From Trypanosoma brucei (lineage: Eukaryota): a stretch of DNA of 64,000 bases. The notes under the pieces are model-generated. The model was not told where the DNA came from. It saw only the letters and a list, made by a program, of their open reading frames with translations, and did not search any database. Made by a program: the position numbers and the translations under genes. Positions 1 through 64,000 of this stretch are shown here, piece after piece. Numbering within the stretch: the stretch's first letter is position 1; every line of letters begins with the position of its first letter. The stretch lies in the NCBI GenBank assembly GCA_000002445.1, contig CP000068.1, positions 1,504,001 through 1,568,000 of the forward strand, in the 5' to 3' direction.

Positions 1-445
1 TTTTAGTGACTCCAGAAGGTTAAGAAACTCATCGATTCCGCCCTTAAGATACGCAGCAGCTCTAGCGGATCGGATTTGCGTGCCTAGCCCCATGGTCTTG
101 TAGGTCTCGAGTCCAGCGTTGCTTTTCCGCGCGAAAAATCCTCGCAGCAGCGTTAACTGCTGCAGAGCTTGCGTTTCTGGATTTTTGGCTAGGTAAATGC
201 TGACCTTATACTCTGCCGCTTTTATTTTCTGAATGTTACTGATCACTTCTTGTCCCTCGCTCAGCATCTCGCCGCTAACCTTAGAAAGCTCGGTTGTGAG
301 TTTGCACAAAGGTTTCCAGGCTGTCGCCTTCAGACCGGTGCGCTCTGCGGCCATTGTTGTAGTTGGAAGTGTTGCGACGATTATTAAGCCGGCTGTTGAC
401 AGCCACCGTGCCCACTTGGCGTTTTTTGGCCGTCGCGTCGCCATT
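1..445 (-). CDS. VSG, N-terminal part only (gene runs off the window at coordinate 1); ATG at 443-445 on minus strand
   Basis: Reverse-complement of 1-445 translates without stops to MATRRPKNAKWARWLSTAGLIIVATLPTTTMAAERTGLKATAWKPLCKLTTELSKVSGEML...AAAYLKGGIDEFLNLLESLK. This gives a signal peptide plus the classic A-type VSG N-terminus (AWKPLC). It is not in the ORF track because no stop lies in the window. Confidence 0.75.
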
Positions 446-2856
446 AGTTACTGTGCCCTAGTGTTCAGTGTGTTGCTGTGCACAAAATAAAATGTGCTAT
501 ATTATATGATGTTGTTTTTAGGTTATAATGCGCAGTGAGGACTGGAGTCAGTACGTTTCTGCAGTTTGTGATACAAAAGGCGCAAATGAAATAAGTTTTG
601 GTGCTAAATACGAAGGGGGATTGCCCCCTGCTACAGCTTTGTCGTAGTGCATGTAAAAACCATGGCTGTGCATCTTGCCAACACACTCTGGGGCGCCTTT
701 AACGATCTGGAAAAGGCATTTATGTAGACAAGTTCGAACTATACCTTATTCAAAAACATCTTTGCATGCTTTTCTGTGGAGTATCGTAAGACCAAAAGAG
801 TTATTTTAGCGACAGGTACAACTTTCAGCCTCTTTTTCTTATTTATTTGATTCTTTAAACTTGTCTGAATTGGCCGATATCATTTCTGAAATATCCTCTG
901 CTCCCATCGATACTTCCTGGAATCTACTAGTTTCTGGTTAATCTATCGCCAGTCTTGTAATATAGCACTAACACTCGAAGTACAACCACAGGCTGGATCA
1001 GAGTCAACTGCGCGCACAGTGAACGCTCACTATATACTGGCTTCCACTGTCCTATGCACACCATCCGTTACTAAATGTGATGTAGCTCTTACACACTTTT
1101 TCGTAAATGTGGCCCTCATTCCTAGAAGCTGCGGTACTTTTGCTCAAAAAAAGAAGTGTATGATACACCTCGGAGTATGTGCTTGCTTTTGACTTTAAAT
1201 GAAATGACACTCGGCTTTGGTATGATCTTGTCTCCCTCTTACAACGTTCTCTTTAATACTCTTCACGACTTCCAAAATGTTCACTCAAAGAAAAATACTT
1301 CCTTTCCCTTTCTATTCCTCTACTCCCTCTTTCTCTACATTTTTAAAGACTATCAACCTTCTACAGCCTCGCTTCAGAGCACTGTGGAAATATCTTCGCC
1401 GGTGATCATAACTTTCAGTGCTTGTTTCACAACTATTTTGGCGGGTTTCTTCATCTATCGCTGACTGAATTGCTGCTGTTTCCAAGTTAGCTCCTTTTCT
1501 GTTTTCCTTTCCACTTCACATTAATGTTCTGTTAGAGGAACCAAACACGCAGTTAGCTGGGCTTTATAGATAATTTTGTGTTTTTTAGAGGGTGAATGTA
1601 TATTTCCTAGGGCCTCTTATGTATTTACTGCCAGGCTTCTTTTTACATGGCGCGTTCTTTTAGCGTACAACCAATTGTTGATGGGTGATAACTAATTTTC
1701 TATTTTAAACCTCACGATACATCTAGTTATAAAAATCCAACACATCTTCATCCCTCATTTATCATATTTTTATGTATCCTGCGGCTTGCCATCTTCCTAT
1801 CGCTTTAAATTATTAAAAAACTTCCTATATCTTATATTTCGACATTTATGGCTGTTAATTGGTTTTATTTTCTACAGTTTCCGCCATGCTCAACACTGGT
1901 GGAGTAACAAGGTATCGGTGATCATTTTCACGGAAGCGATTCTTTTCCTTTGTAAGATTCAGATTGCGCTGCTATTTAGGTCGATAACGTTTAGAAGTGT
2001 GTAATTATAATCCAGAAAGTGCATTGACCACTGTTTTCCTTTTGTTAATTCGATTCTTTAGTTTTGCATCCACGGCATCTCTTACTTTTATTTCTCGCTC
2101 CCTAAAAGGAATTGTCGGCTGTTCAGTAAACAAATACGGTATTGAAGGAGTATCGCTTCTAATTGTCTCCACTTCATACAACTACTACAATGATCTATAT
2201 ATGCGCTACTTGGAGCAGTTTTCGCTTTTGGATTCTGCCTTTACTACCCACGGTAATCCATTAGTAGTCTTACTTTTAAAATCCCCCTCTACAAAATGTT
2301 ATATGGTTTTACACAAATTTTAGAGCTTGTTACTGCATTTGGTGAGAAAAAGACTTCGAAATTACCTCATACTTACTCAATTCCTTCTATATGCTTTTTT
2401 CAAAACTGAGCTTCAGAATTCAGCATCACGTTATAAATACACAGTCATCAACATCACATCTGGAGTATCATATGCTCAATTCTGTGTAAGATGCTGGGCA
2501 TCATATCCTCTTTTTGCTTTATTTACTTCTGTAACGTGTGCTTAGGCATCCATTTGTTTCATTCCTTATTTCTTCAACGTTCATTTCTTCATTTCTAGCT
2601 CTACAAATAAAGTAGCGACTTCATTTAGTTTGTACACTGGACTCTTTCTCTTTCTCTGTTGCATTTTCCGGTCCTTTGTCTCCTTGCCTGTGGCGCCACC
2701 GTCTGTAATATTTGTGTTTGAAACTTTTTATATTTTCTCTCCTTACTCTCTATCTCATTTTCTTACCCGCTATCCCACTTGTTCCAACTATAACCTTTCG
2801 ATTGTCTTAAAAGATCTATTTTTTCTACCGTCCATTCTGTTACAAAATTATTTTTA

Positions 2857-2925
2857 TAATATTCGTATATACACATTCACAACACTCTCCTATCACTATT
2901 ATTAATATCGTAATAACATCCTTAA
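2857..2925 (-). repeat. VSG-associated 70-bp repeat unit (reverse-complement orientation)
   Basis: aatattcgtatatacacattcacaacactctcctatcactattattaatatcg matches the 70-bp repeat core (CACTCACAACACTCTCCTATCATTATTA) plus TAA/TTA triplets. It lies about 2.4 kb 5' of the minus-strand VSG at 1-445. Confidence 0.8.
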
Positions 2926-3189
2926 GTAAATTCACTACTTTTAATTTTGATTGTAAACCTAAATTATTTATAATATTCATAAAATATACAGTGTAAAATT
3001 ATTCATAATAGCACTCATTTTTCATATCCTATTATCTTCCTACTTTACACCTATATGTCACTTTCACATCAAATTATTTTTAATAATTTTTTAACAATTT
3101 CACTTAATTGAACATTTTCATCAGAAAATATTAAAATATATCACAATTTATCGGTTTTATTAACTTCTTTCGAAATATAAAAAGTATTT

Positions 3190-4721
3190 AAAATACCAAA
3201 ATACTATCAAATCTACAAAAGTAGCAGCAATCAGGGCAAATTTCTTATTTAAGAGTAAATTGGAATATTTTCACTCTGTCCCCTAAAATTCGCAACCATA
3301 TTTGCACTATTCTTCCGTTTTGTCTTTGCATTTCTCTGTCTTTGCTGCACCTCCCTCTGTTTCTGCTGTGTTTTTCTTTTCTTCTTCCTCTTTAGGCTTG
3401 CATTTTCCTTCTGTTTCAGTTTTTTCTTCCCATTTGAAGTTAACTTTGGGGCATGTTGTATTTCTGTTGTAATGGTCGCAAGCTACGCTGTTGGGTGCGG
3501 ATTTATCTACTGCAGTTGTTGAATGGGTAGCGCCGCTTACACCTGTCCATTGGATTGCCTTTTCTGTTTTGATTTCATGTTTGGCTTCGTTTGCTAAATC
3601 GCCTAGTATTTTGTTGCTCCGATTCCCTGCCTCGAGTTGGGGCTGCCTCTCCTCCATGTGATCCGCTAGGTTAGAGAACGCCGACACCCATGTTATTTTG
3701 TCCAGACCCGCTGGCCTCGCAGCTTCGTAGCCGGTGATTTTTATGCAAACCCCGCCGTTTTTTTTTCCATCGCAGGCTCCTCCAATTTTCGCGCCTAGGT
3801 AGCCGATCCCGTTAGCGGTATGGAATAGGGCACTGAGTTCTTTTATCGCGTTCCTTATGTCTCTGAATATGTAGGGTTTTTTTTTCTTGGCTGAGGGCAG
3901 GTTTTTACTATCTTTACTAGGTCGTCGTCCGGAGCTTTGTTTGCGGCGGTTCTCCACCCGGTTGTTCCTTCAGCTTCCTTCGTGCAGGCGCCGTCGGTTA
4001 CCTCTGTCGAGTCGGGTTTCTCGCACAGGCATGTTAGCGTTGCTAGTACAGTTTTGGCTCTTTTATTGCTGTCCGCCGCTTCACAGACTGTTTCCCTTGC
4101 TGTGTTTTGCGTGTCTTCGCCGAATGCGGCGTTGGATGTCTCCGCTCGTCTTTCGCTCACGTCGGCCCCATAGACTGCCATTTTAAGCGTCTTGCTAGCC
4201 TCTGCTTGTGTGCGTTCCAGCGCCGCAGCTGAAAGCTGCGGAAACGTCGACTTGATTCGGCGCGCCTTGTTACCAATCTTGCTTATGAACGCATGAGCGG
4301 CCGCCTTTTGTTCCTGTGTCAGCGCTCCCACCTTCAGTTCTTTCACATCCTGTGGTCCGCCGTCTTCGAGTACATCAAGGGCGGCTTTCTGCCAATCTGA
4401 CCAGCAATTGTCGTATCCGAACTTGTCTTTTCCGGCCGCTTTGGCATCGGCGTGCACGCTTTTGGCCGTTTTGTCTTCGTACATCATGTTTTGCCATTTG
4501 TAAGTTGAAGTTGATAGATTGAGCGCCTGAATAAGTTCATAGTCGTTTGAGCTTAGCGAGCTTGGCTGTGGTAAGTCGAAGGGGCTCTCCGCTATCGTCA
4601 CAAACTTGCACAATACCGCATACTCGTGGCGATTATCACCGGTGTTTATTGCTGCTGTTGTCTTATTAACGACAATTCAGGCTGAGAAAAAGCTTAGTAG
4701 CACTAGTGTAGCCTTGGTCAT
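3190..4721 (-). pseudogene. VSG pseudogene (B-type N-domain); in-frame TGA inside the signal peptide (MTKATLVLLSFFSA*), plus a frameshift between ORFs 3855..4613 and 3307..3957
   Basis: ORFs 3855..4613 and 3307..3957 overlap in different frames. The Cys-rich C-terminal domain (...CKPKEEEEKKNTAETEGGAAKTEKCKDK) and a GPI-like tail (LLLNKKFALIAATFVDL) sit in shifted frames. A degenerate 16-mer lies at about 3130-3145. Confidence 0.8.
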
Positions 4722-5616
4722 AGCTTTTTCTGATCGTGTCTGGCTTTGGATGCAGCAAAAAATGCTTGTTTGTGAGTGTACAGTTTTAAGAAAGTGTTGT
4801 TGTCGTCTTCTTGTGACACAGATCTCGGCTCGCTATCGGTTCTTCACCTTGCACTTGTGTTAAAACGGTATTTGATTAAGGTAATGTTTATTTTATGATG
4901 TATCAGGCGTTTTCACGCTGAATATACTTGGTTCAAATTGGCTATACAGCCACCGCCGCTCATGTCCTTCTAGCTAGTTCTGTGACTTTTTTAATGGTTT
5001 AATGCTAATGTTCAGTCACTTCTACAAAGTAAACATATGTTTGCTGCTCACTTATTAAATGCTTTTCTATTCCCCAATAACCTACTAAAGTAAACATATG
5101 TTTAAACACTCTATGAATACCTTGTCCCTGGGAGCGTAACATAAAGGCAGCCGTCCGCTCCGTAATAAAAAACAGAGCTGTTTACATCTCTGGTGCTTAA
5201 CCTATCAATTTCTGTCTGAAATGCGAAGAACAATTTCCCACATAATTTTATTTGGTACTGTGTTGAAGCGAATAATGTTTTCGTTCGGTATTTTCGTTCC
5301 TCTTTTTCGTCTACTGTTTCTGCTTTTACGGACGACGCAGTAGCTCTATTATGCCTGTATACATTAGATTCTGTCGCACCATTGTTGTTCTCTTCATCAT
5401 CTACTTTCGAATAATGATTCCCTTCGTTATATTACTTATGAGAATACGGATATACAATCTTTCTCTCTTTCTCTTTCTCTTTTTTAACAACATTCTTTTA
5501 CTCTATTCATTTATTTTAATTAATGTCTCACTTTTCTACTCATATCGCACAACAAAAATTGTTTTAAGTGCTTCTTTTTTACTTTTCAATTTATTCTTAG
5601 GAATGACTCTTAAAAT

Positions 5617-5690
5617 AATATATTCATACATACACACTTACAACACTCTTCTATCATTATTATAATTATATTTATTGTAGCCCTGGCTAA
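5617..5690 (-). repeat. 70-bp repeat unit (degenerate) with flanking TAA-rich tract
   Basis: tattcatacatacacacttacaacactcttctatcattattataattata, about 0.9 kb 5' of the VSG pseudogene at 3190..4721. Confidence 0.7.
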
Positions 5691-5894
5691 TATTTGTATA
5701 ATAAAAAAGAGGTAACCAAAATATCAAAAATTGTTATATCGCTCATTTTTCATACCATATCTCTAATCTTACTAATATACACCAACATGATACTATTACG
5801 AACATTTTATAAATTTCCAAATTTTAAAATTATTAAATTTTTTTTAAAAATATTAAAATGTATTAATTTTTTCCAGTAATTCTTAAAAGTGTTA

Positions 5895-7386
5895 TGCTAT
5901 AATAAAAAATGCAAGCAAAAAAGTGGCATTATTAATTTTAAAAATTGCTTGCTGTGGTGTTTGTTTTTCTATCTTTATCTTCTTGTTTTGCTTTTTCTAG
6001 TTTCTTTTACCTCCTTTTTCAACTCGCACTCTTTTCTTGTTCGTTAAAAGTGCATCCCTTGGCTTCTAGAGCTTTACATTTATCTTCGCTGTTCCCTGCT
6101 TCATTGCATTCTTTTTCCTTGTCTTGCACGCTTGTAACTTTGCGCTGAGAATTTTCCATTGCCTTTTGTAATTCCTTTTCCTTTGCGGCTAGTGCCAGAA
6201 CTCTTTGTCCTTGATAGTACGTCAACATCTTTCGTAAGTGATTAATGTCCTTTATCTGGCTTAGTTTTTCGTTCTGACTGAGGCTGGGTTTGTATGTGTT
6301 TCTATCAATTGTAACAGTGTTCATGTTCTCCCGCACTTTATATGAATCCAGATGTTTGCCTGCTGCATACAGTTCTTCTGCTTTCTGGTTGACTTTGGTA
6401 TCATCAGCTGGCATGTATTTGGAGGTGTCTTTTAGTACATAAGTTTTTGTCGCTTGTTTGGCCGCCTCGCTCGCCAGTATTGTCTCTTTTGTCGGTTTGG
6501 CCCTTTCCGTCGTTTGCATCAAAGCATTGGCTTCCGCTGCCGCCACTGCATTTCGCGCTTTGATCCAGGGATCGATGTTGACGTCAGCCTGGTTTGCAGC
6601 ATAGGTAGGTATCGCTCGCCCGCCGAGGTTGGCGCCACCAGCGGGTAGGTAGAAATAGCCTCCAGCATCGGGTTTGTCGGCTGCTGTGCTGCCAGTGTCT
6701 AGGATGCCGTTGCCTGTGTGTCCCTTCGTTAGCGCGCACGAAACGCTGCCACCGGCTTTTGTTAGTCCGGTTGCTTCTGCTGTTGTCTTTGTAGTCCCAA
6801 AGAGTTTGTCTTTCTTGTAATTGAAGCCGGTATCCGGCGGTGTTGTTTCGCTTGCCAAGTCTAATCCGCATTGCCCAATGGTTGCAGCTCCTTGCTGTGC
6901 TGCAGTCGCTGCGTTGTGTAGACAGCCGTCAGTTCCGGTCGCCGCGTAAGAGGATGCCGCAACTTTTAAAAACTATGCGACATATCCGCTTAAGAATGCC
7001 ACCCGAGTTGCTGCCGAAACTGCTGATTTGACTGCGGTCTCTATCTCATCGCCGGCCAGATCTGGTTGTTCGCTGACGGCCACCAGTATGGGATAAACCT
7101 TTGCTGCATCGTGTGGTTGTGACCTTTCTATTAAGATTCTAAGCTGGTATTCTTGAACTTGGTTTTTGGCCGCTGTTGCTGCCCCGGTTGCTAGTTTGCC
7201 TTCAAAGTGCTTGGGGTAGCCGGCCTGGTTCTTTCCGATCTTACAAAGTGGTGTCCAGGCCGCGTTGTCTATTGCATTCCCAGCGTCTGCATCGCTGTAT
7301 AGCACAATTAGATGCATAGCTGCTATTTGAATTATAGTTTTGGTTATAGTTGGAATGCTGTGCTGACGGTGCTGGTTGCCTATCAT
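5895..7386 (-). pseudogene. VSG pseudogene (A-type N-domain, signal peptide plus AAWTPLC); several frameshifts
   Basis: ORF 6973..7386 encodes the signal peptide and N-terminus (…MHLIVLYSDADAGNAIDNAAWTPLCKIG). ORF 6019..6858 encodes the mid and C-terminal domain (…CNEAGNSEDKCKALEAKGCTFNEQEK). The frame breaks between 6858 and 6973. The C-terminal tail (LEKAKQEDKDRKTNTTASNF* then KINNATFLLAFFIIA*) is split across two frames. Confidence 0.85.
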
Positions 7387-8187
7387 TTGAAATGAAAGCA
7401 GGATGCAGTTTGGGTTTTGATTTTTTTTGAGGAAAAAAGAGCCAGCTGAATTTATGGGGCGCTTTTAGGCTTCACTTTTTCCTGCTGTTATGTCTTCAAA
7501 GCCTAGTTATACTGCAGTTTTATTAAATCACCAACAGACCTCTCTGTTTTTTCCTGCTTCTTATACAGATTATCTTTGGTGTAACTCTTACGCTTTCTTT
7601 TTTTTTAAGTTCTCACTACAACATCCAACCTTTTAAAACATTCCAGTCCATCTTTACTCTATTTACATAAAAAAACCTTTTTACCCAGCCTATTTCACCA
7701 TGGAAAAACTCCACGTTCATTTTACGAACGGTTGCAGTTGCAAGTCAGACTTTAACATAATTTTCCGCCATAAGATTAATAAACAAAGCCCAACCTACAA
7801 ACTCTTTAGCATCGTTTATTAATCTTTGTATGAAATATGGGGTATCATCTAAACCTTATCCTGATGTATTCTCTTCCTTTACGGCTTTTCCAGATGCTTC
7901 TGCGTATAACGTGGCGAAGCCATTTGGTTTTTACACTAGACTATTTCATTTCATGACTGCCCCTTCTATTATCTCCTTGTTTATGATAATGACCATCTTC
8001 ATATTTGAGGTAGAAGCTGTGTACATTTCACTTCTATCTCTTCCCTTTTATCTTTCAAAGTCTCTTTGCGTAATATTCCTCCTGTTCCACAACACACTCA
8101 TACCACCTTACTTACTCCACTGTGCTCTTATCGGCGTTTCGGTGCTTATATTTTCTTTTCCATCCATTTACTCTTCACAACCCTTAT

Positions 8188-8262
8188 TATAATATTTGTA
8201 TATGCACACTTACAACACTCTCCTATCATTAACGTTACAACAGTAATTAATATTAACAAACC
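8188..8262 (-). repeat. 70-bp repeat unit
   Basis: ttattataatatttgtatatgcacacttacaacactctcctatcattaacg. Confidence 0.8.
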
Positions 8263-8402
8263 AAATTATAAAATTTCATGATAGCACTAGCTGTTCATGC
8301 CTTACTACAATACTACTTTACACCCATAGGTCACTTTCAAACAAAAATTCGTATTTTCTAGTGTGCTAAGGTCTGCATATTTTTAAATGTTTTTATCATA
8401 AA

Positions 8403-8418
8403 GTGTTAAAATATATCA
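8403..8418 (-). promoter_or_regulatory. VSG 3'UTR conserved 16-mer (TGATATATTTTAACAC on the gene strand), perfect copy
   Basis: Plus strand reads gtgttaaaatatatca. The same perfect copy occurs at 13852..13867, 23436..23451, 44423..44438 and 58792..58807. One-mismatch copies occur at 21947..21962, 26819..26834, 37582..37597 and 50554..50569. Each lies 50-150 nt below a VSG stop codon. Confidence 0.85.
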
Positions 8419-8479
8419 AATGTTAAAAAGTTTCTCTAAAAAGAAAGTTTTCATAAGATTAACAAAACATTTTTAAAAT

Positions 8480-10030
8480 TCACAAATTACAACCAACTCA
8501 CAGAAGAAGCAGCATACTCAGAACCAAGTTCTTATTGACCAGAAAACTGAAAGATCGGCAGTCGGACTTGAGAAGTTTGCCTGTACCATCAACAAAATCA
8601 ATCCATCCGCATACTGCTTACTTAACCGGTTTTACACCCTTGTTTTTAGCTTCACAGGCTTGCTGGGTTTGGTGTTTACCGCAACCTACATCTGTACTTG
8701 TCTCCCCTGTTCCTGCTGCTGTATTTTCTGTTCCTGGTTTAGGTGTGCATCCCTTTTCTTTGTCATAGTCGCAGTGAGCTTCTGGGCATTCTTCTGCAGT
8801 TGTGTTTGTCGTTTTGCATTTAGTCTGTTCCTATACTGACTTTGCCTGGCTTGGGTCTTGGCCTTGATGTATGCTTATCGCCAGGGCTGAGGTCGATGCA
8901 TGTTTGATGCTAGCCTTTGCTTTTTGTACTGTTTCTTTAATTTGAGTTAGTATTCCTCCGCCGCTGTTTTCTCGTTTTCCATGTCTTCTAGCGTCACCGC
9001 CATATCTGTCAAGTCGTGAACCCACTTGACTTTTTTGTAGGACTTGTTCCGCGTTCGTGCTGAAATTTGGAAATTTCACGCAGACACCGCTGCCACTGCT
9101 GCCGTTGCAGTCACTGCTGACGAAGGTGCCGAGGTAACCGTCGCTTGATTCGACGTGAGTTAATTTTGTGACTGCTTCAACGCGGCTTGAAAGTTCATGG
9201 TGGGTTATTTTTGTTCATTTCACGTCGGAGCAGCTTCCTGCGATCGTTTTGAGTTTGCCGTCGGTGGGGTTAGTGTTCTGGCCGGCGGCCCCTGCTTCCC
9301 ATGCCGTCCCGCCGTTAGTCCCTTTGTTGCATAGCCATGCCAGCTTTTCCAGGGATGCGGCTGCTTTTGATTGTCCATCTCCCGCTGTACAGAGGGCTTC
9401 GCGGTTGCCTGTGCTTGCGCCGCCAAAAACAGCGTTGCGCGCCGGGTTAGGTGAGTGTTTTGTGGCTGAACTGTGGATCGCAGTGTTTAGCGTCTTCGCC
9501 AATTCCTGATTTTTTATGGTTTTAGTTGGCCTAGTGTCTGTTGAGTACAGTTTCCATAGGACTTGGATCTCTGACGCTGCATCACTTAGAGCTTTTCGAC
9601 CAATTATGAGCCGTTGCTCGCTTAGTTCCATCGCACCACTTGCTTTAACTTTCTCCTTCATTGGATCGGTTGTTACTGCTTGTATGGCTTTCTTCCAGTC
9701 GTTCCAAAAGCCCTCATAGCCTAGAATTGTTTTCTGTGCTTCTTTTGGGGAGTCTTAAGCTGCTTAACTGTCTGTTCCCTTGTAAAATATTGATTGCCAT
9801 GCAGGTGTTGACACTGAGAAATTCAAGGCTTGTATGAACTGGTAGTCGTCGTCTGTTAGTAGTAGTATCACTGGTATCTCGATCTCTGAGTCTGTTAGCG
9901 CGATAATGTTACAAATGGCCGCCTTCCCTGCTCGGTTCGCGCCTCCGACTATGTCTGCTGCTTGCTTCGATCTCAGACAGCAATTCATCAGCCCCATTCG
10001 GTTATTTTCGACTTTATTGCTTTCTATGGT
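8480..10030 (-). pseudogene. VSG pseudogene (B-type), heavily fragmented
   Basis: Minus ORFs 9764..9997 (…TDDDYQFIQALNFSVSTPAWQSIFYKG), 9215..9661 (mid domain) and 8831..9079 lie in different frames. A Cys-rich C-terminal domain is readable in 8590-8830 (…EECPEAHCDYDKEKGCTPKPGTENTAAGTGE…). The 16-mer is at 8403. Confidence 0.8.
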
Positions 10031-10129
10031 TATGAGATGAGAAGAAAAGTAAGCGTTGTCGCGGGTCGTTCTTTCTCTAGAAGGAAATAGTTTGGAGTGG
10101 TTAAAATATCGCGCTTACTGTGTGAAATA

Positions 10130-11240
10130 TCAACAGTTGTATTCGTACAGAAAGGTTTTTCGGGGCTGCGTAGTCGGCTTAGTGGTGAGTGGTGTTGGCG
10201 GTCTGTTGATAGTCATGTTCAACCACGCGCACTCCTCCTCTGTAACGTGGTGAAAAACAATAACGTTAGGATTTTTTTCTACAAATTTGTCGAGCGGCCT
10301 TTTTACATGCATCACATAATGACAATCTTGCATATCCACTGTCAACAAACCATCAATTTTCATTTTATGCCTTAATACCTCCCCCACCATAATATTCTCG
10401 TTCAATACGGCATATTCAATATATTTCTCAAAGTTTAGAAAACTCACTCTGCCGGATAAAAGTTTGGAAATTTCCGAGAAGCCAGCTATTTCTTTTACAA
10501 CATCCCTTGAAATTGTATTTGCATACCCAACAACATACCACGTCAGTTTTCCAATATACTCGCCAAATTTACCCAACGCTCTTCCCATATTCAATTTCTC
10601 TCTTGGAAAAACCTCCAGATATTTTATATGCAGCGCCACCCTCATAAAAATATTATCATCTGCCTTCATAATATAAGGATTAGTTGGATTAAATATTTTA
10701 ACTGCGAATTTGAACCACAGATATGTTTTTCTACTCATCGTGAGTTCTGCTTCCCATCCCCAATTGCCCGCATCTCCAACTTTTTAATTTGTTGTTAGAT
10801 TCACATCGCAAACAGGTAAAATAATAATATCCTTATTTAACTCTGCCTCTTCTTCAGCGATTACTCTGAGCTCGCAATTGTTATTTGTATGAGGTAAAAG
10901 GGTATATACTACAGACAACTTCCCAGTAAAATTATTTACCTTCCTTGCCACTTTATGGAGACTCCAACAAGCTTCTTTCTGCAAGTTTCTCCTTATAAAT
11001 CTTTCATCATTATCTATTGAGGGTATTCCAGCTATAACCAAATAATCTTCAGTTTTCCAAATCCCCCTTACATCCTTAGAAACAAATTTCATATACTCAT
11101 CCTCAACAATTTCTAGTGAAATAGATTCACCATCACTAGACAAGCTGTATAGTGATCCACACAAACTGATGCCCATAACAATAAAAGATAAATAACCTAC
11201 TGTTGCATAAATACATATTTTATACCTTATAACTTACCAT
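10130..11240 (-). pseudogene. beta-1,3-glycosyltransferase-like (GT31/GT67-type) pseudogene, copy 1; a single in-frame TAA at 10784-10786 plus an N-terminal frameshift
   Basis: ORFs 10784..11176 and 10130..10738 are in the same frame, separated only by TAA where copy 2 has AAA. The joined protein carries motifs resembling beta3GT family signatures: a hydrophobic stretch then DNDERFIRRNLQKEACW (compare ERRxxIRxTW), and YIMKADDNIFMRV (DxD motif, compare YVMKTDDDVF). Family assignment is from motif memory, not a database search. Confidence 0.45.
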
Positions 11241-12407
11241 TATCATACTAATGAAAACTTCGAACATCGTATGAAATCATAGAAGATATTAATATAATAT
11301 GTGAGCTTCATCATGACCTGAAATTGTTTGCGTCAACTTTCCAGTTTTAATTGTAATATATTTTGCTATTTGTCTACTTTTATTGCATATATCGTTTATG
11401 ATTGTTGTGTTATTCTAATGCAGCCCAGCTCCAGCTGCATGAATGCATCATAAGCAAAGATGTAACTCTAACTTTTCACCAGGAGTAATAACCTTGATTT
11501 CTTTTCACGTTATCATGCTTTATATTAGGCCGTTTTATCTTATTGCTCAAACTGTTTGACCCTCAAATAACTCTTTTGTTCTGTATTTTTTCGCTGCGCT
11601 TCGCAAGTATCGGGTCAGTGACCACTCTCTATATGAACTATTTGCTCCTTGAGAGGTCTTAGTGTGTGGAAAGTATACCAGTATGGAATTGGAGGAGTAT
11701 CGGCATTGATTCTATTCACTCCAGAGAGGTTTCACATCGGTTCATGTGCGTACTATTTCAAGTAGTTTCCGTGTTTTTCATCTTTTTTTTCCACAGTAAT
11801 ATATTAGTTGTCCTAGTTTTAAGATCTTTTTCTTGCATATTGTTTTATTTTTTCGCACAGATGTTGACCATATTTAATACATCTGATAAAAAAACGACTT
11901 CGACATCACTTCTCATTTAACCAATTTATTACTGCTTTTTTTCTTCAAAGATAAACAATAAGATTCTCCATAAGATTAAAAACCACAATAAGTTCCATTT
12001 TCGCAGTAGAAAGAATTAGAGTTTACTGCGAAATACGTGGAATTATCTCCTCTCGTATCATTTTCTTTTTTACCATGCGTTTTTATATCCAGTTGCTACA
12101 CTATATTTTCTTTGCTTCTTTTTCGTGTTATGTACCTGTTTCTGTGCCTGAAATGGTAATTCCATTTGGTTCGCACACTGTACTTTGTCTTTCCCTCATA
12201 TGCTCCTCCATCATCTCCTTCGCATACGTTGATGATTCCCATTGTTGTGTTTGTGTTAGAAACTTAGTATATTCCATATTTCTCTCTGTGTTACCTCTAG
12301 AGACGCATTTAACACTTTTATCTTACCTGTTTGCTACTATTAAGCTTTTTCCATTGTGACAATTGTCTCTATGTTGTCCCTCAATTGATTCTTTACCACT
12401 TGTCTCA

Positions 12408-12480
12408 TTATAATATTCGTATACACACTCACAACACTCTCCTATCATTATTATTATCATCATCATCAATATTTACTATT
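12408..12480 (-). repeat. 70-bp repeat unit
   Basis: tataatattcgtatacacactcacaacactctcctatcattattattatcatcatcatca. Confidence 0.85.
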
Positions 12481-12718
12481 ACTATATTATAATTTCCTAC
12501 AGCATCTGTAAAATCAACAAAATAGCAAAATATTTCAAAATATATTTAATTTGGACACCATATTACCAGCTCCTTTTCACTAATAGGCTACTTCCGTTAA
12601 AAAATTAAGAATTTCCAAAATCTTAAACATTTCGCAAAAGTTGAACAAAAACTGTCAAATTTCATAAATTTCACAAATTTTATGAATTTTACAAATATTC
12701 TTAGAATTCTCACAGTCC

Positions 12719-12928
12719 CTATAATTTTCTGAAATTCACAAAAGCAGAAACAATAAGAGCCAATTTCTTATTGACGAGGAAACTGAAATCTTTGCATTCT
12801 GTTCCTTCCCATTTGCAGTTTCCATTCTTTCTCCAATCAGCTGCTTTTTTAAATCCTTCGCATTCTTTGTTGGGGGATCGTGGCTGAAGCTGCATAAGCT
12901 TTGCCGGCTCTATAATGGTGCTCGCCAC
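12719..12928 (-). pseudogene. VSG C-terminal fragment (about 65 aa of C-terminal domain plus GPI signal) with its own 3'UTR; no N-terminal domain
   Basis: ORF 12719..12928 reads …SPNKECEGFKKAADWRKNGNCKWEGTECKDFSFLVNKKLALIVSAFVNF. The 5' end abuts the A-rich/telomere-like island at about 12930. Confidence 0.8.
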
Positions 12929-12929
12929 A

Positions 12930-13850
12930 TCGGCGATGCTCCGGCGGGTGGAGTAAAAAATCTTTTATATCCGCCGTAGCGGAGCCTCCGGCTGATGCAA
13001 CCGAAAAAAAGAACAAAAAATGAATTCCAAAAATTTCAAAGGTTAAAAAAGGCCATAAAATGGGGAAAAACGCGGAAGCGAAAAAAAAACGGTAAAAAAC
13101 AAAAAATGATTTAAAGTAACGAAAAAAAATGTCGCCGTGGGGGCTAATAAAAAAATTACAAAACTCAAAAAAATTTTAAATTGAATGTGTAACAAAAAAA
13201 TGATTAAAAAATGGTGAAGTAAAAAACATTGAAATTCAAATTAAAAAACTCGAAATGTTTTTTAAAAATCAAGAATGTTAAAAAATTTTAACACTAAAAA
13301 AAATAAAATCAATAACAAAATTGAAAGCCGCTTGTAGAAAAGCCAAGACAAAAAACAAAAAAAACTCGATGACACAAGATATAAACAGCCAAAAAAACCG
13401 TAGAAATTTGTCAAAAAGAGGGGGGAATTGAGTCGGTGGCGTTGGTGAAAAAAAATGTCAAAAGTGTAAAAATCAAAAATTTCTCGAAAAGGAACACAAA
13501 AAAGAAAAATTAAACGCCGCTGCTAAGCTGCAGACTCATAGGGGTTAGGGTGCGCATAACAAAGCAGCCGTCGCTTCATTAAAATTTTGAAAAAGATCTA
13601 AAGCCGCGCTGTTTCGCTGCTAGAAAAAAAAATATTAGTATCAGGGGAAATAAACATAACCCTAAGCCTGGAAACCCTCCCTAATCTACCTACCAACTTC
13701 GTACCTCCCTACCCACCTCCTCTCCTGCCTCGCTGCACAAAAAATTCAAAAAGAAAAAAATGGAAAATATTCTTTTATTTGTTAGAAAAAAATTTACAGA
13801 ATCAGAAACTTACTACCAGCTAACACATACAATATCCTCGACTGATTTTA
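12930..13850. repeat. A-rich low-complexity island with degenerate telomere hexamers (island 1). Plus strand has GGGGTTAGGG at 13541-13550 and CCCTAA-like units at 13659-13686
   Basis: Plus strand reads …cataggggttagggtgcgcataacaaagcagccg… and …aaacataaccctaagcctggaaaccctccctaatctacctacc…. It is paralogous to 22220..23430. It sits between the 3'UTR of VSG 13925..15543 and the VSG fragment at 12719..12928. Confidence 0.7.
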
Positions 13851-13924
13851 GGTGTTAAAATATATCAAATAGCAAGAATTTATCAAAAATTTTTTTAATA
13901 AAAAGAGAGGGGAAAAATTTGTTT

Positions 13925-15543
13925 TAGAAAAGCAAGGCCACAAAGGCAGCAGAAACCACGCTGAGGACGAATTGATTGTTTACTAGAAAACTGTAATCAT
14001 GGCATTTATAACCTGATTTGTCAGATCCATCAGTATTTTCTCCTTTCCAGCCACAAACTTTGGTAGTCTTACCTTCATTGGCCTTCTCACAGGTCGCCTG
14101 GTCTTTATGATCGGAGCATTTTACACCCTCGTCAGTTGATCCTGCAGTTTGAGTTTAGGTTACAGGGACGCCGTTTTTAGTGGCTTTGGTGGCATTGTAT
14201 TTCCACTTCTTATCTGTACTCTCTGTTTCATCATAAGTACAGAAATCCTTGGAATCGCAGGCATTTTTGTCCGCGTGGTGTGCTGCACACTCTTTCTGAG
14301 TCTGTGAGATTCTGTCGTCGGTTACTGACTTTGTTGCAAAATTTTTAATTTTGTCTTGCTGTTCAAGTAGCTCAAATGCCGCTTTTGCTTGGTAGTGAAG
14401 GAGTATTAACTCCAATTGCTTGGTATTAGTCTGAGAAATTAGCTTTGGGTCTTCTTGAGCTGTTGGGCTTACCAGCTCTTTGGGAATCGTCGCTGCTTGC
14501 ATCTCCTTCCATACTTTTTTGAGGCTGAGGTCTTTGTCGGTGGCGTAATGGTCTTTGATGGCGGCGTCTACCGTTGTTTGGTCTGTTTTCGCGTCGTAAT
14601 GTCCTGCTTGTTTTAAGAAAAAAATTTTGACGGCTCTTTTGAACTCTGTGGATGTCGTTATATCGGCGCTGTCTGGGTCGATCTTTTTTGCGGCAGTTAA
14701 AAGGCCGCTTGTTCTCCAGTTGTTCTGCGCGACCTGCGCTGCGTGCATGTCTTTTGGTGTCGTCCCTGCGTCTGCGGCGTCGAACGTCCCGAAGGGTGCG
14801 TGTTTGATCGAGTCGTCGCTTTGTATTAGTGTCAGGTACCCGGCTGCCATGGTTATATCCTTGTGGTTGCCGGCTGTTTCTACGAGACTGCCTGCCGCGG
14901 TTTTAAAGATGTTGCATGTGGGCGTGCCGGCCATCCGGGCCGCTGCTGAATGGTCGCTTGTGCTTGGTTTAAATAGCTTGTCTGGGTCGCCGCTATATGT
15001 TTTTGGATGTACTTTGCCTGTTGTGTCGGTTGCTAGTGCACATTGCGCCAGTGTGGTTGCCCCTTCTACTGTTGTTGTGCCTGCGATTTTCTCCAGGCAG
15101 CCGTGTGTGCCTGAGGTTGAGTAGCTGTCCGCTGCGATCGAGATGAATTCGGCTAGGCGTCCCCTTACGAAAGAAGTAGCTTGCGCTGCTGCCGGTGCCA
15201 TTTTAACGCCTTGAGTGGTTGTGTCAGTTGGCATTGCCGTTTTGGCCGCTATGCCCGCTATTAGTGGTAAAAGCTTCAGCCTCTTGGCCGGTTCCGCCTG
15301 GGAGGCGTAAATGCTTAGTTGAAGAGCGAGCTTTCGATTGTCTTCACTGTTTTCTAAGCTCTGCGCTAGGCTCTGTGACTGTTCGTTGAAGACCGCTGCT
15401 AGATTCGTTGTCATCTCACATATGGGCGTCCAAGTGCCGTGCGTTAACGCCTTGCCCGCGTTTCCGGTCGCCAGCGCTGATTGCACGAGCACGGATAACG
15501 CCATAAGGCCTAGCCGTAAGGTGAACTCTTGCTTACTTAGCAT
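13925..15543 (-). pseudogene. VSG, near-intact (A-type; signal peptide MLSKQEFTLRLGLMALSVLVQSALA; WTPIC); one in-frame TAA at 14155-14157 separates the 462-aa ORF from the last ~75 codons
   Basis: ORF 14155..15543 ends …TKNGVPVT*. The same frame continues TQTAGSTDEGVKCSDHKDQATCEKANEGKTTKVCGWKGENTDGSDKSGYKCHDYSFLVNNQFVLSVVSAAFVALLF* to 13925, giving a complete C-terminal domain and GPI signal. The 16-mer is at 13852. Confidence 0.85.
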
Positions 15544-16389
15544 CGTTTGTATCTAGATGTTATACACTTGAAGTATTGTTGGGTCTGTCTGAATGGGTTG
15601 TAAGCTTCCACTTGCTTGGCAGTAGCCTTTTGGTCTCGCGTGTATTAAAGGATTCGAAGTTATGGTGCACACCTTTGGTTTGCACCGTTACTTCTGCTGT
15701 TTGATGATTTCCTTTTGGTTTTGCTGTGCCGAAAGAAACTCAATTCTTTTTTCAATGGAAACACCTTCAAAGCCGCTATTACCCTTACGCCTCCACTAGC
15801 TCCTTTGCCAAAAACCTCTCTACAATGCATATCATAACATTAAGGAAAAAATATAAAAAGAACCTGCTTCCAACACCACATCCCGCATTTCTGCCTTGGA
15901 ACCTATGTTTGCCTACTGCCATAACATTCAAAATGGAACGTTGATTCTATAAAACTACGCCCGTGGCCTTACGTTTTGTTAGCTGGATCAGACACCACAT
16001 TAAAACCACAAATGGTTCTATATCCGCTATTATATTTACCAATTATAAAGTAAAACAAGAAAATAATTATAGTATTTTCCTCTACTATTGAATTATTTTC
16101 ATTTGCATTGTCTGGTATTCTGTTATTTTACTCCGTATTTTTTTCTTTTTGTGTTTCCTCAACTGCAGATAGAATAGCGACTGAATTTGGCTTACACACT
16201 GGGCTCTTTATCTACCTTATATTTCCTTTAAAACCATTTTGTATGGTGATGTAGATTCATTTATTTTCGAAACTGCACACATAACATACCCATCTCTCTC
16301 GCTGTCCCTACTCCTTTCCCTCGTTTACTCCTATTGCGTCTTTGATATTCTGTCAACTGCTTCTCCTTTAGCTGTGCATTTAGTCTTCC

Positions 16390-16540
16390 ACACAATTTTA
16401 GTATACACACTCACAACACTCTCTTATCATTATCATGATTATTATTATTATTTGTGTTGTTATTACAGCTCTCATTAATATATTAGTATATACACACGCG
16501 CAACACACTCCTATAATTTTTATAATATTTATTCACTGAT
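16390..16540 (-). repeat. Two 70-bp repeat units
   Basis: gtatacacactcacaacactctcttatcattatcatgattattattatta … tatattagtatatacacacgcgcaacacactcctataattttt. Confidence 0.8.
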
Positions 16541-16763
16541 ATTGTTGTTATAACCGTAATTAATATTCATAAAATAAGTTAAGTTAGTTTTTTTATAATA
16601 TCATTCATTTTTAATACCCTGTCACTTTACTTCTACTTTGGAACCGTAGGCTATTACCATACACAATTTAAAAATTTCATTTTTTTTAAAAATTTGTACA
16701 TTTTCATCGAAAAGTTTTAAAGTGTATTTTAAATTATACAAAATTTTATAGGTTTCATGGATT

Positions 16764-18365
16764 TTATAAAATTAAGCAAAAATCCTTATAATTCTCAAAT
16801 GCTACCAAACCCACAAAAGCAGCAGAAACCACGCTGAAAGCGATTTTCTTATCGGGGAGAAAACTGGAATCATGGCACATTTCTTTTTCGGGCTCAGGTT
16901 CACCACCATTACCCTTCCTCCATGCACAATTTTGCTTGTCGCCTGTTTTGTCATTTTCACAAGCGAGTTTATCTTTGTGCGCTGTACACCTATTTGTAGC
17001 TGCTGCTTCCCCTGCTTGGTTTCCTGTTGTTTCTGCTGTGTTTTCCTTTACTGGTTTAGGTTTGCAACTGTTACCATCTGTGGCCTTCTCATCATACTCG
17101 CAGTGCTCGGTTGGGCATTCGGTGGGGGTTGTATTTTGCGGTTTGCATTTCCCCTCTTCTGCTTGCTGGGTTCTGCGGTCGAGTGTAGGGGGTGCTGGAG
17201 GAAATTCTGTTAGTGCCGGCTGGCGCCCAAGAACTTTCAGAGCTGCTATTTGTTGCCGCGCCTCTGCCTGCAGTAGGTGCACTGCCCTGTTGTGTTTGTT
17301 GACCTTGCCGATGTCATTGCTGAGGTTGATGATCTTGCTTACCCATGGAAGCTGCTTGAATTTAGTGTCATCATCTGATGTCAGACCGCTTATTTTTACA
17401 CAGAAACCGTTTGCGTTGTGGCCTTGGCAGTTCCCTGTCTTGAATGTTCTTAGGTAGCCGTTGCCGCTGTTTATGCTGATAGTTGAGTAAATGTCTCTTA
17501 GTGTATTTACCAGCAATTCGGGTGTGACCGTTGTGTCTTGCATCGCTGGACAGCCGTCGATTAGTGCCTTTACGTCTGTCATCTGTGGGCCGCCGGTTGC
17601 CGCTTCCCATTGGATTGCTGCGCCCGAGTGGTCGCAAATCTGATCGCCTGTTTGACCGTTACCTTTGATACACAGGCAGGCAAAGACGGCGCCTATAGTC
17701 GCCGCACCATTTGTGTTGTCTTTCGCTTCGCATGTTGTTTGCATGTTGGCTGCGGCCGCTGTTGCAAATAGGTTGTCTTTTATCGGTAACGTCAGGACAC
17801 CGTCCGCTGCTCCCGTTATCGCTGCTACTAGCTCTTTCTTTATGTCTTCCTTCGTGACCTGTTTGGTGTTTGTGATGTCATCCGCCAGTGCTGCTGCTTT
17901 TGCGTTCACTATCACTAGTGCTCGTTCGACAAATGTTTTGATGTACTTGGCGTTCGCTGGTGCTGCTGTTTGCAGATTAAACCTTTTCATTGTGCTCTTA
18001 TCTGTGTCTGCTTTTGCTAGTTTTGCTGCTTGCAGCCATCTGCCCCAGTTGTCTGACCATCCCGGGTTCGATTTCAGCTGGGTGGGTATCTCCGCTATGT
18101 CGTCTTTGTCGTTGCCGTCTTTGAAGAAGAGGTCCAACCACGTGGGATCGGAAAGCGTGGCGTTTATAGTTTCTAGGTCCGTCAGCTCCTGCGGCGTTAC
18201 TGGTAGTTGTGCTTCTGGTGCCGTCGGATTTCTTGCTAACCCTACAAATGTGCACAGTTTCTTGTAAACATAGCTGTTGTCAGCCGAACCTACATTGCCC
18301 TGGACGTTAGAAACTACGACCATCAGCTCGAAAAAAGCTAATTTGGCGGCGCTGTTTTGTTTCAT
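16764..18365 (-). CDS. VSG, apparently intact (533 aa; B-type N-domain; Cys-rich C-terminal domain; extended GPI tail …SAAFVGLVAFENYKDFCLIL)
   Basis: A single uninterrupted ORF: MKQNSAAKLAFFELMVVVSNVQG… to …CPTEHCEYDEKATDGNSCKPKP…EMCHDSSFLPDKKIAFSVVSAAF…. A 16-mer-like element sits at about 16715. There are no 70-bp repeats 5' of it; a VSG 5' fragment lies there instead. Confidence 0.85.
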   Translation of the reverse strand: MKQNSAAKLAFFELMVVVSNVQGNVGSADNSYVYKKLCTFVGLARNPTAPEAQLPVTPQELTDLETINATLSDPTWLDLFFKDGNDKDDIAEIPTQLKSNPGWSDNWGRWLQAAKLAKADTDKSTMKRFNLQTAAPANAKYIKTFVERALVIVNAKAAALADDITNTKQVTKEDIKKELVAAITGAADGVLTLPIKDNLFATAAAANMQTTCEAKDNTNGAATIGAVFACLCIKGNGQTGDQICDHSGAAIQWEAATGGPQMTDVKALIDGCPAMQDTTVTPELLVNTLRDIYSTISINSGNGYLRTFKTGNCQGHNANGFCVKISGLTSDDDTKFKQLPWVSKIINLSNDIGKVNKHNRAVHLLQAEARQQIAALKVLGRQPALTEFPPAPPTLDRRTQQAEEGKCKPQNTTPTECPTEHCEYDEKATDGNSCKPKPVKENTAETTGNQAGEAAATNRCTAHKDKLACENDKTGDKQNCAWRKGNGGEPEPEKEMCHDSSFLPDKKIAFSVVSAAFVGLVAFENYKDFCLIL

Positions 18366-19137
18366 CGCTTGGCTGCGACGGTGTTTTTATTCGGGAGTTG
18401 CAGGTCCAACGGCTGAATTTGTTGAGTTTTGCTAGTTGTGTGTCGGCTCCAGCGCTGCTCTTAATATCTGGGGTTTTGTGCTAGCTTGCCTGCTGCAGTT
18501 GCTTTTTTTCTAATTATAATATGCCTTTTTTTCTGTTTGTACCTTGCTGTGTTGGTGCTGTAAGGTCGTGCGGCAGCCTCTTTGGATGGTCTTTATTATT
18601 CTTTTTGCCATTTTGTAGTTTTTGAAAAGTTAACTAGCCTATATGCCGAGCGTAAAGGGTGCTTGATCGTGGATTTGACGTCGTGCTGTGCAACCACGTG
18701 GTAATCAAATAAAAGCGCGGTCAGCTGAGCAGTCTTAGAAGCTTTTCATGGTTTGAAAACCGCTGCTTAGTCTAGTTTTTCTAGAATTGGGTATAAATGT
18801 CTTACAGTAAGCATCTTCTACTTTAGACGAGTCAAATTGAAGCTATAACGTCACTAAAAGGGCCGCAACTAGTTACTGATCTATCAGCGTTTACGGACAC
18901 ATTTTTTTTCTGATGCTTTATTACACAGTACGACAAAGACGTGCCGCCGCTTTTGCGGTCAGTTGCTCAGTCGTACTTTTCTCCTGCTTGTGTCTGTAGA
19001 CAATAGCGGAAATAAATATGTTAAATACAGGAACTTTAAACATGGCTTGTCTACATATCGCTCACTTTAACTGTATAAACATATGGCTACCATGACTTAA
19101 ACTCTTTTTTTACAATTTTCCATTTTAAATTCTAACA

Positions 19138-19160
19138 TATATATATATATATATATATGT
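19138..19160. repeat. (TA)n microsatellite
   Basis: atatatatatatatatatatat. Confidence 0.9.
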
Positions 19161-19199
19161 CTGTTGTATATATAATATGTGGCTCCGTTTTATCGTCAT

Positions 19200-20156
19200 C
19201 CCGTTGTACCTGCTCCTGCGATAGTGCCGAGTACATAGTCGTGGTTGGTCTGGGTACAGTCTTTGTGCGTGAGCGGCGCTGCTATGATAGTTGGCTCCGG
19301 CGCCAGCGATGCTTAGTTTACTGTTGGCGCTATTGCTCCTTGAGAACAAGCTGCCTTTAGTTTGTTGCACTATTATTTAAAGTTAACCGCTCCTGCACTG
19401 ATAGATTTGCCGGAGTTTCCGGTTTCCGCATAGTCGCCGCAGCAAGCTTTGCCACCACTTGTATCGGGTACACCTTTGTTGACGCATAGAAAAATCGCAT
19501 CCTGTAGCAAGTTGCTGCCAGGTTTGGTTTCCGTCGTGCGTGAGGTCTGCAAGCACAATTTGGTTCTGTCCCTCCAGCACCCTCCGAAGGTTAGGTGGAA
19601 ACTTTTTGAGCTTGCTGCTGTGTTTCCATGGACTGCTTTGTTCAGCACTGCAGTTACTGCTGTTGGTTCTAACTGAGCTTTAAGCCCTTGAATTTCGTCG
19701 TTTAAGCTAAGTACTTGCTGCGCTAGTTGCGCTACCCGAGCTTGCGCTACCGACATCCCCTTGTGCTTTAGACATGGTGCGCACACAGCCTTGTTAGCAC
19801 CTGAAAGTTCCTGTTTCCTCTTTACCCAGGTGTCATGGAAGTTGTCCCATCCTTTACTGTTGCTTTGCAATCAGTATTCGCTGAATCTCACGGTTTCGTG
19901 ACTTCTATTCTATTGGTGAACGCATTGTCACTTACTTTCAGATTGATTGCTGAAACTGTCCTCAAGATAGAGTCCACTTCGGCCGATTGCTGTAATTGCC
20001 TAGGTCTAACGGTTGCAAGCCTGATGACTTCACACAGGGCGCAAATGCTGCATTGTTCTCGCTTGCTGCCGAGTTAGCTGTGGTTTTGCCTACGCTAGCA
20101 ATGATTACTGCCGCACAAAATTTCGCTTGCATATTGTTTACTGTGGAAGAACACAA
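19200..20156 (-). pseudogene. VSG 5' fragment (signal peptide, N-terminal and mid domain; no C-terminal domain or 3'UTR)
   Basis: ORF 19962..20156 (…MQAKFCAAVIIASVGKTTANSAAS…) and ORF 19373..19870 (…CAPCLKHKGMSVAQARVAQLAQQVLSLNDEIQGLKAQL…) are VSG-like. No 16-mer or C-terminal domain follows. Confidence 0.7.
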
Positions 20157-21475
20157 AGAACTTATTCAAGAGTAATTTAAGGTCGAGCTATAAAACAATG
20201 AGGTATTTATTTTTACAAATTTAGGTTTTTATAGCCTTTTCGACATCAATTTAAAAAATGTATTTTTTGTAAACAGAGACTGCCAAATAATGTTGTTTCT
20301 GAAGGATTTAGTGTAAATGGAGATAAATGCCTGACACATTAAAATGTGCAAATTACGATAATAAATCATTGTATTTTTCATATGTTAAAATTGTGAAAAT
20401 ATTGGTTTTACACACATTGATCAATGAATATCATTACATAAATTTTGTTTTTCGAGAAATTTATACTTTTACTTACAATTTAAATTGGTCTATTTATACA
20501 CAATCTATGTTCTTCATTTATACCTTCAGTCCGTTAGCTCTAGAAAATAACGTGCATATTTCTAGAACTGAAAATTTTAAGGTTATGCTTTTAAGTGCTT
20601 TTTTTTCGTGATAATTATTCAACATGTACTGGTGAAATAACCATTTAGCACCGCTATTTCGTCACGGTGGCTGTTAGGCTCCTGTTTATTATCTTTATTC
20701 TGGCTTTTTGGTGGCTGCTTTCGCTATCCTTGTACGCTGCAATTTTTTTAATTATCCCTATTAAATAAGGTTTGCTCTGGGTATTAATATTTATCCCTGG
20801 ATCAGTGAATTTCGTTAATTTCTCACCTGTATTCCAGTGTTAAACTGATACATTTTTAATGTTAATTATAAACTTCATTGAGGGTCTCTAAAACTTTATA
20901 TATGTGTTATTTTACGAAGATTACACGTTCTTGTTTTTTTGTTGTTCACAGTAATCCATTAGTTGTCCTTGATTTAAAATAATTCTTCCAATAATATTAT
21001 ATTGTTTCCAACAAATACTGTCCGTTATTGCTTGATATAATGAGAATATTACTTACATATTACCTTATCCATTCCTACTGTTGTCCTTCTGGTTTCTCTT
21101 GTTCACAGCTGGACATTAGGATCCTCCAATAAATTAAAAGCCGCAATAGTTATAACATCTGGAGTAAAATCAATTCATTTTTTTGAGAAAAATATCTGTC
21201 TCTCCAGTGTAAACAGTAGAAGCCTCCGTTTCTTCTGAAAATCCTCTGCTATTCCAGCCTTCAACAACTTTTCTGCTATATCAGGTACAAACATTGCTGT
21301 TTGTCTTTCTGACCCTTTTCTCCCACGTATTTCTTCTCTGTCCAGAGCTGCTGTAGATACAGTGCTTTTATTTCCTTTTATACGTTTAGTGATTTCTACA
21401 TGCATCCTTATAGTTTATGTCGCCACAATTTCAACTCTCGTTTCAGGACAGCTATCACTGTCCATTCAAAAGGCT

Positions 21476-21760
<285 letters not shown>

Positions 21761-22084
21761 TGCAGTTACAACCGTAACTTTATATCTACAAAAAAATGGG
21801 AAATAAAAATAAATTAATATATTACTCATTTTAATATACAATCACCCCACTGGTGTACACACATGCCTCTGTCATACCAAAGTTTTACAAGTGAAGTTTT
21901 TCAAAATTTTCAATGAATTGCACAACTTGCAAAGGGTTGACAAAAAGTGTTATAATATATCATATTTAAAAAACATTTAAATTTTTTTTCAAAATAGCAA
22001 TTTTTATAAATTTTTATAAGTCTCATAAACTTGAGAAAAAGCTTTTACAAATGATTCGTAAAACTTTTATGCTAGAAGAAAAAT

Positions 22085-22215
22085 TACAAGCAAAAAAGAG
22101 GTCTTAATTAGAACAGAATTTATTCTTGAGTTTTTGTAGGGTTTCTATCATTTCCACCAGTTTGCGCTTCTTTTCCTACTTCCTTCTTGATTTCCTCACT
22201 TAATGTGCACATTTT
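22085..22215 (-). pseudogene. VSG C-terminal fragment (degenerate) with 3'UTR (16-mer variant at 21947)
   Basis: Reverse complement reads …GKMCTLSEEIKKEVGKEAQTGGNDRNPTKTQE*, the CTLSEE-type end of a C-terminal domain as in VSG 23509..24969. It abuts island 2 at about 22220. Confidence 0.65.
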
Positions 22216-22219
22216 TCCC

Positions 22220-23430
22220 TAGACGGCTTTTAGGTTAAAAACGTACCTCCGGAAGTTGAGCACCCTTGGCCGGGGTGTGCCAGCGTCAGATGGCGCTGCC
22301 GAAGTTTAATTGCTAATTATAATTATCAGCTGTTCCCCAATATGAGTATTTTTAAATTTATTTCCTCTTTAAAAGCAAATCGTTTCCCGCAGCGAAAGTG
22401 CCACGCGGCAGCGTTTTTGAAAAAAAAAAATTTGCTAGCCGCGTGCACCGCAAAACGCAAAGCTGAAATTCACGAAAGTAAAATAAACATAGGCGTAACG
22501 ATGTGAAGCTGAAAATAAAAAGAAAAAAGAAGCGCGGATAGCTCCAGTGGAAATAAGTGCCAGCCTTGTGCTTAAATAAAAAAAAAGAGCTGCATCACTA
22601 AAAAAATACAAATTTTTTTAGTGATATGAAGCAATCCAGGACGGAGGTGTGGAAAAAAAATTAATTAGCAGTCAGAGGAAAATTAACCCGATAACCCGAA
22701 ACACTCTAACCCTAACCCTGACCCTGACCCGAACCCGCTAACCCGAAACAGCCTGACCCGAAACACCCGCGCAAAAATGGGCAAAGAAAAAGTTGAGTGC
22801 TAAAACAAAAAAATTTAAAAAATCAAATCGCAAAAAAAAAATAAAAAAATCAAAATAAAAAACCAAAAACCGCGCAAAAACCGAAAATTAAAAGAAAAGA
22901 TTAAAAAAAATTTAAAAAATTGGAGCTTCGCGGGGTCGTGGGGGGGGGGAGGAGGGTTAGGGTCCGCATAACAAAAGAGCCGGTGCACGACTAAAGAAAA
23001 AAAAATTTAAAAAAACACAAAAAAATAAATTAAAAGCCAGCGCAACACAAAACTGCCGCTGCATCACTAATATGAAAAAAAGAAATTAAACGTCAGTGAA
23101 AAAAAGGAGGATCTGCTGCATCACTAAAAGAAAAAACTAAAACAATCCGCGATGGAGGTGTGAGTTGAAAAAAAAATTAATTAGCAGGAAGAGAGAAAAA
23201 TTAACCCTAACCGAGTAACCCTAAGCCTAATCCTAATCCTAACCCTAACCCTAACCCTAACTAACTAACCTAACCTAATTAACCACCCCCCCCATTCCTA
23301 CCTACCCCCCCCCCCACTTCCACAAAAAAAAACGGGAAAAGAAGGGAAAAAATTTTAAGTTATCAGAAAAAATTTCTAGACAATCAGACAGTCAACTTAC
23401 AAAAAACAGCTCAATTTTTTCGGCGGAATT
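22220..23430. repeat. A-rich island with degenerate telomere hexamers (island 2). C-strand-like tracts at 22701-22760 and 23203-23280; GGGTTAGGG at 22954-22962; G10 and C-rich homopolymers
   Basis: Plus strand reads …ctctaaccctaaccctgaccctgacccgaacccgctaacccgaaa…, …ggagggttagggtccgcataacaaaagagccggtgc… and …ttaaccctaaccgagtaaccctaagcctaatcctaatcctaaccctaaccctaaccctaactaactaacc…. An internal duplication is present (…ggaggtgtggaaaaaaaattaattagcag… at 22650 and 23150). Confidence 0.75.
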
Positions 23431-23508
23431 TAAAAGTGTTAAAATATATCAGAAAGTTTTTCAAGGAGCAAATTTTTAGCAAATTTCTTTTAAAAAGAGG
23501 GGAGGGAT

Positions 23509-24969
23509 TTAAAAAAGCAAAAATGCAAGCAAAAGAGGGGCCTTGTTAATGACAAAAGAATTGCTTCCTGTGGTGTTTGTGTTTCCAGTTTTGCTATCTT
23601 TCTCTCCTCCCTCTTTCTGAGCTGCTTCTTTCTCTTCATCACTCAATGTGCACTTTTTGCCATCCTCTTTCGTTTTATCATAAGTGCATCTGTTATTCGT
23701 GTCACAATCACTTTTTTCTTTCAAGTCGTTACAAGTTTGTTCTGCGGATTTTACATCCTGTTGCTTTTCAGTTGCTTGTGCTTGTAACTTAGCAACTTGG
23801 TCCGCCATTTGTTGCTTGTGTTTCACCTCCAGTATTTTGTAAAAAGCCAAAGTTACTTGTAAGATGCCAGCATCGTTTATTTCTTTGATTTTCGTATTGG
23901 TAGTGGCGCTTGGATCGACGTTGATCGCGTCTGCCTCATCTAGCTTGTTCAAAAAGCTTTTCACCTTTTCACCAGCCTCTCCAAAGTTCTCCTTGATTAG
24001 CACTTCGGCTTTGTCCTCCGCTTGTTTGCCGGCTTGTTTGCCGTACAGCTTGTGAAGTAGTTTCGTTAGGTGTCCTTTGAGTTTGCCCGTTGTTACTGCT
24101 GCTTTGATTATCGCTTCTGGTTCATGTGCGAGCTGCTGCGTTATGGCCGCCCTTATCGTGTCTGCGTCATTGAAAGCGAGCGTTAGGAGGTCGTCTGCAT
24201 CTCTGTTGGTTTGCTTTTTCAGGTTCTGCTGGCTCGTCCGTGTCACCCGGTTTGTTGTGGCTATTTTGAATAGCCCATATCCAAAGTTTACGGCCGTGGC
24301 TCCGGTTACGAAGGCTCCTGTGCCTGCACCTGCGAAGTTGACTAGCCCGCACTTGGTTGACACACTGGTTGCCATCCCGTTAGTTCCGGTGATTTCGTCG
24401 ATAGTCTTGAATCCAGTCGCGCTGATTATATCGGCGTCTAACGTTTCGCTTGGGGTTTTCTTCATAGTTTTTGGTCTCTGCTCGCAGCCAGCTGTTGCTA
24501 TGTCGGCTGTCTTGTCCTCGTCGGTGTCGGTGTCTGCTAGACAGTATCCTCCGCTGTGCTTCGCGCTTTTGAATACCTGGAGGCTTGCTTCAATGCCGCC
24601 GGTTAGCTCCTGAGTCGTCGCAGTTGCTTCGAGTGCTGTCTTGATGAAGTTGCTTCTCTGCCGTTCGCTTGCGTCCGCTTCTTCGTAAATGGCTGCGGCT
24701 GCTGCTGATAGCAGTGCCGTCGTTTCGACGTCGGACTGCGTAGTTGCCGCGTACAGGTTTAACTTCGCCGCTGTTCGCTCTGCTGCTGTTATCGCGTCCT
24801 GCAGGTTGCTTTCGTGTGTGTACGCCATTACTGGGACTTTCCGCAGTTCTTTGGCTATCGCACACGGTGGTTTCCACGTTTTGCCAAGCAATGGTTCGCC
24901 GGTCGCTGAGGCCGTGTTGGCTGCCCACTTCGTCATTAGTATCATTAGAGCTGTCGTGGCAACGGACAT
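23509..24969 (-). CDS. VSG, intact (486 aa; signal peptide, TWKPPC, C-terminal domain …KKCTLSDEEKEAAQKEGGEKDSKTGNTNTTGSNSFVINKAPLLLAFLLF*)
   Basis: Single ORF 23509..24969 with canonical N and C termini and a perfect 16-mer at 23436..23451. Confidence 0.9.
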   Translation of the reverse strand: MSVATTALMILMTKWAANTASATGEPLLGKTWKPPCAIAKELRKVPVMAYTHESNLQDAITAAERTAAKLNLYAATTQSDVETTALLSAAAAAIYEEADASERQRSNFIKTALEATATTQELTGGIEASLQVFKSAKHSGGYCLADTDTDEDKTADIATAGCEQRPKTMKKTPSETLDADIISATGFKTIDEITGTNGMATSVSTKCGLVNFAGAGTGAFVTGATAVNFGYGLFKIATTNRVTRTSQQNLKKQTNRDADDLLTLAFNDADTIRAAITQQLAHEPEAIIKAAVTTGKLKGHLTKLLHKLYGKQAGKQAEDKAEVLIKENFGEAGEKVKSFLNKLDEADAINVDPSATTNTKIKEINDAGILQVTLAFYKILEVKHKQQMADQVAKLQAQATEKQQDVKSAEQTCNDLKEKSDCDTNNRCTYDKTKEDGKKCTLSDEEKEAAQKEGGEKDSKTGNTNTTGSNSFVINKAPLLLAFLLF

Positions 24970-26524
24970 ATTGCCTTAGTTTTTTTAACCTGCAGCCGTT
25001 TTGTCCTCTTTACTGTCTCAGATGTGCCAACCTTATTGTAACACGATATAAATTTGGATTTTAGGAAGACCGTCACAACTGATGCCGATTTGTTTGGTAA
25101 TCAAGGTGTTTTTTTGCCAAAGCGGAACAGTTTCTTACAACGCCTTGCATTGCAGAAATACTTTATGCTGTTAAACAGTTAACGCCTGTACGAAAAAAAC
25201 TATGATATAGTATTTTCTTCGGTAAGCTGTCGAGGAAGCTGTTTCATCAGATAAATGTCAAAACGCCAAAAAAATATTAACAAGAAAGGAGCTTATTAGA
25301 AACAGCAAATTTAACGCTTGAAAAGGTTGTGCTGAAAGTGAATCGAGCCTTACAGGAGGAAAAAACACTATTTTGTTATTTAAAAAAAGTAGATCAACAA
25401 TATTTTTAGTTGTGTACTGTAAAACCCTTTTTGACGTATTTTCTTCCAATCGAGGTGTCGCGAACCTGCATGGCATCAGTATCTAAAAAAAAAATGTATT
25501 TTTGACTTCTCAAAAAATACCAATATATTTTGTCGTTGAATGAATTCGTTTCAATGGAGAAAAACAACAGGATCATTAGATCATGTAAATTATCACTATA
25601 AATGATTTTTTTAATTTGTTCAACCTACGAAAAGGTTGGTTTCCCCATATAATCCCATGGCAACCATGACGAATTTCGACCTTAAATTTTTTGACGAAAC
25701 ACAGTTTACTTTCAATTCTAATATCTTTCTGTGTTCATATCTGTTGCACCTCTTCTCCACCTTAGAAACTTCGCCACGGGCCGTCTTGAAGACTCTTTTT
25801 ATATTTATATATATGAAACACCTAAGGTTTTCGTTCCTCGGCGGTTTCTATCGTTTCCCAATTTGCAGCAGGTGGCTCGGTTTAGAATCCCAAGAAAAAG
25901 ATACTTCTGTATTTTTCCATGTGGCTTACCTTTTGCTTTTTGTTTCTATGATATTTATGCGTTTTGAGATTACGGCGTTTAAGGGCTCATACCTTGGTTC
26001 CTTAAAGCTCTGTCTTCTCTGATCTTTTTTTGTTAAAGCGTCATGTTAGACACGAATAAGAAACACCTCTTCTGTTAATTACTCGTTTCTTGAAGGGCCT
26101 TAATGACAGAATAGCATACCAAAACTTGAGTCTAAGAATATCGCTAGTGGTTCTTGCTACCCCAAAGATACATTTAAATTTTTCATACACGCGGTTTCTT
26201 ATTCTTTTCTTCTTGCCTTCTACTTGCACTTTAGTTAGCACAATCTCGTGTTGTTGTCGGTGTAGAAAGCGTAGAAGTTACATTTTTTCCCGGTGTCCTT
26301 GTGCACCTTGTTATGATCGCAACTTAAGACTCTTTGGTATTATGACGCCTAGCTTTTACTAAGGTTCACAATGAGTATATATTTCATCTCCACCGCTTTT
26401 TATATTACAGTGGCCCATTTAATAACAATAAAACCGTACTCAGTGTCACACTTACTCACTACTACAGAGCCATTTCCACTGTTTTAAGAGCTTATAGCGC
26501 CTGTAAACTCACTTTTGACAACCA

Positions 26525-26660
26525 CTCCTGTTATAATATTCGTATATACACACACTCTCAACAACTTTCCTATCATTATCATCATCATCATTATCATTAT
26601 TACTGCTCTTATTATAATATTCGTATATACACACTCACAACACTCTCCTATTATTTTTTC
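26525..26660 (-). repeat. Two 70-bp repeat units
   Basis: gttataatattcgtatatacacacactctcaacaactttcctatcattatcatcatcatcattatcattattactgctcttattataatattcgtatatacacactcacaacactctcctattat. Confidence 0.9.
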
Positions 26661-26929
26661 ATAACACCAACTAATATACATAACATTAACAAAATGAACA
26701 GAATTAGAGTAGCATTCATTTTTTATACCCTATAACGTTACTATGTACCTATGTAGGTCATTATACACACTTTTCAATAATATCATTATTTTCATTAAGT
26801 TGCAATTTTTATCAAAAAGTGTTAAAACATATCAAATTTTAGTAAATTTAAAAATTCATCTAGATAGAAAACTTTTATAATTTTCAAATTTTCATAAATT
26901 TCATGATATTGAACGAGTATTTTTTAAAT

Positions 26930-28409
26930 TATATCAAAATCACAAGGGTGGCAGTGGCAGTCCGAGTTAATTTCTTATTTGAAAGAAAACTAAAGACTTT
27001 GCACTTTTTTCTATCTCATTTGCAACCATCTTTGCACTCGGACCCAGTTTTTTTTCCGGAGCACTTTTTACCCTCTTTCGGTGCTTGTCCTGCTTCTACT
27101 GCTGTGTTTTCTGTCCTTCTCCATCTTTAGGTTTGCAGTGGTTTCCTGTTGTTTTTGTAGTGCTATCCCATTTGGACTTATTTTCTGTGCAGTTTGAGTT
27201 TGTTGTGTGGATATTACAGTGCTGTTGTTGTGCAACTGCTGGGTAGTTTTCAGATGCAGGAGGTTTTTCCAGTAGAAAGCGTTTGATTATCGCCATGGCT
27301 CTTTTTGGGTAGGAGCTCAGGACTGCGTTAGTTTTTTTCTGTATATTCGCTGTTTCATCGGCTTTCTTTAGTTTAGCTGCCGCCTGTCTAAGGTTCACCT
27401 CCCATGCTATTGCTTCTGGCATATCGCCGTTTTTGAATGGCGAGGATTTGGTGAAGTCCGCGCATGCGGTGTTCTCGATGTTCCTGCAATGATGTGTACC
27501 GGTGGTGCTGCCGACTACCATGGCCATGGCTCCGCCGTTCCCTGTTGTTTTGAACATGCCTTTTAGTGCCGCAATTTTTCTTTCTATTAGCTCCTCTGTC
27601 AGTTTTTCCGGTGGGTACTTGGCGCACACGCTGTGGATGGTGTCGTAGCCTGTTTTGTGCGACGTCGCGTCGTTTGCGGTTAGTTGCGGCGTCGCGCCAA
27701 TCCCACAGACATCAGTGTTTTGTGTCGCACCGAACTTGGAGCACACGCATGTCACAGTCGCGCAGAGCGCCTCCCCGACTGCTGGCAACGCGCAAAGGTC
27801 TTCTGTGTTGCCGGTCTTCGTTATTTTACACCTTTTGCTAGCGCTGTCATCGAGTGTCGGTGAGTTGTACGCTGCTTGGTTGAGGTCGGTTCTGATTTGC
27901 GCTTCCAAATTTTCTAAATTAGGTTTGTATTGTGTGTTGAATTCCTCTTGTAGCGCCGTTTTCTCTGCTATTAGTGTTTGTACTGTCAGCCGCACCGCTG
28001 ATGCTGCTGGTGTGTTTAGCAATCCGGTGGGTATTCTACTTTCTGGGCTAGTGGTCTCCTTTGTGGTGGCCTGGATGTTTAGATGCGCCCACTTTTTGAA
28101 CTCAGCTTCGCACTGTGGTTGATTGGTCTGCTCTTGACAGGCCGCTTTCTCTCCCATGTCCGCTTTTCCTTTGTTCGGGTATTTAGCACACCATTGACTT
28201 TCAGCTAATGCCATGTTTAATACTTCTAGCGCTTCAAGTGCTGCGGCGGTGGTTTCCAGCTTAGGAAGCGCCGACATGTCGGCGTCTGTGAGTTTGATTA
28301 GTTGACAGAGAGCTGAAAGCTCCGCTAGGTTCTGCGCCTGGTCGTCGGTTGCGTGGCTGCTTTGAGCCATCACGCATATTACTACGACGGAAAATATCCC
28401 TCGCTGCAT
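26930..28409 (-). pseudogene. VSG pseudogene (B-type; N-terminal domain ORF of 437 aa intact; C-terminal domain and GPI signal split over three frames)
   Basis: ORF 27096..28409 reads MQRGIFSVVVICVMAQSSHATDDQAQNLAELSALCQ… and ends …HCKPKDGEGQKTQQ*. Downstream pieces …KEGKKCSGKKTGSECKDGCK* and …KKCKVFSFLSNKKLTRTATATLVILI* are in +1 and +2 frames. A 16-mer variant is at 26819. Confidence 0.85.
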
Positions 28410-30289
28410 TGGTATATTTTCTAATCTTCGACCATATCTTAAAATTTTGTTAGTTTACACTGCTACAGTCTTCACAGTTATTTCACACAATTTTGAAGTT
28501 ATGGATGAAGTTCAAAGAAAATTGCCAATGTCGGTTTGCAGGAGAAGTTTTTAAAGGTGTTTTCGTTTCTGTTTCTAATCATAGTTGTAGCCATTCTGTT
28601 CTTCGTCTGAATAACCTGTTGTAGTTATTCACTACCTTGGTTCTGACAGAATTTGGTTGTGGTTTTCTACGGCCGAGGAAGCTAGATTACCGTTTTGCTG
28701 CCTTTCCACGACGGACAAATAATAATCGTCACTAAATATCGATCTTTGATATGCAGATATCTGGCTGCTTTTTTTTGCTTGTCATGGACGGTGCTATTAA
28801 CATGGTAATAAACACAGCTGTATCCGCTGCTTCCTCCTTGCCAGAAGATTCTGCCGTCAGGCAGTGTTCCGTCTGAACATGCGCCTCCTTTACTTTTTAA
28901 CATGTTGGGGTTCCGCGAAACGATGAGTTTAGCGCAGTTTCCACCGACTTTTGTGCCTAACCTTTAGTTCCTTTTAAATTAGCTTCAGTAAAATTGATTA
29001 TTAGAATTTGTATTGCGCATCAGAATCTTCTTCGCTTGTGCACAAATCATCTTCTTTTGTGTTTTTATGTTTAAAGGCAGTTTTATCGTTGGATTAAGGT
29101 GTGTAGTTAAGTCGCTTTGTTAGTATTTTTTCTCCATACTCTTATTAAAAGCCGTTTACAATAATCTAACCCACTCTCATATTAAATATATCAAAATTCC
29201 CCATAGTTCTATAAACAACTAAAGAAATTTTAATATAGAAAACATTTATAAATAATGGTTATCACTAGATTCTATCGTCTGATCATTTATATGTTACGCT
29301 CTATCATGGAATAACCATGTAAGAGTGTTTCTTCTCAAGGACACTATTGGCGTTTTGTTTTTGGCCTGGCGTCTGCGCGCCTGAGCAGCTTTGTATTTTA
29401 AGAATGGGTAACTTAGGGCTATAAGGTGCTTTTATCTCCACTTCAGTTTTATTGATTTGTGCCTGCAATGGCGGTATTTCGATTCCTTTTATGTGGATCT
29501 CCCGTTCCTTGAAAAATCTTAATATATGTTCTGTACACCAATATGAGATTTGAATAGAATCACTAAAAAGTTTATATAACACATAAATTTCGTCCACATC
29601 TGTCGTTGTATTCTATATTAAGCTCTTTCCGAGTTTTTTATTCCTCTTTTTTTGGCACAGTAATTCATTAGTATTATTAGTTTTAAAATATATTTCCATA
29701 ATATTATAGTGTTTTCTAATAATGTTAGCAGTTATTTCTACACATCATATAAATAATTTGAAATTACTTCACACTTACCCAATCCCTTTTATAAGTTACT
29801 CTTGCTTTTGCCTATTCTTCCTGACATCTGTATATTACAATCTACCACCACATCAAAAAACTGTGGCCTCCACTACCTTTCCAATAGAGTCTACTCATTT
29901 GTGAGTGATATGCAGGGCATCATTGTTGACTCGTTCTCCTATATGTAACATTGTCTTCTGTGCTGCATTGTGTACTATTTAATTCTGTTCTTTTATCTTT
30001 TCTTTTTGTCTTCTGTTGCTGGTTTTGTGGATTATGTAGCAATTCCATCTGGGTTGCATACTGTATCATGACTGCCCTTTTACAATTCCTTCATTCCATT
30101 GTTTAAAATGGTGGCCATCACTTTTTTAGTGCTGAAAACTGCGAATCTTGAAGTCTTCTTTACATCCATTTGTCATTCTTCATCTTCTTTAATAATAATA
30201 TTCTTCGCCGCCTCTCACTTACTCTCTATCCACTAAGATACTCCAATTTCACTCTTTCCATTGTCTTCAGTTCTCCTATTGCAGTTGTG

Positions 30290-30370
30290 CATTTCTTTTT
30301 AGGAACTGACTCTTATTATTATAATATTAGTATATACAAACTCACAACATGTTTCTTTCATTTCCATTAT
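30290..30370 (-). repeat. 70-bp repeat unit
   Basis: ttattataatattagtatatacaaactcacaacatgtttctttcatttcc. Confidence 0.75.
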
Positions 30371-30619
30371 TTTTTTCTATTATAACCCTAACAAATGTCG
30401 ATAAAATAAAATAAAAGAACTAAAATATACCAAGTTATAATAGCAATCATTTTTCGCACCCTATCACAATAATATTTTGAAGCCACAGTCCAGCTTCATA
30501 CCGAAATTTTTAAAAAGTGAATAATTTTCAAAACTTTTACAAAAGTGTTAAAACATGACTAATATTAGAAAATTGTCTCAAAATAACACAATTTCACAAA
30601 TTTTATAAAGTTCATAAAT

Positions 30620-32000
30620 TTGAGCGAAAATCCTCTAAAAATAATTGTAGAAACAAAAGAGGGACTTTAGTTACAGCAGAAATAACAACCGCAATCTACT
30701 TGACTTTGCACTCATTTTTCTCTTTGTCCCAATCGCATTTGTTTTTGTCACATTTGCCTTCTTCAGTGGCTTTGCACTCAGCTGCGGTTGTTTTGTTGTC
30801 CCCGTCTTTCTTTTCTTCTGTTTTGTCTGTTGCATCTGACTTGCTTGGGTAGTTTGCATTTTTGTTGTTTTTAGTTGTTTGTGATACCTTCGAGTTAGCT
30901 TCGTCCATCTGCCATGCCGGGGCTTCAGTGAGCTGGCCAAGAGGTGTGTTTTCTTTAATGTCCAGTTCGGCTCGCTCTTTGTTCTTTGTTATCGGTGGTT
31001 TAAGGATTTCTATGACGTTCCACAGTTTAGCTTTGTACTACTTTCCGCCTTCTCCGTAAGCTGCCGTTATTGCAGAGGTTAGCTTGTCTGGGGGGCTTGT
31101 GGAATCCTGTTCGTTGTTCGGCTGGTTAAGCAAACTGCGGATTGCCTGCCGCTTGAACAAAGGCGATGTGGAAACTGTTGCGTACTCAGTCAGCTGCCTG
31201 TCGCAAGCCGTGTTTGCTGCCGCGGCTTTGAGGTCCTTCAGAGCTTCTTGGGCCGCTTGCTGCGTCCCTTGCGTTATATTAACTTCGCCTTGTACGATCA
31301 CGTCTTTGCTGGCCGCTGAAGATCCCCACCTGCTTTTTGGCTTGTTAGTGACCTTTTCTATTTTTCTTGTTAGTTCGAATTGTAGGAAACCTGAGCCTGC
31401 AGCCGGGGCTGAACTGTGGCAGTTGTTCGAGCCGTCGCTGTCGCATGTTACAGTTATTGTGTGGTATTCTGTCGGTTGTAGTATTTCATTTTTTTCGTCA
31501 TCTTGGTTGTCGTCAAAGTCGGTTTGCTCGTCCTCCTTTTCGTCTCCGAAGTTGTCGGCTGTCTTGATGTTTACTGGTGTGGCGTCGAAGGCGGTGTCTT
31601 TGTAGTAGCTGCTGGTCTCTCGTGGCGTTAGTTTGACTTTTGTGCTTTTGCTTTGCCGCATCGCTAGGCCGCAACTTTTGCAGAGGCGTTTTCTAATGTT
31701 GGTAGACCTTTTTTCAGAGCACCTATCTGGTCGGTGACAGCTTCCTGGCATTCTTGAAGCACTTTTCCCGCCGCAGCCAGTGGTGCTAGCGCTTTGTGCT
31801 GTTGCTACGCCGGTTGTCGTCGCAGCTATGAGCAGTCTTGTCAAGTCTCTCTGCATCTTTACAAGGTTGTGGACGTTGATTTCAAGCTTCTGTGCATAGA
31901 ATGTCGATGCTTTGGCGAGTCGTTTGCTGCATTTACAAGGCGTTGGGCAGACAGCGTATGTTTCTTGCGCAGGTGCGGTCCCTGTCACCAAAGTTCAGAC
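30620..32000 (-). pseudogene. VSG pseudogene, degenerate (frameshifts in N-terminal and C-terminal domains)
   Basis: ORF 30696..30908 (…TAAECKATEEGKCDKNKCDWDKEKNECKVK) is the C-terminal domain. ORF 31038..31991 has a VSG-like C-terminal half (…ITVTCDSDGSNNCHSSAPAAGSGFLQFELTRK…AAQEALKDLKAAAANTACDRQLTEY…). A 16-mer variant is at about 30548. Confidence 0.7.
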
Positions 32001-34654
32001 AAAAAGGCTTAGCGAACAGAGCCTTGAGGAGTGTCGCATTTTTTTTGGCAATTCTAGTGTCTGGAAAAGGCTGTTTTTTTGGAGGAAATAGTTGAGCCTT
32101 CGGTTTCTGTTTCTAATTTTGGCTTCTTCCAGTAGCTGCGTCGGCGTTTTGTCTGTGTTGGAATTCTAAAGAAATTTTTTGCTTTTAAATTAATTGGCTT
32201 TGGTTGAAAAATTCGTTATAATCATGGTGACTAGTTCCCTGTGTTTGATACTGTGTTAGTACAGCTTTTTTAAAAAAGTCTCTAGCCCTTGTATTTGCTA
32301 TGTATCTGCCTTTGCCATAAAAATTCAATATATATATTTATATATTTATTTATTTGCAATACTCCAACTCACCCCTGCCTCTCACCTTTTAAAATCTTCT
32401 CACCACCCTCTCTATGCTATACCTAAAGCAAAAAACTCACAACAGTATACGAATTTGTTACTCATCGACTTAGCGCTTAAAATATTAATCTACTATAAAA
32501 TTTAAAAAATACAGTAGCTACCAATTCTGCTCTCGAATTAAACTATTTATGTACGAAATGCGGCTTTTTATTGAGTCCATATGGTGTTTTCCAGCGTCGG
32601 ATATTATGATCATTTGCAATTCTCTCCCCTACTCGCGCAGTCGGTTCGGCTTTATATCCTATGTTGTTTGTTCCCTTCTTTGTATATCGACATTCTAAGC
32701 ATTATGGAGTATTTGTTTCTCCTATTTTTACTAGATACTCCTTCTTTTTACACTATTTCCCGGCGAGGGTTGTTTGTAATTATTGCTTTCTTTTGGAATT
32801 TGAAGATACAGGAAGGTACGATGGTGCTCTAATCATCATGAGAAATGGTTTCTCTTTCGTTATGTTTGCCTGATAGCTTAAATGCAGTTGAGTTATTGTA
32901 AGTGACGTCGGTTCTAATCTGTTAAACGTGCATTTTCAGACACTTGCATGCTTCACTCTAGAAAAATAAAAATGCTTACTTCTATCTAATAATTTTTCCC
33001 ATTTTATTGAATGTATCATCCACTGAATTTTATTGGTTTTACTCTTGGTTGCAATAAAATAAAGACTTTATTGATGTTTTTTCTGTTTTTATGCATCATT
33101 TTTCTTTTTGTTACTTTTCTGAAAATGTGACGCTTTTTTGGCATTTCTGCAAAGAGTAGTGCAATCATCAGTTTCTTCAGCTTCCACTGCTTCTTTTCTG
33201 CCATTAATTCTCTCCATAATTATCCTTTTACACGATTTGTAGGGCCTCCACCAGTTTAATTTTCTATCTGAGGTCGCTGTACAGTGATTATAGAGTCTTG
33301 GGTGTAAACAATGCATTCTTCAAAGAGTTCTAAATAAAATATAGGCACCAGTGTGCTTCAATGTCTTCCGTTTCTTTCCAGGAATAATCATGGTCGCCCG
33401 CTAAAGTCCAATGCGTTCTCTGAATATATATAACTGACTACTTTCACTAATAAAAGTATTGAATCAAAGCTTTAAACGATCTAGTTTCTTACATGTTAAA
33501 CATGTGAAAATGACCATTTTACCATAAAAACCCATGAAATTAATGAAAAACTTTCAAACCCAATTTTTCCCTGAAGTATTTACACAATGATTACATACCG
33601 TAGAATTTTATATCTGCTTAAAAACATTTAAATTTATTGTAGCTGTGGGCTTCTATTGCAGCCTGAAACGCGCTCCGTGAATGAACCTTCAATGAGAAAA
33701 TAACGGCAACACTTTACCTGTGAACGTGACCGTAAGTGTTTCATAGCGTTATCCTCCTGCAATGTCATGTGTTTTCGTTTATTGAATCGCAATTAGTGTC
33801 CTAAATTTACTCTCTTTTATTGCATTTTCTTTATAAATACCATCATGTTCACGTAAATATGTATTCTTATGTAAACTAGTCGTGTTTTTAACGGTGTTAG
33901 AATTTGGTTCTTGCACCAATAGAGAAGTGGTGTGGTGTATTTTGCAACATCTTGTAGTTCATAAAAAGCTTCTCTATCGTTTCATATATATTTTATTTAA
34001 GAATTTTAGCGATTTTGTTCTTTATTTCCCCTTGACCGTAATCCATCAGTAGTCCTTTTTAAAATGTTTCATCCAGATAATTTTTATTGCTTTACCAAAT
34101 ATTAAAATTATTACATTATTTGTCGTGAGAATAAATTGTAGAAAAACCTCATACTTACTAAGTGCCTTCCTTTTCCTGCTATTGTTTTGTCTTCGTTAGA
34201 GTTGGAAATCAGTGTTGGCCTTCATATTGAAAACCACAATCGCCACTATCATATCAAAAGTGGCACCCATCAATTTGTGTGAGATACCCTGAATCAATCT
34301 CTCCGCTTTCACTGCAAAATAATGTAGTATTTTTCCTCTTCATTTTCTGTCTCTGCTACTTCATTTAACGTAGCGAGAACATTTGTCGTACACCTCGCGA
34401 CCCGTATCCCACTTATCAGCTCTTCCATCATCTTCATGTATATGATGATTCCCTTATGGCACTGTCGTGTATGAAACTTCGCATCTCCAATCTTCTTTTC
34501 TCTTCTTTTCTCCCTTTTTTCTGCATTTACCTTAATATAATGTTCCTCATCCTCTCCCATTTATTCTCACTCACTTATTCTCATTTTCTCTCTTTCGTAA
34601 CACTCTTTTTTAAATGCTACTTTTTTTTTTCGACTTTTCGGCGTTGAACACCAC

Positions 34655-34720
34655 TATTATTATAATATTCGTATACACACTCTCCTACCAATATTATTAT
34701 TATTATTATAACGCCAAATA
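34655..34720 (-). repeat. 70-bp repeat unit
   Basis: attattataatattcgtatacacactctcctaccaatattattattattattataacg. Confidence 0.8.
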
Positions 34721-34981
34721 TTCCATAACTAATATCCAGAAAATAAACTAAACTAAAATTTTCATAAGAGCACTCGCTTTTCCTGCCTTATTACAATAAA
34801 ACGTTACACCCATAAGCCACTGCTATACAATTTTTTCACAATTTTATATATTTCGAATTCTTAAAATTTTCAGCAAATACTGCTAAAATATATCACATAT
34901 TATTAGTTTTAGCAACATATATAAAAAAATAGTTTTATAAATTTCAGAAAGAATCCTTATAGTTCTCAAATGATACCAAAC

Positions 34982-36493
34982 TCATAAAAGAGAAACATCC
35001 ATTAGAGCTAATTTCTTATTTACAGGAAAACTGTAATCCTTGCAAGTTTCGCTTTCCCACTTACAATCCGGGGATTTGCAGTACTCTCTTTCCTTATCCT
35101 TGGAACCTGAGGCAGTATTTGTTCCTGTAGTTTGAGTTTATGTTACGGGGAGGCCTGCTGCTGTTGCTTTTGTTTCATTAAAATTGCACTTTTTGTCGCC
35201 CTCATCTGCGCTTTTATTATAACTGTAATAAGGCTTTTTGTTGCATTTACTTTTATCCGTTATTGTACTGCAAGTGTATACCGATGCCTTTTCATTGTTC
35301 TTCTAAGCTTCTTCTAGCTTTTTGTTTAATGTTTTTAGATTTTGTGAATTTTGGATCTGAAAGTCCACTAGTAGTGCTGCCAGTACGTTTGCTTCAGCGA
35401 TTTCCCCTGGTAGAGTGTCTTTGGCTTTGTCACCAAATTTGCTGAGCAGCTTGAATACCGCTACTTTGGTCATTAGCCTCTTTACTTCGTCGGCTGGACT
35501 TCCTGTGAACAATTGCGTTTTGTAGTCTTTAACGACCGTACTTTCTCTCGCCTTGCCGTGTGTGCTGATCAAAGTGAATAACGTGTCGGCTGCAGCGGCT
35601 GCTGTTAGTTGGCTTGTTTTGTTGTCGTATTGCGGTGAATCCTCTGAGAGCGCCTTCTGTAAAGCTGTTGAAACAGCCTCCCACAGCGGTAGCCTTGTGG
35701 AATGTGTCAGCGTTGCTGCGCTGCCGAAAGCTAGCACCGCTTTGTCGCCGGCGTTTTGTGTTACTCTTATGTAGCCACCTACGTATTCCAGTTTGTTTTG
35801 GGTGTTGCTGGCGTCCGTGTGGACTATGCCGTCGCCACCATCTAGTGTCAGAAGCCGGCACTTGGCTGTGCTGTCTTGATGGTCCTGGGTATGGTCTGTT
35901 GGGTTGCGTAGTCCTTTGTAACCTTGTGGTGTGACGAGCGGGCTTTGCCGCTTTTCCTTTTTCGTTTCTGTGGCCTTTAGTGGACCCGTGACGCTCTCTA
36001 TGACGCCTCGCTCTAGAGCTGCTGCTGCGCCTCCACCGCTGACGCTTAAGCACCCATGTGCGCTGCCCGCTGTCTGTTGTGCGATGTCTAGCCATTCGTC
36101 GAGACGACCATTCAAGTAAGTTGCTGCTTTGCTTGCTTGCGCGATACTTTGCGCTCCCTGTGTTTCTAGGTTGGTAATTATGGTATTGCTTGCCGTTTGC
36201 TGGTAGGCTGCAAGCGTCAATAGTTTGTCATTGTCTGTGTCGGTGGGGTTTGCTGCCATGTATACCTGCGTGCGAATGGCTTCGATTGCTATGTTTGCGG
36301 CCCGCTTTAAGACAGCGGCTTCTGAGGCAAGCATCTCCCAGGCAATTCCATTCAGGTCGTTGCTTATTTCACAAAGCGGCTGCCACGCCGCTTTTTTCAT
36401 GCTGTCTTTGGCGGTCGCATCGCTCCTGTGGACTATTGAAATTATAACCATTGCTGCAGTTGCTGTTAGCTGCTTAACTGCGGACATTGTCAT
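34982..36493 (-). pseudogene. VSG pseudogene (A-type; AAWQPLC); the reading frame is continuous but has two in-frame stops (TAG at 35303-35305; TAA at 35138-35140)
   Basis: ORF 35303..36493 (396 aa) reads MTMSAVKQLTATAAMVIISIVHRSDATAKDSMKKAAWQPLCEIS…. The same frame then reads …KKLEEA*KNNEKASVYTCSTITDKSKCNKKPYYSYNKSADEGDKKCNFNETKATAAGLPVT*TQTTGTNTASGSKDKEREYCKSPDCKWESETCKDYSFPVNKKLALMDVSLL*. A 16-mer variant is at about 34880. Confidence 0.85.
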
Positions 36494-37261
36494 CGTGAAT
36501 GTCGTATTTTTCCCTTATCCCGTTCCAGCTTTACTACTTTTGTCGTCTTGAGCAGCTTTTATGATTGGATGTCTGCCGCGGTAGTTACTTTTACCTTATG
36601 TCGCTACTTCTTTTTTAGGGGAAGCTAGTTACAAATGTGAAAAAGCGGGCTTCATTCGTTGCGATTGCCGCCGTTGGTGACTTCCCCTACGGTCAGCTTT
36701 GTGAATAAGCAGAAATGGGCCGGCCTCCCCTTTAGCCCCATGAAACATATTTAAAACCAGGTCTCGTCCTGAACAAAGACCCCCAGTTTAGTAGTTTTTT
36801 TTACTACATGTCTCAGGAATTTTAAAGATTGTTCGCAGTCTGATTACCTTCTATGCTTTTCTATTGGTTATGATTCTGTTTTTTTGTACCTCGCCAAACA
36901 TTTTAAAACTCTCCTCATATCGATATCAGTCCTCTACTATCCATTCCCACTACTCATTGGCAACTCACCTTCACGTGTCCACACAATGGTTCAGCTAACA
37001 ACCACCATCTGAATTTAACTTGTCGTTTTGCCATATTGGCTTCTTTTTGCTTTTTTATCAGTACCTATGCTATAAAAACTGTACAAATTGCTGCAATATT
37101 AGGTTAGAACATTTTTTTCTCATCCTTTGCCTCACCGCATTATGATACCATGTGTTATTCTGCTTGCGGCGGTAGCAGTGGTTGTAACTCTTTTCATACC
37201 GCTATTAGTCTCCAAATGAACTTCTACTGCGTCTATCAGCTCAGTTTCAACTGTAATTCCA

Positions 37262-37420
37262 CGGAGTACGCCACTATTCTTATAATAATGATACACGCTC
37301 ACAGCACTCTCCTATGATAATAACAATAATAATAATTATTATTACTGCTCTTAATGTAATATTAGTAAATACACACTCACAATACTTTCTTATTATTATT
37401 ATTATCATTGTAAAAACCCT
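37262..37420 (-). repeat. Two 70-bp repeat units
   Basis: cttataataatgatacacgctcacagcactctcctatgataataacaataataat … taatgtaatattagtaaatacacactcacaatactttcttattattattatta. Confidence 0.85.
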
Positions 37421-37689
37421 AAATAATGTCCATAAAATTTTAAAAATATACCAAATCAGAATAAAACATTTTTTTCATATTCTATAACCATACTACGTTA
37501 CAGCTATAGGCCGCTTTCGTCCTCATTTTACACAAAGTTTCATACATTTTAATTTTAAAAAAAAATTGCACTTTTTTATAAGTGCTAAAATATATCAAAA
37601 TATATCTAAATATTTTTAAATGTTCTCAAATTTTATAAAATCCTTAATATTTTAAAATGATAGCAAACTCACAAAAGCAGCCGTACTGA

Positions 37690-39176
37690 GAGCCAATTTC
37701 TGACTGATAATAAGACTTGAATCTTTGCAAGCATTATTTTCCCATTTACTCATCTTTGCAGTCTTTGTGCTCTTTACCTACACGCTTTGAGTCATTTTTC
37801 ACATCTTTAACTTCTTTGTTTTCTGCTATTTTTTTCAGCGGCTTCTGTGGTTAAGGTACACTTTGTGCCTTCAAGACGTGTAGAAACAAAGTGGCACCCT
37901 GACGTGCTTTTACAACCAGTTTCATTTTTGTCCCCTATTGCATTACAAACTTCTTCTGGCGGTTTTTGGTTCTTTTCAGCTGAATTCTCTTGTGATTTCC
38001 TGAGTTCGGCTTCCAGTGCTGCTATCCTAAGCGTATTTTGGTTTCTGTAGTAAGCCAAGGTCGCTTGTAATGTTGTTTCTTCGTCTATGTTTTGTAGTTG
38101 TTTCTTAGAGCCCAGTTCGCCCGTGACATCTGTGACTTCTGCTACTTTTATTTTTGCCCAAAGGTCCTTTATGGGGTCGTCAGTTGTTTTGAATTTGGTT
38201 TCGATGATCTGCGTAGCTGCTTGTTCGTTTTGGTGACTTTTCGGTTTGTCTTGCTGCTGGTTAAGTTGCGCTGCTACTTGGTTTTTGACGTAGCCGGCTG
38301 TGATCGCTGCTTTAAGCAGTGTTACCTCGTCGGTTGTTGGTTCGAGGTTGCTTTCGCTCTGAATCTTCCTGGCGTCGTAGTATGCCTGTTTCAGGATGTT
38401 TGTCTTGTCACGACTGCCATCTTCGCCTTGATCGAGCTGGGCGACCCGCTGGAATTGGTTATTGGCGGCTATCTTGAATATCCCTGAGAGCAACGTCGGT
38501 GTCCGAGTGCTGACAATTGACCCAGTTCCGGCTGCAGTTGTGTGAATGAGCCCGCACTTGTTGCTGGCGCCACTGACCACAGCATTGCCTACTACCGCCG
38601 TTATCTTGGTGTAGCCTGCAGCCCCTATATTGGTCTAGTTTATATTGCTGTCGTCCCCGTCGATATCCGTCACCGTGCTTTCACAGCCATGCTTTTTTGT
38701 GTTACCAGTTGTCACGGTGTTGCCGTCGTTGTCGGCAAGGCAGCCGTTGCCGCTGCTATCGTGCGTCGCTTTTAGGACTCTCATTGTGGCTTTATTCGTC
38801 CAGTTAGTTCGAGCATTGTTGAAGCACTGTTGAGTGCCTGCTGGATGGTGGCTCCGAGCGCTTTCCGTTTTGCTTTTACTGCCGCCAGGGTGCCTAAAGC
38901 TAGGACTTCTGTATGTCGCCGCTGGTCTCCTGTAATGTGCGCAGCCTAAAATATTAGGACTTTTAGGACCGGTTTACGCATCACCTGCTCTTCAGCTATT
39001 GCAGCCCTTAGTGCCTTGTATGCTCTGGCTGATACACGTCTCAAGTCATTTGCTAGGTGGCACACTGGCTGCCACGTTGACAGCTCTATGCTTGGCGCAT
39101 CTTCTGATGCTTGCCCCGGAGCCATCACGAATGATAGCACTATGGCTAGTAAGTGTGCTTCCTTAATCAGTTGCAT
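37690..39176 (-). pseudogene. VSG pseudogene (frameshifts between the N-terminus and mid domain, and in the C-terminal domain)
   Basis: ORF 38946..39176 gives the signal peptide and start (MQLIKEAHLLAIVLSFVMAPGQASEDAPSIELSTWQPVCHLANDL). ORF 37807..38580 gives the mid and C-terminal domain (…CHFVSTRLEGTKCTLTTEAAEK). GPI-like text (…ACKDSSLIISQKLALSTAAFV) is in another frame at 37690-37800. A 16-mer variant is at 37582. Confidence 0.85.
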
Positions 39177-40329
39177 TGGGTGTTGTTTAATTGGAAACTT
39201 GTTCCACAGGAGCCGCTATAGCTGTCAAAAAATTATTTATTTCTTTCTAGAAAAATTTTAGTACGATCTGCCTTTGCCACAGTTTGCTTGCATGTCGACA
39301 TATGGTGTTGTTTAGTGGACGGTTAAAAATAGATATGGGAGTTCGTTATCGGTTGGTTTTATAATTTTGGTTATTTCCATGCTTGAGAAATAGATATGCT
39401 CTGCTCTTATCCTCTTTTGTTTACCTCTTAGTTTGCAGCCGGTATCGCTTTCGGTCCCCAGTTCGAGGCGGCTGTGTCTTTGAAGCCGTGCCAGTGCTTC
39501 ACAATCCTTCGGTTTCGCTCACTTTTTAGTGATTCTGCAGCGTCTAGACCACAGCCAAAGTTGCTTTGCCGTTAGTTCCACGTGTTACTACGGCTACGTT
39601 ATATACAGCATTACTTAACCCTTGTCTTCTGTAAAACTTGCTTATGTTTTTTTTTGAAACCAGCAGTTTTTAACTTAGTTACACCGCATTTTTACAATAG
39701 ATTACATACATTCAGGTGCGATCATACAAGTGTATTGGCTTGCTCGGCGGCGTGAAAACGTTTTCTTTGCAACCTCTCACCAGCTGTGAAGCTTTTTACA
39801 CCAGGTCATGCTCCTAAGATTCTAATGTATAGTCATTTACATTATTCCACACCACCTTTAACTTTCGTCAAAGTCCCCTCACTATATGATCACGCTCTCA
39901 TGTTCGTGGAAAAACACACTTTTTTACCACGAATCAGAATCGAATTCTGAACTTACTACTTAGCATCAGAATCTATCATCATATTAAAAAATAGAGTAGC
40001 AACAATCTCCAACAGTACACCTACCTGTTTTTGTTTTAAATTTAGGCCATCACCATTTTGGACTTCCGCTGTGCACTGTTCCACATCCCGTCGTTTCACT
40101 ATGTATTTTCTTTTCATTCCTTTCTATCTTTCGTTACTTTTTCTGCGGGTAACATAGCAACTTCATTTGCCTTGTACACTAGATTCAGTCTCTCCCTCTA
40201 TCTGTCTTAATTCTTCATTCATAATATTTTCGCCCCCACAATTTTATAATCATCCACCCTCATTCACTCACTTACTCACATTCCAATCTTGCTACTTTTC
40301 AAGTTCATCTTTTTGTTTCCGCATTCAGG

Positions 40330-40410
40330 TTTTAACAATATCCTCATACTAATATTTGTATATGCACAGCCACACCACTTTCCTATCACCATTATTGTTA
40401 CAACGCTAAC
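40330..40410 (-). repeat. 70-bp repeat unit
   Basis: aatatttgtatatgcacagccacaccactttcctatcaccattattgtt. Confidence 0.75.
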
Positions 40411-40595
40411 TAATATTCATCAAATAAATAAAATAAACAAAATAAACAAAATTAGAACATCACTCATTTTTCATACCTTATCTCTCTGTTACTTTACATC
40501 CATCGGCCACCTTCATACGAAGGTTTAAATAATAGCATATTTTCATCGAAAAGTGTGAAAATATAACAGAGTCGCAAAAATATAGGTAAAAATTT

Positions 40596-42197
40596 TAAAA
40601 CAGTAAGGCCGTAAAAACAGCGGTCATCAGAGCCAATTACTTATTGACTAGAAAACTTCCATTTCGGCATTTCTCTGTATCCTTGTCATCCTCACCATCT
40701 TTGTCCTTTCTGAAACCACAAACGGGGGTTTGGCCTGCTGTGTTTTCAGCTTCGCATTTGGCTTTGTCAGTGCCGTGTTTGGTGCACCTGTCTGAAGCAG
40801 TTTTTCTCATCTTTCCCTCCTGTTTCTTGAGTTGCTTTTTCTGCTTCTTTTTTGCTCTCTTCACTCAATGTGCACCTTTTCTTTGGTTCTTTTGCTTCGG
40901 CGTCCCATTTGCAGGATGGTTTGCACTCTGTGTTTTTGTTTATCCTATTGCATTTTTCTTCGGCTTCTTCTTGGTTTTGTTTATTGTTTTCTGCTGCTAC
41001 TGCTGCACCTGGCGCTTTTTGGGATTGCTGCTGTATAGCCATTGCATTCAGCTGCAGGAGGTTTGTTAGGCTTTCATTGAGGCTGGTTAATTGAATCTCT
41101 GCCTGCAAAGTAGTGCGTTGCTCATCCTTTAGTGCCTGTTGCTTTTGAGCTGCTTTATCAAGAGCGCTTAGCCATGTCGGCTCCTGTATCGTGTTTGCCG
41201 CACTTACAAACGCTACACATGGACCTGTGCCTCCCGCGTCAGCGCCGTTGCAGTTGCCCGCTGCCCCTGCTGAGCCGACGTATCCTATGTATCCTACGGC
41301 GCCGCCAGTCCCTTTCGGTTCGTATAGCAGCGCCCTAATGCTGCTGCCGGCCTGTGCTATGTCCGTTTGCTGGTTAGCTTTATCGTGGTTGCCTTCGCTG
41401 CTGCAGTGTTCCGTTATTTGTGTCCACGCTGCTAGTGGTTTGCCTTGAGCCCCGAAATCCTGCTCTGTAGCTTGGGTTTTGTAGCGTGCCGCGGCGTTGT
41501 TGCTGGTACTGTCCGAGGCGCATAGACATGTCATGGTTTCTGCTAGTGAATTTTTGCTTGATGAGCCGCTTTTGCTGTTGGTGCCGCAGTGCGCTTCCCT
41601 GGTCGCCCCTGTGCCGGTTAGCTTGAGGTTGACTTTGTTTCCGCCGGGCCCGTATATTGCTTCCTCTAAGGCCGACTTGATTGCGGCGGCAGCGTCGGCT
41701 TCTTCTAAATAGTCTTTGGCTTGGTCCGCTAGAGTTTTCATTAGTTCGACGGTTTTGTTTATTTGCATGTGCAGTGGGCTCGCCGGCTGCGCCGCGATCT
41801 TGAGTTTCTGTTTTTCTTCTGGAGCTAAATTTTTTAGGTAGTTGGCTGCCTCTTGATACTGTGCCTTTGAGCTTCCCTTGCACTTTTCAGGAATCTCAGA
41901 GTCTCCCGTTGCCGCTTCTCCTGATGTGGTTGTTTTGTCTGCCATTTTTGCAATTGCGGAGAGCTCGCTTAGAATTAAAGCTATGTGTTGTGTTCTAAGA
42001 GCCGCATCCTTCGCTGCCGCAGACGGCTTGTTCTTACTTTGGAGCTTTGTGGCAGCCAGCACCACGTTGCATAGCAGTCCAAATGTTTGTCTGTTTTCAC
42101 CTTTGGTCGCGGTTCCCGCTTCAGTGGCTGCCGCGTACGTTATAAGCAGCAATGCTACCGCCACTACCGCTTTAGTTGGCCTTTGGTCCAATCGCAT
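40596..42197 (-). pseudogene. VSG pseudogene (A-type; N-terminal ORF of 476 aa intact; frameshift in the C-terminal domain plus a TAA inside the GPI signal). Paralogue of the VSG at 50606..52147
   Basis: ORF 40767..42197 reads MRLDQRPTKAVVAVALLLITYAAATEAGTATKGENRQTFGLLCNVVLAA… and ends …KKRCTLSEESKKEAEKATQETGGKDEKNCFRQVHQTRH*. The C-terminal domain continues in another frame (ORF 40637..40864: …RCTKHGTDKAKCEAENTAGQTPVCGFRKDKDGEDDKDTEKCRNGSFLVNK*LALMTAVFTALLF*). Confidence 0.85.
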
Positions 42198-42360
42198 CTC
42201 AGTTTGTGTCTAGTGCGTTTCTTTCAGCCTGGATCCGTAGGTAAAAGTGTGAGAAAGATGACGGTTGTTGGTTTTTCCGGCATGTTTTTGAAGTACTTCG
42301 CCTTTAAAAGCTTAGGGTGAGCCAGCTGTTCTGGTGCTCGTTATTTTTGACAAAATAACT

Positions 42361-43458
42361 TCACCATGGACGTTTTGGGACGTCACTTCGACTTAATAAA
42401 TCTGGCGGCCCATTGGAATGGCGGCTCGGGTGAAGCCTTTGCTGCGGTTTCATTGTAATACTGTCGCAAACAATACGGTTGCCATTCACTTCCATGGATC
42501 GCATTAAAATTCTTTTCACATGCATTACATAATGACAATCTTGCATATCCACCGTTAATAACCCCTCAATTTTAAATTTATTCTTTATAACTTCCACGAC
42601 CATAATATCTTCATTGAGTGCTCTAAAATCAATATATGTTTCGACATTTCTGAATTTAATTTCTGATTTTACTAATTTTATCAAAAGCTCATAATCAACA
42701 ATTTTCTTAACTACATCCCTTGATAGTGTGGACGCATAACCTATTGTGTGCCATGTAATTTCGTCACTAAATTCTTTAGGATAACCAACCGCTCTTGCCA
42801 CATTCAATTTCTCCATTGGCAATATTTCAAGGCACTGTAACAACAATGGCACCCTCATAAAAATATTATCATCTGCTTTCATTATATAAGGGTTTGTTGG
42901 CTTGAATAATTACACTGCAAATTTAAACTACAGATACGTGTTTCTACTCATCGTGAGTTCTGCTTCCCATCCCCAATTACACCCCTCTCCAACTTTTTTA
43001 TCTGCTGTAGGATTTACATCGCAAACTGGTAAAATAATAATATCCTGCTTTAACTCCGCCTCTTCTTCAGCGATTACTCTGAGCTCGCAATTGTTATTTG
43101 TATGAGGTGAAAGGGTATATACTACAGACAACTTCCCAGTAAAATTATTTACCTTCCTTGCCGCTTCGGGATAACTCCAACACGTTTCCCTCTGAAGGTT
43201 GCGCCTTCTGAATCTCCCATCATTATCTATGGAAGGTATTCCAGCTACAACCAAATAATCGTCGGCTTTCCAAATCATCCTTACATCTTTCGAAACAAAT
43301 TTAATACACTCATCCTCAACAACTTCTAGTGAAATAGTGTCACACACGTCAAATAAGCTGTATAGTGACGTTCCTAAATTAACAGAAATAACAATTAAAA
43401 AAAGTAAACTATCATTAACCAAATAGTTTGCAAATACTTTATAAGATGCTATTCCCAT
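42361..43458 (-). pseudogene. beta-1,3-glycosyltransferase-like (GT31/GT67-type) pseudogene, copy 2; two in-frame stops (TAG 42928-42930, TAA 42910-42912)
   Basis: ORF 42928..43458 has an N-terminal hydrophobic type-II-like anchor (LLFLIVISVNLGTSLYSL), then …YLVVAGIPSIDNDGRFRRRNLQRETCW…. ORF 42361..42882 reads MKADDNIFMRV…LTVDMQDCHYVMHVKR…. It is collinear with copy 1 (10130..11240). Confidence 0.45.
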
Positions 43459-44117
43459 ATTATTAGAAAACTATTAATATTTGTAAAATCAAAAACGATA
43501 TTTAGAAAATAAGTAAATGCTCTTCACCAAAGTGTTTACATAAGCAATTCCAAGGTATTGTCATGATGTAGCTGTTAAAAAGTCTATGTTAATATTCTGG
43601 AATTTTTATATAACCTCTCCTCTATATTTAGTTTTAGTAGTTATCTAGAGCCACATATAGTGCTTCTAAACAATATAAATCCTTCTGTTCTCTAGAATTA
43701 TTCACATTTTCCTCCAATGTATTTTTGTTTAATTACAGTAGTTACCTGCATCTATGTGTTCAGAAACGCTAATAATTTTACTGTTTATTTGTAGTAACTA
43801 CGACTAACATCCATTTTCGTGACTCTCGCATCACTATAACTTTTGAAACTTATGTAGTTGCCGTCTTGGGCAAAATAATGACACAGTATGGGCTGCACAC
43901 TTCATCTTCTCTCTTACTTATTGTACCCTCTATCATCTCAATGTGCATAATGGTGTACACCGTTACATTTGTGCTCGAATTTACGCCTCTACAATACTCG
44001 TTTCCGTCTGCCTCCTTGACTCAGCTGCTCTTCACATTATTTACTTGGTCTTGTCGCGCCCTTGACATTGTTTCGACTGTTGCTATTGCGGTAAACCATT
44101 TAGTATCTACAAACACT

Positions 44118-44215
44118 AACATTACAATAATATCAGTATATACACACTCACAACACTCACCTATCATCATCATCATTATTATTATTATTATCATGGTAAT
44201 AACATCTTAAACTAT
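44118..44215 (-). repeat. 70-bp repeat unit with a short TTA run
   Basis: atcagtatatacacactcacaacactcacctatcatcatcatcattattattattattatcatgg. Confidence 0.85.
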
Positions 44216-44470
44216 CTTCACTATTTTTATTTGGATTGTAAACCTAAATTACTTCTAATATTCATAAAATAAAGAAAGTAAACTAAATTATAATATCACT
44301 CATTTTTTATACCTTACTCCAAATTGTTTTATACCAATAGGCCACTATCATAAATATTTCATATGTTTGATATTTTTTAAATATTCACAATTTTCAATTT
44401 TTTGCAAAGTTTTTATTAAAAAGTGTTAAAATATATCAAATTTAAAAAATTATTTTGAAAAATAATTTTT

Positions 44471-46041
44471 TCATAAAATTAAGCAAAAATCCTTAGAATA
44501 TAAGAATGCTAAAATGCAACCACACTCACAAGGTAGCAGACGCCAGCGGAAATTTTTTATTTGCGAGGAAACTGTAATCTTTTCAAGTTGAGTCTTACCA
44601 TTTACAACTATCTTCACATTCTTTCTCTCCTTTCCCTGGACATTTATCCTTTTTCTTTCCATTTTTCTCCTGCTTCTTGGCTTGCTTTTTCTAGTCTTTC
44701 CTTCAGTTCCATTTTCGAGATGCACTTTTTTTCAGCTGGTTTGTTGTCGTGAAAATGGCAATGTTCAGTAGCATTACATGTCTTTGGGTCATTGTCTGTG
44801 ATTTTATTGCAAGCTTCTTCTGAATTGCTTGACTGTTTGTTATCTTTGTTAGCTTCTACGTCATCTTTTAACTTGATTATTTCGTTGTTTTTGGCTATTA
44901 TTGAATTAAAAAGCAGTTTTAAAAGTTGCTCAACGCTCTGTATTTCAGAGAGCGAAGTCTCGCCGTTTTCTTTGTCAGAAAATTCTTTGTTTGGAATTTG
45001 TGTTTCTTTAATATCTTTCCATACCTTGAGGTCGGTTGGCTTGTCGCTATCTTTGTAGATCTCTTCTAGCTTCTCGCTTGTTGGGCCGGCGTCGCTGCTT
45101 GTGTCGTATTTTTTTGTTTTCTTCAGTAGCTGGTGGTGGGCTGCTGCCTTTGCTGCTGCCAATTCCTGCAGACATTTAATGGTGAACTTTGTATGCTCTT
45201 TTCCCGCCGCGATTTTATTCTCTGCGGCATATATGAGCAGGTTGCCAAACTCCGCATAAGTGGTTCCGGCTGTAATTTTTTTTCATGTTTTTGCAGGCTG
45301 CGCAATGTGTATCATCGCGGCGCCTGCTGTTGCCTGGCTGAGGTAGCCGGTGTCATATGTTACTGGCGCAGCTAGCGTTTGTGCGCCCACCATGCTGGTG
45401 CCGGTGTGTTGAGTTAGGGCGTAGTTCTGGACAGTTCCAGTCGTTGCTGCATCGCCTGAGGCAGTGGAGAGCTCATCGAACAGAGACGAAGGACTGGTTA
45501 TAGCTTTGTTGGCCGTCGCTTTAGCGTCAAGCTGAGGGCCTACACCGCATTTTTTTCAAGGCTTGCCTTTTTTGCACTGCATTGCTGTTCCTGATTCTTC
45601 TAGGCACCCGTGAGTTTCGCATGTAGCGTAGGCCCCTGCAGCTATTTCTGCGAATTCAGCAATCCAGACCTGTAGGTAACTGCCGGCTGCCTGTGCATTC
45701 AGTGCTACGTCTATTGCCGTTTGCAGCTGTGTGGCTGTTATTGCCAGAAGCTCACGAAGCGATTACAGCAGCGGCCGGAGATTTGTGGCTGCTCCGGGCG
45801 GCTGTCTAGCAAAATATACCATTATTTTCAGTTTGTCTTTTAGCCACGAATCTGCTGTTGCTATGCTCGTTTTTAGTTTGGCAGCCCTCGCCGGAGCTGC
45901 CGTCGCCAACGCTTCCGCTACGCCACACAGTGGCTGCCAGACCGTGTGTTTAACGGCGTCGCCTGCACTTGCGGATGCAGCATCTGCTAGATATATTATG
46001 AGCAATAGCCTCGCTATGTCGTGCATTTGTGTAATGGGCAT
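44471..46041 (-). pseudogene. VSG pseudogene (frameshifts; N-terminus in ORF 45763..46041, C-terminal domain in ORF 44644..45162, tail in 44471..44725)
   Basis: N-terminus reads MPITQMHDIARLLLIIYLADAASASAGDAVKHTVWQPLCGVAEAL. C-terminal domain reads …EEACNKITDNDPKTCNATEHCHFHDNKPAEKKCISKMELKERLEKASQEAGE. Tail reads …ILAFLYSKDFCLIL*. A perfect 16-mer is at 44423..44438. Confidence 0.8.
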
Positions 46042-47221
46042 AGTTGCACGGCTTCTCTTTCTTAGATTTTCTTTCTTGCTTGGGGGATGATGTTGGCAAC
46101 TGACGTATGATATTTGTAGATTTTTTGTCCGGGCCTGGGTTAAGTCGGAATCATGGCATAAAATGGTTGTTGAGGCGTTTAGTTATCTTCTTACGGTGGT
46201 CTTGGCTACGTCTGATCTTAATCTTGCAGTTAGCCGCACCACATCGTTTACTTTAGGTTTTTACTCTCTTTGAGTGCATATCGTCTCGCTGGTTTGAGTT
46301 AGACTTTTGTTGCACTTCTTTAATATTGTTCGTCTTTGTTGAGTAGAACCAACTGTCAACAGCTGACGGCTTTTCTTTTATATCCAAACACTAATTTAAA
46401 CACATTAATAAAAATCTACAACACCTTGATTCCTATCGGTATATCAAATATCAACGTATTCTCCAACATTATAGCTTCTAATTGTTCCAAACTGTCGACA
46501 AACTTTACATATCTGAAATTTCAGTCTTTAGGGTTATTATTAATTTTTGTTTTTCTACAGTTTTATCCGTACTAACTGGTGCTGGAATAACAAAGTAACA
46601 AGAAGCTTTTCAGGGTCAGAATTCCTTTGAAGCTCCTGTTTTTCGTCATTCAGCTCTGTCATCTTCCGGCGTTTACGTTTAAGACAAGGCAAGTTGTTGC
46701 CAGAAAGCGTCTTCTTCACTGCTTTTCTTTTGTTAATGTGTGTTTTCGGTCTAAGGCATATGACCACTCTTACATACCTTAATCATTTCTTATATTTCTT
46801 AGCGTCTAGCGTGTATACCGATATGGAATTGAAGGGATATAACCATTGATCCTCTCCACTTTATAGAGATAGCTCATTGATTCATATACGAGGTTTCTTA
46901 TCCATTTAGTGTCTCCTTCACCTTGAACTTTAGTTAGCATTATCTCCTTGTTCTATCACTGTGTACAACGCAGTTGCTACATTTGTTCGATGTATCGTGC
47001 TGTGTGTCTCAATTATCGCATCCTCAAAATTATATCATATAATAATGTCTTGTCACTTTCTTCTCATGACAATGCGTACAATCAGTTTCATCACTTCATT
47101 TCATTCTACAATGATACCCATTTTCATTCTAATCCACCATTTCTACCTTATTTAATCACCCCCATCGCACGCTTTCCATTGTATTAACTAATTTTCTTTC
47201 AACCATCCACTTACTATTCAT

Positions 47222-47300
47222 CATTGTTTTTATTGATAATATTAGTATTTACACACACTCACAACGCTCTCTTATCATTATTATTAGTATTTATCTTTAA
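47222..47300 (-). repeat. 70-bp repeat unit
   Basis: gataatattagtatttacacacactcacaacgctctcttatcattattattag. Confidence 0.8.
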
Positions 47301-47486
47301 CTAATATCCATCAAATTAACAAAATTAAAAAAATTAGAATATCACTTACTTTACATTCATATACCACTATCACACACATTTAAAAAAAACATGAAAAAGT
47401 GTTATAATATGCCATACTTTTAGAGAAATTTTAAGCTACATAAAATGGATCTAAAATTTTTACCAATAATTCTTAAAGTTGTTAAG

Positions 47487-48946
47487 CTAGAGGAAAAACT
47501 GCAAGCAAAAAGGGACTTTAATTACAGCTGAAAGAACCGTTCCCTCTTTAACTTTGCACTCTTTCTTTTCTGCGTTACAATCGCATTTTGTTTTGTCGCA
47601 ATCTTTCTCTTCGACGGCTGTGAAAACCTCGGCTTTTTTATCCCCGTCTTTCTTATCGTCTTTTTGTCTGGTTTTTCGCTTTGTTTGAGCTTTTCCTCTG
47701 AGCCTGATAACTGAGCTTTTTCCGCTGCTTCTTTGCCGAGATAATATGCTAATACGGTTACACCATCAGCTGTCCCTGCCAATTCAAAGGGAGTCTTTTT
47801 TATTGGCATGTTCCTTATTTTTATGTCAATCCTTGTCTTGTCAATAGTGTCTGTGACTCTTTGCTTGAATATTTCTGGCTTTGCGCCGAAAAACTTGTGA
47901 ACAAGCGCTTTCCTTTCGATTGCATCTTTTGGAAGTGGTGTGTCTGGTGATCTTATATCAGTTAGGGTTTCTGCTAACCGGTTTTCAGCTTCCAGTGTCG
48001 ACAACGGGCGGTTGTGTGGAGGTGTATATGCAGGTTTCGGGGTACGCCTTAGCTGGCAGATAGCTGCTGCTAGGGCTGTTGGTTTGTACTGGTGCGGCTT
48101 ACTGTCGTCGCTGATTTTTGGGCACGCCGTCTGGTCCCCTGTGCTCTTTAGTGCTATCTTCGTTTTTTTGTACGAGTGCGCTTTGTGTTCGACTTTGGGT
48201 AGCAGTGCGTTGGCTTGATTGGCGCCGTCAAAGTCTTGTGATGCCGTGATGCAGGCGCCGGTCGTGTGTGCGGATCCTACCATGGCTCCGTTTACTTCTC
48301 CTTTACTTAGGGACGTCGCTTCTAGGACGTGTCTGCTTGCGGCCGTTGCCGCCAGCGTTATGTGCTCGGTGGTCTGCCATTTGACGTTAGAGCGCTTTAC
48401 GTCGTCTTCTTCGCTGTCTAGGCTGCAATTTTGCGCGGTGTACGAGATTTTGACAGCCGCCTTGCAGCCGTGTATGGTGTTAGTTGAGCCAATTGTGAGT
48501 GGGCTGCCAAGTTTGCTTCCGCTCTCTAAAGTTATTGTTTTGGTTGCTGTATCGTGGTCAGTTAGGTGCACCGCTTCCTGTATTTTTATTATCTCCCGCG
48601 TCGCCGCTACTTGTTCGTTGTGAGCTAGTGTTGCAGAGATTAGCTGTGATACATCTGCCTCGGCGATTGTCGCTAGCGCTTTGAAGGCCACTGCTGTTAC
48701 TGCGTCGTCTGACGAAGCTGCTGCTATTATATATGCCACCGCAGCTTTAACAGCTGTAGTTGCAGCTGATCCGTCGCTCAAATAAGTCGTTTTGATTTTG
48801 TCGTTGATTAATTTAAGATATCTGGCCGTCTGGCCGGGTGTGGATACAGCCTGGCTGGCGGCGTCATCGTCGCCCATGGTGCCCGTTAACTGAGCTGATT
48901 CCACTAGTATTATTAGTGGCTGTCTCCCTGCGTTGGTGTAAAGCAT
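47487..48946 (-). pseudogene. VSG pseudogene (474-aa ORF covering the N-terminal domain; C-terminal domain frameshifted)
   Basis: ORF 47522..48946 is VSG-like through the N-terminal domain (…GSTNTIHGCKAAVKISYTAQNCSLDSEEDD…TGACITASQDFDGANQ…) but ends in non-VSG text (…KRKIATKQNAIVTQKRKSAKLKRERFFQL). The genuine C-terminal domain (…EEKDCDKTKCDCNAEKKECKVKEGTVLSAVIKVPFCLQFFL*) is in the adjacent frame. A 16-mer variant is at about 47398. Confidence 0.75.
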
Positions 48947-50214
48947 CTGCTTGCGTGTGTGAGTGATGCTGCTGGTGAGGTGTCTGTGGAATTGGCTGGT
49001 TGGTTCTGTCGTTGCGAAAGTGGCGGAACAAAAGATATATATTCTTGGTGTGCTGCTGAGATGCGTGCCTACGATGCTAGTACATAGGCTGAGCCGTAGA
49101 ATTTACACTTTTAATTCCATGTTAATTTGTTTGACATCTATATCTATTTAATCTATTGGTTCGTAAATCCGATTGTTCAACTCTTAAAAGTACTTTTCAC
49201 ACTACTACACCTGAAAAATCAAAACTCAAGGTTTCTAATCTTCTCTATTTCCAGACAATTCTGCGTTACATTCCGAATTAATAACCAAGTTCCGCCATTG
49301 CTTCTTAAAAAACGATTACTTTTCGCTCATATTTTGATCATGTGGCGTTAAGTTGTTCCGATGCCGTTAAATGCTGGGTCATTTTTGTAGCTAACGTACC
49401 TTGTGTGACGCTTTTATCTTCACTAATACGCGCCACTAACTCACCATATGCAACCGCTTTTATACGGATTAGTCTCTGTTTAGAAGCTCTTAATGGTTTA
49501 CCTGTATACAAATATGGAATTAGAGGAATTGTGTCTCTAATTCACTTTACTTCATAGAGATACGCTATTTTCTCCTATATGAGCTATTTAAAGACGTTTC
49601 CAAGTTTTTATTCTTATTTTTCTGTCAGCAAAAATCTATTATTGGTACTGGTTTTTAAATTTTCATCCTAAAAGTATTATATTATTTCCAGAAAATATGT
49701 GTCATTATTACTATACATGATGAGACTACTTTGACATTATTTCACATCTACCTAACACCTTTCCCAACCTTCTTAATCTTATTCTTTACATCTGAAGATT
49801 AGGGTACGACATCAGATTAAAAAACGAAGTCAATACCATCTCTACTTTTTCACCAATACATTTTTTGTGAGCTATAAGGCACAGTCTCCTGTACTGTTCT
49901 CTTCTGTGCTCTGCTGCCAGAGCTACCGTTGGTTTACTCAGTTTTTTAATTCCGTCCCTTTGGCTTACTAAAACTGTCACTTCATGTAACGTACGTACTC
50001 CCTTTATCCTCTACGTTGAATTCTGTATCTCCTTCATTTCACTTCTAACGTATTCTTGTGTATGATGCCTCTATCCGTCATTTATATGTATGAAACCGCG
50101 CATACCCAAACTCCTTCTTTGTATCTTTCTCATGGCCACTACCCTACTCATTTCCCTTGCACCTCTCCCATTTTTTGAAGAGCTTCGATTTTCCTCTTTC
50201 ATTCGGTTGCCACA

Positions 50215-50395
<181 letters not shown>

Positions 50396-50605
50396 TAAGA
50401 CTAACTGATTTCGGTCAAATAAACAAGATAAATGACATTAGAATAGTACTCGGTCTTTTTACCTTATCACCATATTAATTGGCATGAATGGTCCTCTTCC
50501 GCACTAAAATTTAGTATTTTTTAAAATACACATTTTTCAAAGGTTCGACAAAAGTGTTATAATATATCAAATTTTAACCAGAAAAATTTTAAAGTACTAG
50601 AAAAA

Positions 50606-52147
50606 TTAAAATAGTAATGCCACAAAGGCAACCGACATTAGAGTAAATTTTTTATTAAAAAAAATACTGGAATCATTGCAAGCAATATTTTTCCATTTAC
50701 AGCTTTTGTCATCCTCACATTTTGCCTTATCAGTTCCGTGTCTTGCATATCCAGATGTATCTGTTCCTTCTCCTGCTTTTTCTACTGCTTTTTTGGCTTC
50801 CTCGCTCAATGTGCACTTTTTGTTGTGTTCCTTTGCTTCGCCGCTCCACGTGCATGGCGGTTTGCAATCTGTGTCTTTTTCTTTTTTATTGCATCCTTTT
50901 TCGGCTTCTTCTTGTTTTGTTGAGTCACCTGAGGCTGTTTCTGCTGCTGCTGCTGGACTTGCTGTTGGCCGCTTAAGCGCTTCCATGCAGTTTAGTGCTA
51001 GGAGGGTCGTTAGGGAATTATTGAGTGTGTGAATTTGTGCCTGTAGTCGAGTTATGGCGGCCTGTTTCCCGTGTAGTGCTGTTTGTTGTTCCGCTGCCGT
51101 CGCCAGTTTGCCGAGCCATTCTGGCGGTGCTATATCGGCTGGCCCGGTCCGAAAGCTTGCGCAGGCACCACTGTTTCCGCTGTTCTCACCGTCGCAGTTG
51201 CCTGTGCCCTGACCAGCGATATGGCCTATGATGCCGGTTTTGCCTGTCGTACCTTTGGCTGCGTTTAGTTCGGCCTGCAGTGCAGCTGTAATTTCAGTTA
51301 GTCTTTGCCTGTGTTGCGTTGCTGCGGTCCCGACCGTCTTCCGGCAGTCTTGCAGTATTGTCGACCAGTCCGTTATTTCTTCGTTTTGTTCCCCGAAGTT
51401 TTGGTTGCCTGTTGGGGTGCTGTAGCACGCCGTGTTTGTTCTCGGTCCTGCGGCGGTTGACGCGCACAGGCAAGCTATTGTTTCCGCGATTGATCTTTTG
51501 GCCGATGCGCCTGGGCCGGTGTCGCCCTTGCCGCAGTGGGTCTCCCTGTCCCCGCCGGCGCCTGGCAACTTCGGCTTGGTTGTTTTTGTCGTTACACCGT
51601 AGATGGCTTAAATCAAATGTTTTTTGACTGGGTCGTTGGTGTCGCCGTTTGAAAATATTTTGTGTGTTGTAGCAATCTTTATGAGTTTTTGCAGCGTGTT
51701 GTTTATCTTTTCCTTGAATCCGCGGTTTTCTGTGGTGGCCTGTAGAAGCTTTTGTTTTTCTGCTTCTGGTAAGCCTTTGAAATATGTTGCAGCTGCCGTG
51801 CACCGAGAAAGTTTTTCCTTTTTACATGCAGTTGAAATAGCGTCATTGTCGTCTGGTTTTGGCTTGCTGTATGTAATAAGCGACGCAACTTTGCTTATAG
51901 CTGTTGGTTGTTCCATGATTAATGACATGAATTGTGAATTTTGTGCTGCCTCCTTGGAAGCCTGTGCTGGTGCCGGTGCTGCTGAGCCTTCTTCCTCCGC
52001 TAACACCACTGCACATAACAAACTAAATGGGCCTCGGTTTTCTCCTTTGCTGGGTCCAGCTGCTGATACGTGTGTTGCTATTGACACGAACACCGCACAT
52101 ATGGCTACTAACAACATTGCTTGGGGTTTTTTCTGACGCTTAAACAT
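50606..52147 (-). pseudogene. VSG, near-intact: a single in-frame TAA (51605-51607) is the only break in a complete 500-codon VSG. Paralogue of 40596..42197
   Basis: ORF 51608..52147 reads MFKRQKKPQAMLLVAICAVFVSIATHVSAAGPSKGENRGPFSLLCAVVLA… and ends …DPVKKHLI*. The same frame continues AIYGVTTKTTKPKLPGAGGDRETHCGK… (ORF 50606..51568) to …KKCTLSEEAKKAVEKAGEGTDTSGYARHGTDKAKCEDDKSCKWKNIACNDSSIFFNKKFTLMSVAFVALLF*. The paralogue has LEEAIYG where this has LI*AIYG, so the stop is a GAA to TAA change. Confidence 0.85.
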
Positions 52148-52789
52148 TGCTGTTCGCTGAAGTACTAATTTTCGCTTGGTTAGGGACTTGTTGGTTGTAT
52201 AACAGTTGAAGATACATCGATGCCGGGTTGTATTCTGGTTAATTTCCGCAGAAATGCTGCAAATTTGAAACCGTGTAATCTCGCTATGGTTGAAGTGTTA
52301 CTTATTATGCCGCTTATCAGCCGTTATTGCCCGTTTTAAAGGTAATACATCTGACTATGCTCATTGTTTTTTCTTTTCGTTGATGGTAAGGAACATAATG
52401 GTACTGCCATAAAAAGTGACAGCTTCAGCAATTCATTTATAAGTCGCTCCATTCGTATGATAACAGGTGGCAGCTTCAGCTTGTAGTGAGGTGCATGTTC
52501 GGTGTTTGCCACTGCGCCTTCAACGTGGAAATCTCTGCTTTTGCTTATTTTTGCTGCGAACTTTCCGTGATTTTGGGAATGGCGCAGCGAAACATTATGC
52601 TTGTGTGAAGCCATGACCGCTTAAGTGTCACCTTATGTGTCGGAAAGATATACGGTGATTGATAAGGTTTAAAAGTCTTTAAATTTTCAACCGCTGTGTG
52701 AAAACATCTCTTAACAATATATTGACATAAACTCAGACGTAAAAAATACCCTTTCATTTATACAGCTGACACGTTTCCTCACATTCCCC

Positions 52790-53346
52790 ACATTCAATTT
52801 CTCCATTGGCAATATTTCAAGGCACTGTAACAACAATGGCACCCTCATAAAAATATTATCATCTGCTTTCATTATATAAGGGTTTGTTGGCTTGAATAAT
52901 TACACTGCAAATTTAAACTACAGATACGTGTTTCTACTCATCGTGAGTTCTGCTTCCCATCCCCAATTACACCCCTCTCCAACTTTTTTATCTGCTGTAG
53001 GATTTACATCGCAAACTGGTAAAATAATAATATCCTGCTTTAACTCCGCCTCTTCTTCAGCGATTACTCTGAGCTCGCAATTGTTATTTGTATGAGGTGA
53101 AAGGGTATATACTACAGACAACTTCCCAGTAAAATTATTTACCTTCCTTGCCGCTTCGGGATAACTCCAACACGTTTCCCTCTGAAGGTTGCGCCTTCTG
53201 AATCTCCCATCATTATCTATGGAAGGTATTCCAGCTACAACCAAATAATCGTCGGCTTTCCAAATCATCCTTACATCTTTCGAAACAAATTTAATACACT
53301 CATCCTCAACACCTTCTAGTGAAATAGTACCACCTTCACCAAACAA
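52790..53346 (-). pseudogene. GT31/GT67-like glycosyltransferase pseudogene fragment, copy 3 (middle ~560 bp only; carries the same TAG and TAA as copy 2)
   Basis: 52790-53340 is base-for-base identical to 42800-43350. ORFs 52892..53095 (+) and 42902..43105 (+) encode identical peptides at a 9,990-bp offset, and ORF 52918..53346 matches 42928..43458 apart from its 5' end. Confidence 0.5.
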
Positions 53347-54699
53347 GCTTTATAGCGAAACACTAACGCTAGTTCCCATAATAATAAAGACTAAACTAAC
53401 CGGTGTATCATAAATACTTCATATATACTTCATACCTTCCTATTATCGTACTAATGAGAAGCTTGTAATTCATTTAAAAAATAATAGACAACATCGATAA
53501 AAGAAGTGTTAGTTCCATAAATCTATTTAGTGAAGGAATCCCTGTTTACATATATAAGTCATCATATGATATTGTTATGATATAAGTGTTAAAATGTGTA
53601 TTTTCCTGTCTTCAGCATTTATTTGAGAAACATATACTGTATTTGTTTTTGCTTTAAAAGTGAGACTCAGCCAAACCTAATGCAACAAAGCCGACGAACT
53701 ACACTTTTCCTTACATTATTCACATATCCCCTATAAGCAATGTCATAAAAATTTCGAATCTTAGTTGCGGTAGGTAATAGAGAATTACTAAAAATTTTGC
53801 TTCTTTCCTGTGCTAAAGACCCTTACCATTCTCTTTCATTATGAGACTTCAATAACCATAAATTTATGAACTACTGTCCCTTTTTTTCGATCATCATCTA
53901 TAGAAGCAGAAGATATCTTTTTTTTTGCGCAAAATATGGAACACGATCTATGCTGATGCATTTTTCCATCTGAGGTACATTTCCACGCCTGCCATTCTTC
54001 ACTTTGTATTTTATGTGTTTAATTTTACTCTATTGCTGCTACCAGTACCGATGACATAACAATCTGATTTTACCATTCACTTTATTTTGATTTTGCATGA
54101 TAGCCATATCCTTCTTTTTGTGCATGATAATTCCCATAATTATATCGATTTTAAGGTGCGTATACTCCATTTCCATCTACCCTTTTTTTGCTTTTTCTTT
54201 CATAATATTCCTCTTACTCTCCTACTTACTATCGCATTTACTATACCCATCATTCTCAACCCACACTTGTCATCGTTTCAAATGCTTCTGTTTCGGCTGT
54301 TCATTCTGCTATTACCGCTACTATAATTATCATACATATACGAACCAACAAAATGTTCTTATCATTAGGCTTGTCCCTTCCATCACCATTACTATTTTAA
54401 ACCTAACTAGTATAAAAAATATAAATCAAATTAATATTTTTTCATAATTTCACTCATTTTTCACGTCATATCACCTTTCCACTTTACGTCCATAGGCCCA
54501 TTTCATGTACATTTCACTAAAATATAATATTTTTCAGATTTTTTAAAACTTTCAAAAGTTTCACGTTTCTCAAAAGCTTTAAAAATGTGTTAACATATAT
54601 TATATTTCATAAAATTCTCTCAAAATAAAAATATTCATAAAAATCATAAAATTGAGCAAAAATATTTAGATTTTTATAATCCAAATATAAAACAAAAAT

Positions 54700-56148
54700 C
54701 ACAAAATCAACAGACATAAGAGAAAATTTCTTATTGACAAGAAAACTGGAATCTTTACAAGCATTATTTTTCCATTTGCATCCATCTTTTCAGTGTTCTT
54801 GTTTTGTCTTTTCAGAGCACTTTGAAGTTGCCCCTGCTGCTCCTACTCCTGTTTGTGTGGCCTGTTCATTTACCTTTGTCGTAATAGACTTGCAGTGTTT
54901 TTCATCTGTTTCGTCCACTTACCATTTTCATTTTTCATTGGTTGTGCAGTCAGCTGCTTTTTCTATTGCTTCGCATTGTTTTTTGTTGGTTTCTGTTGTG
55001 TTTTCATTCGGTGGTTTGGCGTCTGCTCTAGTTGTGGTTGGCTTGGCTACGCTAGAACTCCTGTAAATTTCCCACGCTGTGGAGTTTATTACTTTCAATT
55101 GCGTTAGCAGGCTGTCGATCCGCCCATGTGTCACCAGTCGTTTGTCTGGTTAGCCCACGGCCCTTTCCAGATCCTGCATTCAGGTAATGCCGTTGTCGCT
55201 GTCACCAAGTTAGTGCTTGTAATTTACGGACATGCCATTGCTGCCATTGCCGTCGCATCCTTCGCTGTTTGTGGGTTTACTGAGTACAGCACAGGCTGGG
55301 AAGGCGCTTATGCTGCTAGTGTGCTTTCCCATTAAGTTTTTGACGCTGCCGAGAGCGGCTGCTATGCTGCCAGTTGTTAGCGCTGTTTCTCTTGTTTTCA
55401 GCCGGCATTTTGTTATCATCGTCTGGAGTTTCGTTTCCTTGTCTCCTTTGTGGTCGCTGTGGCCTTTTGCTGTTGGCGTGGTCCCCTTCTCACACGCAGC
55501 GGTAGCGCTTCCTTCCACGCCGACTCATAGACAGTATAGAGCTGTTGTCAAGGGCTTGTCTACTGTTGCAGCACAGGCTGTTCCGCCGCAAGTTTCGTCC
55601 ACACTGGTTGCTACTGTGGATCCGTCAAATGCAGTTTTCTTCTCGCCGTGCAGCGCTTTCTTAATTTTATGCAGGGCTAAAGTTTTGGTGGTGCTATACG
55701 CTTCTACTTACTGCTCCAGTGCGTCTTTTACTGCTTTCGCTGCAGCGTGTACTTTGATTAGGTTTTTGTTTGCACGTTCACGGTAATTACTTTTTGGTAG
55801 CCTTAGGATTCTGGGCTTGCCTGTTGAGTGTTCTTTTTCGTGTACCTCTTCAAGTTTCTTTCGCCAGGCTTCCTACTCACTTTCTTTGCTGTTGCTGCCT
55901 TCTGGTGTCAGTGCGCCATCTTTGGTTGTGTAGTATGTGTCCGTTTCTGTAGAAATATTTGGGTTCTCGATTTCGTTTAAGGTGGTCTGTACTTGAGCAT
56001 CTGCAGTTATGGCTTCCAGTTGCTTCGCTGCATCTTCTAGGGACAAAACGTTGCATATTACCGCAAATTCATTGTCGTTATCGTTGGCTGTTGCTGATAC
56101 CTGGCTTATTACTGTATACAACAAAGCCCAAACTGTGAATAAAGTTTC
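54700..56148 (-). pseudogene. VSG pseudogene, fragmented (start METLFTVWALLYTVISQVSATA at about 56148)
   Basis: Minus ORFs 55873..56373 (N-terminus …NEFAVICNVLSLEDAAKQLEAITADAQVQTTLNEIENPN…), 55210..55518 (mid; …LTTGSIAAALGSVKNLMGKHTSSISAFPACAVL…) and 54928..55134 (C-terminal domain; …KKQCEAIEKAADCTTNEK) lie in different frames. A 16-mer variant is at about 54588. Confidence 0.75.
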
Positions 56149-56360
56149 CATTGTATGGCGCTTTTTTTTCTTACTAAAACGAGGTTGAGAAAACATAGAG
56201 GTAATGAATAGCGTTTTGCTTAGAGGAGTTGTAGTTGTATCTCCACAAGCTACCGACTGCTGTGTTTCTTGTTGCTTGCTCTCCGCGCTGGGGCTGACGC
56301 TTGGTGCAATTTGATTAGCCAAGGTATGGCTGGCTAGGAGTCTGTGAAATGGGCACCTTT

Positions 56361-57250
56361 CTACTGGACACACCGGCCGTTGTTAGCGTCCTTGTTTCCT
56401 TTGCGTCCACACCAGGGGCTGCCAATGCCACTGACCGTCCCAAGTATATGCTGCTGTTGCGCGTTTCCTCCTTTTTTCCTGTTTATTGACTGTCTGAAGT
56501 TGGCCCAGGCTATTTGAACTTCTAGTGGATTGAGTTTGCCTGGGCTTCCAAATTCAGTGCATTTGCTTAGCAGTTTGTCTGCTGCAGTCTTATCGTTTAC
56601 GTTGGAGCTCCAGTTGTCGTTCGTCACGGTGCTTTCTAGGCTGACACCGCATGCTTTTTTCGTGCCTAAGTTCAGGTGGTCTCGCCCCGCGCATAGACAA
56701 AGCAAGTCGGTGGCTATTGAGTTTCCCGCTTTGTTGTTTGCTCCCCCATCCTTTTCTGAGCACGCCTGTGCCCGTGTCGCGTGGCCTATCATCGCCGGTT
56801 TGCTTCCCGTGTTTCCGGCTCCATATAGTGCTTCTTCTGCTAGTGCGGCTGCATGCTCAGCTGACGATTTTGGTGGCTTATTCGCTGTGTTGAAAGCTTC
56901 GAGCGCTCGGTCGGCCGCTTGCCTAATGTGCTCCACTGTTTTGGGTGAGTGCTTTCCTGCCGTCCATTTTTCTATCGTTTCTTTAGACTTTTGTAACTCT
57001 TGTTTTGCTGCTTTGTAGAAAGGCCAGATTGATGCCTTGTTTTCCAGTGTCTTGCGTTGGTCTTCTGTTAGCCATGCCCATTCCTTTGACGTGTCTATGG
57101 CTGTTACGAATATTTTGGCAAGATGCTTAGATTTAGCGCACCGATGTATACGGAGGTGGGTACCGATGCCTTTTTGATTGGGGGTGCCTCGATGGCGGCC
57201 CTTTCTAAGTTTGCAATGTTGCAGAGAGAGAGCGGAATTCTGCTGTATTG
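56361..57250 (-). pseudogene. VSG 5'/mid fragment abutting the 5' end of the preceding VSG pseudogene (no 3'UTR, no 70-bp repeat between them)
   Basis: ORF 56361..56936 reads …ALAEEALYGAGNTGSKPAMIGHATRAQACSEKDGGANNKAGNSIATDLLCLCAGRDHLNLGTKKACGVSL…NWSSNVNDKTAADKLLSKCTEF…. It is collinear with the mid domain of the intact VSG at 58852..60297 (ALYGETGNS…NSIALDILCLCGKHSGEARGNTACGKQL…). Confidence 0.7.
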
Positions 57251-58579
57251 TTGTGTGTCTGACTAGTGAGCACCATGTACCTGTATAAATTTCACCAGCA
57301 CCGCGAGTGTCACCATTGCTAGTACCTCCTCTGAACTCAGTGGTATCATGACCATCTGAGCCTCCGCTCAGTGATCTTGCCTAGTGATAGACAGATGGGT
57401 TGAGATATGGCCACAATAACCTGTTTTATGAGAATTTTCCCTTAATACTCTAGTTTTTATGTTATACCTGCTAGTAAATTTTTAAAGCCTTTTGCCATTA
57501 AGCTATAAAACTCTTATATTTTTTCCATCAACCGCATTTTCTACTTCTATAATATGTTGAACACCTTTATGGATATAAAACTTCAATTTTTTATACTTGT
57601 TAAGCATTGACACTGTCCATAAACTATTCACCATTACATGCCGATTTTACAACAATATACTGCTGTTTTTTACAAACAACGGTCCTTGGCAGTTTCTCTT
57701 TCGAATTATAGAATATTTTATACCTATTTCTGTTTGTATATCGCAAATCTTTTCCAAGCCGAAATGTCTTTGGCTCTACACTTCCTTTGGTTGCTGCATT
57801 AAAGCCGGATCAGCAATAAAATTCATATGAATTCTGCTCTCTTTCAATACCGTCATATTTTCAGCAGTATACTAGTAAGAAATTGGTGGTATATCATCAC
57901 TGACTTTTTTGATTCATAGAGATCTTCTAACGATTCATATATTTGTTATTTTTAGTATTTTGCTTGTTTGTGTTATTCTTTTGTCGTAAGGAACAATCCA
58001 TTAGTCGTTATTGCTTTAAAAGTAGCACCCGATAATATCATATTGTTTCCAACAAAAATTAACCACTGTTACTATATCAGATGAGAAGAATAATTCGAGA
58101 TTACCTCACAGTTACTCATTTTCTTTTTGTTACTTCCTCTTCCTAACATCTTGATATTAGAATCCGCCATTAGTGTGAAACCTACATTCGCCAACATCAT
58201 CTCTTCGATAACATTTACCCATTTTCAATAAATACAGATTATTATCGGCTCCTTCTGTTGTATTATTTTTTCTCTGTGATGTGCTTTCGTTCATCTCATG
58301 ATTTCACTACTTATTTTCCTTTCTTATCTTTCGTATTCTGTTACTGTTTCTGCGTATGAAGTAGCAACGTTTTTGTATTTTATACTGCACTCTGTGTTTC
58401 CATCAACTCCTTGTGTATGATAATGCTAATCATCATGTTTTATCTCACGTGAGCATATTTTGTTCCTTTCACTTTATGAAAATTACAGTCTTTCTTTTAA
58501 TAATACTCCTCGTATTTACTCACACCCATTTCGTTCCCATCGCTGTTTTAAGTGTCTTTACTTTTGACCAACCACTTGG

Positions 58580-58660
58580 GCTTCGCTACCATTCTTCCAA
58601 TATTGTTAGTATATTTACACTCACAACACATCACTATAACAATCACAATTACTATTAAAA
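58580..58660 (-). repeat. 70-bp repeat unit (degenerate)
   Basis: aatattgttagtatatttacactcacaacacatcactataacaatcacaattactatta. Confidence 0.65.
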
Positions 58661-58851
58661 CCATAATTTACTCCAATATACATAAAATAGAAGAAAAAGA
58701 AGGAAACTTTTCATACCCTATTACTTTACAACTACGTGCCATTAACATAATAAATATTGAAATATTCAAAAAGTTTTAAAAGTTTACAAAAGTGTTAAAA
58801 TATATCAGACACTTGAAAAATAGCAAATTTTATAAAATTGGGAAACAATCC

Positions 58852-60297
58852 TTAAATATTTGCTCCTAAGGTCAAAAATGCAAGCAGAATAGGGTCCTTA
58901 TGAATGACAAAAGAATTGCTCCATGTGGTGTTTGTTGTTTTCTCTTTTTTTCCTTCTTGATTTTCTGCTGCCTCTCTGTCTTCTGCTGCTTTCCCTTCCT
59001 CACTCAATGTGCACTTTTGGCCGGCTGGCTTATTTTCATCGAATGTGCATCCTGTTTTCTTTCCACATTCAGTTTTATCATCTCCTGCTTTGTTGCACTC
59101 TTCATCCGCTTTGTTTTGTCTATTTGATTGGGCATCGCCGTCGTTTTTGCTATTTAGTAATGTCGTCATGGCCGGTACTGTGTCTTCTAGCAAATGCGTA
59201 ACGGTTAGGTTTAGCATGTGGATTCGTTGGTTTAAAAGCTTAAGTGTATGCTGATGTTTTTCGGCTTCCTGTAGTGTGCTGCCTGCGCTTGTTAGCTCTT
59301 TTACCCATGGGATGCCTTGGAGGCCGTTTTGTAGTTGCGCTGTTTGGTAAGCAACACATGGTCCGTGGGTGCTGGTGGCGTCGCCGCTGCAGCCTCCGGC
59401 TCCGGTGCCTTCGAGGTAGCCCAGTGTATTGTGGAAGTCACGGTTTGTTCCTTTGGATTTTGCCATCCGCGCTGCGAATCGGCTAAGGGCGGCGTTGATT
59501 GCCGCCGGGCTTAAGCCGAGTGAAGGCTTCTTGGTGTTGCATTTTTCTATGATGGCGTTGAAAAGTGTGGTCGGGTCGGCGTTTGGTGTCCAGTCGTTAT
59601 CTAGTTCGCCCCTGGTCAATTGTTTGCCGCATGCCGTGTTCCCCCTTGCCTCTCCGCTATGTTTGCCGCAAAGACATAATATGTCGAGGGCAATTGAATT
59701 ACCTGCGTGGCTCCCACCTTTTTTGTTGCTGTTGCCGCAGCCGCTAGCCCGGTTCGTGTCTGGCAGCCTTGCATTTTTGCTATTTCCAGTCTCGCCGTAG
59801 AGCGCTTTGGTTAGGGCAGCAGTGACGGCTTCAGCTTTAATTTGCTGCGCCTCATTTTTGGCCGTTTCGCTGATCTGAAATGCGACTTCTGCCGCCTGGA
59901 TTAACTTTCGCTTTGCCGCTGTCGTTAGTTGCCGTCGTCGTACTTCTGCATAAGATTTTTTGTCTTGCCCGTGGCTAACCTCTAGCACATTTTTTAGAAA
60001 CGCGTATTTGCTAGGTTTGCCGTCCGCCGCTTCTTTCATTGAGGCATTGGAATCACTGTAGTCCTTTTTTAGATCGATCTTGCTTATAAAGTCGGCGTTT
60101 GCAAGAGATATATTTATCACCCCAATTGTGGCTGCTATGTCTTGGGTATCATCGACGGCTGGCACTAGATTGACTTTGCTTTTGGCTAGCGCCGTTAGTT
60201 CGCAGAGAACCTCAAAATCTTCTTGATTCTCTCCCCCACTTATGACTCCATAGACCTGTAGTCTCGCTGTTATCAGAAAGACAACTATTGAAAACAT
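58852..60297 (-). CDS. VSG, apparently intact (481 aa; A-type N-terminus GGENQEDFEVLCEL; C-terminal domain …KCTLSEEGKAAEDREAAENQEGKKEKTTNTTWSNSFVIHKDPILLAFLTLGANI*)
   Basis: Single ORF 58852..60297 with signal peptide MFSIVVFLITARLQVYGVISG and a perfect 16-mer at 58792..58807. The 3' end deviates slightly from the canonical …LLAFLLF*. Confidence 0.85.
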   Translation of the reverse strand: MFSIVVFLITARLQVYGVISGGENQEDFEVLCELTALAKSKVNLVPAVDDTQDIAATIGVINISLANADFISKIDLKKDYSDSNASMKEAADGKPSKYAFLKNVLEVSHGQDKKSYAEVRRRQLTTAAKRKLIQAAEVAFQISETAKNEAQQIKAEAVTAALTKALYGETGNSKNARLPDTNRASGCGNSNKKGGSHAGNSIALDILCLCGKHSGEARGNTACGKQLTRGELDNDWTPNADPTTLFNAIIEKCNTKKPSLGLSPAAINAALSRFAARMAKSKGTNRDFHNTLGYLEGTGAGGCSGDATSTHGPCVAYQTAQLQNGLQGIPWVKELTSAGSTLQEAEKHQHTLKLLNQRIHMLNLTVTHLLEDTVPAMTTLLNSKNDGDAQSNRQNKADEECNKAGDDKTECGKKTGCTFDENKPAGQKCTLSEEGKAAEDREAAENQEGKKEKTTNTTWSNSFVIHKDPILLAFLTLGANI

Positions 60298-62764
60298 GTC
60301 TCTATTTATTGCTGGCCTTGTTTCGTTAAATCTTTAATGTAACAAAAGCCTCTCAGACTGCAGGTGGGTTGATTATGCAAGGATGCTTGATGATTTGCAT
60401 TACTATTTTTAGGTATTATATTGCTACAATGTCTTTTTTGGCGTGGACCCTCCGGTGTAGTACATCCTATAGACAACAACCCGTCCTTACACAGTCATTA
60501 CAACAACTCCAGTGTCGCTTTATGTTGCTTATTATTTTTATTTTCGCTTTATATGGTCCACTGGCGTACATTAAAAATTTAAAGAGTGAAATTTGGCTTT
60601 GCTTTCAGTTTGGGGATGACTAACTTAGGATCTACAGGTCCTGTTCCGTCGGTATTTATCCATTCTTGTCCCTGGCGATGCCGGCCACATCAATGTTGTG
60701 CCAGGGTCCAGTACCCCGTATCATCGAGGGAAGCCAAAAGCTAGCAGCGTTCCTTTCATGGGGAACACTGCTTTGCTCCGACTACGGCATCATACAGCAC
60801 AGGAATCAGCAGCGTCTTGCTCGGACACCATTTTTCATTTGTCTGTCCCTGGACACGTTGCTAGCATGCCATCAGCAGTATCATCCGCACTAAGATGCTG
60901 CTGTCCGGTGATGTGGAACTCCAAAAAAAGGATTGCCAATTGACATCTTTGGGAGAGTCCAGGGTGGGAGGCTTCTCGCCCCATCTGCTGTATTCCGTTC
61001 ATATGCGGAAATACAACAAAAATTATAGAGGGTGTGTTAGGATGAATAAAAAAGGGAGACTCTGCCACAGTCGCCAGACCGATAGCATCTCAGGGCTCTA
61101 CGGTGATGGCTGATAGCCGCGACAGTGGGGGGAAACTCCCACGAAGGCACGAAGAAAATTCCAAAAAAGAAATCCATTCTTGTCCGTCCTTTGCGCTGAT
61201 TCCGCCAGGTAAATCGCTGTGTTCTCATTGGCCATGTTCTCGGCCATTTCGTAGATGTCTGTTATTAATACTGAAGCAACGTCCTCGTAACCTTGGTTTT
61301 TGATTGTCTGATTAGCTTGGGTTGCAGTTTTATTGTTGCGCAGCTGCTGGCGCCAGCATCGTTGCAGTGACTTGAATGGGTTGACTTTTAACTACGCGTA
61401 GATTTTGGGACAGACACTGAGGCTGTTCAGGTTCTGGCCGCTGCGTGCGTGTGAGTGGAATGATAAAAATGCTGCTTTGGCTGCTGGTCTAATGTTCTGC
61501 TCTATTTTGTGGTTGCTGACCCAAAAGATGTGGTAATTCTTATTTCTGGATTTTTCTTGAAGTATAAACGTTACACTACGAGTTACAAGATGTGTTTGTT
61601 ATGTACAGGCCTTCTGTTGTTGAACTTTTCGCTCGACTATGTGCCTAGCTCTGGTGCTTCCTCCTGTGTAGTAAGTTAATCTAGAAGCTAAAGTTTTGAG
61701 ATATGTGCAAAGCATTCGTTTGCGTGGGTGGTCGGCATATTTCTTTATTTCGCGAAAAAGTCTAATTTGTACGTAGAGAAGACAGCTGTTCTGTTCCTGC
61801 ACTCCGGTAAGAAACATTCGTAGATCGATCGTATAACGTGTAAGGCATTTCGAGTAAAGAGAAAATAGAAGGGATACTACCGCGCGGTTGTATCAAAAAA
61901 TATATATTAAATAAAGTACGGAGTAGAGTTGAGGAATTTTCACCTTAACATCTAATTTATAGCATGATATATATATTTATATATAAATTATCTAACATTT
62001 GTAGTCAGTATAGACTTGTAGAAAAGTTCAACTGCTGTTGTACTGGTTCTTCTGCAATAACGATATAAAGCTGACGTTTCACCCTTGCGCACAGCCTTGA
62101 GAATTTAGTACCATCTTCCTATATTATTCTCTCTCTTTCCCTCCTCCTCATAAATTTCTGGCTTGAATGTACTTGTTACTTTTGTATTTGCCCCATATAG
62201 TTCTTCAATCAAACTTCACCATGTATTTTTATATGAATCAGCCGTTACCTTAATAGGATAAAAGTTTTTTTCAATGATTTAGTATGGGAGCGGTGGAGTA
62301 TCATTACAAACTTTCTGTGCTCCACAAATGTTATCTTCGGTCTCCAATGTGTGGGTTCTTATCATTCAATTATTCCTCTTCCTTTAGTCATTCTCCGCAG
62401 GCTCTGCTGTTTTTAATACCGCGGATAACGTAAAGACATCACTTGTCGTGCACACTGCACTCTGCGTCTCAATAATTCTCCACTACATCGTCCCCTAGTA
62501 TATAATGGAACAAAGAACCATATGTGTGTTTTAAACTGTGCATATTCCATATTTCTTCATTCCATATCACTTTATGCCTTTCTTCCTTACCTTTAATATT
62601 CTTCGCTCTGTTCTACTTACTGTTTCATTTACTTACATCCAATATACCATTTATATTTTACAGCGCTTCTATTTTAACTATCCATTTCATCTCAACCACA
62701 ACTGTTATTAAAACATTAGTGTACTCACACCCTCAGCACATTCAATCATTATCATCACCATTTC

Positions 62765-62830
62765 TCTCTCTTATTAAAATATTTGTATATGCACACTCAC
62801 AACACTCTCCTATCATCATCATTATTGTTA
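62765..62830 (-). repeat. 70-bp repeat unit
   Basis: aatatttgtatatgcacactcacaacactctcctatcatcatcattattgtta. Confidence 0.85.
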
Positions 62831-63127
62831 TTTTTGCTATCGTGACTGCTCTTATTCATGAAATGAATAAAAGACAAATTAATTCAGAATAGTACTCAGT
62901 TTTTGCGCACTTTTACCTTAATACTTTATACCTACAGGCCACTTTAATACACATATTTCACATTGTCGAGTTTTTCAAAATCTGCGCATTTTGCAGATGT
63001 TTAAGAAAGCGTTAGAATATGTCAAGTTTTAGAAAATTTTACAAACTCCATAAATATCATAAAAATGAGCAAAAATCCTTTAAATATTACTGAACTCACA
63101 AAAGCTTCGGCCATCGGAGCCAATTTC

Positions 63128-64000
63128 TTATTTAAGAGAAAACTGGAATCTTTTTTCAAGTTTCACCTTCTCACTTACAATCTGGAGACTTGCAATCCTC
63201 TTGATTTTTCTTAGGGGAGAACTTCTTGCCTTCCGCATTTGGTGTCTGTCCTGTCCGTGCTTTAACTTTGCATTCCCTTTTTTCTGAGTCATAATCGCAT
63301 TGTTCGCTTGGGCAATCGCTGGGGGTTTTGTTTTGCGGTTTGCATTTATTCTGCCGCTGCTTGTTTTCTTCCTTTTGTCCTGCCGCTGAATGGTTGCCAC
63401 TTTCTATGAGGATTTCCGGCTGTCGCGTGTATTCCCTGGCTATATCCTCCCCTAATTCTGTTAATTGCTGGGCTAGTGCTGTTGCTGCAGTATCTGCTCG
63501 CTTATATTGGCGATAGAGTTTGGCTGCTGTGCGCAGCTGTTCCACCCAGGGTACTGCCGCTAATCCTTTGCTGTTTGATGCAAAATATGTTGTATATGCG
63601 ATGCATGCCGCTGAATCTGATGCCGTGCACGCTGTTGTGTGGCTGGTTACTAACAAATGAACAGATGCACCGTATTTGCGGCTTCCGATGTGCGCCTCGA
63701 GAGTGGCGAGTGTTGTGTCGATCGCTTGCGCCAAATCTTCGTCATCGGTAATTTGAGGACAGGAGGAAGCTATTTTGGCGACTGCTGTCGTTTGTATGTT
63801 GGCTCCGTTAATAATTTGTGTGCCGGCCGATATTCCGCAGACGTAGATTGCGGCTGTTGCACAAACGCAGATTATGTCGTTTGCTAGGCTTTTGCCGTTT
63901 TGTCCTGTCGCAGACTGAGCTGTTTTGGCTGCCGCCGCCGTTAACTCCTTGCATTGCTTTTTTTCCGTGTCATAGGCATGTTCTGCCGTCCCGCATTTTG
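63128..64000 (-). pseudogene. VSG pseudogene, 3' portion (gene runs off the window end); in-frame stops in the C-terminal domain and GPI region
   Basis: ORF 63171..63734 reads …CIAYTTYFASNSKGLAAVPWVEQLRTAAKLYRQYKR…KCKPQNKTPSDCPSEQCDYDSEKRECKVKARTGQTPNAEGKKFSPKKNQEDCKSPDCK*, followed in frame by EGET*KKIPVFS*. The paralogue 34982..36493 reads CKSPDCKWESETC at this position, so here TGG became TGA. A 16-mer variant is at about 63010. Confidence 0.8.

What the first reader, a model, noticed from the sequence alone, without database searches (positions are those of the whole stretch)
10130..11240. A beta3-glycosyltransferase-like pseudogene family sits immediately 5' of VSGs in place of the proximal 70-bp repeats
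Three copies (10130..11240, 42361..43458, 52790..53346) lie on the VSG strand 100-650 bp upstream of VSG start codons (VSGs 8480..10030, 40596..42197, 50606..52147). The 70-bp repeats are displaced to their far side. The inferred protein has a type-II anchor and GT31-like motifs (…IPSIDNDERFIRRNLQKEACW…; …YIMKADDNIFMRV…), reminiscent of the trypanosome UDP-Gal/UDP-GlcNAc-dependent glycosyltransferase family. Copy 1 is disabled only by a single TAA (AAA in copy 2) and an N-terminal frameshift. Copy 2 has two nonsense codons but no frameshift in about 1 kb. Such mild lesions suggest recent inactivation, or that the segments are kept as conversion donors. The consistent position just upstream of a VSG suggests they travel with VSG cassettes.
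Basis: partly seen in the sequence, partly recalled or inferred. Interest (0 to 1): 0.6.

Follow-up and report, generated by a model that had tools for sequence, protein, structure and literature searches.

The report
Dead glycosyltransferase genes inside VSG cassettes
Three broken copies of a trypanosome sugar-transferase gene (CAZy family GT67) sit just upstream of silent surface-antigen (VSG) genes in a Trypanosoma brucei-type subtelomeric array; this is an ordinary, already recognised kind of subtelomeric gene relic.

Summary
Three homologous segments on the VSG strand (copy 1 10130-11302, copy 2 42361-43514, copy 3 52787-53600) end 132, 163 and 640 bp upstream of VSG pseudogenes. [quoted passage not shown] All three are pseudogenes, and all three have the catalytic DDD motif changed to DDN.

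- **70-bp repeats:** the claim that the copies replace proximal repeats is not supported. In GT-free cassettes of this window the repeat also lies 0.8-2.5 kb upstream of the VSG.
- **Layout elsewhere:** the same GT-then-VSG order recurs at three T. equiperdum / T. b. equiperdum loci. Homology there never extends beyond the GT block.
- **Selection:** pairwise dN/dS is 0.2-0.3 with dS 0.5-1.4. These are old paralogues that were constrained for most of their history and inactivated late.
- **Gene conversion:** two tracts stand out, one of 524 identical nt (copies 2 and 3) and one of 104/105 nt (copies 1 and 2).
- **Intact relatives:** no intact member of this T. brucei subclade was found among annotated proteins.

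GT genes and pseudogenes in T. brucei subtelomeres are already documented. Interest is low to moderate.

The parts
10130..11302 (-). GT67 pseudogene copy 1, nearly full length. Main frame runs 11230-10130. Start codon position reads ATA (11230-11228). In-frame TAA at 10786-10784. DDD changed to DDN (AAT at 10654-10652).
42361..43514 (-). GT67 pseudogene copy 2. TAG starting at 42930, TAA starting at 42912, DDN (N codon starting at 42867). Homology to other GT copies ends near 42508.
52787..53600 (-). GT67 pseudogene copy 3, truncated at its 3' end at 52787. Stops at 53421, 53352, 52920 and 52902. DDN (N codon starting at 52857). Its 5' part is of the copy 1 / P0004 type.
8480..9997 (-). VSG pseudogene (B-type N domain plus C-terminal domain, 6 in-frame stops) 132 nt downstream of copy 1. 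Its 3' 16-mer is at 8403-8418.
40596..42197 (-). VSG pseudogene (VSG_B; the C-terminal domain is in another frame) 163 nt downstream of copy 2. 16-mer at 40553-40568.
50606..52147 (-). VSG pseudogene split into two ORFs (VSG_B plus C-terminal domain) 640 nt downstream of copy 3. 16-mer at 50554-50569.
12385..12500 (-). 70-bp repeat (core 12423-12441, exact match) about 1.1 kb upstream of copy 1.
44105..44215 (-). 70-bp repeat (core 44142-44160, 1 mismatch) about 0.65 kb upstream of copy 2.
54240..54290 (-). Degenerate candidate 70-bp repeat upstream of copy 3. There is no core within 3 mismatches; this rests on a weak alignment only.
42798..43321 (-). 524-nt tract identical to 52788-53311 in copy 3. 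This is a recent gene-conversion or copy tract that lies wholly inside the GT block and includes both shared stop codons.
10845..10949 (-). 105-nt patch with 1 mismatch against copy 2 (43058-43162) and copy 3, set in a background of about 78% identity. Candidate older conversion tract.

Best explanation
The three segments are non-functional relics of one T. brucei-specific subclade of the GT67 (beta3-glycosyltransferase-like, UDP-Gal/UDP-GlcNAc-dependent) family.

Each relic lies in the normal spacer between the 70-bp repeat and the VSG of a silent array cassette, on the VSG strand. That spacer is equivalent to the 'co-transposed region' of expression sites.

Shown here:
- Family identity.
- Disabling lesions in every copy.
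- The same GT-then-VSG layout at three loci of other T. brucei-group genomes.
- A coding-type substitution pattern: old paralogues, long under purifying selection.
- At least one recent and one older patch of ectopic gene conversion between copies.

Inferred:
- The paralogues were once working genes embedded in VSG arrays.
- Selection on the whole subclade was relaxed fairly recently.
- The copies now persist passively, carried by array duplication and shuffled in patches by the same homologous recombination that acts on neighbouring VSGs.
- Because they lie between the 70-bp repeat and the VSG, they would be copied along whenever such a cassette is transposed from its 70-bp repeat. They are passengers, with no role of their own.
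For: **Identity**
- Copy 1 is 39% identical over 317 aa to the chromosome-2 paralogue XP_951590 (E 9e-77).
- Pfam Galactosyl_T passes its threshold in the homologues.
- A family profile hits human B3GNT2 at the DDD segment.
- The exhaustive profile search returned 163 proteins; every one whose name was looked up is a trypanosome protein.

**Pseudogene status**
- Stop codons, a lost start codon, a truncation and DDN.
- DDD is invariant in six homologues.
- All 14 subclade proteins in the databases are fragments of 153-345 aa.
- L001-L003 are also broken.

**Position**
- Spacing of the 70-bp repeat and the 16-mer in all cassettes.
- The same order is seen in L001, L002 and L003, with GT-to-VSG gaps of about 160, 315 and 468 bp.

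**Evolution**
- dN/dS is 0.20-0.30 in 14 of 15 pairs (0.44 for the nearly identical copies 2 and 3) and dS is 0.5-1.4.
- Out-of-frame controls give 0.6-1.1, and third codon positions differ about twice as often as second positions.
- One internal stop in copy 1 fits at most about 2-4% neutral divergence.

**Conversion**
- 524 identical nt between copies 2 and 3, with an abrupt 3' border where homology ends.
- A 104/105-nt patch between copies 1 and 2; 0 of 10,000 column shuffles reach it.
Against: - If selection was lost only recently, it is odd that every sampled copy in three genomes is broken.
- It is also odd that the same W codon after '...TYL' is a stop in window copies 2 and 3 and marks the end of TREU927 fragments P0185, P0186 and P0187.
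- An unannotated intact source copy cannot be excluded, because complete T. brucei genomes could not be searched here.
- The GT-then-VSG proximity (downstream gap smaller than upstream gap in 5 of 5 measurable loci) hints at more than passive placement.
- The three extra loci were found through annotated ORF fragments, which is a biased sample.
- The permutation test for the 105-nt patch assumes equal rates along the gene.
Confidence: 0.8

Rival explanations
1. The association with VSGs is coincidental. In a head-to-tail VSG array, almost all intergenic DNA lies between a 70-bp repeat and the next VSG, so any relic there appears to be 'just upstream of a VSG with the 70-bp repeat on its far side'.
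For: In this window the stretch from the VSG 3' 16-mer to the 70-bp repeat is only about 150-350 bp. The stretch from the 70-bp repeat to the ATG is 0.8-2.5 kb. Roughly 85% of intergenic DNA is therefore in that interval, and three of three has a probability of about 0.6. All genes in the window are on one strand. No flank homology travels with the GT block.
Against: Six of six loci examined share the same order and strand. The GT 3' end is 130-640 bp from the VSG ATG, whereas the gap on the other side is about 0.65-1.1 kb. In 5 of 5 measurable cases the downstream gap is the smaller, which is only marginal (p about 0.03). With dS of 0.5-1.4, neutral flanks would be unalignable even if GT and VSG had been duplicated together, so the absence of flank homology is uninformative.
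Confidence: 0.3
2. The copies form a usable archive. Like VSG pseudogenes, they are kept as donors for segmental gene conversion that builds or repairs functional GT67 genes. A variant of this view is that some copies are still functional and the lesions are assembly errors.
For: Low dN/dS and few lesions. Patchy conversion between copies. Mosaic subtype structure against the TREU927 fragments.
Against: No intact recipient was found. Every subclade protein in a 5.8-billion-protein database is a fragment. The nearest intact T. brucei paralogue is 39-41% identical, which I judge too divergent for homologous recombination. The two stops of copy 2 are reproduced exactly in copy 3, so they are not read errors. 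The catalytic DDD is DDN in all three copies. The observed conversion spreads lesions rather than repairing them.
Confidence: 0.08
3. The conserved ~1-kb GT block acts as an extra upstream homology box for VSG recombination, a 70-bp-repeat-like role. This would help move or activate the VSG immediately downstream.
For: The block is the only sequence conserved between otherwise unrelated cassettes. It lies 130-640 bp from the VSG ATG on the VSG strand. It does undergo ectopic recombination.
Against: The one recent tract ends inside the GT block and does not reach the VSG. Copies are 73-82% identical outside the conversion patches, which I judge poor substrates for RAD51-type recombination. Only 3 of about 17 cassettes in the window carry a block. 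No expression-site copy is known to me, and the expression-site survey PMC2567434 does not contain the word 'glycosyltransferase'.
Confidence: 0.05

Closest known systems
T. brucei GT67 family (UDP-Gal/UDP-GlcNAc-dependent glycosyltransferases; TbGT3, TbGT8, TbGT10, TbGnTI/II)
   Same: Clear sequence homology: 39% identity and E 9e-77 to the chromosome-2 member XP_951590. From memory, not checked here, I take that protein to be TbGT3 (Tb927.2.3370). The same length class (~350-385 aa), an N-terminal hydrophobic anchor and the catalytic segment 'YIMKADD(D)IFMRV' are shared. PMC8477195 describes the family as type II Golgi enzymes with a DDD motif and says predicted pseudogenes exist.
   Different: The window copies are broken (stops, lost start, truncation) and read DDN. 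They belong to a separate T. brucei subclade for which no intact member was found.
Annotated TREU927 / T. equiperdum fragments of the same subclade (XP_803396, XP_844696, Tb10.v4.0188, Tb11.0730/0740, Tb11.1830/1840 and others)
   Same: 57-78% identity. They show the same kinds of lesion, including ORFs that end at '...TYL' and restart at 'MKADDD'. L001-L003 lie in VSG arrays.
   Different: None is identical to a window copy. They keep DDD, except L002 which has NDD. The window copies are not represented in the protein databases.
Subtelomeric glycosyltransferase genes and pseudogenes as a known component of T. brucei subtelomeres
   Same: PMC2854126 lists glycosyltransferases as 1.1-1.5% of subtelomeric genes. 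PMC4288722 reports multiple GT pseudogenes and says GTs are frequent in subtelomeres and variable among strains. PMC5853035 describes subtelomeric expansion of two GT lineages with concerted evolution.
   Different: In the passages I searched, these papers do not describe the position inside the 70-bp-to-VSG interval, the all-broken state of this subclade, or the conversion tracts reported here.
Mammalian GT31 beta3-glycosyltransferases (Pfam Galactosyl_T PF01762; B3GNT2 structures 6WMM, 7JHI)
   Same: Local profile match around the DXD strand.
   Different: The window copies score below the Pfam threshold (19.1 and 16.8 against 23 bits). The similarity covers only about 40-60 residues, and CAZy places the trypanosome enzymes in GT67, not GT31 (PMC8477195).
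T. congolense tandem GT array (L004; P0006, P0007)
   Same: These are the closest intact full-length relatives (40% identity, 377-378 aa).
   Different: There are four intact tandem copies next to housekeeping-type genes (inositol phosphatase, Nup54) with no VSG nearby.

Membership tests
CAZy GT67 (trypanosomatid UDP-Gal/UDP-GlcNAc-dependent glycosyltransferases) | Significant full-length sequence similarity to family members | tested here: met
   E 1.5e-151 to XP_803396 and E 1.7e-62 to a T. congolense homologue. BLASTP E 9e-77 and 39% identity over 317 aa to XP_951590. A profile search finds trypanosome GTs.
CAZy GT67 (as a working enzyme) | Uninterrupted ORF with a start codon | tested here: not met
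   Copy 1: ATA at the start position plus TAA. Copy 2: TAG plus TAA plus a degenerate 3' end. Copy 3: four stops and a truncation.
CAZy GT67 (as a working enzyme) | DXD (DDD) metal / nucleotide-sugar binding motif | tested here: not met
   All three copies read ADDN. DDD is invariant in six homologues and nearly invariant across 18.
CAZy GT67 (as a working enzyme) | Type II topology (N-terminal signal anchor) | tested here: inconclusive
   Hydropathy only. The maximum Kyte-Doolittle 19-residue mean is 2.0 for copies 1 and 2, against 2.6 for P0004 and the chromosome-2 paralogue. No dedicated transmembrane predictor was available.
GT-A fold glycosyltransferases | Rossmann-like GT-A fold | tested here: inconclusive
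   The AlphaFold2 model of homologue P0001, built from an 18-sequence alignment, has mean pLDDT 47.7. That is too low for a fold search.
GT31 / Pfam Galactosyl_T (PF01762) | Score at or above the Pfam gathering threshold (23 bits) | tested here: not met
   Copy 1 scores 19.1 bits and copy 2 scores 16.8 bits. Homologues P0001-P0004 and P0006 pass with 23.3-32.1 bits. The copies are therefore described as GT31-like, not as GT31 members.
VSG array cassette (70-bp repeat, spacer, VSG, 3' 16-mer) | 70-bp repeat upstream, VSG domains, and the conserved 16-mer in the 3' UTR | tested here: met
   70-bp cores at 12423 and 44142; only a degenerate candidate for copy 3. VSG_B and C-terminal domain hits. 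16-mers at 8403, 40553 and 50554.
Co-duplicated GT+VSG unit ('travels with the VSG') | Homology extending from the GT block through the spacer into the VSG in at least one pair of copies | tested here: not met
   Homology stops at the GT block within the window and against L001-L003. The downstream VSGs share only about 200 bp of C-terminal sequence at 74% identity. At dS of 0.5-1.4 this test has little power for old duplications.
Mobile element | Discrete shared termini or terminal repeats | tested here: not met
   The 5' and 3' homology limits differ from pair to pair (11251-11302 at the 5' end; 10233-10584 at the 3' end). Terminal repeats were not searched for specifically.

The most novel reading that the evidence does not exclude
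This GT67 subclade may be a specific resident of VSG cassettes rather than random subtelomeric debris. On this reading, a once-functional glycosyltransferase gene family was physically coupled to VSGs, lying in the co-transposed interval. It would then be copied into, and transcribed from, the active expression site together with the downstream VSG. Its conserved block would still act as a recombination or co-transposition module. That could explain why many old paralogues kept coding constraint until recently.
Probability: 0.07. Interest if true: 0.55.

Novelty: new member of a known kind. Interest (0 to 1): 0.25.

Why it matters
As it stands, this is mainly an annotation point: three unannotated GT67 pseudogenes in a VSG array, of a kind already noted in T. 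brucei subtelomeres.

Two side results could interest trypanosome genome biologists if a genome-wide census confirms them:
- One whole GT67 subclade appears to survive only as broken copies, although it evolved under purifying selection until recently. That would point to a lineage-wide, recent loss of some glycosylation activity.
- The copies lie inside the unit that is duplicated during VSG switching and exchange sequence in patches. They therefore offer a non-VSG, presumably unselected marker for measuring conversion tract lengths and borders within silent arrays.

Tried and rejected
- **Genomic context lookups:** no record was found for P0001, P0002, P0005, P0187, P0183 or an intact VSG of the window. 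The source strain and the TREU927 loci could therefore not be inspected.
- **Structure:** The model of homologue P0001 was too poor for a fold search (pLDDT 47.7).
- **PDB search:** phmmer with copy 1 found nothing. Only the family profile reached B3GNT2, and weakly (E 0.006).
- **Flanking homology:** none was found among the GT-to-VSG spacers, the regions upstream of the GT blocks, or the 5' flanks of other VSGs, apart from one 59-nt hit next to a GT 5' end.
- **Literature:** Marcello and Barry 2007 is not held. The expression-site survey PMC2567434 and the TriTryp pseudogene survey PMC9576210 do not contain the word 'glycosyltransferase'.
- **Rejected reading, 70-bp repeats 'displaced':** the repeats are in their usual place.
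- **Rejected reading, N-terminal frameshift in copy 1:** three homologues show an in-frame start at the position that reads ATA in copy 1.
- **Rejected reading, copies 2 and 3 as a duplicated GT+VSG cassette:** their VSGs and spacers are unrelated, and only 524-571 nt of the GT block is shared.

Full report
**1. What is in the sequence**

The window is a head-to-tail array of VSG genes and pseudogenes, all on the minus strand. Pfam finds VSG_B, Trypan_glycop and Trypan_glycop_C domains in the large ORFs. Fourteen 70-bp-repeat cores lie on the minus strand, where none is expected by chance. The conserved VSG 3'-UTR 16-mer occurs about 15 times on the same strand. This is the signature of a Trypanosoma brucei-group subtelomere.

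tblastn with the stop-repaired copy 1 protein finds exactly three matches: 11176-10133, 43389-42454 and 53379-52786. DNA homology runs 10299-11302 against 42512-43514, and 10584-11257 against 52787-53460. The finding's coordinates are therefore essentially right. The match is far beyond chance (E 7e-137 and 2e-95).

**2. Identity**

[quoted passage not shown] It hits a T. congolense homologue at 40% identity.
- It is 39% identical over 317 aa (E 9e-77) to XP_951590 on chromosome 2. From memory, I take that protein to be TbGT3.
- PMC8477195 states that these T. brucei genes form CAZy family GT67. It says they derive from a beta3GT-like ancestor, are type II membrane proteins with a catalytic DDD motif, and include predicted pseudogenes.
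- Pfam Galactosyl_T matches the DXD segment. It scores below threshold in the window copies (19.1 and 16.8 bits against 23) and above threshold in the homologues.
- A family profile reaches human B3GNT2 at the same segment (E 0.006).
- An exhaustive profile search returns 163 proteins. Every one whose name was looked up is a trypanosome protein.

**3. Lesions, with corrections**

*Copy 1*
- It has one internal TAA (10786-10784) where copy 2 has AAA.
- It has no frameshift against its relatives. P0004, P0186 and locus L001 start in the same frame at the position where copy 1 reads ATA (11230-11228). The N-terminal lesion is therefore a lost start codon.

*Copy 2*
- It has TAG (starting at 42930) and TAA (starting at 42912).
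- Its homology to every other copy stops near 42508, and a 10-nt gap lies in the tail.

*Copy 3*
- It has the same two stops as copy 2, plus two N-terminal stops.
- It is cut off at 52787.

*All three copies*
- They read ADDN where six homologues have an invariant ADDD.

*N-terminal anchor*
- A hydrophobic N-terminal stretch is present, with a Kyte-Doolittle 19-residue mean of about 2.0.
- The annotated TREU927 protein P0001 has an N-terminus that is simply the out-of-frame reading of this region. That 'gene' is therefore probably a pseudogene as well.

**4. Position relative to the VSG cassette**

| Copy | Gap from GT block to VSG ATG | 70-bp repeat core | Distance from 70-bp core to VSG ATG |
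|---|---|---|---|
| 1 | 132 nt (ATG at 9997, not 10030) | 12423 | 2.4 kb |
| 2 | 163 nt | 44142 | 1.9 kb |
| 3 | 640 nt | degenerate candidate near 54240-54290 | about 2.1 kb |

This is not a displacement of the repeat. In cassettes without a GT block, the repeat core lies 0.8-2.5 kb upstream of the ATG:
- 37293 to 36493
- 16405 to 15543
- 50239 to 48946
- 26629 to 24969
- 62791 to 60297

The repeat also lies only about 150-350 bp after the 16-mer of the preceding VSG. PMC4858185 likewise gives 'approximately 1.5 kb upstream' for minichromosomal VSGs. About 85% of the intergenic DNA therefore lies in this interval. Three of three copies landing there is unremarkable.

**5. The same layout elsewhere**

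Three loci could be retrieved through annotated ORF fragments:

| Locus | Source | GT block | Next VSG | Gap |
|---|---|---|---|---|
| L001 | T. b. equiperdum chromosome record CM010680 | about 5885-7046 | 7207 | about 160 nt |
| L002 | T. equiperdum OVI | 5307-6534 | 6849 | 315 nt |
| L003 | T. equiperdum OVI | about 852-2112 | 2580 | 468 nt |

- In L002 the 70-bp repeat is at 4464.
- All three GT blocks are on the VSG strand and all three are broken.
- Between the window and these loci, and within the window, homology is confined to the GT block. Spacers, upstream regions and VSGs do not match.
- In T. congolense the closest intact relatives form a tandem array of four genes beside housekeeping-type genes, with no VSG nearby.

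**6. Evolutionary signal**

- In 14 of the 15 pairs among the six DNA copies, dN/dS is 0.20-0.30. It is 0.44 for the nearly identical copies 2 and 3. dS is 0.5-1.4.
- The same calculation in the two wrong frames gives 0.6-0.8 and 1.0-1.1. Third codon positions differ about twice as often as second positions.
- A neutral simulation gives about 12 stops at 22% divergence. Copy 1's single stop fits no more than about 2-4% neutral divergence.
- Every subclade protein in the databases is a fragment of 153-345 aa.
  - The pairs Tb11.0730/0740 and Tb11.1830/1840 are two halves of single genes.
  - They are split at the same W codon that is TAG in copies 2 and 3.
- No intact member was found. The nearest intact T. 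brucei paralogue is 39-41% identical.

**7. Recombination**

- Copies 2 and 3 are identical over 524 nt (42798-43321 and 52788-53311).
  - The 3' border is abrupt: homology ends there.
  - On the 5' side identity falls back over about 50 nt.
  - The tract includes both stops, while the two VSGs are unrelated.
- Upstream of that tract, copy 3 resembles copy 1 more than copy 2 (34/50 against 27/50 and 26/49). Copy 3 is thus a mosaic.
- Copies 1 and 2 share a 105-nt patch with one mismatch (10949-10845 and 43162-43058) in a background of 78% identity. None of 10,000 column shuffles reaches 104/105, and only 1 reaches the longest exact run of 53.
- Protein segments also switch their nearest relative between TREU927 subtypes.
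- Patchy ectopic gene conversion among the pseudogenes is therefore shown. The conversion observed copies lesions rather than repairing them.

**8. Interpretation**

- **Best explanation (confidence 0.8).** These are dead members of a T. brucei-specific GT67 subclade lodged in the normal 70-bp-to-VSG spacer of array cassettes.
  - They are carried passively and exchanged in patches by the recombination that operates in the arrays.
  - Their position means they would be co-copied when a cassette is transposed from its 70-bp repeat. This follows from the established model of duplicative VSG transposition and was not tested here.
- **Rivals.**
  - The link to VSGs is pure coincidence (0.3, for the positional aspect only).
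  - The copies are an archive of donors or are still functional (0.08).
  - The GT block is a recombination homology box (0.05).

**9. Comparison with what is known, and novelty**

- GT genes and pseudogenes in T. brucei subtelomeres are documented.
  - They make up 1.1-1.5% of subtelomeric genes (PMC2854126).
  - Multiple GT pseudogenes have been reported, along with strain variability (PMC4288722).
  - Subtelomeric expansion with concerted evolution has been described (PMC5853035).
- In the papers I could search, I found no description of the cassette-internal position, the all-broken subclade or the conversion tracts. The key archive paper was not available.
- I rate this a new member of a known kind, of low to moderate interest.

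**10. Unexplained**

- DDN is shared by copies that are about 22% diverged, but it is absent from all other relatives.
- A stop recurs at the same W codon in divergent copies.
- All sampled copies are broken despite the strong coding signature.

A census of complete genome assemblies would settle all three points.

Noticed in passing
window 22692-22768 and 23202-23284: Interstitial telomere-type repeats (TAACCC on the plus strand, which is TTAGGG on the VSG strand). They lie directly 3' of the intact A-type VSG 23509-24969(-) and its 16-mer at 23436-23451. This looks like a formerly telomeric VSG now internal to the array.
   Followed up: no
window 21498-21673 and 50260-50394: Long perfect trinucleotide tracts, (TAT)58 and (ATT)45, abutting 70-bp repeat cores at 21702 and 50239. 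They are much longer than at the other repeats in the window.
   Followed up: no
window 47522-48946 (-): A 474-aa open ORF in a VSG slot (70-bp repeat at 50239 upstream, 16-mer at 47399 downstream) with no Pfam VSG hit at E<=0.01. The N-terminus lacks an obvious signal peptide and the C-terminal tail looks frame-shifted.
   Followed up: partly
window 12719-12928 (-): An isolated VSG C-terminal / GPI-signal fragment ('...CKDFSFLVNKKLALIVSAFVNF'). It lies just 5' of the 70-bp repeat that heads GT cassette 1, about 900 bp from the previous VSG's 16-mer at 13852.
   Followed up: no
TREU927 proteins P0186/P0184 (Tb11.0730/0740), P0185/P0011 (Tb11.1830/1840), P0001 (XP_803396): Database 'genes' that are really halves of single GT pseudogenes, split at the same W codon as window copies 2 and 3. 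P0001's N-terminus is an out-of-frame reading of the anchor region. These entries look like mis-annotated pseudogenes.
   Followed up: partly
window 10652-10654, 42865-42867, 52855-52857: The third aspartate of the catalytic DDD is asparagine (GAT to AAT) in all three window copies. It is not changed in L001 or L003 (DDD), in L002 (NDD) or in any annotated homologue. Either the change spread within this genome or it is recurrent.
   Followed up: partly
L004 (T. congolense CAEQ01001893) 742-7930: The closest intact relatives form a tandem array of four ~380-aa GT genes interleaved with inositol-phosphatase genes and followed by a Nup54-like gene. No VSG is nearby, in contrast to the T. brucei copies.
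   Followed up: no

What the first reader, a model, noticed from the sequence alone, without database searches (positions are those of the whole stretch)
14130..14180. Two otherwise different VSGs share the same in-frame TAA within a conserved ~30-nt stretch at the start of the C-terminal domain
VSG 13925..15543 reads …NATKATKNGVPVT*TQTAGSTDEG… (cctgtaacctaaactcaaactgcaggatca). VSG 34982..36493 reads …NETKATAAGLPVT*TQTTGTNTAS… (cccgtaacataaactcaaactacaggaaca; TAA at 35138-35140). Their N-terminal domains are unrelated and their C-terminal domains diverge again about 30 nt downstream, yet the nonsense codon and its context are conserved. Independent origin of the same stop is unlikely. More plausibly a short hinge-region segment carrying the TAA was transferred between silent VSGs, or both inherited a C-terminal module that was already defective. 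This gives a traceable marker of segmental exchange within the archive.
Basis: seen in the sequence. Interest (0 to 1): 0.55.

Follow-up and report, generated by a model that had tools for sequence, protein, structure and literature searches.

The report
Same stop codon, two VSG pseudogenes
Two silent trypanosome coat-protein genes carry the same premature stop because one DNA letter changed in a glutamine codon inside a short linker that is conserved across this gene family, which is a minor curiosity within an already well-known system of decaying, recombining antigen genes.

Summary
Two minus-strand VSG pseudogenes in this T. b. brucei TREU927 array have TAA at homologous codons (14155-14157 and 35138-35140) inside a conserved block of about 27 nt.

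The setting was misread. The block is not at the start of the C-terminal domain. It is linker L2, between the two subdomains of an ILTat 1.24-type (type 1) C-terminal domain. Its peptide, G(V/L)PVTQTQT(A/T)G, recurs in many unrelated intact and expressed VSGs, and 18 of 19 alignable sequences have Gln at the stop position. The stop is therefore most likely one C-to-T change from CAA, and the conserved context needs no recent transfer.

Relatives 87-94% identical to gene A, from strains EATRO 1125 and Lister 427, have Gln there. Two EATRO 1125 genes end at exactly this codon. The stop/Gln pattern conflicts with neighbouring sites, so it has either recombined or recurred within that family. Between A and B, exact identity spans only 12 nt and flanking synonymous sites are saturated.

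An anciently defective shared module is therefore unlikely, and direct A-B transfer is unsupported. The likeliest account is parallel mutation plus within-family gene conversion. Short-tract conversion between the two lineages is not excluded. The finding is ordinary and of low interest.

The parts
13927..15543 (-). Gene A: a VSG pseudogene with an A-type N-terminal domain and a two-subdomain type 1 C-terminal domain. It has 539 codons. Its normal stop is at 13924-13926.
   Evidence: Translation. Pfam PF00913 (E 6e-36) and PF10659 (E 7e-22). The ORF truncated at the TAA is 462 aa. It is 99% identical to EATRO 1125 VSG 1125.1188, which is also 462 aa.
14155..14157 (-). In-frame TAA in gene A (codon 463), at the Gln position of the L2 linker.
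   Evidence: It aligns to Gln in PDB 2JWH and in P0085, P0001 and P0083.
14140..14166 (-). Conserved L2 linker block in gene A: CCTGTAACCTAAACTCAAACTGCAGGA, encoding PVT*TQTAG.
   Evidence: It is the identity peak (0.88) in the A/B DNA profile.
14203..14205 (-). TGG (Trp) in gene A where the fourth conserved Cys of subdomain S1 should be.
   Evidence: offset -16. Relatives P0087 and P0083 have Cys; P0085 and P0001 share the Trp.
13852..13867 (-). Conserved VSG 3'UTR 16-mer TGATATATTTTAACAC downstream of gene A.
34982..36493 (-). Gene B: a more decayed VSG pseudogene of the same domain types. It has two in-frame stops, two lost cysteines and a truncated GPI signal.
   Evidence: Translation. Pfam hits. 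Its C-terminal domain matches both ILTat 1.24 subdomains, 2JWG and 2JWH. The full-length relative P0078 shows the intact residues.
35138..35140 (-). In-frame TAA in gene B (codon 452), at the same L2 Gln position.
35123..35149 (-). Conserved L2 linker block in gene B: CCCGTAACATAAACTCAAACTACAGGA, encoding PVT*TQTTG.
35303..35305 (-). First in-frame stop of gene B (TAG, codon 397), where the relative P0078 has Ser.
34880..34895 (-). Degenerate VSG 3'UTR 16-mer downstream of gene B (2 mismatches).

Best explanation
Genes A and B are ordinary silent-array VSG pseudogenes of T. b. brucei TREU927 with ILTat 1.24-type (type 1) C-terminal domains. The block of about 27 nt they share encodes the linker (L2) between the two small cysteine-knot subdomains. 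Its peptide, G(V/L)PVTQTQT(A/T)G, is kept across many otherwise divergent VSGs, which explains the conserved context. In each gene the first Gln codon of this motif, inferred to be CAA, has become TAA by a single C-to-T transition.

The stop in gene A's family is young relative to the A/B split. It has been shuffled among close paralogues by gene conversion, or has recurred there. The stop in gene B most likely arose separately. Such a stop is tolerated in the archive for two reasons. Silent VSGs are not expressed in place. [quoted passage not shown]

Shown here: the homology of the two sites, Gln as the intact residue, the family-wide motif, Gln in A's close relatives, the reticulate pattern, and the absence of a shared tract between A and B. 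Inferred: CAA as the ancestral codon, separate origin in B, and tolerance through 3' donation.
For: Motif and intact residue. PDB 2JWH (ILTat 1.24 S2) reads TKASKSGVPVTQTQTAGADTT and aligns Gln to both stops. Of the 19 retrieved VSGs with a clearly alignable L2, 18 have Gln. The neighbouring Gln codon at +2 is CAA in both genes.

Young stop in A's family. P0085 (1125.4040, 539 aa, 94% identical to A) is identical to A over the 15 L2 codons compared, leaving aside the stop codon itself. P0001 and Lister 427 VSG-726 also have Gln. P0086 and P0087 (1125.1188 and 1125.4755) both end at ...GVPVT, at 462 aa. Stop/Gln shows all four combinations with W/C at column 447 and with NN/HK at columns 274-275 (read by hand). 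Column 447 conflicts with six other sites.

No shared tract between A and B. Exact identity is only TAAACTCAAACT. There are synonymous differences at codons -1, -3, -8, -9, -11, -18 and -19. For codons -19 to -1, pS is 0.72, pN 0.22 and dN/dS about 0.11.

Tolerance. Hall et al. 2013 (PMC3708902) found 3' donation in 57% of unique expressed sequences and state that it allows expression of VSGs with damaged C-terminal-domain-encoding regions. P0075 switches C-terminal sequence exactly at the start of L2 relative to TREU927 VSG P0074.
Against: For this one pair, independent nonsense mutations hitting the same homologous codon have a probability of only about 0.5-1.7%. Both of the only two motif-bearing genes in the window carry the stop. 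A third gene (P0087) apparently has it too. No DNA of any relative could be obtained. The ancestral codon and the sequences downstream of the stop in P0086 and P0087 are therefore unseen. That these two proteins end at a stop rather than at a contig end is inferred from their exact 462-aa length. The dN/dS estimate rests on about 12 synonymous sites.
Confidence: 0.5

Rival explanations
1. Short-tract gene conversion spread one original TAA between otherwise divergent type 1 C-terminal domains, using the conserved L2 block as the homology patch. Transfer could have been direct or through third-party donors.
For: Both motif-bearing genes in a single window carry the stop, 21 kb apart. The stop is reticulate within A's family. 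Among A-family members, differences are mildly concentrated at L2, with fixed-window P of 0.03-0.05 and 0.0004 for P0083 versus P0001. Templated VSG insertions are short (median 29 bp), biased to the C-terminal region, and need no more than about 100 bp of imperfect homology with about 12 bp of perfect identity at the junction (PMC13233330). 3'-donation boundaries use over 85% identity across 13-143 bp (PMC3708902). P0075 has a junction at the start of L2.
Against: Between A and B the exact block is only 12 nt, and there is a mismatch immediately 5' of the TAA (ACC versus ACA). A direct tract would therefore need a zero-length upstream junction or later mutations. Flanks are at background, saturated divergence. 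The L2 clustering window was chosen post hoc, and the scan statistic is not significant. The cited mechanisms were shown for the active expression-site gene, not between silent array genes.
Confidence: 0.32
2. Both genes inherited the TAA from a single ancestral C-terminal module that was already defective, and have since diverged.
For: The codon is the same and the position is homologous. C-terminal domains are known to evolve as modules, separately from N-terminal domains (PMC1868767).
Against: A's relatives at 87-94% identity carry Gln, whereas the A and B C-terminal domains are only about 35% identical. Gene A has no other stop or frameshift in 539 codons. That is implausible after the amount of neutral divergence required. 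Upstream codons show saturated synonymous change but conserved amino acids, dN/dS about 0.1. This means the modules diverged while under selection for the peptide.
Confidence: 0.1
3. The stop is favoured rather than neutral. Either this C is a mutational hotspot, or a stop in L2 is selected as a 'safety catch' that forces array VSGs to be expressed only with an expression-site C-terminal end.
For: The stop apparently recurs in at least three genes and two strains.
Against: No sequence feature suggesting a hotspot was seen, and the base before the C differs between A and B. None of the nine other 90%-identity clusters of motif-bearing VSGs examined contains a member truncated at this codon. Silent genes are not translated, so there is no obvious selection.
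Confidence: 0.05

Closest known systems
ILTat 1.24-type (type 1) VSG C-terminal domain: L1-S1-L2-S2 (PDB 2JWG and 2JWH; layout described in PMC12226131)
   Same: Both genes match S1 and S2 of ILTat 1.24, and their linkers read G(V/L)PVT[stop]TQT(A/T)G against GVPVTQTQTAG. The S1-L2-S2 layout follows the JBC 2025 paper.
   Different: Both are degenerate. Each has a stop in L2. A has Trp for one S1 cysteine. B has lost one cysteine in each subdomain and has a truncated GPI signal.
Silent-array VSG pseudogenes of T. brucei TREU927 (archive about 5% intact; the rest atypical genes, pseudogenes with frameshifts and/or stops, and fragments)
   Same: The array runs in one direction, with the conserved 3'UTR 16-mer after each gene. 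Both genes have in-frame stops. Three intact neighbouring VSGs match the consecutive RefSeq proteins XP_845140-142, while the exact ORFs of A and B are absent from the protein collection. The archive definition is from PMC1868767.
   Different: Nothing essential differs. The only added point is that the same codon is hit in two divergent genes and in EATRO 1125 relatives.
3' donation and mosaic (segmental) VSG gene conversion (Hall et al. 2013, PMC3708902; Nature 2026, PMC13233330)
   Same: The exchanges are short, homology-guided and biased to the C-terminal region. The L2 block has the identity and length such junctions use. P0075 shows a junction at L2. A-family members carry three different 3' ends.
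   Different: Those events were documented in the expressed gene. Here any exchange would be between silent genes, and no donor tract can be delimited between A and B.

Membership tests
Trypanosoma brucei VSG, A-type N-terminal domain | Match to Pfam PF00913 above the gathering score | tested here: met
   Gene A scores 124.8 bits and gene B 158.7 bits, against a cut-off of 22.1.
VSG C-terminal domain | Match to Pfam PF10659 above the gathering score | tested here: met
   Gene A scores 78.3 bits and gene B 56.7 bits, against a cut-off of 21.4.
Type 1 (ILTat 1.24-like) C-terminal domain | Two structured subdomains joined by a linker, with sequence similarity to ILTat 1.24 S1 and S2 | tested here: met
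   Gene B matches 2JWH at E 1e-10 and 2JWG at E 6e-5. Gene A matches 2JWH at E 1e-3.
Type 1 (ILTat 1.24-like) C-terminal domain | A full set of eight cysteines, four per subdomain | tested here: not met
   Gene A has 3+4 (Cys to Trp at codon 447). Gene B has 3+3. They are decayed derivatives, not functional members.
VSG pseudogene (VSGdb / genome-project definition) | A frameshift and/or in-frame stop in an otherwise full-length VSG | tested here: met
   Gene A has one TAA. Gene B has a TAG and a TAA. The definition is from PMC1868767.
Silent subtelomeric array VSG | Tandem same-strand genes, each followed by the conserved 3'UTR 16-mer | tested here: met
   There are 13 copies of the 16-mer, all on the minus strand. 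The window matches a 1.6-Mb TREU927 chromosome.
Product of segmental gene conversion between A and B | A delimited tract of near-identity set in divergent flanks, longer than family-wide conservation explains | tested here: not met
   The exact block is 12 nt, with synonymous mismatches at codons -1 and -3. The same motif is conserved in unrelated VSGs.
Segmental gene conversion within gene A's paralogue family | Incompatible site patterns (four-gamete violations) among close paralogues | tested here: met
   Stop/Gln conflicts with W/C (column 447) and with NN/HK (columns 274-275). Column 447 conflicts with six other sites. Recurrent mutation is not excluded.

The most novel reading that the evidence does not exclude
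The TAA is a mobile allele. It is copied between otherwise divergent, silent type 1 C-terminal domains by very short templated conversion (about 12-30 nt) at the conserved L2 block. If so, the mosaic-forming machinery also operates among silent archive genes, and this codon would serve as a natural tracer of such events.
Probability: 0.3. Interest if true: 0.45.

Novelty: already known. Interest (0 to 1): 0.2.

Why it matters
It matters little on its own. VSG pseudogenes with premature stops, modular C-terminal domains and segmental conversion are all established. The useful outcome is methodological. A conserved context around a shared lesion in this family reflects a family-wide linker motif, not recent transfer. 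The second CAA codon of the same motif offers a built-in control for any repertoire-wide test of mutation against conversion. If the TAA did prove to be spread by conversion among silent genes, it would give a cheap marker for measuring archive-internal exchange, about which there is little direct evidence.

Tried and rejected
- The word-indexed protein search with A's C-terminal domain alone found nothing. The exhaustive HMMER search was needed to reach VSGs.
- Four attempts to obtain DNA of relatives failed: A's 462-aa ORF, the intact 533-aa neighbour, P0001 and P0074. No nucleotide comparison outside the window was therefore possible.
- A full-text search for the peptide PVTQTQT found no paper. 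The supplement of PMC12226131 does not contain the motif.
- Marcello & Barry 2007 is not held. Two further literature searches for shared VSG pseudogene lesions gave nothing relevant.
- No relative of gene B closer than 49% identity was found, and B's exact ORF is not in the collection. The age of B's TAA could therefore not be polarised as A's was.
- The test for clustering of differences at L2 is only suggestive: the window was chosen post hoc and the scan statistic is not significant.
- Stop-codon reassignment or read-through was considered and rejected. The organism is T. brucei, which uses the standard code. All expressed relatives have Gln, and gene B has further lesions.
- Sequencing error was rejected because the same truncation is present in EATRO 1125 genes.

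Full report
**What is in the sequence.** The window is a one-directional array of VSG genes. The conserved VSG 3'UTR 16-mer occurs 13 times, always on the minus strand. Three intact ORFs are exact matches to the consecutive T. b. brucei TREU927 proteins XP_845140, XP_845141 and XP_845142, on a 1,608,198-bp chromosome.

Gene A (13927-15543, minus strand) reads through 539 codons with a single in-frame TAA at codon 463 (14155-14157). Gene B (34982-36493, minus strand) has a TAG at codon 397 (35303-35305) and a TAA at codon 452 (35138-35140).

**Where the stop sits.** Both proteins match Pfam A-type VSG N-terminal domain and VSG C-terminal domain. Searched against PDB sequences, gene B's C-terminal region matches both solved subdomains of ILTat 1.24: 2JWG (S1) and 2JWH (S2). 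Gene A matches 2JWH. In both alignments the stop is opposite a Gln in TKASKSGVPVTQTQTAGADTT.

According to PMC12226131, a type 1 C-terminal domain is built L1-S1-L2-S2. The motif therefore lies in L2, the linker between the two subdomains. It is not at the start of the C-terminal domain, as the finding says. The N-terminal domains are also not unrelated: both are A-type and about 25% identical.

**The context is a family-wide motif.** The exhaustive HMMER search with the 76 residues downstream of A's stop returned 73 hits, all VSGs but one (P0020, an unrelated 2,448-aa repeat protein). Eighteen of these have Gln at the stop position and one has Lys. The flanks recur as G(V/I)(P/S)VTQ(T/A)QT(A/G/T)G in VSG-310, -441, -343, -472, -444, -582, VSG 800, 1125.158 and others. 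These carry both A-type and other N-terminal domains.

The conserved stretch of about 30 nt therefore does not itself indicate transfer between A and B. In the A/B DNA identity profile it is one of two peaks. It reaches 0.88, and the other reaches 0.83 at the end of S2. The intact codon is inferred to be CAA, because TAA is one transition away and the second Gln codon of the motif is CAA in both genes.

**Age of the stop in gene A.** Gene A belongs to a tight family.
- VSG 1125.1188 (P0086) is 99% identical to A and is 462 aa long, ending ...KNGVPVT. This is exactly the length of A's ORF truncated at the TAA.
- VSG 1125.4755 (P0087, 94% identical) is a distinct paralogue that also ends at 462 aa with ...KNGVPVT.
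- VSG 1125.4040 (P0085, 94%, 539 aa) reads KNGVPVTQTQTAGSTGEG. It is identical to A over the 15 L2 codons compared, leaving aside the stop codon itself.
- VSG 1125.4932 (P0001) and Lister 427 VSG-726 (P0083) also have Gln.

The stop is thus shared by two strains, so it is neither a sequencing error nor very recent. It is nevertheless polymorphic among genes at least 87% identical to A, whereas the A and B C-terminal domains are only about 35% identical.

Read by hand from the alignment, stop/Gln gives all four combinations with W/C at column 447, 16 codons upstream: A has W with stop, P0087 C with stop, P0085 W with Gln, and P0083 C with Gln. The same holds with NN/HK at columns 274-275. Column 447 is itself incompatible with six other sites. 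Family members also carry three different 3' ends after ...DGSDKSGYK. Within this family the C-terminal region has therefore been reshuffled by recombination, or the same changes have recurred.

**A versus B at DNA level.** Codon by codon, the two genes are exactly identical only over TAA ACT CAA ACT (12 nt). Codons -1 (ACC/ACA) and -3 (CCT/CCC) differ synonymously, as do codons -8, -9, -11, -18 and -19. Codons +4 and +6 differ by replacement. For codons -19 to -1, pS is 0.72, pN 0.22 and dN/dS about 0.11. The two lineages therefore separated long ago and kept the peptide under selection, although the estimate rests on few sites.

This argues against an anciently dead shared module, as does the absence of any other stop or frameshift in gene A. 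It also leaves no detectable donor tract. A direct A-B conversion would need its upstream junction exactly at the TAA, or later mutations.

**Chance.** I restored the putative intact codons and enumerated every single-base change that creates a stop. The probability that a random nonsense mutation in A hits codon 463 is 0.5-1.7%, for transition:transversion weights of 1 to 8. For one pre-chosen pair that is unlikely. After scanning an archive of well over a thousand VSGs in many windows, one such coincidence is roughly what chance would deliver. That last step is my estimate, not a computed result.

**Mechanistic context.** Hall et al. 2013 (PMC3708902) found 3' donation in 57% of unique expressed VSG sequences. 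Its boundaries lay in local homology of over 85% identity across 13-143 bp. The authors note that it allows expression of VSGs with damaged C-terminal-domain-encoding regions. The Nature 2026 paper (PMC13233330) reports several related points:
- Templated insertions have a median length of 29 bp.
- The events are biased towards the C-terminal region.
- About 100 bp or less of imperfect homology is sufficient.
- About 12 bp of perfect identity is found at in-vivo junctions.

The L2 block fits these requirements. P0075 is probably one of Hall's expressed TREU927 clones; I inferred the accession mapping and did not verify it. It is nearly identical to genomic VSG P0074 up to KAKEKG, then carries a different L2 and S2. 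That places a junction at the start of this motif.

A stop in L2 is therefore harmless to the archive. In principle it can be carried along or removed by such exchanges.

**Verdict.** The best-supported account has four parts:
- The linker motif is conserved family-wide.
- A single C-to-T change at its first Gln codon produced each stop.
- Within gene A's family the stop/Gln state has been reshuffled, by recombination among paralogues or by recurrence.
- Gene B's stop probably arose separately.

I give this a confidence of 0.5. Spread of one TAA between the two lineages by very short conversion remains possible (0.32). Inheritance from an already defective common module is unlikely (0.1). A hotspot or selected stop is unlikely too (0.05): none of the nine other 90%-identity clusters of motif-bearing VSGs that I examined contains a member truncated at this codon.

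The feature is real but ordinary. It belongs to a well-described system in an annotated reference genome. The question it raises can be settled by a simple repertoire-wide scan, which these tools could not run because no trypanosome DNA outside the window was obtainable.

Noticed in passing
window 35303-35305 (gene B, minus strand): Gene B's first stop (TAG, EEA*KNN) lies one codon before the point where four relatives end. These are VSG 1125.5059, 1125.1357, 1125.5058 and Lister 427 VSG-1459, all 395 aa and ending ...NKKLEEAS. This is a second truncation point shared, or nearly shared, across strains.
   Followed up: partly
window 14203-14205 (gene A, minus strand): The fourth conserved cysteine of subdomain S1 is Trp (TGG). 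The change is shared with EATRO 1125 paralogues P0085 and P0001 but not with P0087 or P0083, and it conflicts with six other informative sites. It is therefore reticulate too.
   Followed up: yes
window 13927-14010 (3' end of gene A): Members of gene A's family have three different 3' ends after ...DGSDKSGYK. A has CHDYSFLVNNQFVLSVVSAAFVALLF, P0085 has CRNSSILLDKQFALSVVSAAFVALLF, and P0001 has a degenerate YRDFSFSINKKLALSIAAAFVNFRKL. This indicates swaps of the GPI-signal segment.
   Followed up: partly
window 23512-24969 (minus strand): This intact VSG (XP_845141) clusters at 90% identity or more with eight 486-aa clones (seven AGQ accessions and one ABQ). They look like expressed cDNAs from TREU927 infections, so this array gene seems to be used in vivo.
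   Followed up: no
not in the window: proteins P0074 and P0075: P0075 is nearly identical to TREU927 VSG P0074 up to KAKEKG, then carries a different L2 and S2 (VTVTQTQTGGDGTTAPSDRCTRHKDK...). This places a 3'-donation-like junction at the start of the L2 motif.
   Followed up: partly
window 8419-8720 (minus strand): Another VSG in the array has a stop inside its second C-terminal subdomain (GVKPVK*AVCGW) and a truncated GPI signal.
   Followed up: no
window 21963-22300 (minus strand): A fragment consisting only of C-terminal domain and 3'UTR, with a 16-mer at 21947, has no recognisable N-terminal domain upstream.
   Followed up: no
not in the window: protein P0079 (VSG 1125.1128): This is the only retrieved VSG with an alignable L2 that lacks Gln at the stop position. 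It has Lys (NNVPIAKTQNGG), and its ORF ends early inside S2.
   Followed up: no

What the first reader, a model, noticed from the sequence alone, without database searches (positions are those of the whole stretch)
22220..23430. Second, paralogous telomere-like island with internal tandem duplication and homopolymer tracts, 3' of the only fully canonical intact VSG
Island 2 shares blocks with island 1 (gggttagggt[c/g]cgcataacaaa[a]gagccg; …ccctaagcct…ctacctacc…). It contains longer degenerate C-strand arrays (22701-22760: CTAACCCTAACCCTGACCCTGACCCGAACCC…; 23203-23280: AACCCTAACC…CCTAATCCTAATCCTAACCCTAACCCTAACCCTAACTAACTAACC). A roughly 450-bp unit is tandemly duplicated (…GGAGGTGTGG/GAGTTGAAAAAAAATTAATTAGCAG… at 22650 and 23150). 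It also has G10 and C-rich homopolymers. As in island 1, the flanks are an intact VSG with its 16-mer on one side (23509..24969) and a degenerate VSG C-terminal fragment with 3'UTR on the other (22085..22215). Two independent copies with identical architecture, each next to the best-preserved VSGs of the window, argue for a recurrent process that moves a telomeric VSG plus downstream sequence into the array, rather than a one-off accident.
Basis: partly seen in the sequence, partly recalled or inferred. Interest (0 to 1): 0.7.

Follow-up and report, generated by a model that had tools for sequence, protein, structure and literature searches.

The report
Telomere-type VSG flank inside gene array
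Inside a silent array of trypanosome coat-protein (VSG) genes, the one fully intact gene is followed by about 1.2 kb of the kind of DNA reported next to chromosome ends, then by the severed tail of another VSG. This looks like a scar of recombination that moved telomeric VSG sequence into the archive.

Summary
The window is Trypanosoma brucei TREU927 chromosome 5, a VSG array with genes on the minus strand. On the gene's sense strand, region 22243-23435 reads: 16-mer, conserved about 100 nt, G11/G8 tracts, TTAGGG-like array, T-rich DNA carrying an inverted ACCCTAACCC plus C10 module, then a second TTAGGG-like array. Telomere-like hexamers occur only here and at 13.5-13.7 kb.

Both islands, and a third I found in a T. 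equiperdum array contig, align colinearly. They form a 3' flank class distinct from 14 ordinary array flanks. Each of the three is followed by a VSG fragment lacking the N-terminal domain (C-terminal domain only), then an ordinary flank and 70-bp repeats.

Corrections:
- The "450-bp tandem duplication" is a 120-175-nt block repeated at about 515-nt spacing.
- Island 1's VSG has an in-frame stop.

Best reading: a telomere-type VSG 3' flank, copied into the array by recombination that was homologous at one end and illegitimate at the other. It is a scar, possibly giving this VSG telomere-like downstream homology.

I could not compare it directly with genuine telomeric flanks. Interest is moderate: a new member of a known kind.

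The parts
23509..24969 (-). Intact A-type VSG with a canonical type-2 C-terminus (…GSNSFVINKAPLLLAFLLF). It equals XP_845141.1/AAZ11582.1 of T. b. brucei TREU927 chromosome 5, and is probably Tb927.5.5080.
   Evidence: Pfam PF00913 at 2.6e-83. 100% identity to P0033. C-terminus read. The Tb927.5.5080 assignment is inferred from Hall 2013 Table S1.
23436..23508 (-). VSG 3'UTR. It ends in the exact conserved 16-mer TGATATATTTTAACAC (23436-23451).
23331..23435 (-). Flank-specific conserved segment just after the 16-mer (…CGAAAAAATTGA…TCTGATTGTCTAGAAA…TTTTTGTGGAAG). It is shared only with island 1 and the T. equiperdum island.
   Evidence: Alignment A5. Flank-class clustering. blastn to L004 at 73% over 104 nt.
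23202..23330 (-). G-rich tract (G11 and G8 on the sense strand; C11 at 23305-23315 and C8 at 23286-23293 on +) followed by the proximal TTAGGG-like array (23202-23284, about 13 units, 3 of them perfect and consecutive).
23115..23201 (-). Proximal copy of the repeated block: TTAA-T5-CTCTCTTCCTGCTAATTAAT9…CACACCTCC…GGATTG…TAGTGATGCAGC.
23033..23082 (-). Degenerate copy of the TAGTGATGCAGCGGC…TTTTGT module.
   Evidence: Alignment A4. nhmmer E 1.2e-10.
22927..23009 (-). Conserved module …TAGTCGTGCACCGGCTCTTTTGTTATGCGGACCCTAACCCTCCT-C10. It holds telomere hexamers in inverted orientation (22951-22963) plus a C10 run (G10 on +, 22940-22949).
   Evidence: Five copies occur across the three islands.
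22769..22926 (-). T-rich spacer (A-rich on +), with oligo-T runs.
   Evidence: The AT skew is reversed relative to the rest of the array.
22683..22768 (-). Distal degenerate TTAGGG-like array (GGGTCA/GGGTTA/GGGTTC units and a 15-nt derived unit GGGTGTTTCGGGTTA).
22589..22682 (-). Distal copy of the repeated block (TTAATTTTCCTCTGACTGCTAATTAAT8…CACACCTCC…GGATTG…TAGTGATGCAGC).
22243..22588 (-). Mixed-composition segment (31-53% GC) of unresolved origin. It is either the distal end of the flank or a decayed hinge/C-terminal coding remnant of the disrupted resident VSG.
   Evidence: No DNA match elsewhere in the window. Only weak VSG protein matches, residues 396-417 on 22310-22245 at E about 0.06.
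22085..22242 (-). Orphan, frameshifted type-2 VSG C-terminal fragment (GKMCTLSEE… then …NSVLIKTSFLLVIFLL in another frame). No N-terminal domain lies upstream of it.
21947..22084 (-). 3'UTR of the orphan fragment, with a 1-mismatch 16-mer (21947-21962). An ordinary array-type flank follows.
21498..21720 (-). 70-bp-repeat region of the next cassette: core at 21703-21720 and a perfect (TAT)58 tract at 21498-21673.
26630..26647 (-). 70-bp-repeat core upstream of the intact VSG. It marks the upstream edge of the cassette that holds the island.
13003..13851 (-). Island 1, a related member of the same flank class. It has a short TTAGGG-like block (about 13655-13690), the inverted-hexamer module (13520-13597) and about 540 nt of T-rich DNA.
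12728..12955 (-). Orphan VSG C-terminal fragment distal of island 1. It starts near the hinge between the N- and C-terminal domains (residue about 374 of a 515-residue VSG).
13924..15543 (-). A-type VSG pseudogene upstream of island 1. It has a single in-frame stop at 14155-14157 and is otherwise in frame through to …SVVSAAFVALLF.

Best explanation
The island is the non-coding 3' flank of a formerly telomeric VSG, now sitting inside a silent array.

Anatomy, read on the VSG sense strand (shown): 16-mer, a conserved about 100 nt, G-tracts, TTAGGG-like repeats, T-rich DNA built of repeated sub-units that carry an inverted hexamer/C-tract module, then a second TTAGGG-like block.

How it got there (inferred):
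1. A break occurred in a resident array VSG.
2. It was repaired with a telomeric VSG as template.
3. The upstream end invaded by homology, either at the 70-bp repeats or at the conserved C-terminal domain.
4. Synthesis ran through the VSG 3' end and into the telomere-type flank, where the array has no homology.
5. The event closed by illegitimate or microhomology joining to the other broken end, near the resident gene's hinge between the N- and C-terminal domains.

This leaves the orphan C-terminal fragment with its own 3'UTR and ordinary flank. The island has no autonomous function.

Its likely consequence is that it gives this intact VSG about 1.2 kb of telomere-type homology downstream. A copy into an expression site could then end beyond the gene. 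This last step is speculative.
For: 1. Telomere-like hexamers are confined to the two islands. They lie with TTAGGG on the VSG sense strand, as at a real VSG telomere.
2. The first hexamers start about 225 nt (island 2), about 235 nt (island 1) and about 215-240 nt (T. equiperdum) after the stop. Each whole flank is about 0.9-1.3 kb. Both figures fall within the 200-1590 nt between VSG and telomere repeats in expression sites (PMC2567434).
3. [quoted passage not shown] That paper uses them to flag five minichromosomal donors.
4. The flank is a separate class from the 16-mer onward. Fourteen ordinary flanks cross-match one another. The three island flanks match only each other.
5. The base skew is reversed. 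The sense strand is T-rich (T 0.40-0.41) against A-rich in the other flanks.
6. A third copy in T. equiperdum contig CZPT02000751.1 has the same order of parts, its own internal duplication and its own orphan fragment. At 75-88% identity to island 2 it is not an ortholog.
7. The only two orphan C-terminal fragments in the window both sit immediately distal of an island.
8. The orphans of island 1 and the T. equiperdum island begin near the hinge, at residues about 374 and 397. For island 2 the firm match starts at residue 433, with only a weak match (E about 0.06) from residue 396.
9. Island plus orphan lies within one cassette, bounded by 70-bp repeats at 26630 and 21703.
10. The VSG has no relative above 34% identity among the VSG sequences returned from other strains. 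The only two neighbours checked (16764-18365 and 58852-60297) have counterparts in EATRO1125: sequences in the same 90%-identity clusters, plus one at 87% identity. This fits a strain-specific acquisition.
Against: - No genuine telomeric VSG flank could be retrieved, so sequence membership in the telomeric flank class is untested.
- No perfect long (TTAGGG)n tract or telomere remnant is seen at the distal junction.
- The donor and the pre-event allele are unknown, so microhomology at the junction cannot be assessed.
- The 346-nt segment 22243-22588 is unexplained.
- Why the second-end junction should fall near the hinge in island 1 and the T. equiperdum island (island 2 is uncertain) is only loosely explained.
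- The orphan fragments are not detectably closer to their neighbouring VSG's C-terminal domain than to others. This gives no support to variants of the model that need homology there.
Confidence: 0.6

Rival explanations
1. In-situ relic of an old chromosome end. The VSG once was the last gene before a telomere. The telomere eroded, and array DNA was added beyond it by break-induced replication or by fusion with a fragment broken inside another VSG.
For: - It produces the same local structure.
- All three flanks are near full length at 0.9-1.3 kb, as expected if erosion stopped at the base of the repeat tract (PMC2567434).
- All genes keep one orientation.
Against: - Protein accession numbers rise with window coordinate. 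So the VSGs, and the TTAGGG strand, probably lie on the minus strand of the chromosome record.
- If the array is in the right arm, which is my inference from the gene number, TTAGGG points inward, the wrong way for an in-situ relic.
- It does not explain junctions near the hinge.
- It would require two such accretions within 10 kb.
Confidence: 0.15
2. Not telomere-derived. It is an old, alternative class of array VSG 3' flank that happens to carry telomere-like motifs. It spreads within arrays by segmental duplication together with its orphan fragment, while the adjoining VSG is later exchanged by gene conversion.
For: - The three copies are old and diverged, at 68-90% identity in blocks.
- The architecture, including the orphan fragment, is identical, as duplication from one ancestor would give.
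- Short TTAGGGTTAGGG motifs also occur in ordinary array flanks beside 70-bp repeats in T. equiperdum.
Against: - The orphan fragments are of different types and different lengths, and the T-rich parts do not align.
- Hexamer orientation and distance from the VSG match telomeres.
- The literature ties such repeats to telomere-proximal VSGs.
Confidence: 0.15
3. A dispersed A-rich element or retroposon tail (read on the + strand) that is unrelated to VSG biology, or an assembly chimera.
For: The + strand is A-rich with many oligo-A runs.
Against: - No other copy exists in the window or in the six T. equiperdum loci.
- There is no ORF of note and no Rfam family.
- The boundary with the VSG sits exactly at the 16-mer.
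- The same structure occurs in an independent assembly of another taxon.
Confidence: 0.04

Closest known systems
Conserved 3' flank of telomeric VSG genes (Aline & Stuart 1989, Exp Parasitol 68:57; used as the 'TTAGGG-like repeats' marker of telomere-proximal VSGs in Hall et al. 2013, PMC3708902)
   Same: It lies directly 3' of a VSG 3'UTR. TTAGGG-like degenerate repeats run co-directionally with the gene. Its length falls within the VSG-to-telomere distance of expression sites.
   Different: It is internal, with 22 kb and 40 kb of array on either side. It is followed by an orphan VSG C-terminal fragment and another cassette, not by a telomere tract. Sequence identity to real telomeric flanks is untested.
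Interstitial telomeric sequences left as scars of break repair or end fusion in other eukaryotes (review PMC6410037)
   Same: Short, degenerate telomere repeats at an internal site. The most plausible origin is a repair footprint.
   Different: Here the repeats are only part of a 1.2-kb structured subtelomeric flank that moved together with a gene end. The architecture recurs with a specific partner, the orphan C-terminal fragment.
VSG segmental gene conversion and '3' donation' (Hall et al. 2013, PMC3708902)
   Same: It involves the same recombination-prone parts of the cassette: the 70-bp repeats, the C-terminal domain and the 3'UTR.
   Different: The known process acts in the expression site and leaves a clean junction by homology. 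Here the product sits in the silent array. The 3' junction looks illegitimate, and it duplicates a C-terminal domain.
One-ended homologous repair closed by end joining (long-tract gene conversion, from my own knowledge) and microhomology-mediated joining in T. brucei (PMC2377438)
   Same: It predicts exactly such a product: a donor tract running past the end of homology and joined to the second broken end.
   Different: No junction microhomology can be read without the parental sequences. The mechanism is inferred.

Membership tests
Telomere-type VSG 3' flank | Starts immediately after the VSG 3'UTR 16-mer | tested here: met
   Divergence from array-type flanks begins at the 16-mer.
Telomere-type VSG 3' flank | TTAGGG-like repeats on the VSG sense strand within about 0.2-1.6 kb of the gene | tested here: met
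   The arrays lie 225 nt and about 740 nt after the stop. The range comes from PMC2567434.
Telomere-type VSG 3' flank | Sequence similarity to flanks of VSGs known to be telomeric | not testable with these tools
   No telomeric VSG locus could be fetched. TREU927 records were not returned. The metagenome scan was empty.
Telomere-type VSG 3' flank | Continues into the terminal (TTAGGG)n tract at a chromosome end | tested here: not met
   It is followed by an orphan C-terminal fragment, an array-type flank, 70-bp repeats and further cassettes.
Interstitial telomeric sequence | Telomere repeat units at a chromosome-internal position, more than chance would give | tested here: met
   14 hits against 2.9 expected, none of 100 shuffles reaching 14. 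The site is internal to a 64-kb array window.
Functional telomere or telomere seed | Long perfect repeat tract | tested here: not met
   The longest perfect run is three consecutive TTAGGG units (plus a partial fourth); the rest is degenerate.
70-bp repeat | GAGAGTGTTGTGAGTGTG core plus a TAA/TTA tract | tested here: not met
   The cores lie at 21703 and 26630, outside the island.
   Only a 120-175-nt block recurs, at 511-526-nt spacing. Tandem Repeats Finder, limited to periods up to 500 nt, reports no long-period array.
Known structured RNA or coding element | Rfam family match or a substantial ORF | tested here: not met
   No Rfam match. Only ORFs of 54-58 aa, of low complexity.

The most novel reading that the evidence does not exclude
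Telomere-type flanks inside arrays may be the footprints of regular return traffic from telomeres (expression sites, minichromosomes) into the silent archive. Each event would leave an orphan C-terminal fragment. Many of the C-terminal-only VSG fragments in the archive would then be scars of such events. The inherited telomere-type downstream homology would also raise the activation probability of the adjoining gene. That would fit this 'array' VSG being recovered repeatedly, and as early as day 10, in TREU927 infections.
Probability: 0.25. Interest if true: 0.7.

Novelty: new member of a known kind. Interest (0 to 1): 0.45.

Why it matters
How VSGs that are assembled or selected at telomeres get back into the heritable silent archive is poorly documented. 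So is why a few array VSGs are activated as readily as telomeric ones. An array-internal telomere-type flank paired with an orphan C-terminal fragment is a simple sequence signature. It could be counted genome-wide and across strains to measure telomere-to-array transfer. It could also be used to test whether downstream homology sets activation rank.

Tried and rejected
- Fetching the same locus, or other TREU927 arrays, from other assemblies: the exact proteins were 'not on record'. Independent-assembly confirmation of this very locus was therefore not possible.
- Four of the six T. equiperdum loci (L001, L003, L005, L006) had ordinary or masked flanks. L002 had only a two-unit TTAGGG motif beside its 70-bp repeats, in an ordinary flank.
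- A metagenome scan for the conserved module returned nothing.
- Nine full-text searches found no open-access paper describing telomere-type flanks inside arrays. Marcello & Barry 2007 could not be opened. I did not try Berriman 2005 or the Aline & Stuart 1989 text, so prior mention in any of these three cannot be excluded.
- Folding the G-rich strand as DNA gave no special stability, z = 0.27.
- Integration of a circular [C-terminal domain-3'UTR-flank] molecule by a single crossover was considered. The orphan fragments are not specially similar to the neighbouring VSG's C-terminal domain, so it has no support beyond fitting the topology.
- No DNA match for the distal 22216-22640 segment elsewhere in the window.

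Full report
**What the window is.** The long minus-strand ORFs carry Pfam VSG N-terminal domains of type A or B, with or without the C-terminal domain. The VSG 3'UTR 16-mer, read as GTGTTAAAATATATCA on the + strand, occurs 18 times within 3 mismatches against 1.3 expected. 70-bp-repeat cores punctuate the sequence. The VSG at 23509-24969 is 100% identical to XP_845141.1/AAZ11582.1 of T. b. brucei TREU927, on a 1,608,198-bp contig, chromosome 5. Two neighbours are AAZ11581.1 (16764-18365) and AAZ11583.1 (58852-60297). Accessions rise with window coordinate, so the genes probably lie on the minus strand of the record. All descriptions below are read on the VSG sense (minus) strand.

**Checking the observation.**
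- CCCTAA-type 12-mers with up to 2 mismatches give 14 hits against 2.9 expected. Every hit falls at 13539-13665 or 22704-23260.
- The shared blocks are real. 22954-22982 matches 13542-13570 at 90%, and 23234-23450 matches 13651-13866 at 68% (E 1e-8).
- The internal repeat is real but smaller than claimed. A block of about 120-175 nt occurs twice at 511-526-nt spacing, 75% identical over 126 nt, E 1e-17. It comprises a hexamer array, TTAA, CTGCTAATTAAT(8-9), CACACCTCC, GGATTG and TAGTGATGCAGC. The about 350 nt between the two copies does not recur.
- The VSG is intact, with a canonical type-2 C-terminus. Every other long VSG ORF in the window has an atypical or truncated end. GenBank agrees on the three genes I could look up: plain 'VSG' for this one and 'atypical' for 16764-18365 and 58852-60297.
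- Island 1's VSG is not intact. It has one in-frame stop at 14155-14157.

**Anatomy of island 2**. In order on the sense strand:
1. stop codon at 23509-23511
2. 16-mer at 23451-23436
3. a conserved segment of about 100 nt
4. T-run, G11, G8
5. TTAGGG-like array at 23284-23202
6. block copy 1
7. a degenerate module
8. the module TAGTCGTGCACCGGCTCTTTTGTTATGCGG-ACCCTAACCC-TCCT-C10 (23009-22927), whose hexamers are inverted
9. a T-rich spacer
10. the second, more degenerate array at 22768-22683
11. block copy 2
12. a 346-nt mixed segment at 22588-22243
13. a frameshifted type-2 C-terminal fragment starting at about 22242, with its own 3'UTR and a 1-mismatch 16-mer at 21962-21947
14. an ordinary flank and the next cassette's 70-bp repeats at 21720-21498

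The upstream 70-bp core is at 26630. The island and the orphan fragment therefore sit inside a single cassette.

**A distinct flank class.** I took the 300 nt after the 16-mer of 13 window cassettes and 4 T. equiperdum cassettes. Fourteen flanks cross-match each other, including the flank of the orphan fragment at 21962. The flanks of island 2, island 1 and one T. equiperdum locus match only one another. They align colinearly from the 16-mer to the hexamers. The inverted-hexamer module occurs in five copies across the three islands. Profiles built from these alignments find no other copy in the window or in six T. equiperdum loci, about 114 kb in all. The islands are T-rich on the sense strand (T 0.40-0.41) where every other flank is A-rich. 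There is no Rfam family, no meaningful ORF and no unusual fold stability.

**A third instance elsewhere.** T. equiperdum contig CZPT02000751.1 (locus L004) carries the following, in order:
- a B-type VSG and its 16-mer
- the same conserved segment, then G-rich DNA and TTAGG-TTAGGG-TTAGGG
- T-rich DNA with two copies of the inverted-hexamer module (3257-3378 and 3672-3789, 84% identical, 415-nt spacing)
- at about 4195, a VSG C-terminal domain without an N-terminal domain, with its 3'UTR
- 70-bp repeats at 4886-4928, followed by further array

Identity to island 2 is 75-88% in blocks. This is far below what I would expect, from my own knowledge, between orthologous loci of these close taxa, so it is another paralogue. 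An internal duplication of a few hundred bases is thus a family trait, not a peculiarity of island 2.

**The orphan fragments.** tblastn of 76 VSG proteins against the window finds C-terminal-like segments without an adjoining N-terminal domain only at 12728-12955 and, more weakly, 22085-22242. Both sit immediately distal of an island. By my own arithmetic, placing two orphans at random among about 17 cassette junctions would hit both island junctions with probability 1/136. The orphans of island 1 and L004 begin near the hinge between the N- and C-terminal domains, at residues about 374 of 515 and about 397. For island 2 the firm match begins at residue 433 and a weak one (E about 0.06) at 396. 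The orphans differ in type. They are not specially similar to the neighbouring VSG's own C-terminal domain.

**Link to telomeres.** This link rests on three things.
- Orientation: TTAGGG runs 5'-3' away from the VSG, as at a VSG telomere.
- Distance: the first hexamers lie 215-240 nt after the stop and the whole flank is 0.9-1.3 kb. Expression-site clones show 200-1590 nt between VSG and telomere repeats (PMC2567434).
[quoted passage not shown] In that paper's Table S1 the mark is applied to five minichromosomal donors.

I could not fetch a genuine telomeric flank, so direct sequence membership remains untested.

**Mechanism.** The product has the form 70-bp repeats, VSG-A, telomere-type flank, then the C-terminal domain and 3'UTR of VSG-B, an ordinary flank and the next 70-bp repeats. 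That is what one-ended homologous repair of a broken array gene would give. The template is a telomeric VSG. Synthesis runs past the last shared homology (C-terminal domain/3'UTR) into the flank. The event closes by illegitimate joining to the second end. T. brucei is known to use microhomology joining (PMC2377438, listed; the mechanism itself is from my own knowledge). Every step of this mechanism is inferred.

The in-situ relic model, an old chromosome end with array added beyond it, gives the same local map. It fits less well if, as the accession order and the gene number suggest, TTAGGG points toward the chromosome interior. A non-telomeric 'alternative flank' family that spreads by duplication cannot be excluded.

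**Possible consequence.** The cluster of this VSG contains seven Hall 2013 cDNA clones plus one further expressed-VSG entry, A5JS60. The only chromosome 5 donor in Hall's Table S1 that is intact, A-type and has a type-2 C-terminal domain is Tb927.5.5080 (Set_19, class 'array'). It has no mosaic or 3'-donation flag, and a day-10 clone of that set is listed among the 3' donors. The identifier mapping is my inference. No relative above 34% identity was returned from other strains. The two neighbours I checked (16764-18365 and 58852-60297) have counterparts in EATRO1125: sequences in the same 90%-identity clusters, plus one at 87% identity. An array VSG that behaves like an early, whole-gene donor and carries a telomere-type flank is suggestive. 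The flank might supply downstream homology, or an unassembled telomeric twin might exist. Neither was tested.

**Verdict.** The feature is real and non-random, and it belongs to a recurrent class. It is best read as a relocated telomere-type VSG 3' flank with a repair scar. It is a new member of known kinds (the telomeric VSG flank and interstitial telomeric sequences). Its specific pairing with orphan C-terminal fragments may make telomere-to-archive transfer measurable. The open-access literature I could search does not describe it. Older or closed papers may.

Noticed in passing
window 21498-21673 and 50260-50394: Perfect trinucleotide tracts, (TAT)58 and (ATT)45, lie within 70-bp-repeat regions. 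They are unusually long and uninterrupted compared with the other cassettes in the window.
   Followed up: no
window 23509-24969 versus 16764-18365 and 58852-60297: The intact VSG next to island 2 has no relative above 34% identity among the returned VSGs of other strains. Both neighbours checked have EATRO1125 counterparts: sequences in the same 90%-identity clusters, plus one at 87% identity.
   Followed up: partly
window 47522-48946: A 474-aa minus-strand ORF in a VSG cassette position has no Pfam hit. tblastn with other VSGs nevertheless marks 47690-48925 as N-terminal-domain-like. It is probably a divergent or frame-disturbed VSG.
   Followed up: no
window 19199-19759 and 30708-31472: N-terminal-domain-like VSG remnants with no detectable C-terminal domain. 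They are the converse of the orphan C-terminal fragments.
   Followed up: no
L002 710-766 and L004 4848-4860: Short telomere-like motifs (TTAGGGTTAGGG, TTAGGGTTA) sit just upstream of 70-bp repeats in otherwise ordinary array-type flanks of T. equiperdum.
   Followed up: no
L004 20-37: A 70-bp-repeat core lies on the opposite strand upstream of the T. equiperdum VSG that carries the island.
   Followed up: no
L004 3021-3031; L006 5912-6067 and 6126-6202: Runs of N in the T. equiperdum loci coincide with the 16-mer and 70-bp-repeat positions. Parts of these conserved elements therefore cannot be read.
   Followed up: no
window 22594-22625: A perfect 14-nt inverted repeat, ATCACTAAAAAAAT/ATTTTTTTAGTGAT, separated by 4 nt. 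It overlaps one copy of the TAGTGATGCAGC motif.
   Followed up: no

What the first reader, a model, noticed from the sequence alone, without database searches (positions are those of the whole stretch)
52780..53346. 560-bp block of 100% identity inside an otherwise diverged duplicated cassette about 10 kb apart; copy 3 is a mosaic
42800-43350 and 52790-53340 are identical base for base, including both nonsense codons (offset 9,990 bp). The surrounding cassettes (VSG 40596..42197 against VSG 50606..52147, plus the upstream and downstream flanks) are clearly homologous but substantially diverged. That pattern is the signature of a recent short-patch gene conversion superimposed on an old duplication. 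At its 5' end copy 3 switches to sequence resembling copy 1 (…ccataataataaagactaaactaaccggtgtatcataaatac… against copy 1 …ccataacaataaaagataaataacctactgttgcataaatac…), so copy 3 is itself a mosaic of two donors. This directly shows segmental conversion among non-VSG sequences inside the VSG archive.
Basis: seen in the sequence. Interest (0 to 1): 0.6.

Follow-up and report, generated by a model that had tools for sequence, protein, structure and literature searches.

The report
Gene-conversion patch between two glycosyltransferase pseudogenes
Two decayed copies of a glycosyltransferase gene, each sitting upstream of a silent coat-protein (VSG) gene 10 kb apart in a Trypanosoma brucei subtelomere, share a 524-base stretch of perfect identity inside otherwise very diverged copies, which is an ordinary but clean example of a recent gene-conversion patch.

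Summary
Exact identity spans 524 bp (42798-43321 = 52788-53311, offset 9,990). It is 541 bp with one mismatch and 571 bp at 98.1%, not 551-560 bp. It is the only long repeat above 90% identity in the window.

The window is a T. b. brucei TREU927 VSG array with all genes on the minus strand. [quoted passage not shown] Three copies exist: c1 10130-11302, c2 42361-43514 and c3 about 52631-53508. Each lies between a 70-bp repeat and a VSG.

Cassettes 2 and 3 are old paralogues:
- Their VSGs are mutual best partners at only 35% amino-acid identity.
- They share a specific upstream flank at about 58% identity.
- Copy 3 keeps a barely recognisable glycosyltransferase remnant beyond the block, colinear to within 1 bp.

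A recent homogenising gene conversion into copy 3, from copy 2 or an unseen identical copy, is the best explanation. The "two donors" claim is not established, because copy 2 is simply the outlier in that segment. Read-level confirmation was not possible. The phenomenon is known, so interest is low to moderate.

The parts
52788..53311 (-). Identical block in copy 3, the inferred recipient. It is the conserved core of a GT67 glycosyltransferase pseudogene.
   Evidence: 524/524 identical to 42798-43321. It is 84.9% identical to copy 1 and 69-78% amino-acid identical to annotated T. brucei glycosyltransferases. It carries TAG 52920-52918, TAA 52902-52900 and a DDN motif at 52866-52855.
42798..43321 (-). 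Identical block in copy 2, the inferred donor or co-recipient.
   Evidence: It holds copy 2's only internal stop codons, 42930-42928 and 42912-42910.
53312..53358 (-). Transition zone at the upstream (minus-strand 5') edge of the tract.
   Evidence: There is one mismatch at 53312, then 16 matches, then 10 mismatches in 30 bp. Beyond it, c2-c3 identity is 54%.
42361..43514 (-). Copy 2: near full-length GT67 pseudogene. Homology to copy 1 runs 43514-42512. The reading frame of 366 codons runs from ATG 43458 to TGA 42361, with two internal stops.
   Evidence: Translation. [quoted passage not shown] Sub-threshold Pfam Galactosyl_T match at the DXD region. 75.6% identity over 1014 bp to copy 1.
52631..53508 (-). 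Copy 3: old, decayed GT67 pseudogene whose core has been overwritten.
   Evidence: tblastn with P0001/P0004/P0005. Homology to copy 1 extends to 53508. There are stops at 53421 and 53352 in the N-terminal part.
52631..52753 (-). Decayed 3' remnant of copy 3 beyond the block. It is colinear with copy 2 at offset 9,991, so a 1-bp indel shifts the frame.
   Evidence: Profile of the family's C-terminal half scores 12.8 bits against a best of 7.3 among 900 shuffled frames. Ungapped identity is 57/123 to copy 1, against 33.7 +/- 4.7 in shuffles, with 0 of 5000 shuffles reaching it. There is no DNA-level local alignment signal (z=1.1).
10130..11302 (-). Copy 1: third GT67 pseudogene, in an unrelated VSG cassette.
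   Evidence: It has its own nonsense codon at 10786-10784 and does not share the two stops of copies 2 and 3.
53039..53152 (-). Nested 114-bp span where copy 1 (about 10836-10949) differs from copies 2/3 at only 2 sites. It is a candidate older conversion patch.
   Evidence: 79 differences in 524 bp overall. P=5e-5 for a span this long with <=2 differences under uniform placement.
53550..53877 (-). Flank upstream of the glycosyltransferase unit, shared only by cassettes 2 and 3 (partner 43536-43855).
   Evidence: Local alignment z=15.2. Copy 1 and five other cassettes' upstream regions give z<=2.2. Identity is about 53-60%.
50606..52147 (-). VSG pseudogene of cassette 3 (B-type, frameshifted near 51568-51608).
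   Evidence: Pfam VSG_B and Trypan_glycop_C. 35% identity over 456 aa to the VSG at 40767-42197.
40596..42197 (-). VSG of cassette 2 (open reading frame 40767-42197, 476 aa).
   Evidence: Pfam VSG_B E=6.6e-35. Reciprocal best partner of the cassette-3 VSG.
44120..44193 (-). 70-bp repeat unit bounding cassette 2 upstream.
   Evidence: A (TRR)n run followed by GAGTGTTGTGAGTGTGTATATAC. Part of repeat family D3.
54310..54395 (-). Degenerate 70-bp-repeat-like sequence bounding cassette 3 upstream.
   Evidence: Read. The resemblance was judged by eye only.
50554..50569 (-). VSG 3'-UTR 16-mer of cassette 3. The cassette-2 equivalent is at 40553-40568.
   Evidence: Pattern scan for TGATATATTTTAACAC with <=2 mismatches gave 13 sites, all on the minus strand.

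Best explanation
The window is a silent VSG array of Trypanosoma brucei brucei TREU927. Three VSG cassettes carry, between their 70-bp repeat and the VSG, a pseudogene of the GT67 glycosyltransferase family.

Cassettes 2 and 3 are ancient paralogues that have diverged almost to saturation. Recently a stretch of about 524-541 bp, the conserved core of the glycosyltransferase pseudogene, was copied non-reciprocally into the decayed copy 3. The template was copy 2, or an unseen copy identical to it.

The likely route is homologous-recombination repair of a DNA lesion (synthesis-dependent strand annealing or short-patch double-strand-break repair). The tract ends on both sides where similarity between the partners drops from the family's roughly 85% core level to roughly 50-60%. 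Its length was therefore probably set by the available homology.

Shown: the identity block, its sharp edges, homology of the flanks on both sides, paralogy of the cassettes, and pseudogene status. Inferred: that the cause is gene conversion, that copy 3 is the recipient, that copy 2 is the donor, and that homology limited the tract.
For: Identity and uniqueness:
- 524/524 identity, or 541 bp with one mismatch.
- It is the only long repeat above 90% identity in the window.

The flanks are homologous but very diverged, so this is a patch and not an insertion:
- Upstream, c2-c3 identity is 54-60% for about 550 bp (z=27 and z=15).
- Downstream, a colinear protein-level remnant scores 12.8 bits against 7.3 for the best shuffle.
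- That remnant is 46% identical at the nucleotide level against 27% expected, at offset 9,991.

Cassette paralogy:
- The two VSGs are mutual best hits at 35% amino-acid identity.

Selection on the protein is excluded:
- Two shared nonsense codons and a DDN in place of the catalytic DDD lie inside the block.

Copy 3 is the recipient:
- The block is 69-78% identical to annotated family proteins, while copy 3's adjacent 3' remnant is 32-42% (53% over a 17-residue overlap with P0004).
- Copy 3's flanks carry 4 stops and a frameshift in about 82 codons.
- Same-subfamily comparisons show the two halves normally diverge equally (c1-P0001: 72% and 76%).

Homology-limited tract:
- c1-c2 identity is about 85% within the block limits and 60-64% outside.
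- Copy 2 becomes P0002-like within a few codons after the block's downstream edge.

Context:
- The three intact VSGs are exact matches to TREU927 proteins XP_845140-2 on a 1.6-Mb contig.
- Glycosyltransferase genes and pseudogenes are known subtelomeric components (PMC2854126, PMC4288722).
- T. brucei repairs breaks by homologous recombination, including ectopic and segmental conversion (PMC2377438, PMC12137147).
Against: - No reads or second assembly could be examined, so perfect identity rests on one reference sequence.
- The block is about the length of one Sanger read.
- The donor cannot be identified from 64 kb of a genome that holds many such pseudogenes.
- Copy 2's only stop codons lie inside the block, and copy 2 changes subfamily affinity at the block's edge. 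Copy 2 may therefore also be a recipient.
- The downstream remnant of copy 3 is supported only by a weak profile match over 41 residues, significant against shuffles.
- Tracts inferred between silent VSG pairs are much shorter, about 14-80 nt (PMC3472502).
Confidence: 0.8

Rival explanations
1. Copies 2 and 3 were each converted, separately, by a third glycosyltransferase pseudogene elsewhere in the genome. The visible block is the overlap of the two tracts. This is still gene conversion, but copy 2 is not the donor.
For: - Copy 2's reading frame is open everywhere except for the two stops inside the block.
- The block in copy 2 is closer to P0001/c1 (75-78%) than to P0002 (69%). The next 75 residues are P0002-like, 73-77% against 47-50%.
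- Only 64 kb of the genome is visible.
Against: - It needs two events with matching end points instead of one.
- Two stops falling in the block by chance has probability of about 0.23, so that pattern carries no weight.
- The family core is conserved across subfamilies anyway (71-76% against 47-51%), so copy 2's affinity switch may be old.
Confidence: 0.15
2. Assembly or finishing artefact. A read or clone fragment from copy 2 was incorporated at copy 3, or consensus editing homogenised the two copies.
For: - The block is roughly the size of a Sanger read.
- No read data could be checked.
- Subtelomeric repeats are hard to assemble (PMC4288722).
Against: - The block sits in copy 3 exactly in register with the old homologous sequence on both sides (offsets 9,990 and 9,991). 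A misplaced read would not be expected to do this.
- The flanks are too diverged (41-57%) for an assembler to overlap a foreign read.
- The upstream edge is graded, with one isolated mismatch followed by 16 matches. That looks like a recombination or heteroduplex end, not a read boundary.
Confidence: 0.05
3. A recent duplication of the whole cassette, after which everything except the core was overwritten by other donors or diverged very fast.
For: VSG genes are exposed to frequent conversion and evolve rapidly (PMC2854126, PMC3472502).
Against: - The non-coding flank, the pseudogene's N- and C-terminal parts and the whole VSG would all have to be replaced while staying colinear within 1-50 bp.
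- Adjacent neutral pseudogene sequence cannot go from 0% to 45-59% divergence by mutation alone.
Confidence: 0.02
4. The block is conserved because it is a functional element, such as an RNA gene or regulatory sequence.
For: None beyond the identity itself.
Against: - No Rfam family reaches threshold in 40000-55000.
- Copy 1 differs at 15% of sites with a third-codon-position excess (22:15:42). This shows a protein-coding history, not a conserved non-coding element.
- The block carries nonsense codons.
Confidence: 0.01

Closest known systems
Segmental gene conversion among silent and expressed VSG genes of T. brucei (mosaic VSG formation; PMC12137147, PMC3708902, PMC3472502)
   Same: - Same organism and the same subtelomeric archive.
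- The same kind of non-reciprocal copying of a gene segment between diverged paralogues.
- The outcome depends on available homology.
   Different: - The substrate here is a non-VSG passenger pseudogene, so no selection on antigen diversity is involved.
- The event homogenises a very diverged pair rather than diversifying a similar pair.
- The tract of 524-541 bp is much longer than the roughly 14-80 nt inferred between silent VSG pairs (PMC3472502).
GT67 family of UDP-Gal/UDP-GlcNAc-dependent glycosyltransferases of T. brucei (TbGT3, 8, 10, 11, 15; PMC8477195)
   Same: - 64-78% amino-acid identity to annotated TREU927 members.
- The conserved segment around the DXD motif aligns.
- Length and layout match a type II glycosyltransferase.
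   Different: - All three window copies are pseudogenes with nonsense codons, and copy 3 also has a frameshift.
- They carry DDN instead of DDD.
- They sit inside VSG cassettes rather than in core chromosome regions.
Pseudogene-functional gene conversion patches in other gene families (for example human CYP21A2/CYP21A1P; from general knowledge)
   Same: A short tract carrying inactivating mutations is transferred between tandemly arranged paralogues in the same orientation a few to tens of kb apart.
   Different: Here both partners are already pseudogenes, so no phenotype is expected.

Membership tests
GT67 / beta3-glycosyltransferase-superfamily gene (as a pseudogene) | Significant sequence similarity to annotated T. 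brucei UDP-Gal/UDP-GlcNAc-dependent glycosyltransferases | tested here: met
   E=5e-128, 65% identity over 85% of the copy-2 conceptual protein. tblastn locates exactly three copies in the window.
GT67 / beta3-glycosyltransferase-superfamily gene (as a pseudogene) | Pfam Galactosyl_T (PF01762) domain above the gathering score | tested here: inconclusive
   Copy 2 scores 16.8 bits against a cut-off of 23, matching only around the DXD region. Its closest homologues P0001, P0003 and P0004 carry PF01762.
GT67 / beta3-glycosyltransferase-superfamily gene (as a pseudogene) | Catalytic DXD (DDD) motif | tested here: not met
   All three copies read ADDN where P0001-P0005 read ADDD. This is consistent with inactive copies.
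GT67 / beta3-glycosyltransferase-superfamily gene (as a pseudogene) | Uninterrupted reading frame (needed for a functional member) | tested here: not met
   Copy 2 has two internal stops. Copy 1 has one internal stop and no start codon in register. Copy 3 has four stops plus a frameshift. Hence pseudogenes.
Gene-conversion tract | A segment of much higher identity than the surrounding alignment of the same two paralogues | tested here: met
   100% over 524 bp, against 54% upstream and 41% downstream.
Gene-conversion tract | Flanks on both sides are homologous and colinear, so the tract is a patch and not an insertion | tested here: met
   Upstream z=27 and z=15. The downstream remnant is significant against shuffles, at offset 9,991. 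The downstream evidence is weak in absolute terms.
Gene-conversion tract | Non-reciprocal transfer with the donor unchanged, and donor and recipient identified | not testable with these tools
   This needs the ancestral state or other strains. Copy 3 as recipient is inferred from the decay contrast.
Gene-conversion tract | The sequence is real at read level, not collapse or a consensus error | not testable with these tools
   No reads or alternative T. brucei assemblies were reachable. Exact look-ups returned nothing for T. brucei.
T. brucei array VSG cassette | 70-bp repeat upstream, VSG coding sequence, and conserved 16-mer in the 3' UTR, all on the same strand | tested here: met
   13 16-mers, all on the minus strand. 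VSG domains by Pfam. 70-bp repeat units at 44120-44193, 12400-12468 and 50224-50392. For cassette 3 the repeat is degenerate.
Retroelement insertion (ingi/RIME/SIDER) | Discrete element with a poly(A) tail or target-site duplication, unrelated to its flanks | tested here: not met
   The block is colinear with glycosyltransferase coding sequence in all three copies. No A-run or duplicated flank is seen at the edges.

The most novel reading that the evidence does not exclude
The conserved roughly 0.5-kb core of the glycosyltransferase pseudogene, placed between the 70-bp repeat and the VSG in a subset of cassettes, may act as a recurrent recombination module. It would be an island of homology kept similar by repeated conversion. 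Nested patches of different ages are seen among the three copies. Such a module could serve as an alternative upstream pairing site for exchange between otherwise unrelated VSG cassettes.
Probability: 0.08. Interest if true: 0.5.

Novelty: new member of a known kind. Interest (0 to 1): 0.22.

Why it matters
The substrate is a dead passenger gene, so the patch records recombination in the silent VSG archive free of selection on antigen sequence.

It shows that homogenising tracts of about 0.5 kb occur between array cassettes 10 kb apart. These are much longer than the roughly 14-80 nt tracts inferred between silent VSG pairs. It also shows that tract ends coincide with the limits of pre-existing similarity.

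A genome-wide survey of such passenger pseudogenes could give a neutral estimate of conversion rate, tract length and donor distance in trypanosome subtelomeres. As a single case it confirms what the field already expects.

Tried and rejected
- **Exact look-ups of window proteins and of the TREU927 homologues in the assembly index.** Nothing is on record for T. brucei, so no second assembly or other strain could be compared.
- **Marcello & Barry 2007, by DOI and by PMC id.** The paper is not held.
- **DNA-level local alignment of copy 3's downstream flank against copies 1 and 2.** There was no signal (z about 1). At first this suggested that copy 3 was truncated at 52788 and that the block was an insertion with one non-homologous junction. 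That reading was rejected after tblastn, a family profile and a codon-guided comparison found a colinear decayed remnant.
- **Microhomology at the downstream junction.** A GAATGTG motif occurs twice around 52788. It does not have the single-copy form expected of microhomology-mediated joining, so it was treated as chance.
- **10-kb periodicity of the neighbouring cassettes.** The VSGs at 44423/54587 and 47522/58792 are not related, so there is no larger tandem duplication.
- **Known RNA families in 40000-55000.** None found.
- **Polarising donor against recipient by subfamily affinity.** This was informative for copy 3 as recipient and inconclusive for copy 2.

Full report
**1. Observation**

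At offset 9,990 the window is identical base for base over 524 bp, 42798-43321 = 52788-53311.

Measured other ways, the block is 541 bp with a single mismatch at 43322/53312, or 571 bp at 98.1%. Ungapped identity at this offset falls to the random level immediately below 42798, and within about 50 bp above 43338.

A self-comparison of the whole 64 kb finds no other repeat above 90% identity longer than about 50 bp. The feature is therefore real, unique in the window and far beyond chance. The claimed length of 560 bp is slightly overstated.

**2. What the sequence is**

Thirteen copies of the VSG 3'-UTR 16-mer, all on the minus strand, identify a Trypanosoma brucei silent VSG array of about 14 cassettes. 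Pfam VSG_B, Trypan_glycop and Trypan_glycop_C domains in the large reading frames agree.

Three intact VSGs are exact matches to T. b. brucei TREU927 proteins XP_845140, XP_845141 and XP_845142, on a contig of 1,608,198 bp.

The block is not VSG sequence. [quoted passage not shown] The conceptual protein of copy 2 matches annotated TREU927 members at E=5e-128 with 64-66% identity. It gives a sub-threshold Pfam Galactosyl_T match around the DXD region. This is the GT67 family, whose pseudogenes are set aside in published gene counts (PMC8477195). Its members are a recognised subtelomeric component (PMC2854126) and vary between strains (PMC4288722).

**3. Anatomy**

tblastn finds exactly three copies:

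| Copy | Coordinates | State |
|---|---|---|
| c1 | 10130-11302 | One internal TAA of its own |
| c2 | 42361-43514 | 366 codons from ATG 43458, interrupted only by TAG 42930-42928 and TAA 42912-42910 |
| c3 | about 52631-53508 | Decayed flanks; core identical to c2 |

All three copies read DDN where the annotated proteins read DDD.

Each copy lies between a 70-bp repeat and the start of a VSG. It is therefore part of the unit that would be copied during VSG activation.

Pairwise identities:
- c1-c2: 75.6% over 1014 bp.
- c1-c3: 82.4% over 675 bp.
- c2-c3: 98.1% over 571 bp.

**4. Are cassettes 2 and 3 old paralogues?**

Yes, on three lines of evidence.

- Their VSGs are mutual best partners in the window, yet share only 35% amino-acid identity over 456 residues (232 bits, next best 106). 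Nucleotide identity is about 60%.
- Upstream of the limit of the glycosyltransferase unit (defined by where copy 1's homology stops), cassettes 2 and 3 still align: 43855-43536 with 53877-53550, about 53-60% identity, z=15. Copy 1 and the upstream regions of five other cassettes give z<=2.2.
- Offsets are nearly constant along the cassettes: 10,022 in the flank, 9,990 in the block and about 9,944 in the VSG.

**5. The two edges**

*Upstream edge (minus-strand 5').* Identity decays through a short transition at 53312-53358 and then settles at 54%.

*Downstream edge.* DNA alignment finds nothing (z=1.1), which at first suggested a truncated copy. However:
- tblastn hits with P0001 and P0005 continue colinearly.
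- A profile of the family's C-terminal half scores 12.8 bits on copy 3, against a best of 7.3 among 900 shuffled frames. The aligned sequence is ...FYVxVYVNILLRDV...RISFR....
- The codon-guided comparison gives 57/123 identities to copy 1, against 33.7 +/- 4.7 in shuffles.
- The remnant sits at offset 9,991, one base out of register, which explains the change of frame.

The old copy 3 therefore runs on beyond the block. The block is a patch within colinear homologues, not an insertion.

**6. Mechanism and direction**

Selection cannot explain perfect identity that includes two nonsense codons and a broken catalytic motif. Mutation cannot take adjacent neutral sequence from 0% to 45-59% divergence. 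A non-reciprocal transfer (gene conversion) is the economical explanation.

Copy 3 is the recipient, for these reasons:
- The block is 69-78% identical to annotated family proteins, while copy 3's own downstream remnant is 32-42% (53% over a 17-residue overlap with P0004).
- Within one subfamily the two halves normally diverge equally (c1-P0001: 72% and 76%).
- Copy 3's flanks hold four stops and a frameshift in about 82 codons. The block holds two stops in 175 codons.

The donor is copy 2, or an unseen copy identical to it. This cannot be settled from 64 kb.

Both tract ends coincide with the limits of the region in which copies 1 and 2 are about 85% identical, against 60-64% outside it. Copy 2 becomes P0002-like within a few codons of the downstream edge. 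I infer that the tract was limited by available homology.

This fits what is known of T. brucei repair:
- Homologous recombination, including ectopic templates, together with microhomology-mediated joining (PMC2377438).
- Segmental conversion whenever a homologous template exists (PMC12137147).

**7. The 'two donors' claim**

In the 126 bp just upstream of the block, copy 3 is 70.6% identical to copy 1 and 54% to copy 2 (c1-c2: 60%).

Against the family's N-terminus (P0004), copy 1 is 64% identical, copy 3 50% and copy 2 39%. With three sequences, the distances fit a star tree with a long copy-2 branch as well as they fit a copy-1-like donor. Copy 1 itself, at 70%, is not the donor.

Copy 3 is a mosaic of old resident sequence plus one imported block. 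A second donor is possible but not shown.

**8. Further layers**

Within the block, copy 1 differs from copies 2/3 at 79 sites. Only 2 of these fall in a 114-bp span (53152-53039), P=5e-5. Copies 1 and 2 also share an 84% patch at 10299-10395 / 42512-42608, inside a stretch of about 55% identity.

The c1-c2 differences in the block are biased to third codon positions (22:15:42). Much of that divergence therefore predates inactivation. The family looks like a patchwork of exchanges of different ages. Conserved coding motifs could account for part of this.

**9. Artefact?**

Reads could not be examined. The block is about the length of a Sanger read, which is a caveat. Three features argue for a biological event:
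- The block is in register with decayed homologous sequence on both sides, to within 1 bp.
- The flanks are too diverged to support a false overlap.
- The upstream edge is graded.

I put the artefact at about 5%.

**10. Comparison and novelty**

The event belongs to the well-described class of subtelomeric gene conversion in T. brucei. It differs from the usual cases in three ways:
- It affects a non-VSG passenger pseudogene.
- It homogenises a highly diverged pair.
- It is far longer than the roughly 14-80 nt tracts inferred between silent VSG pairs (PMC3472502).

It is a new instance of a known kind. It is useful as a neutral marker of archive recombination, but not surprising.

Noticed in passing
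window 53039-53152 (= 43049-43162) vs about 10836-10949: Copy 1 differs from copies 2/3 at only 2 of 114 positions here, against 79 of 524 across the block (P=5e-5). This may be an older, nested conversion patch. The shared derived residues are SVVYTL and RVIAEE.
   Followed up: partly
window 10652-10663, 42865-42876, 52855-52866: All three glycosyltransferase copies read DDN in place of the catalytic DDD found in the five annotated TREU927 homologues. The inactive form seems to have spread with VSG cassettes.
   Followed up: partly
window 42361-43458: Copy 2 is an otherwise open 366-codon frame whose only two stop codons lie inside the shared block. Its 75 residues after the block are P0002-like, while the block and the far C-terminus are P0001/c1-like. 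Copy 2 may itself be a recombinant or a co-recipient.
   Followed up: partly
window 10299-10395 vs 42512-42608: An isolated 98-bp patch of 83.7% identity between copies 1 and 2, near the 3' end of the glycosyltransferase frame (DCHYVMHVK region). It is surrounded by sequence of about 55% identity.
   Followed up: no
window 50261-50392 and 21497-21673: Very long pure (TAA)n runs (read on the minus strand) of 132 and 177 bp, attached to 70-bp repeat units. They are much longer than the 27-33 bp TRR runs at the other repeats in the window.
   Followed up: no
window 23509-24969: This intact VSG (XP_845141) falls in a 90% cluster with eight other deposited T. brucei VSG proteins of the same length (AGQ49969 and others, ABQ52447). 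It appears to be a repeatedly sequenced, probably expressed, variant.
   Followed up: no
window 21947-21962 and 23436-23451: Two VSG 3'-UTR 16-mers lie only 1.49 kb apart with no reading frame of 150 aa or more between them. This implies a short or heavily decayed VSG pseudogene in that cassette.
   Followed up: no
window 52148-52630: About 480 bp between copy 3's recognisable remnant and the VSG start has no similarity to anything else in the window and no Pfam match (tested: reading frame 52336-52614). By position it should hold the rest of the decayed glycosyltransferase 3' half.
   Followed up: partly
window 47522-48946: A 474-aa open reading frame in a VSG-cassette position gives no Pfam VSG hit at E<=0.01 and has almost no tblastx similarity to the other VSGs in the window.
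   Followed up: no
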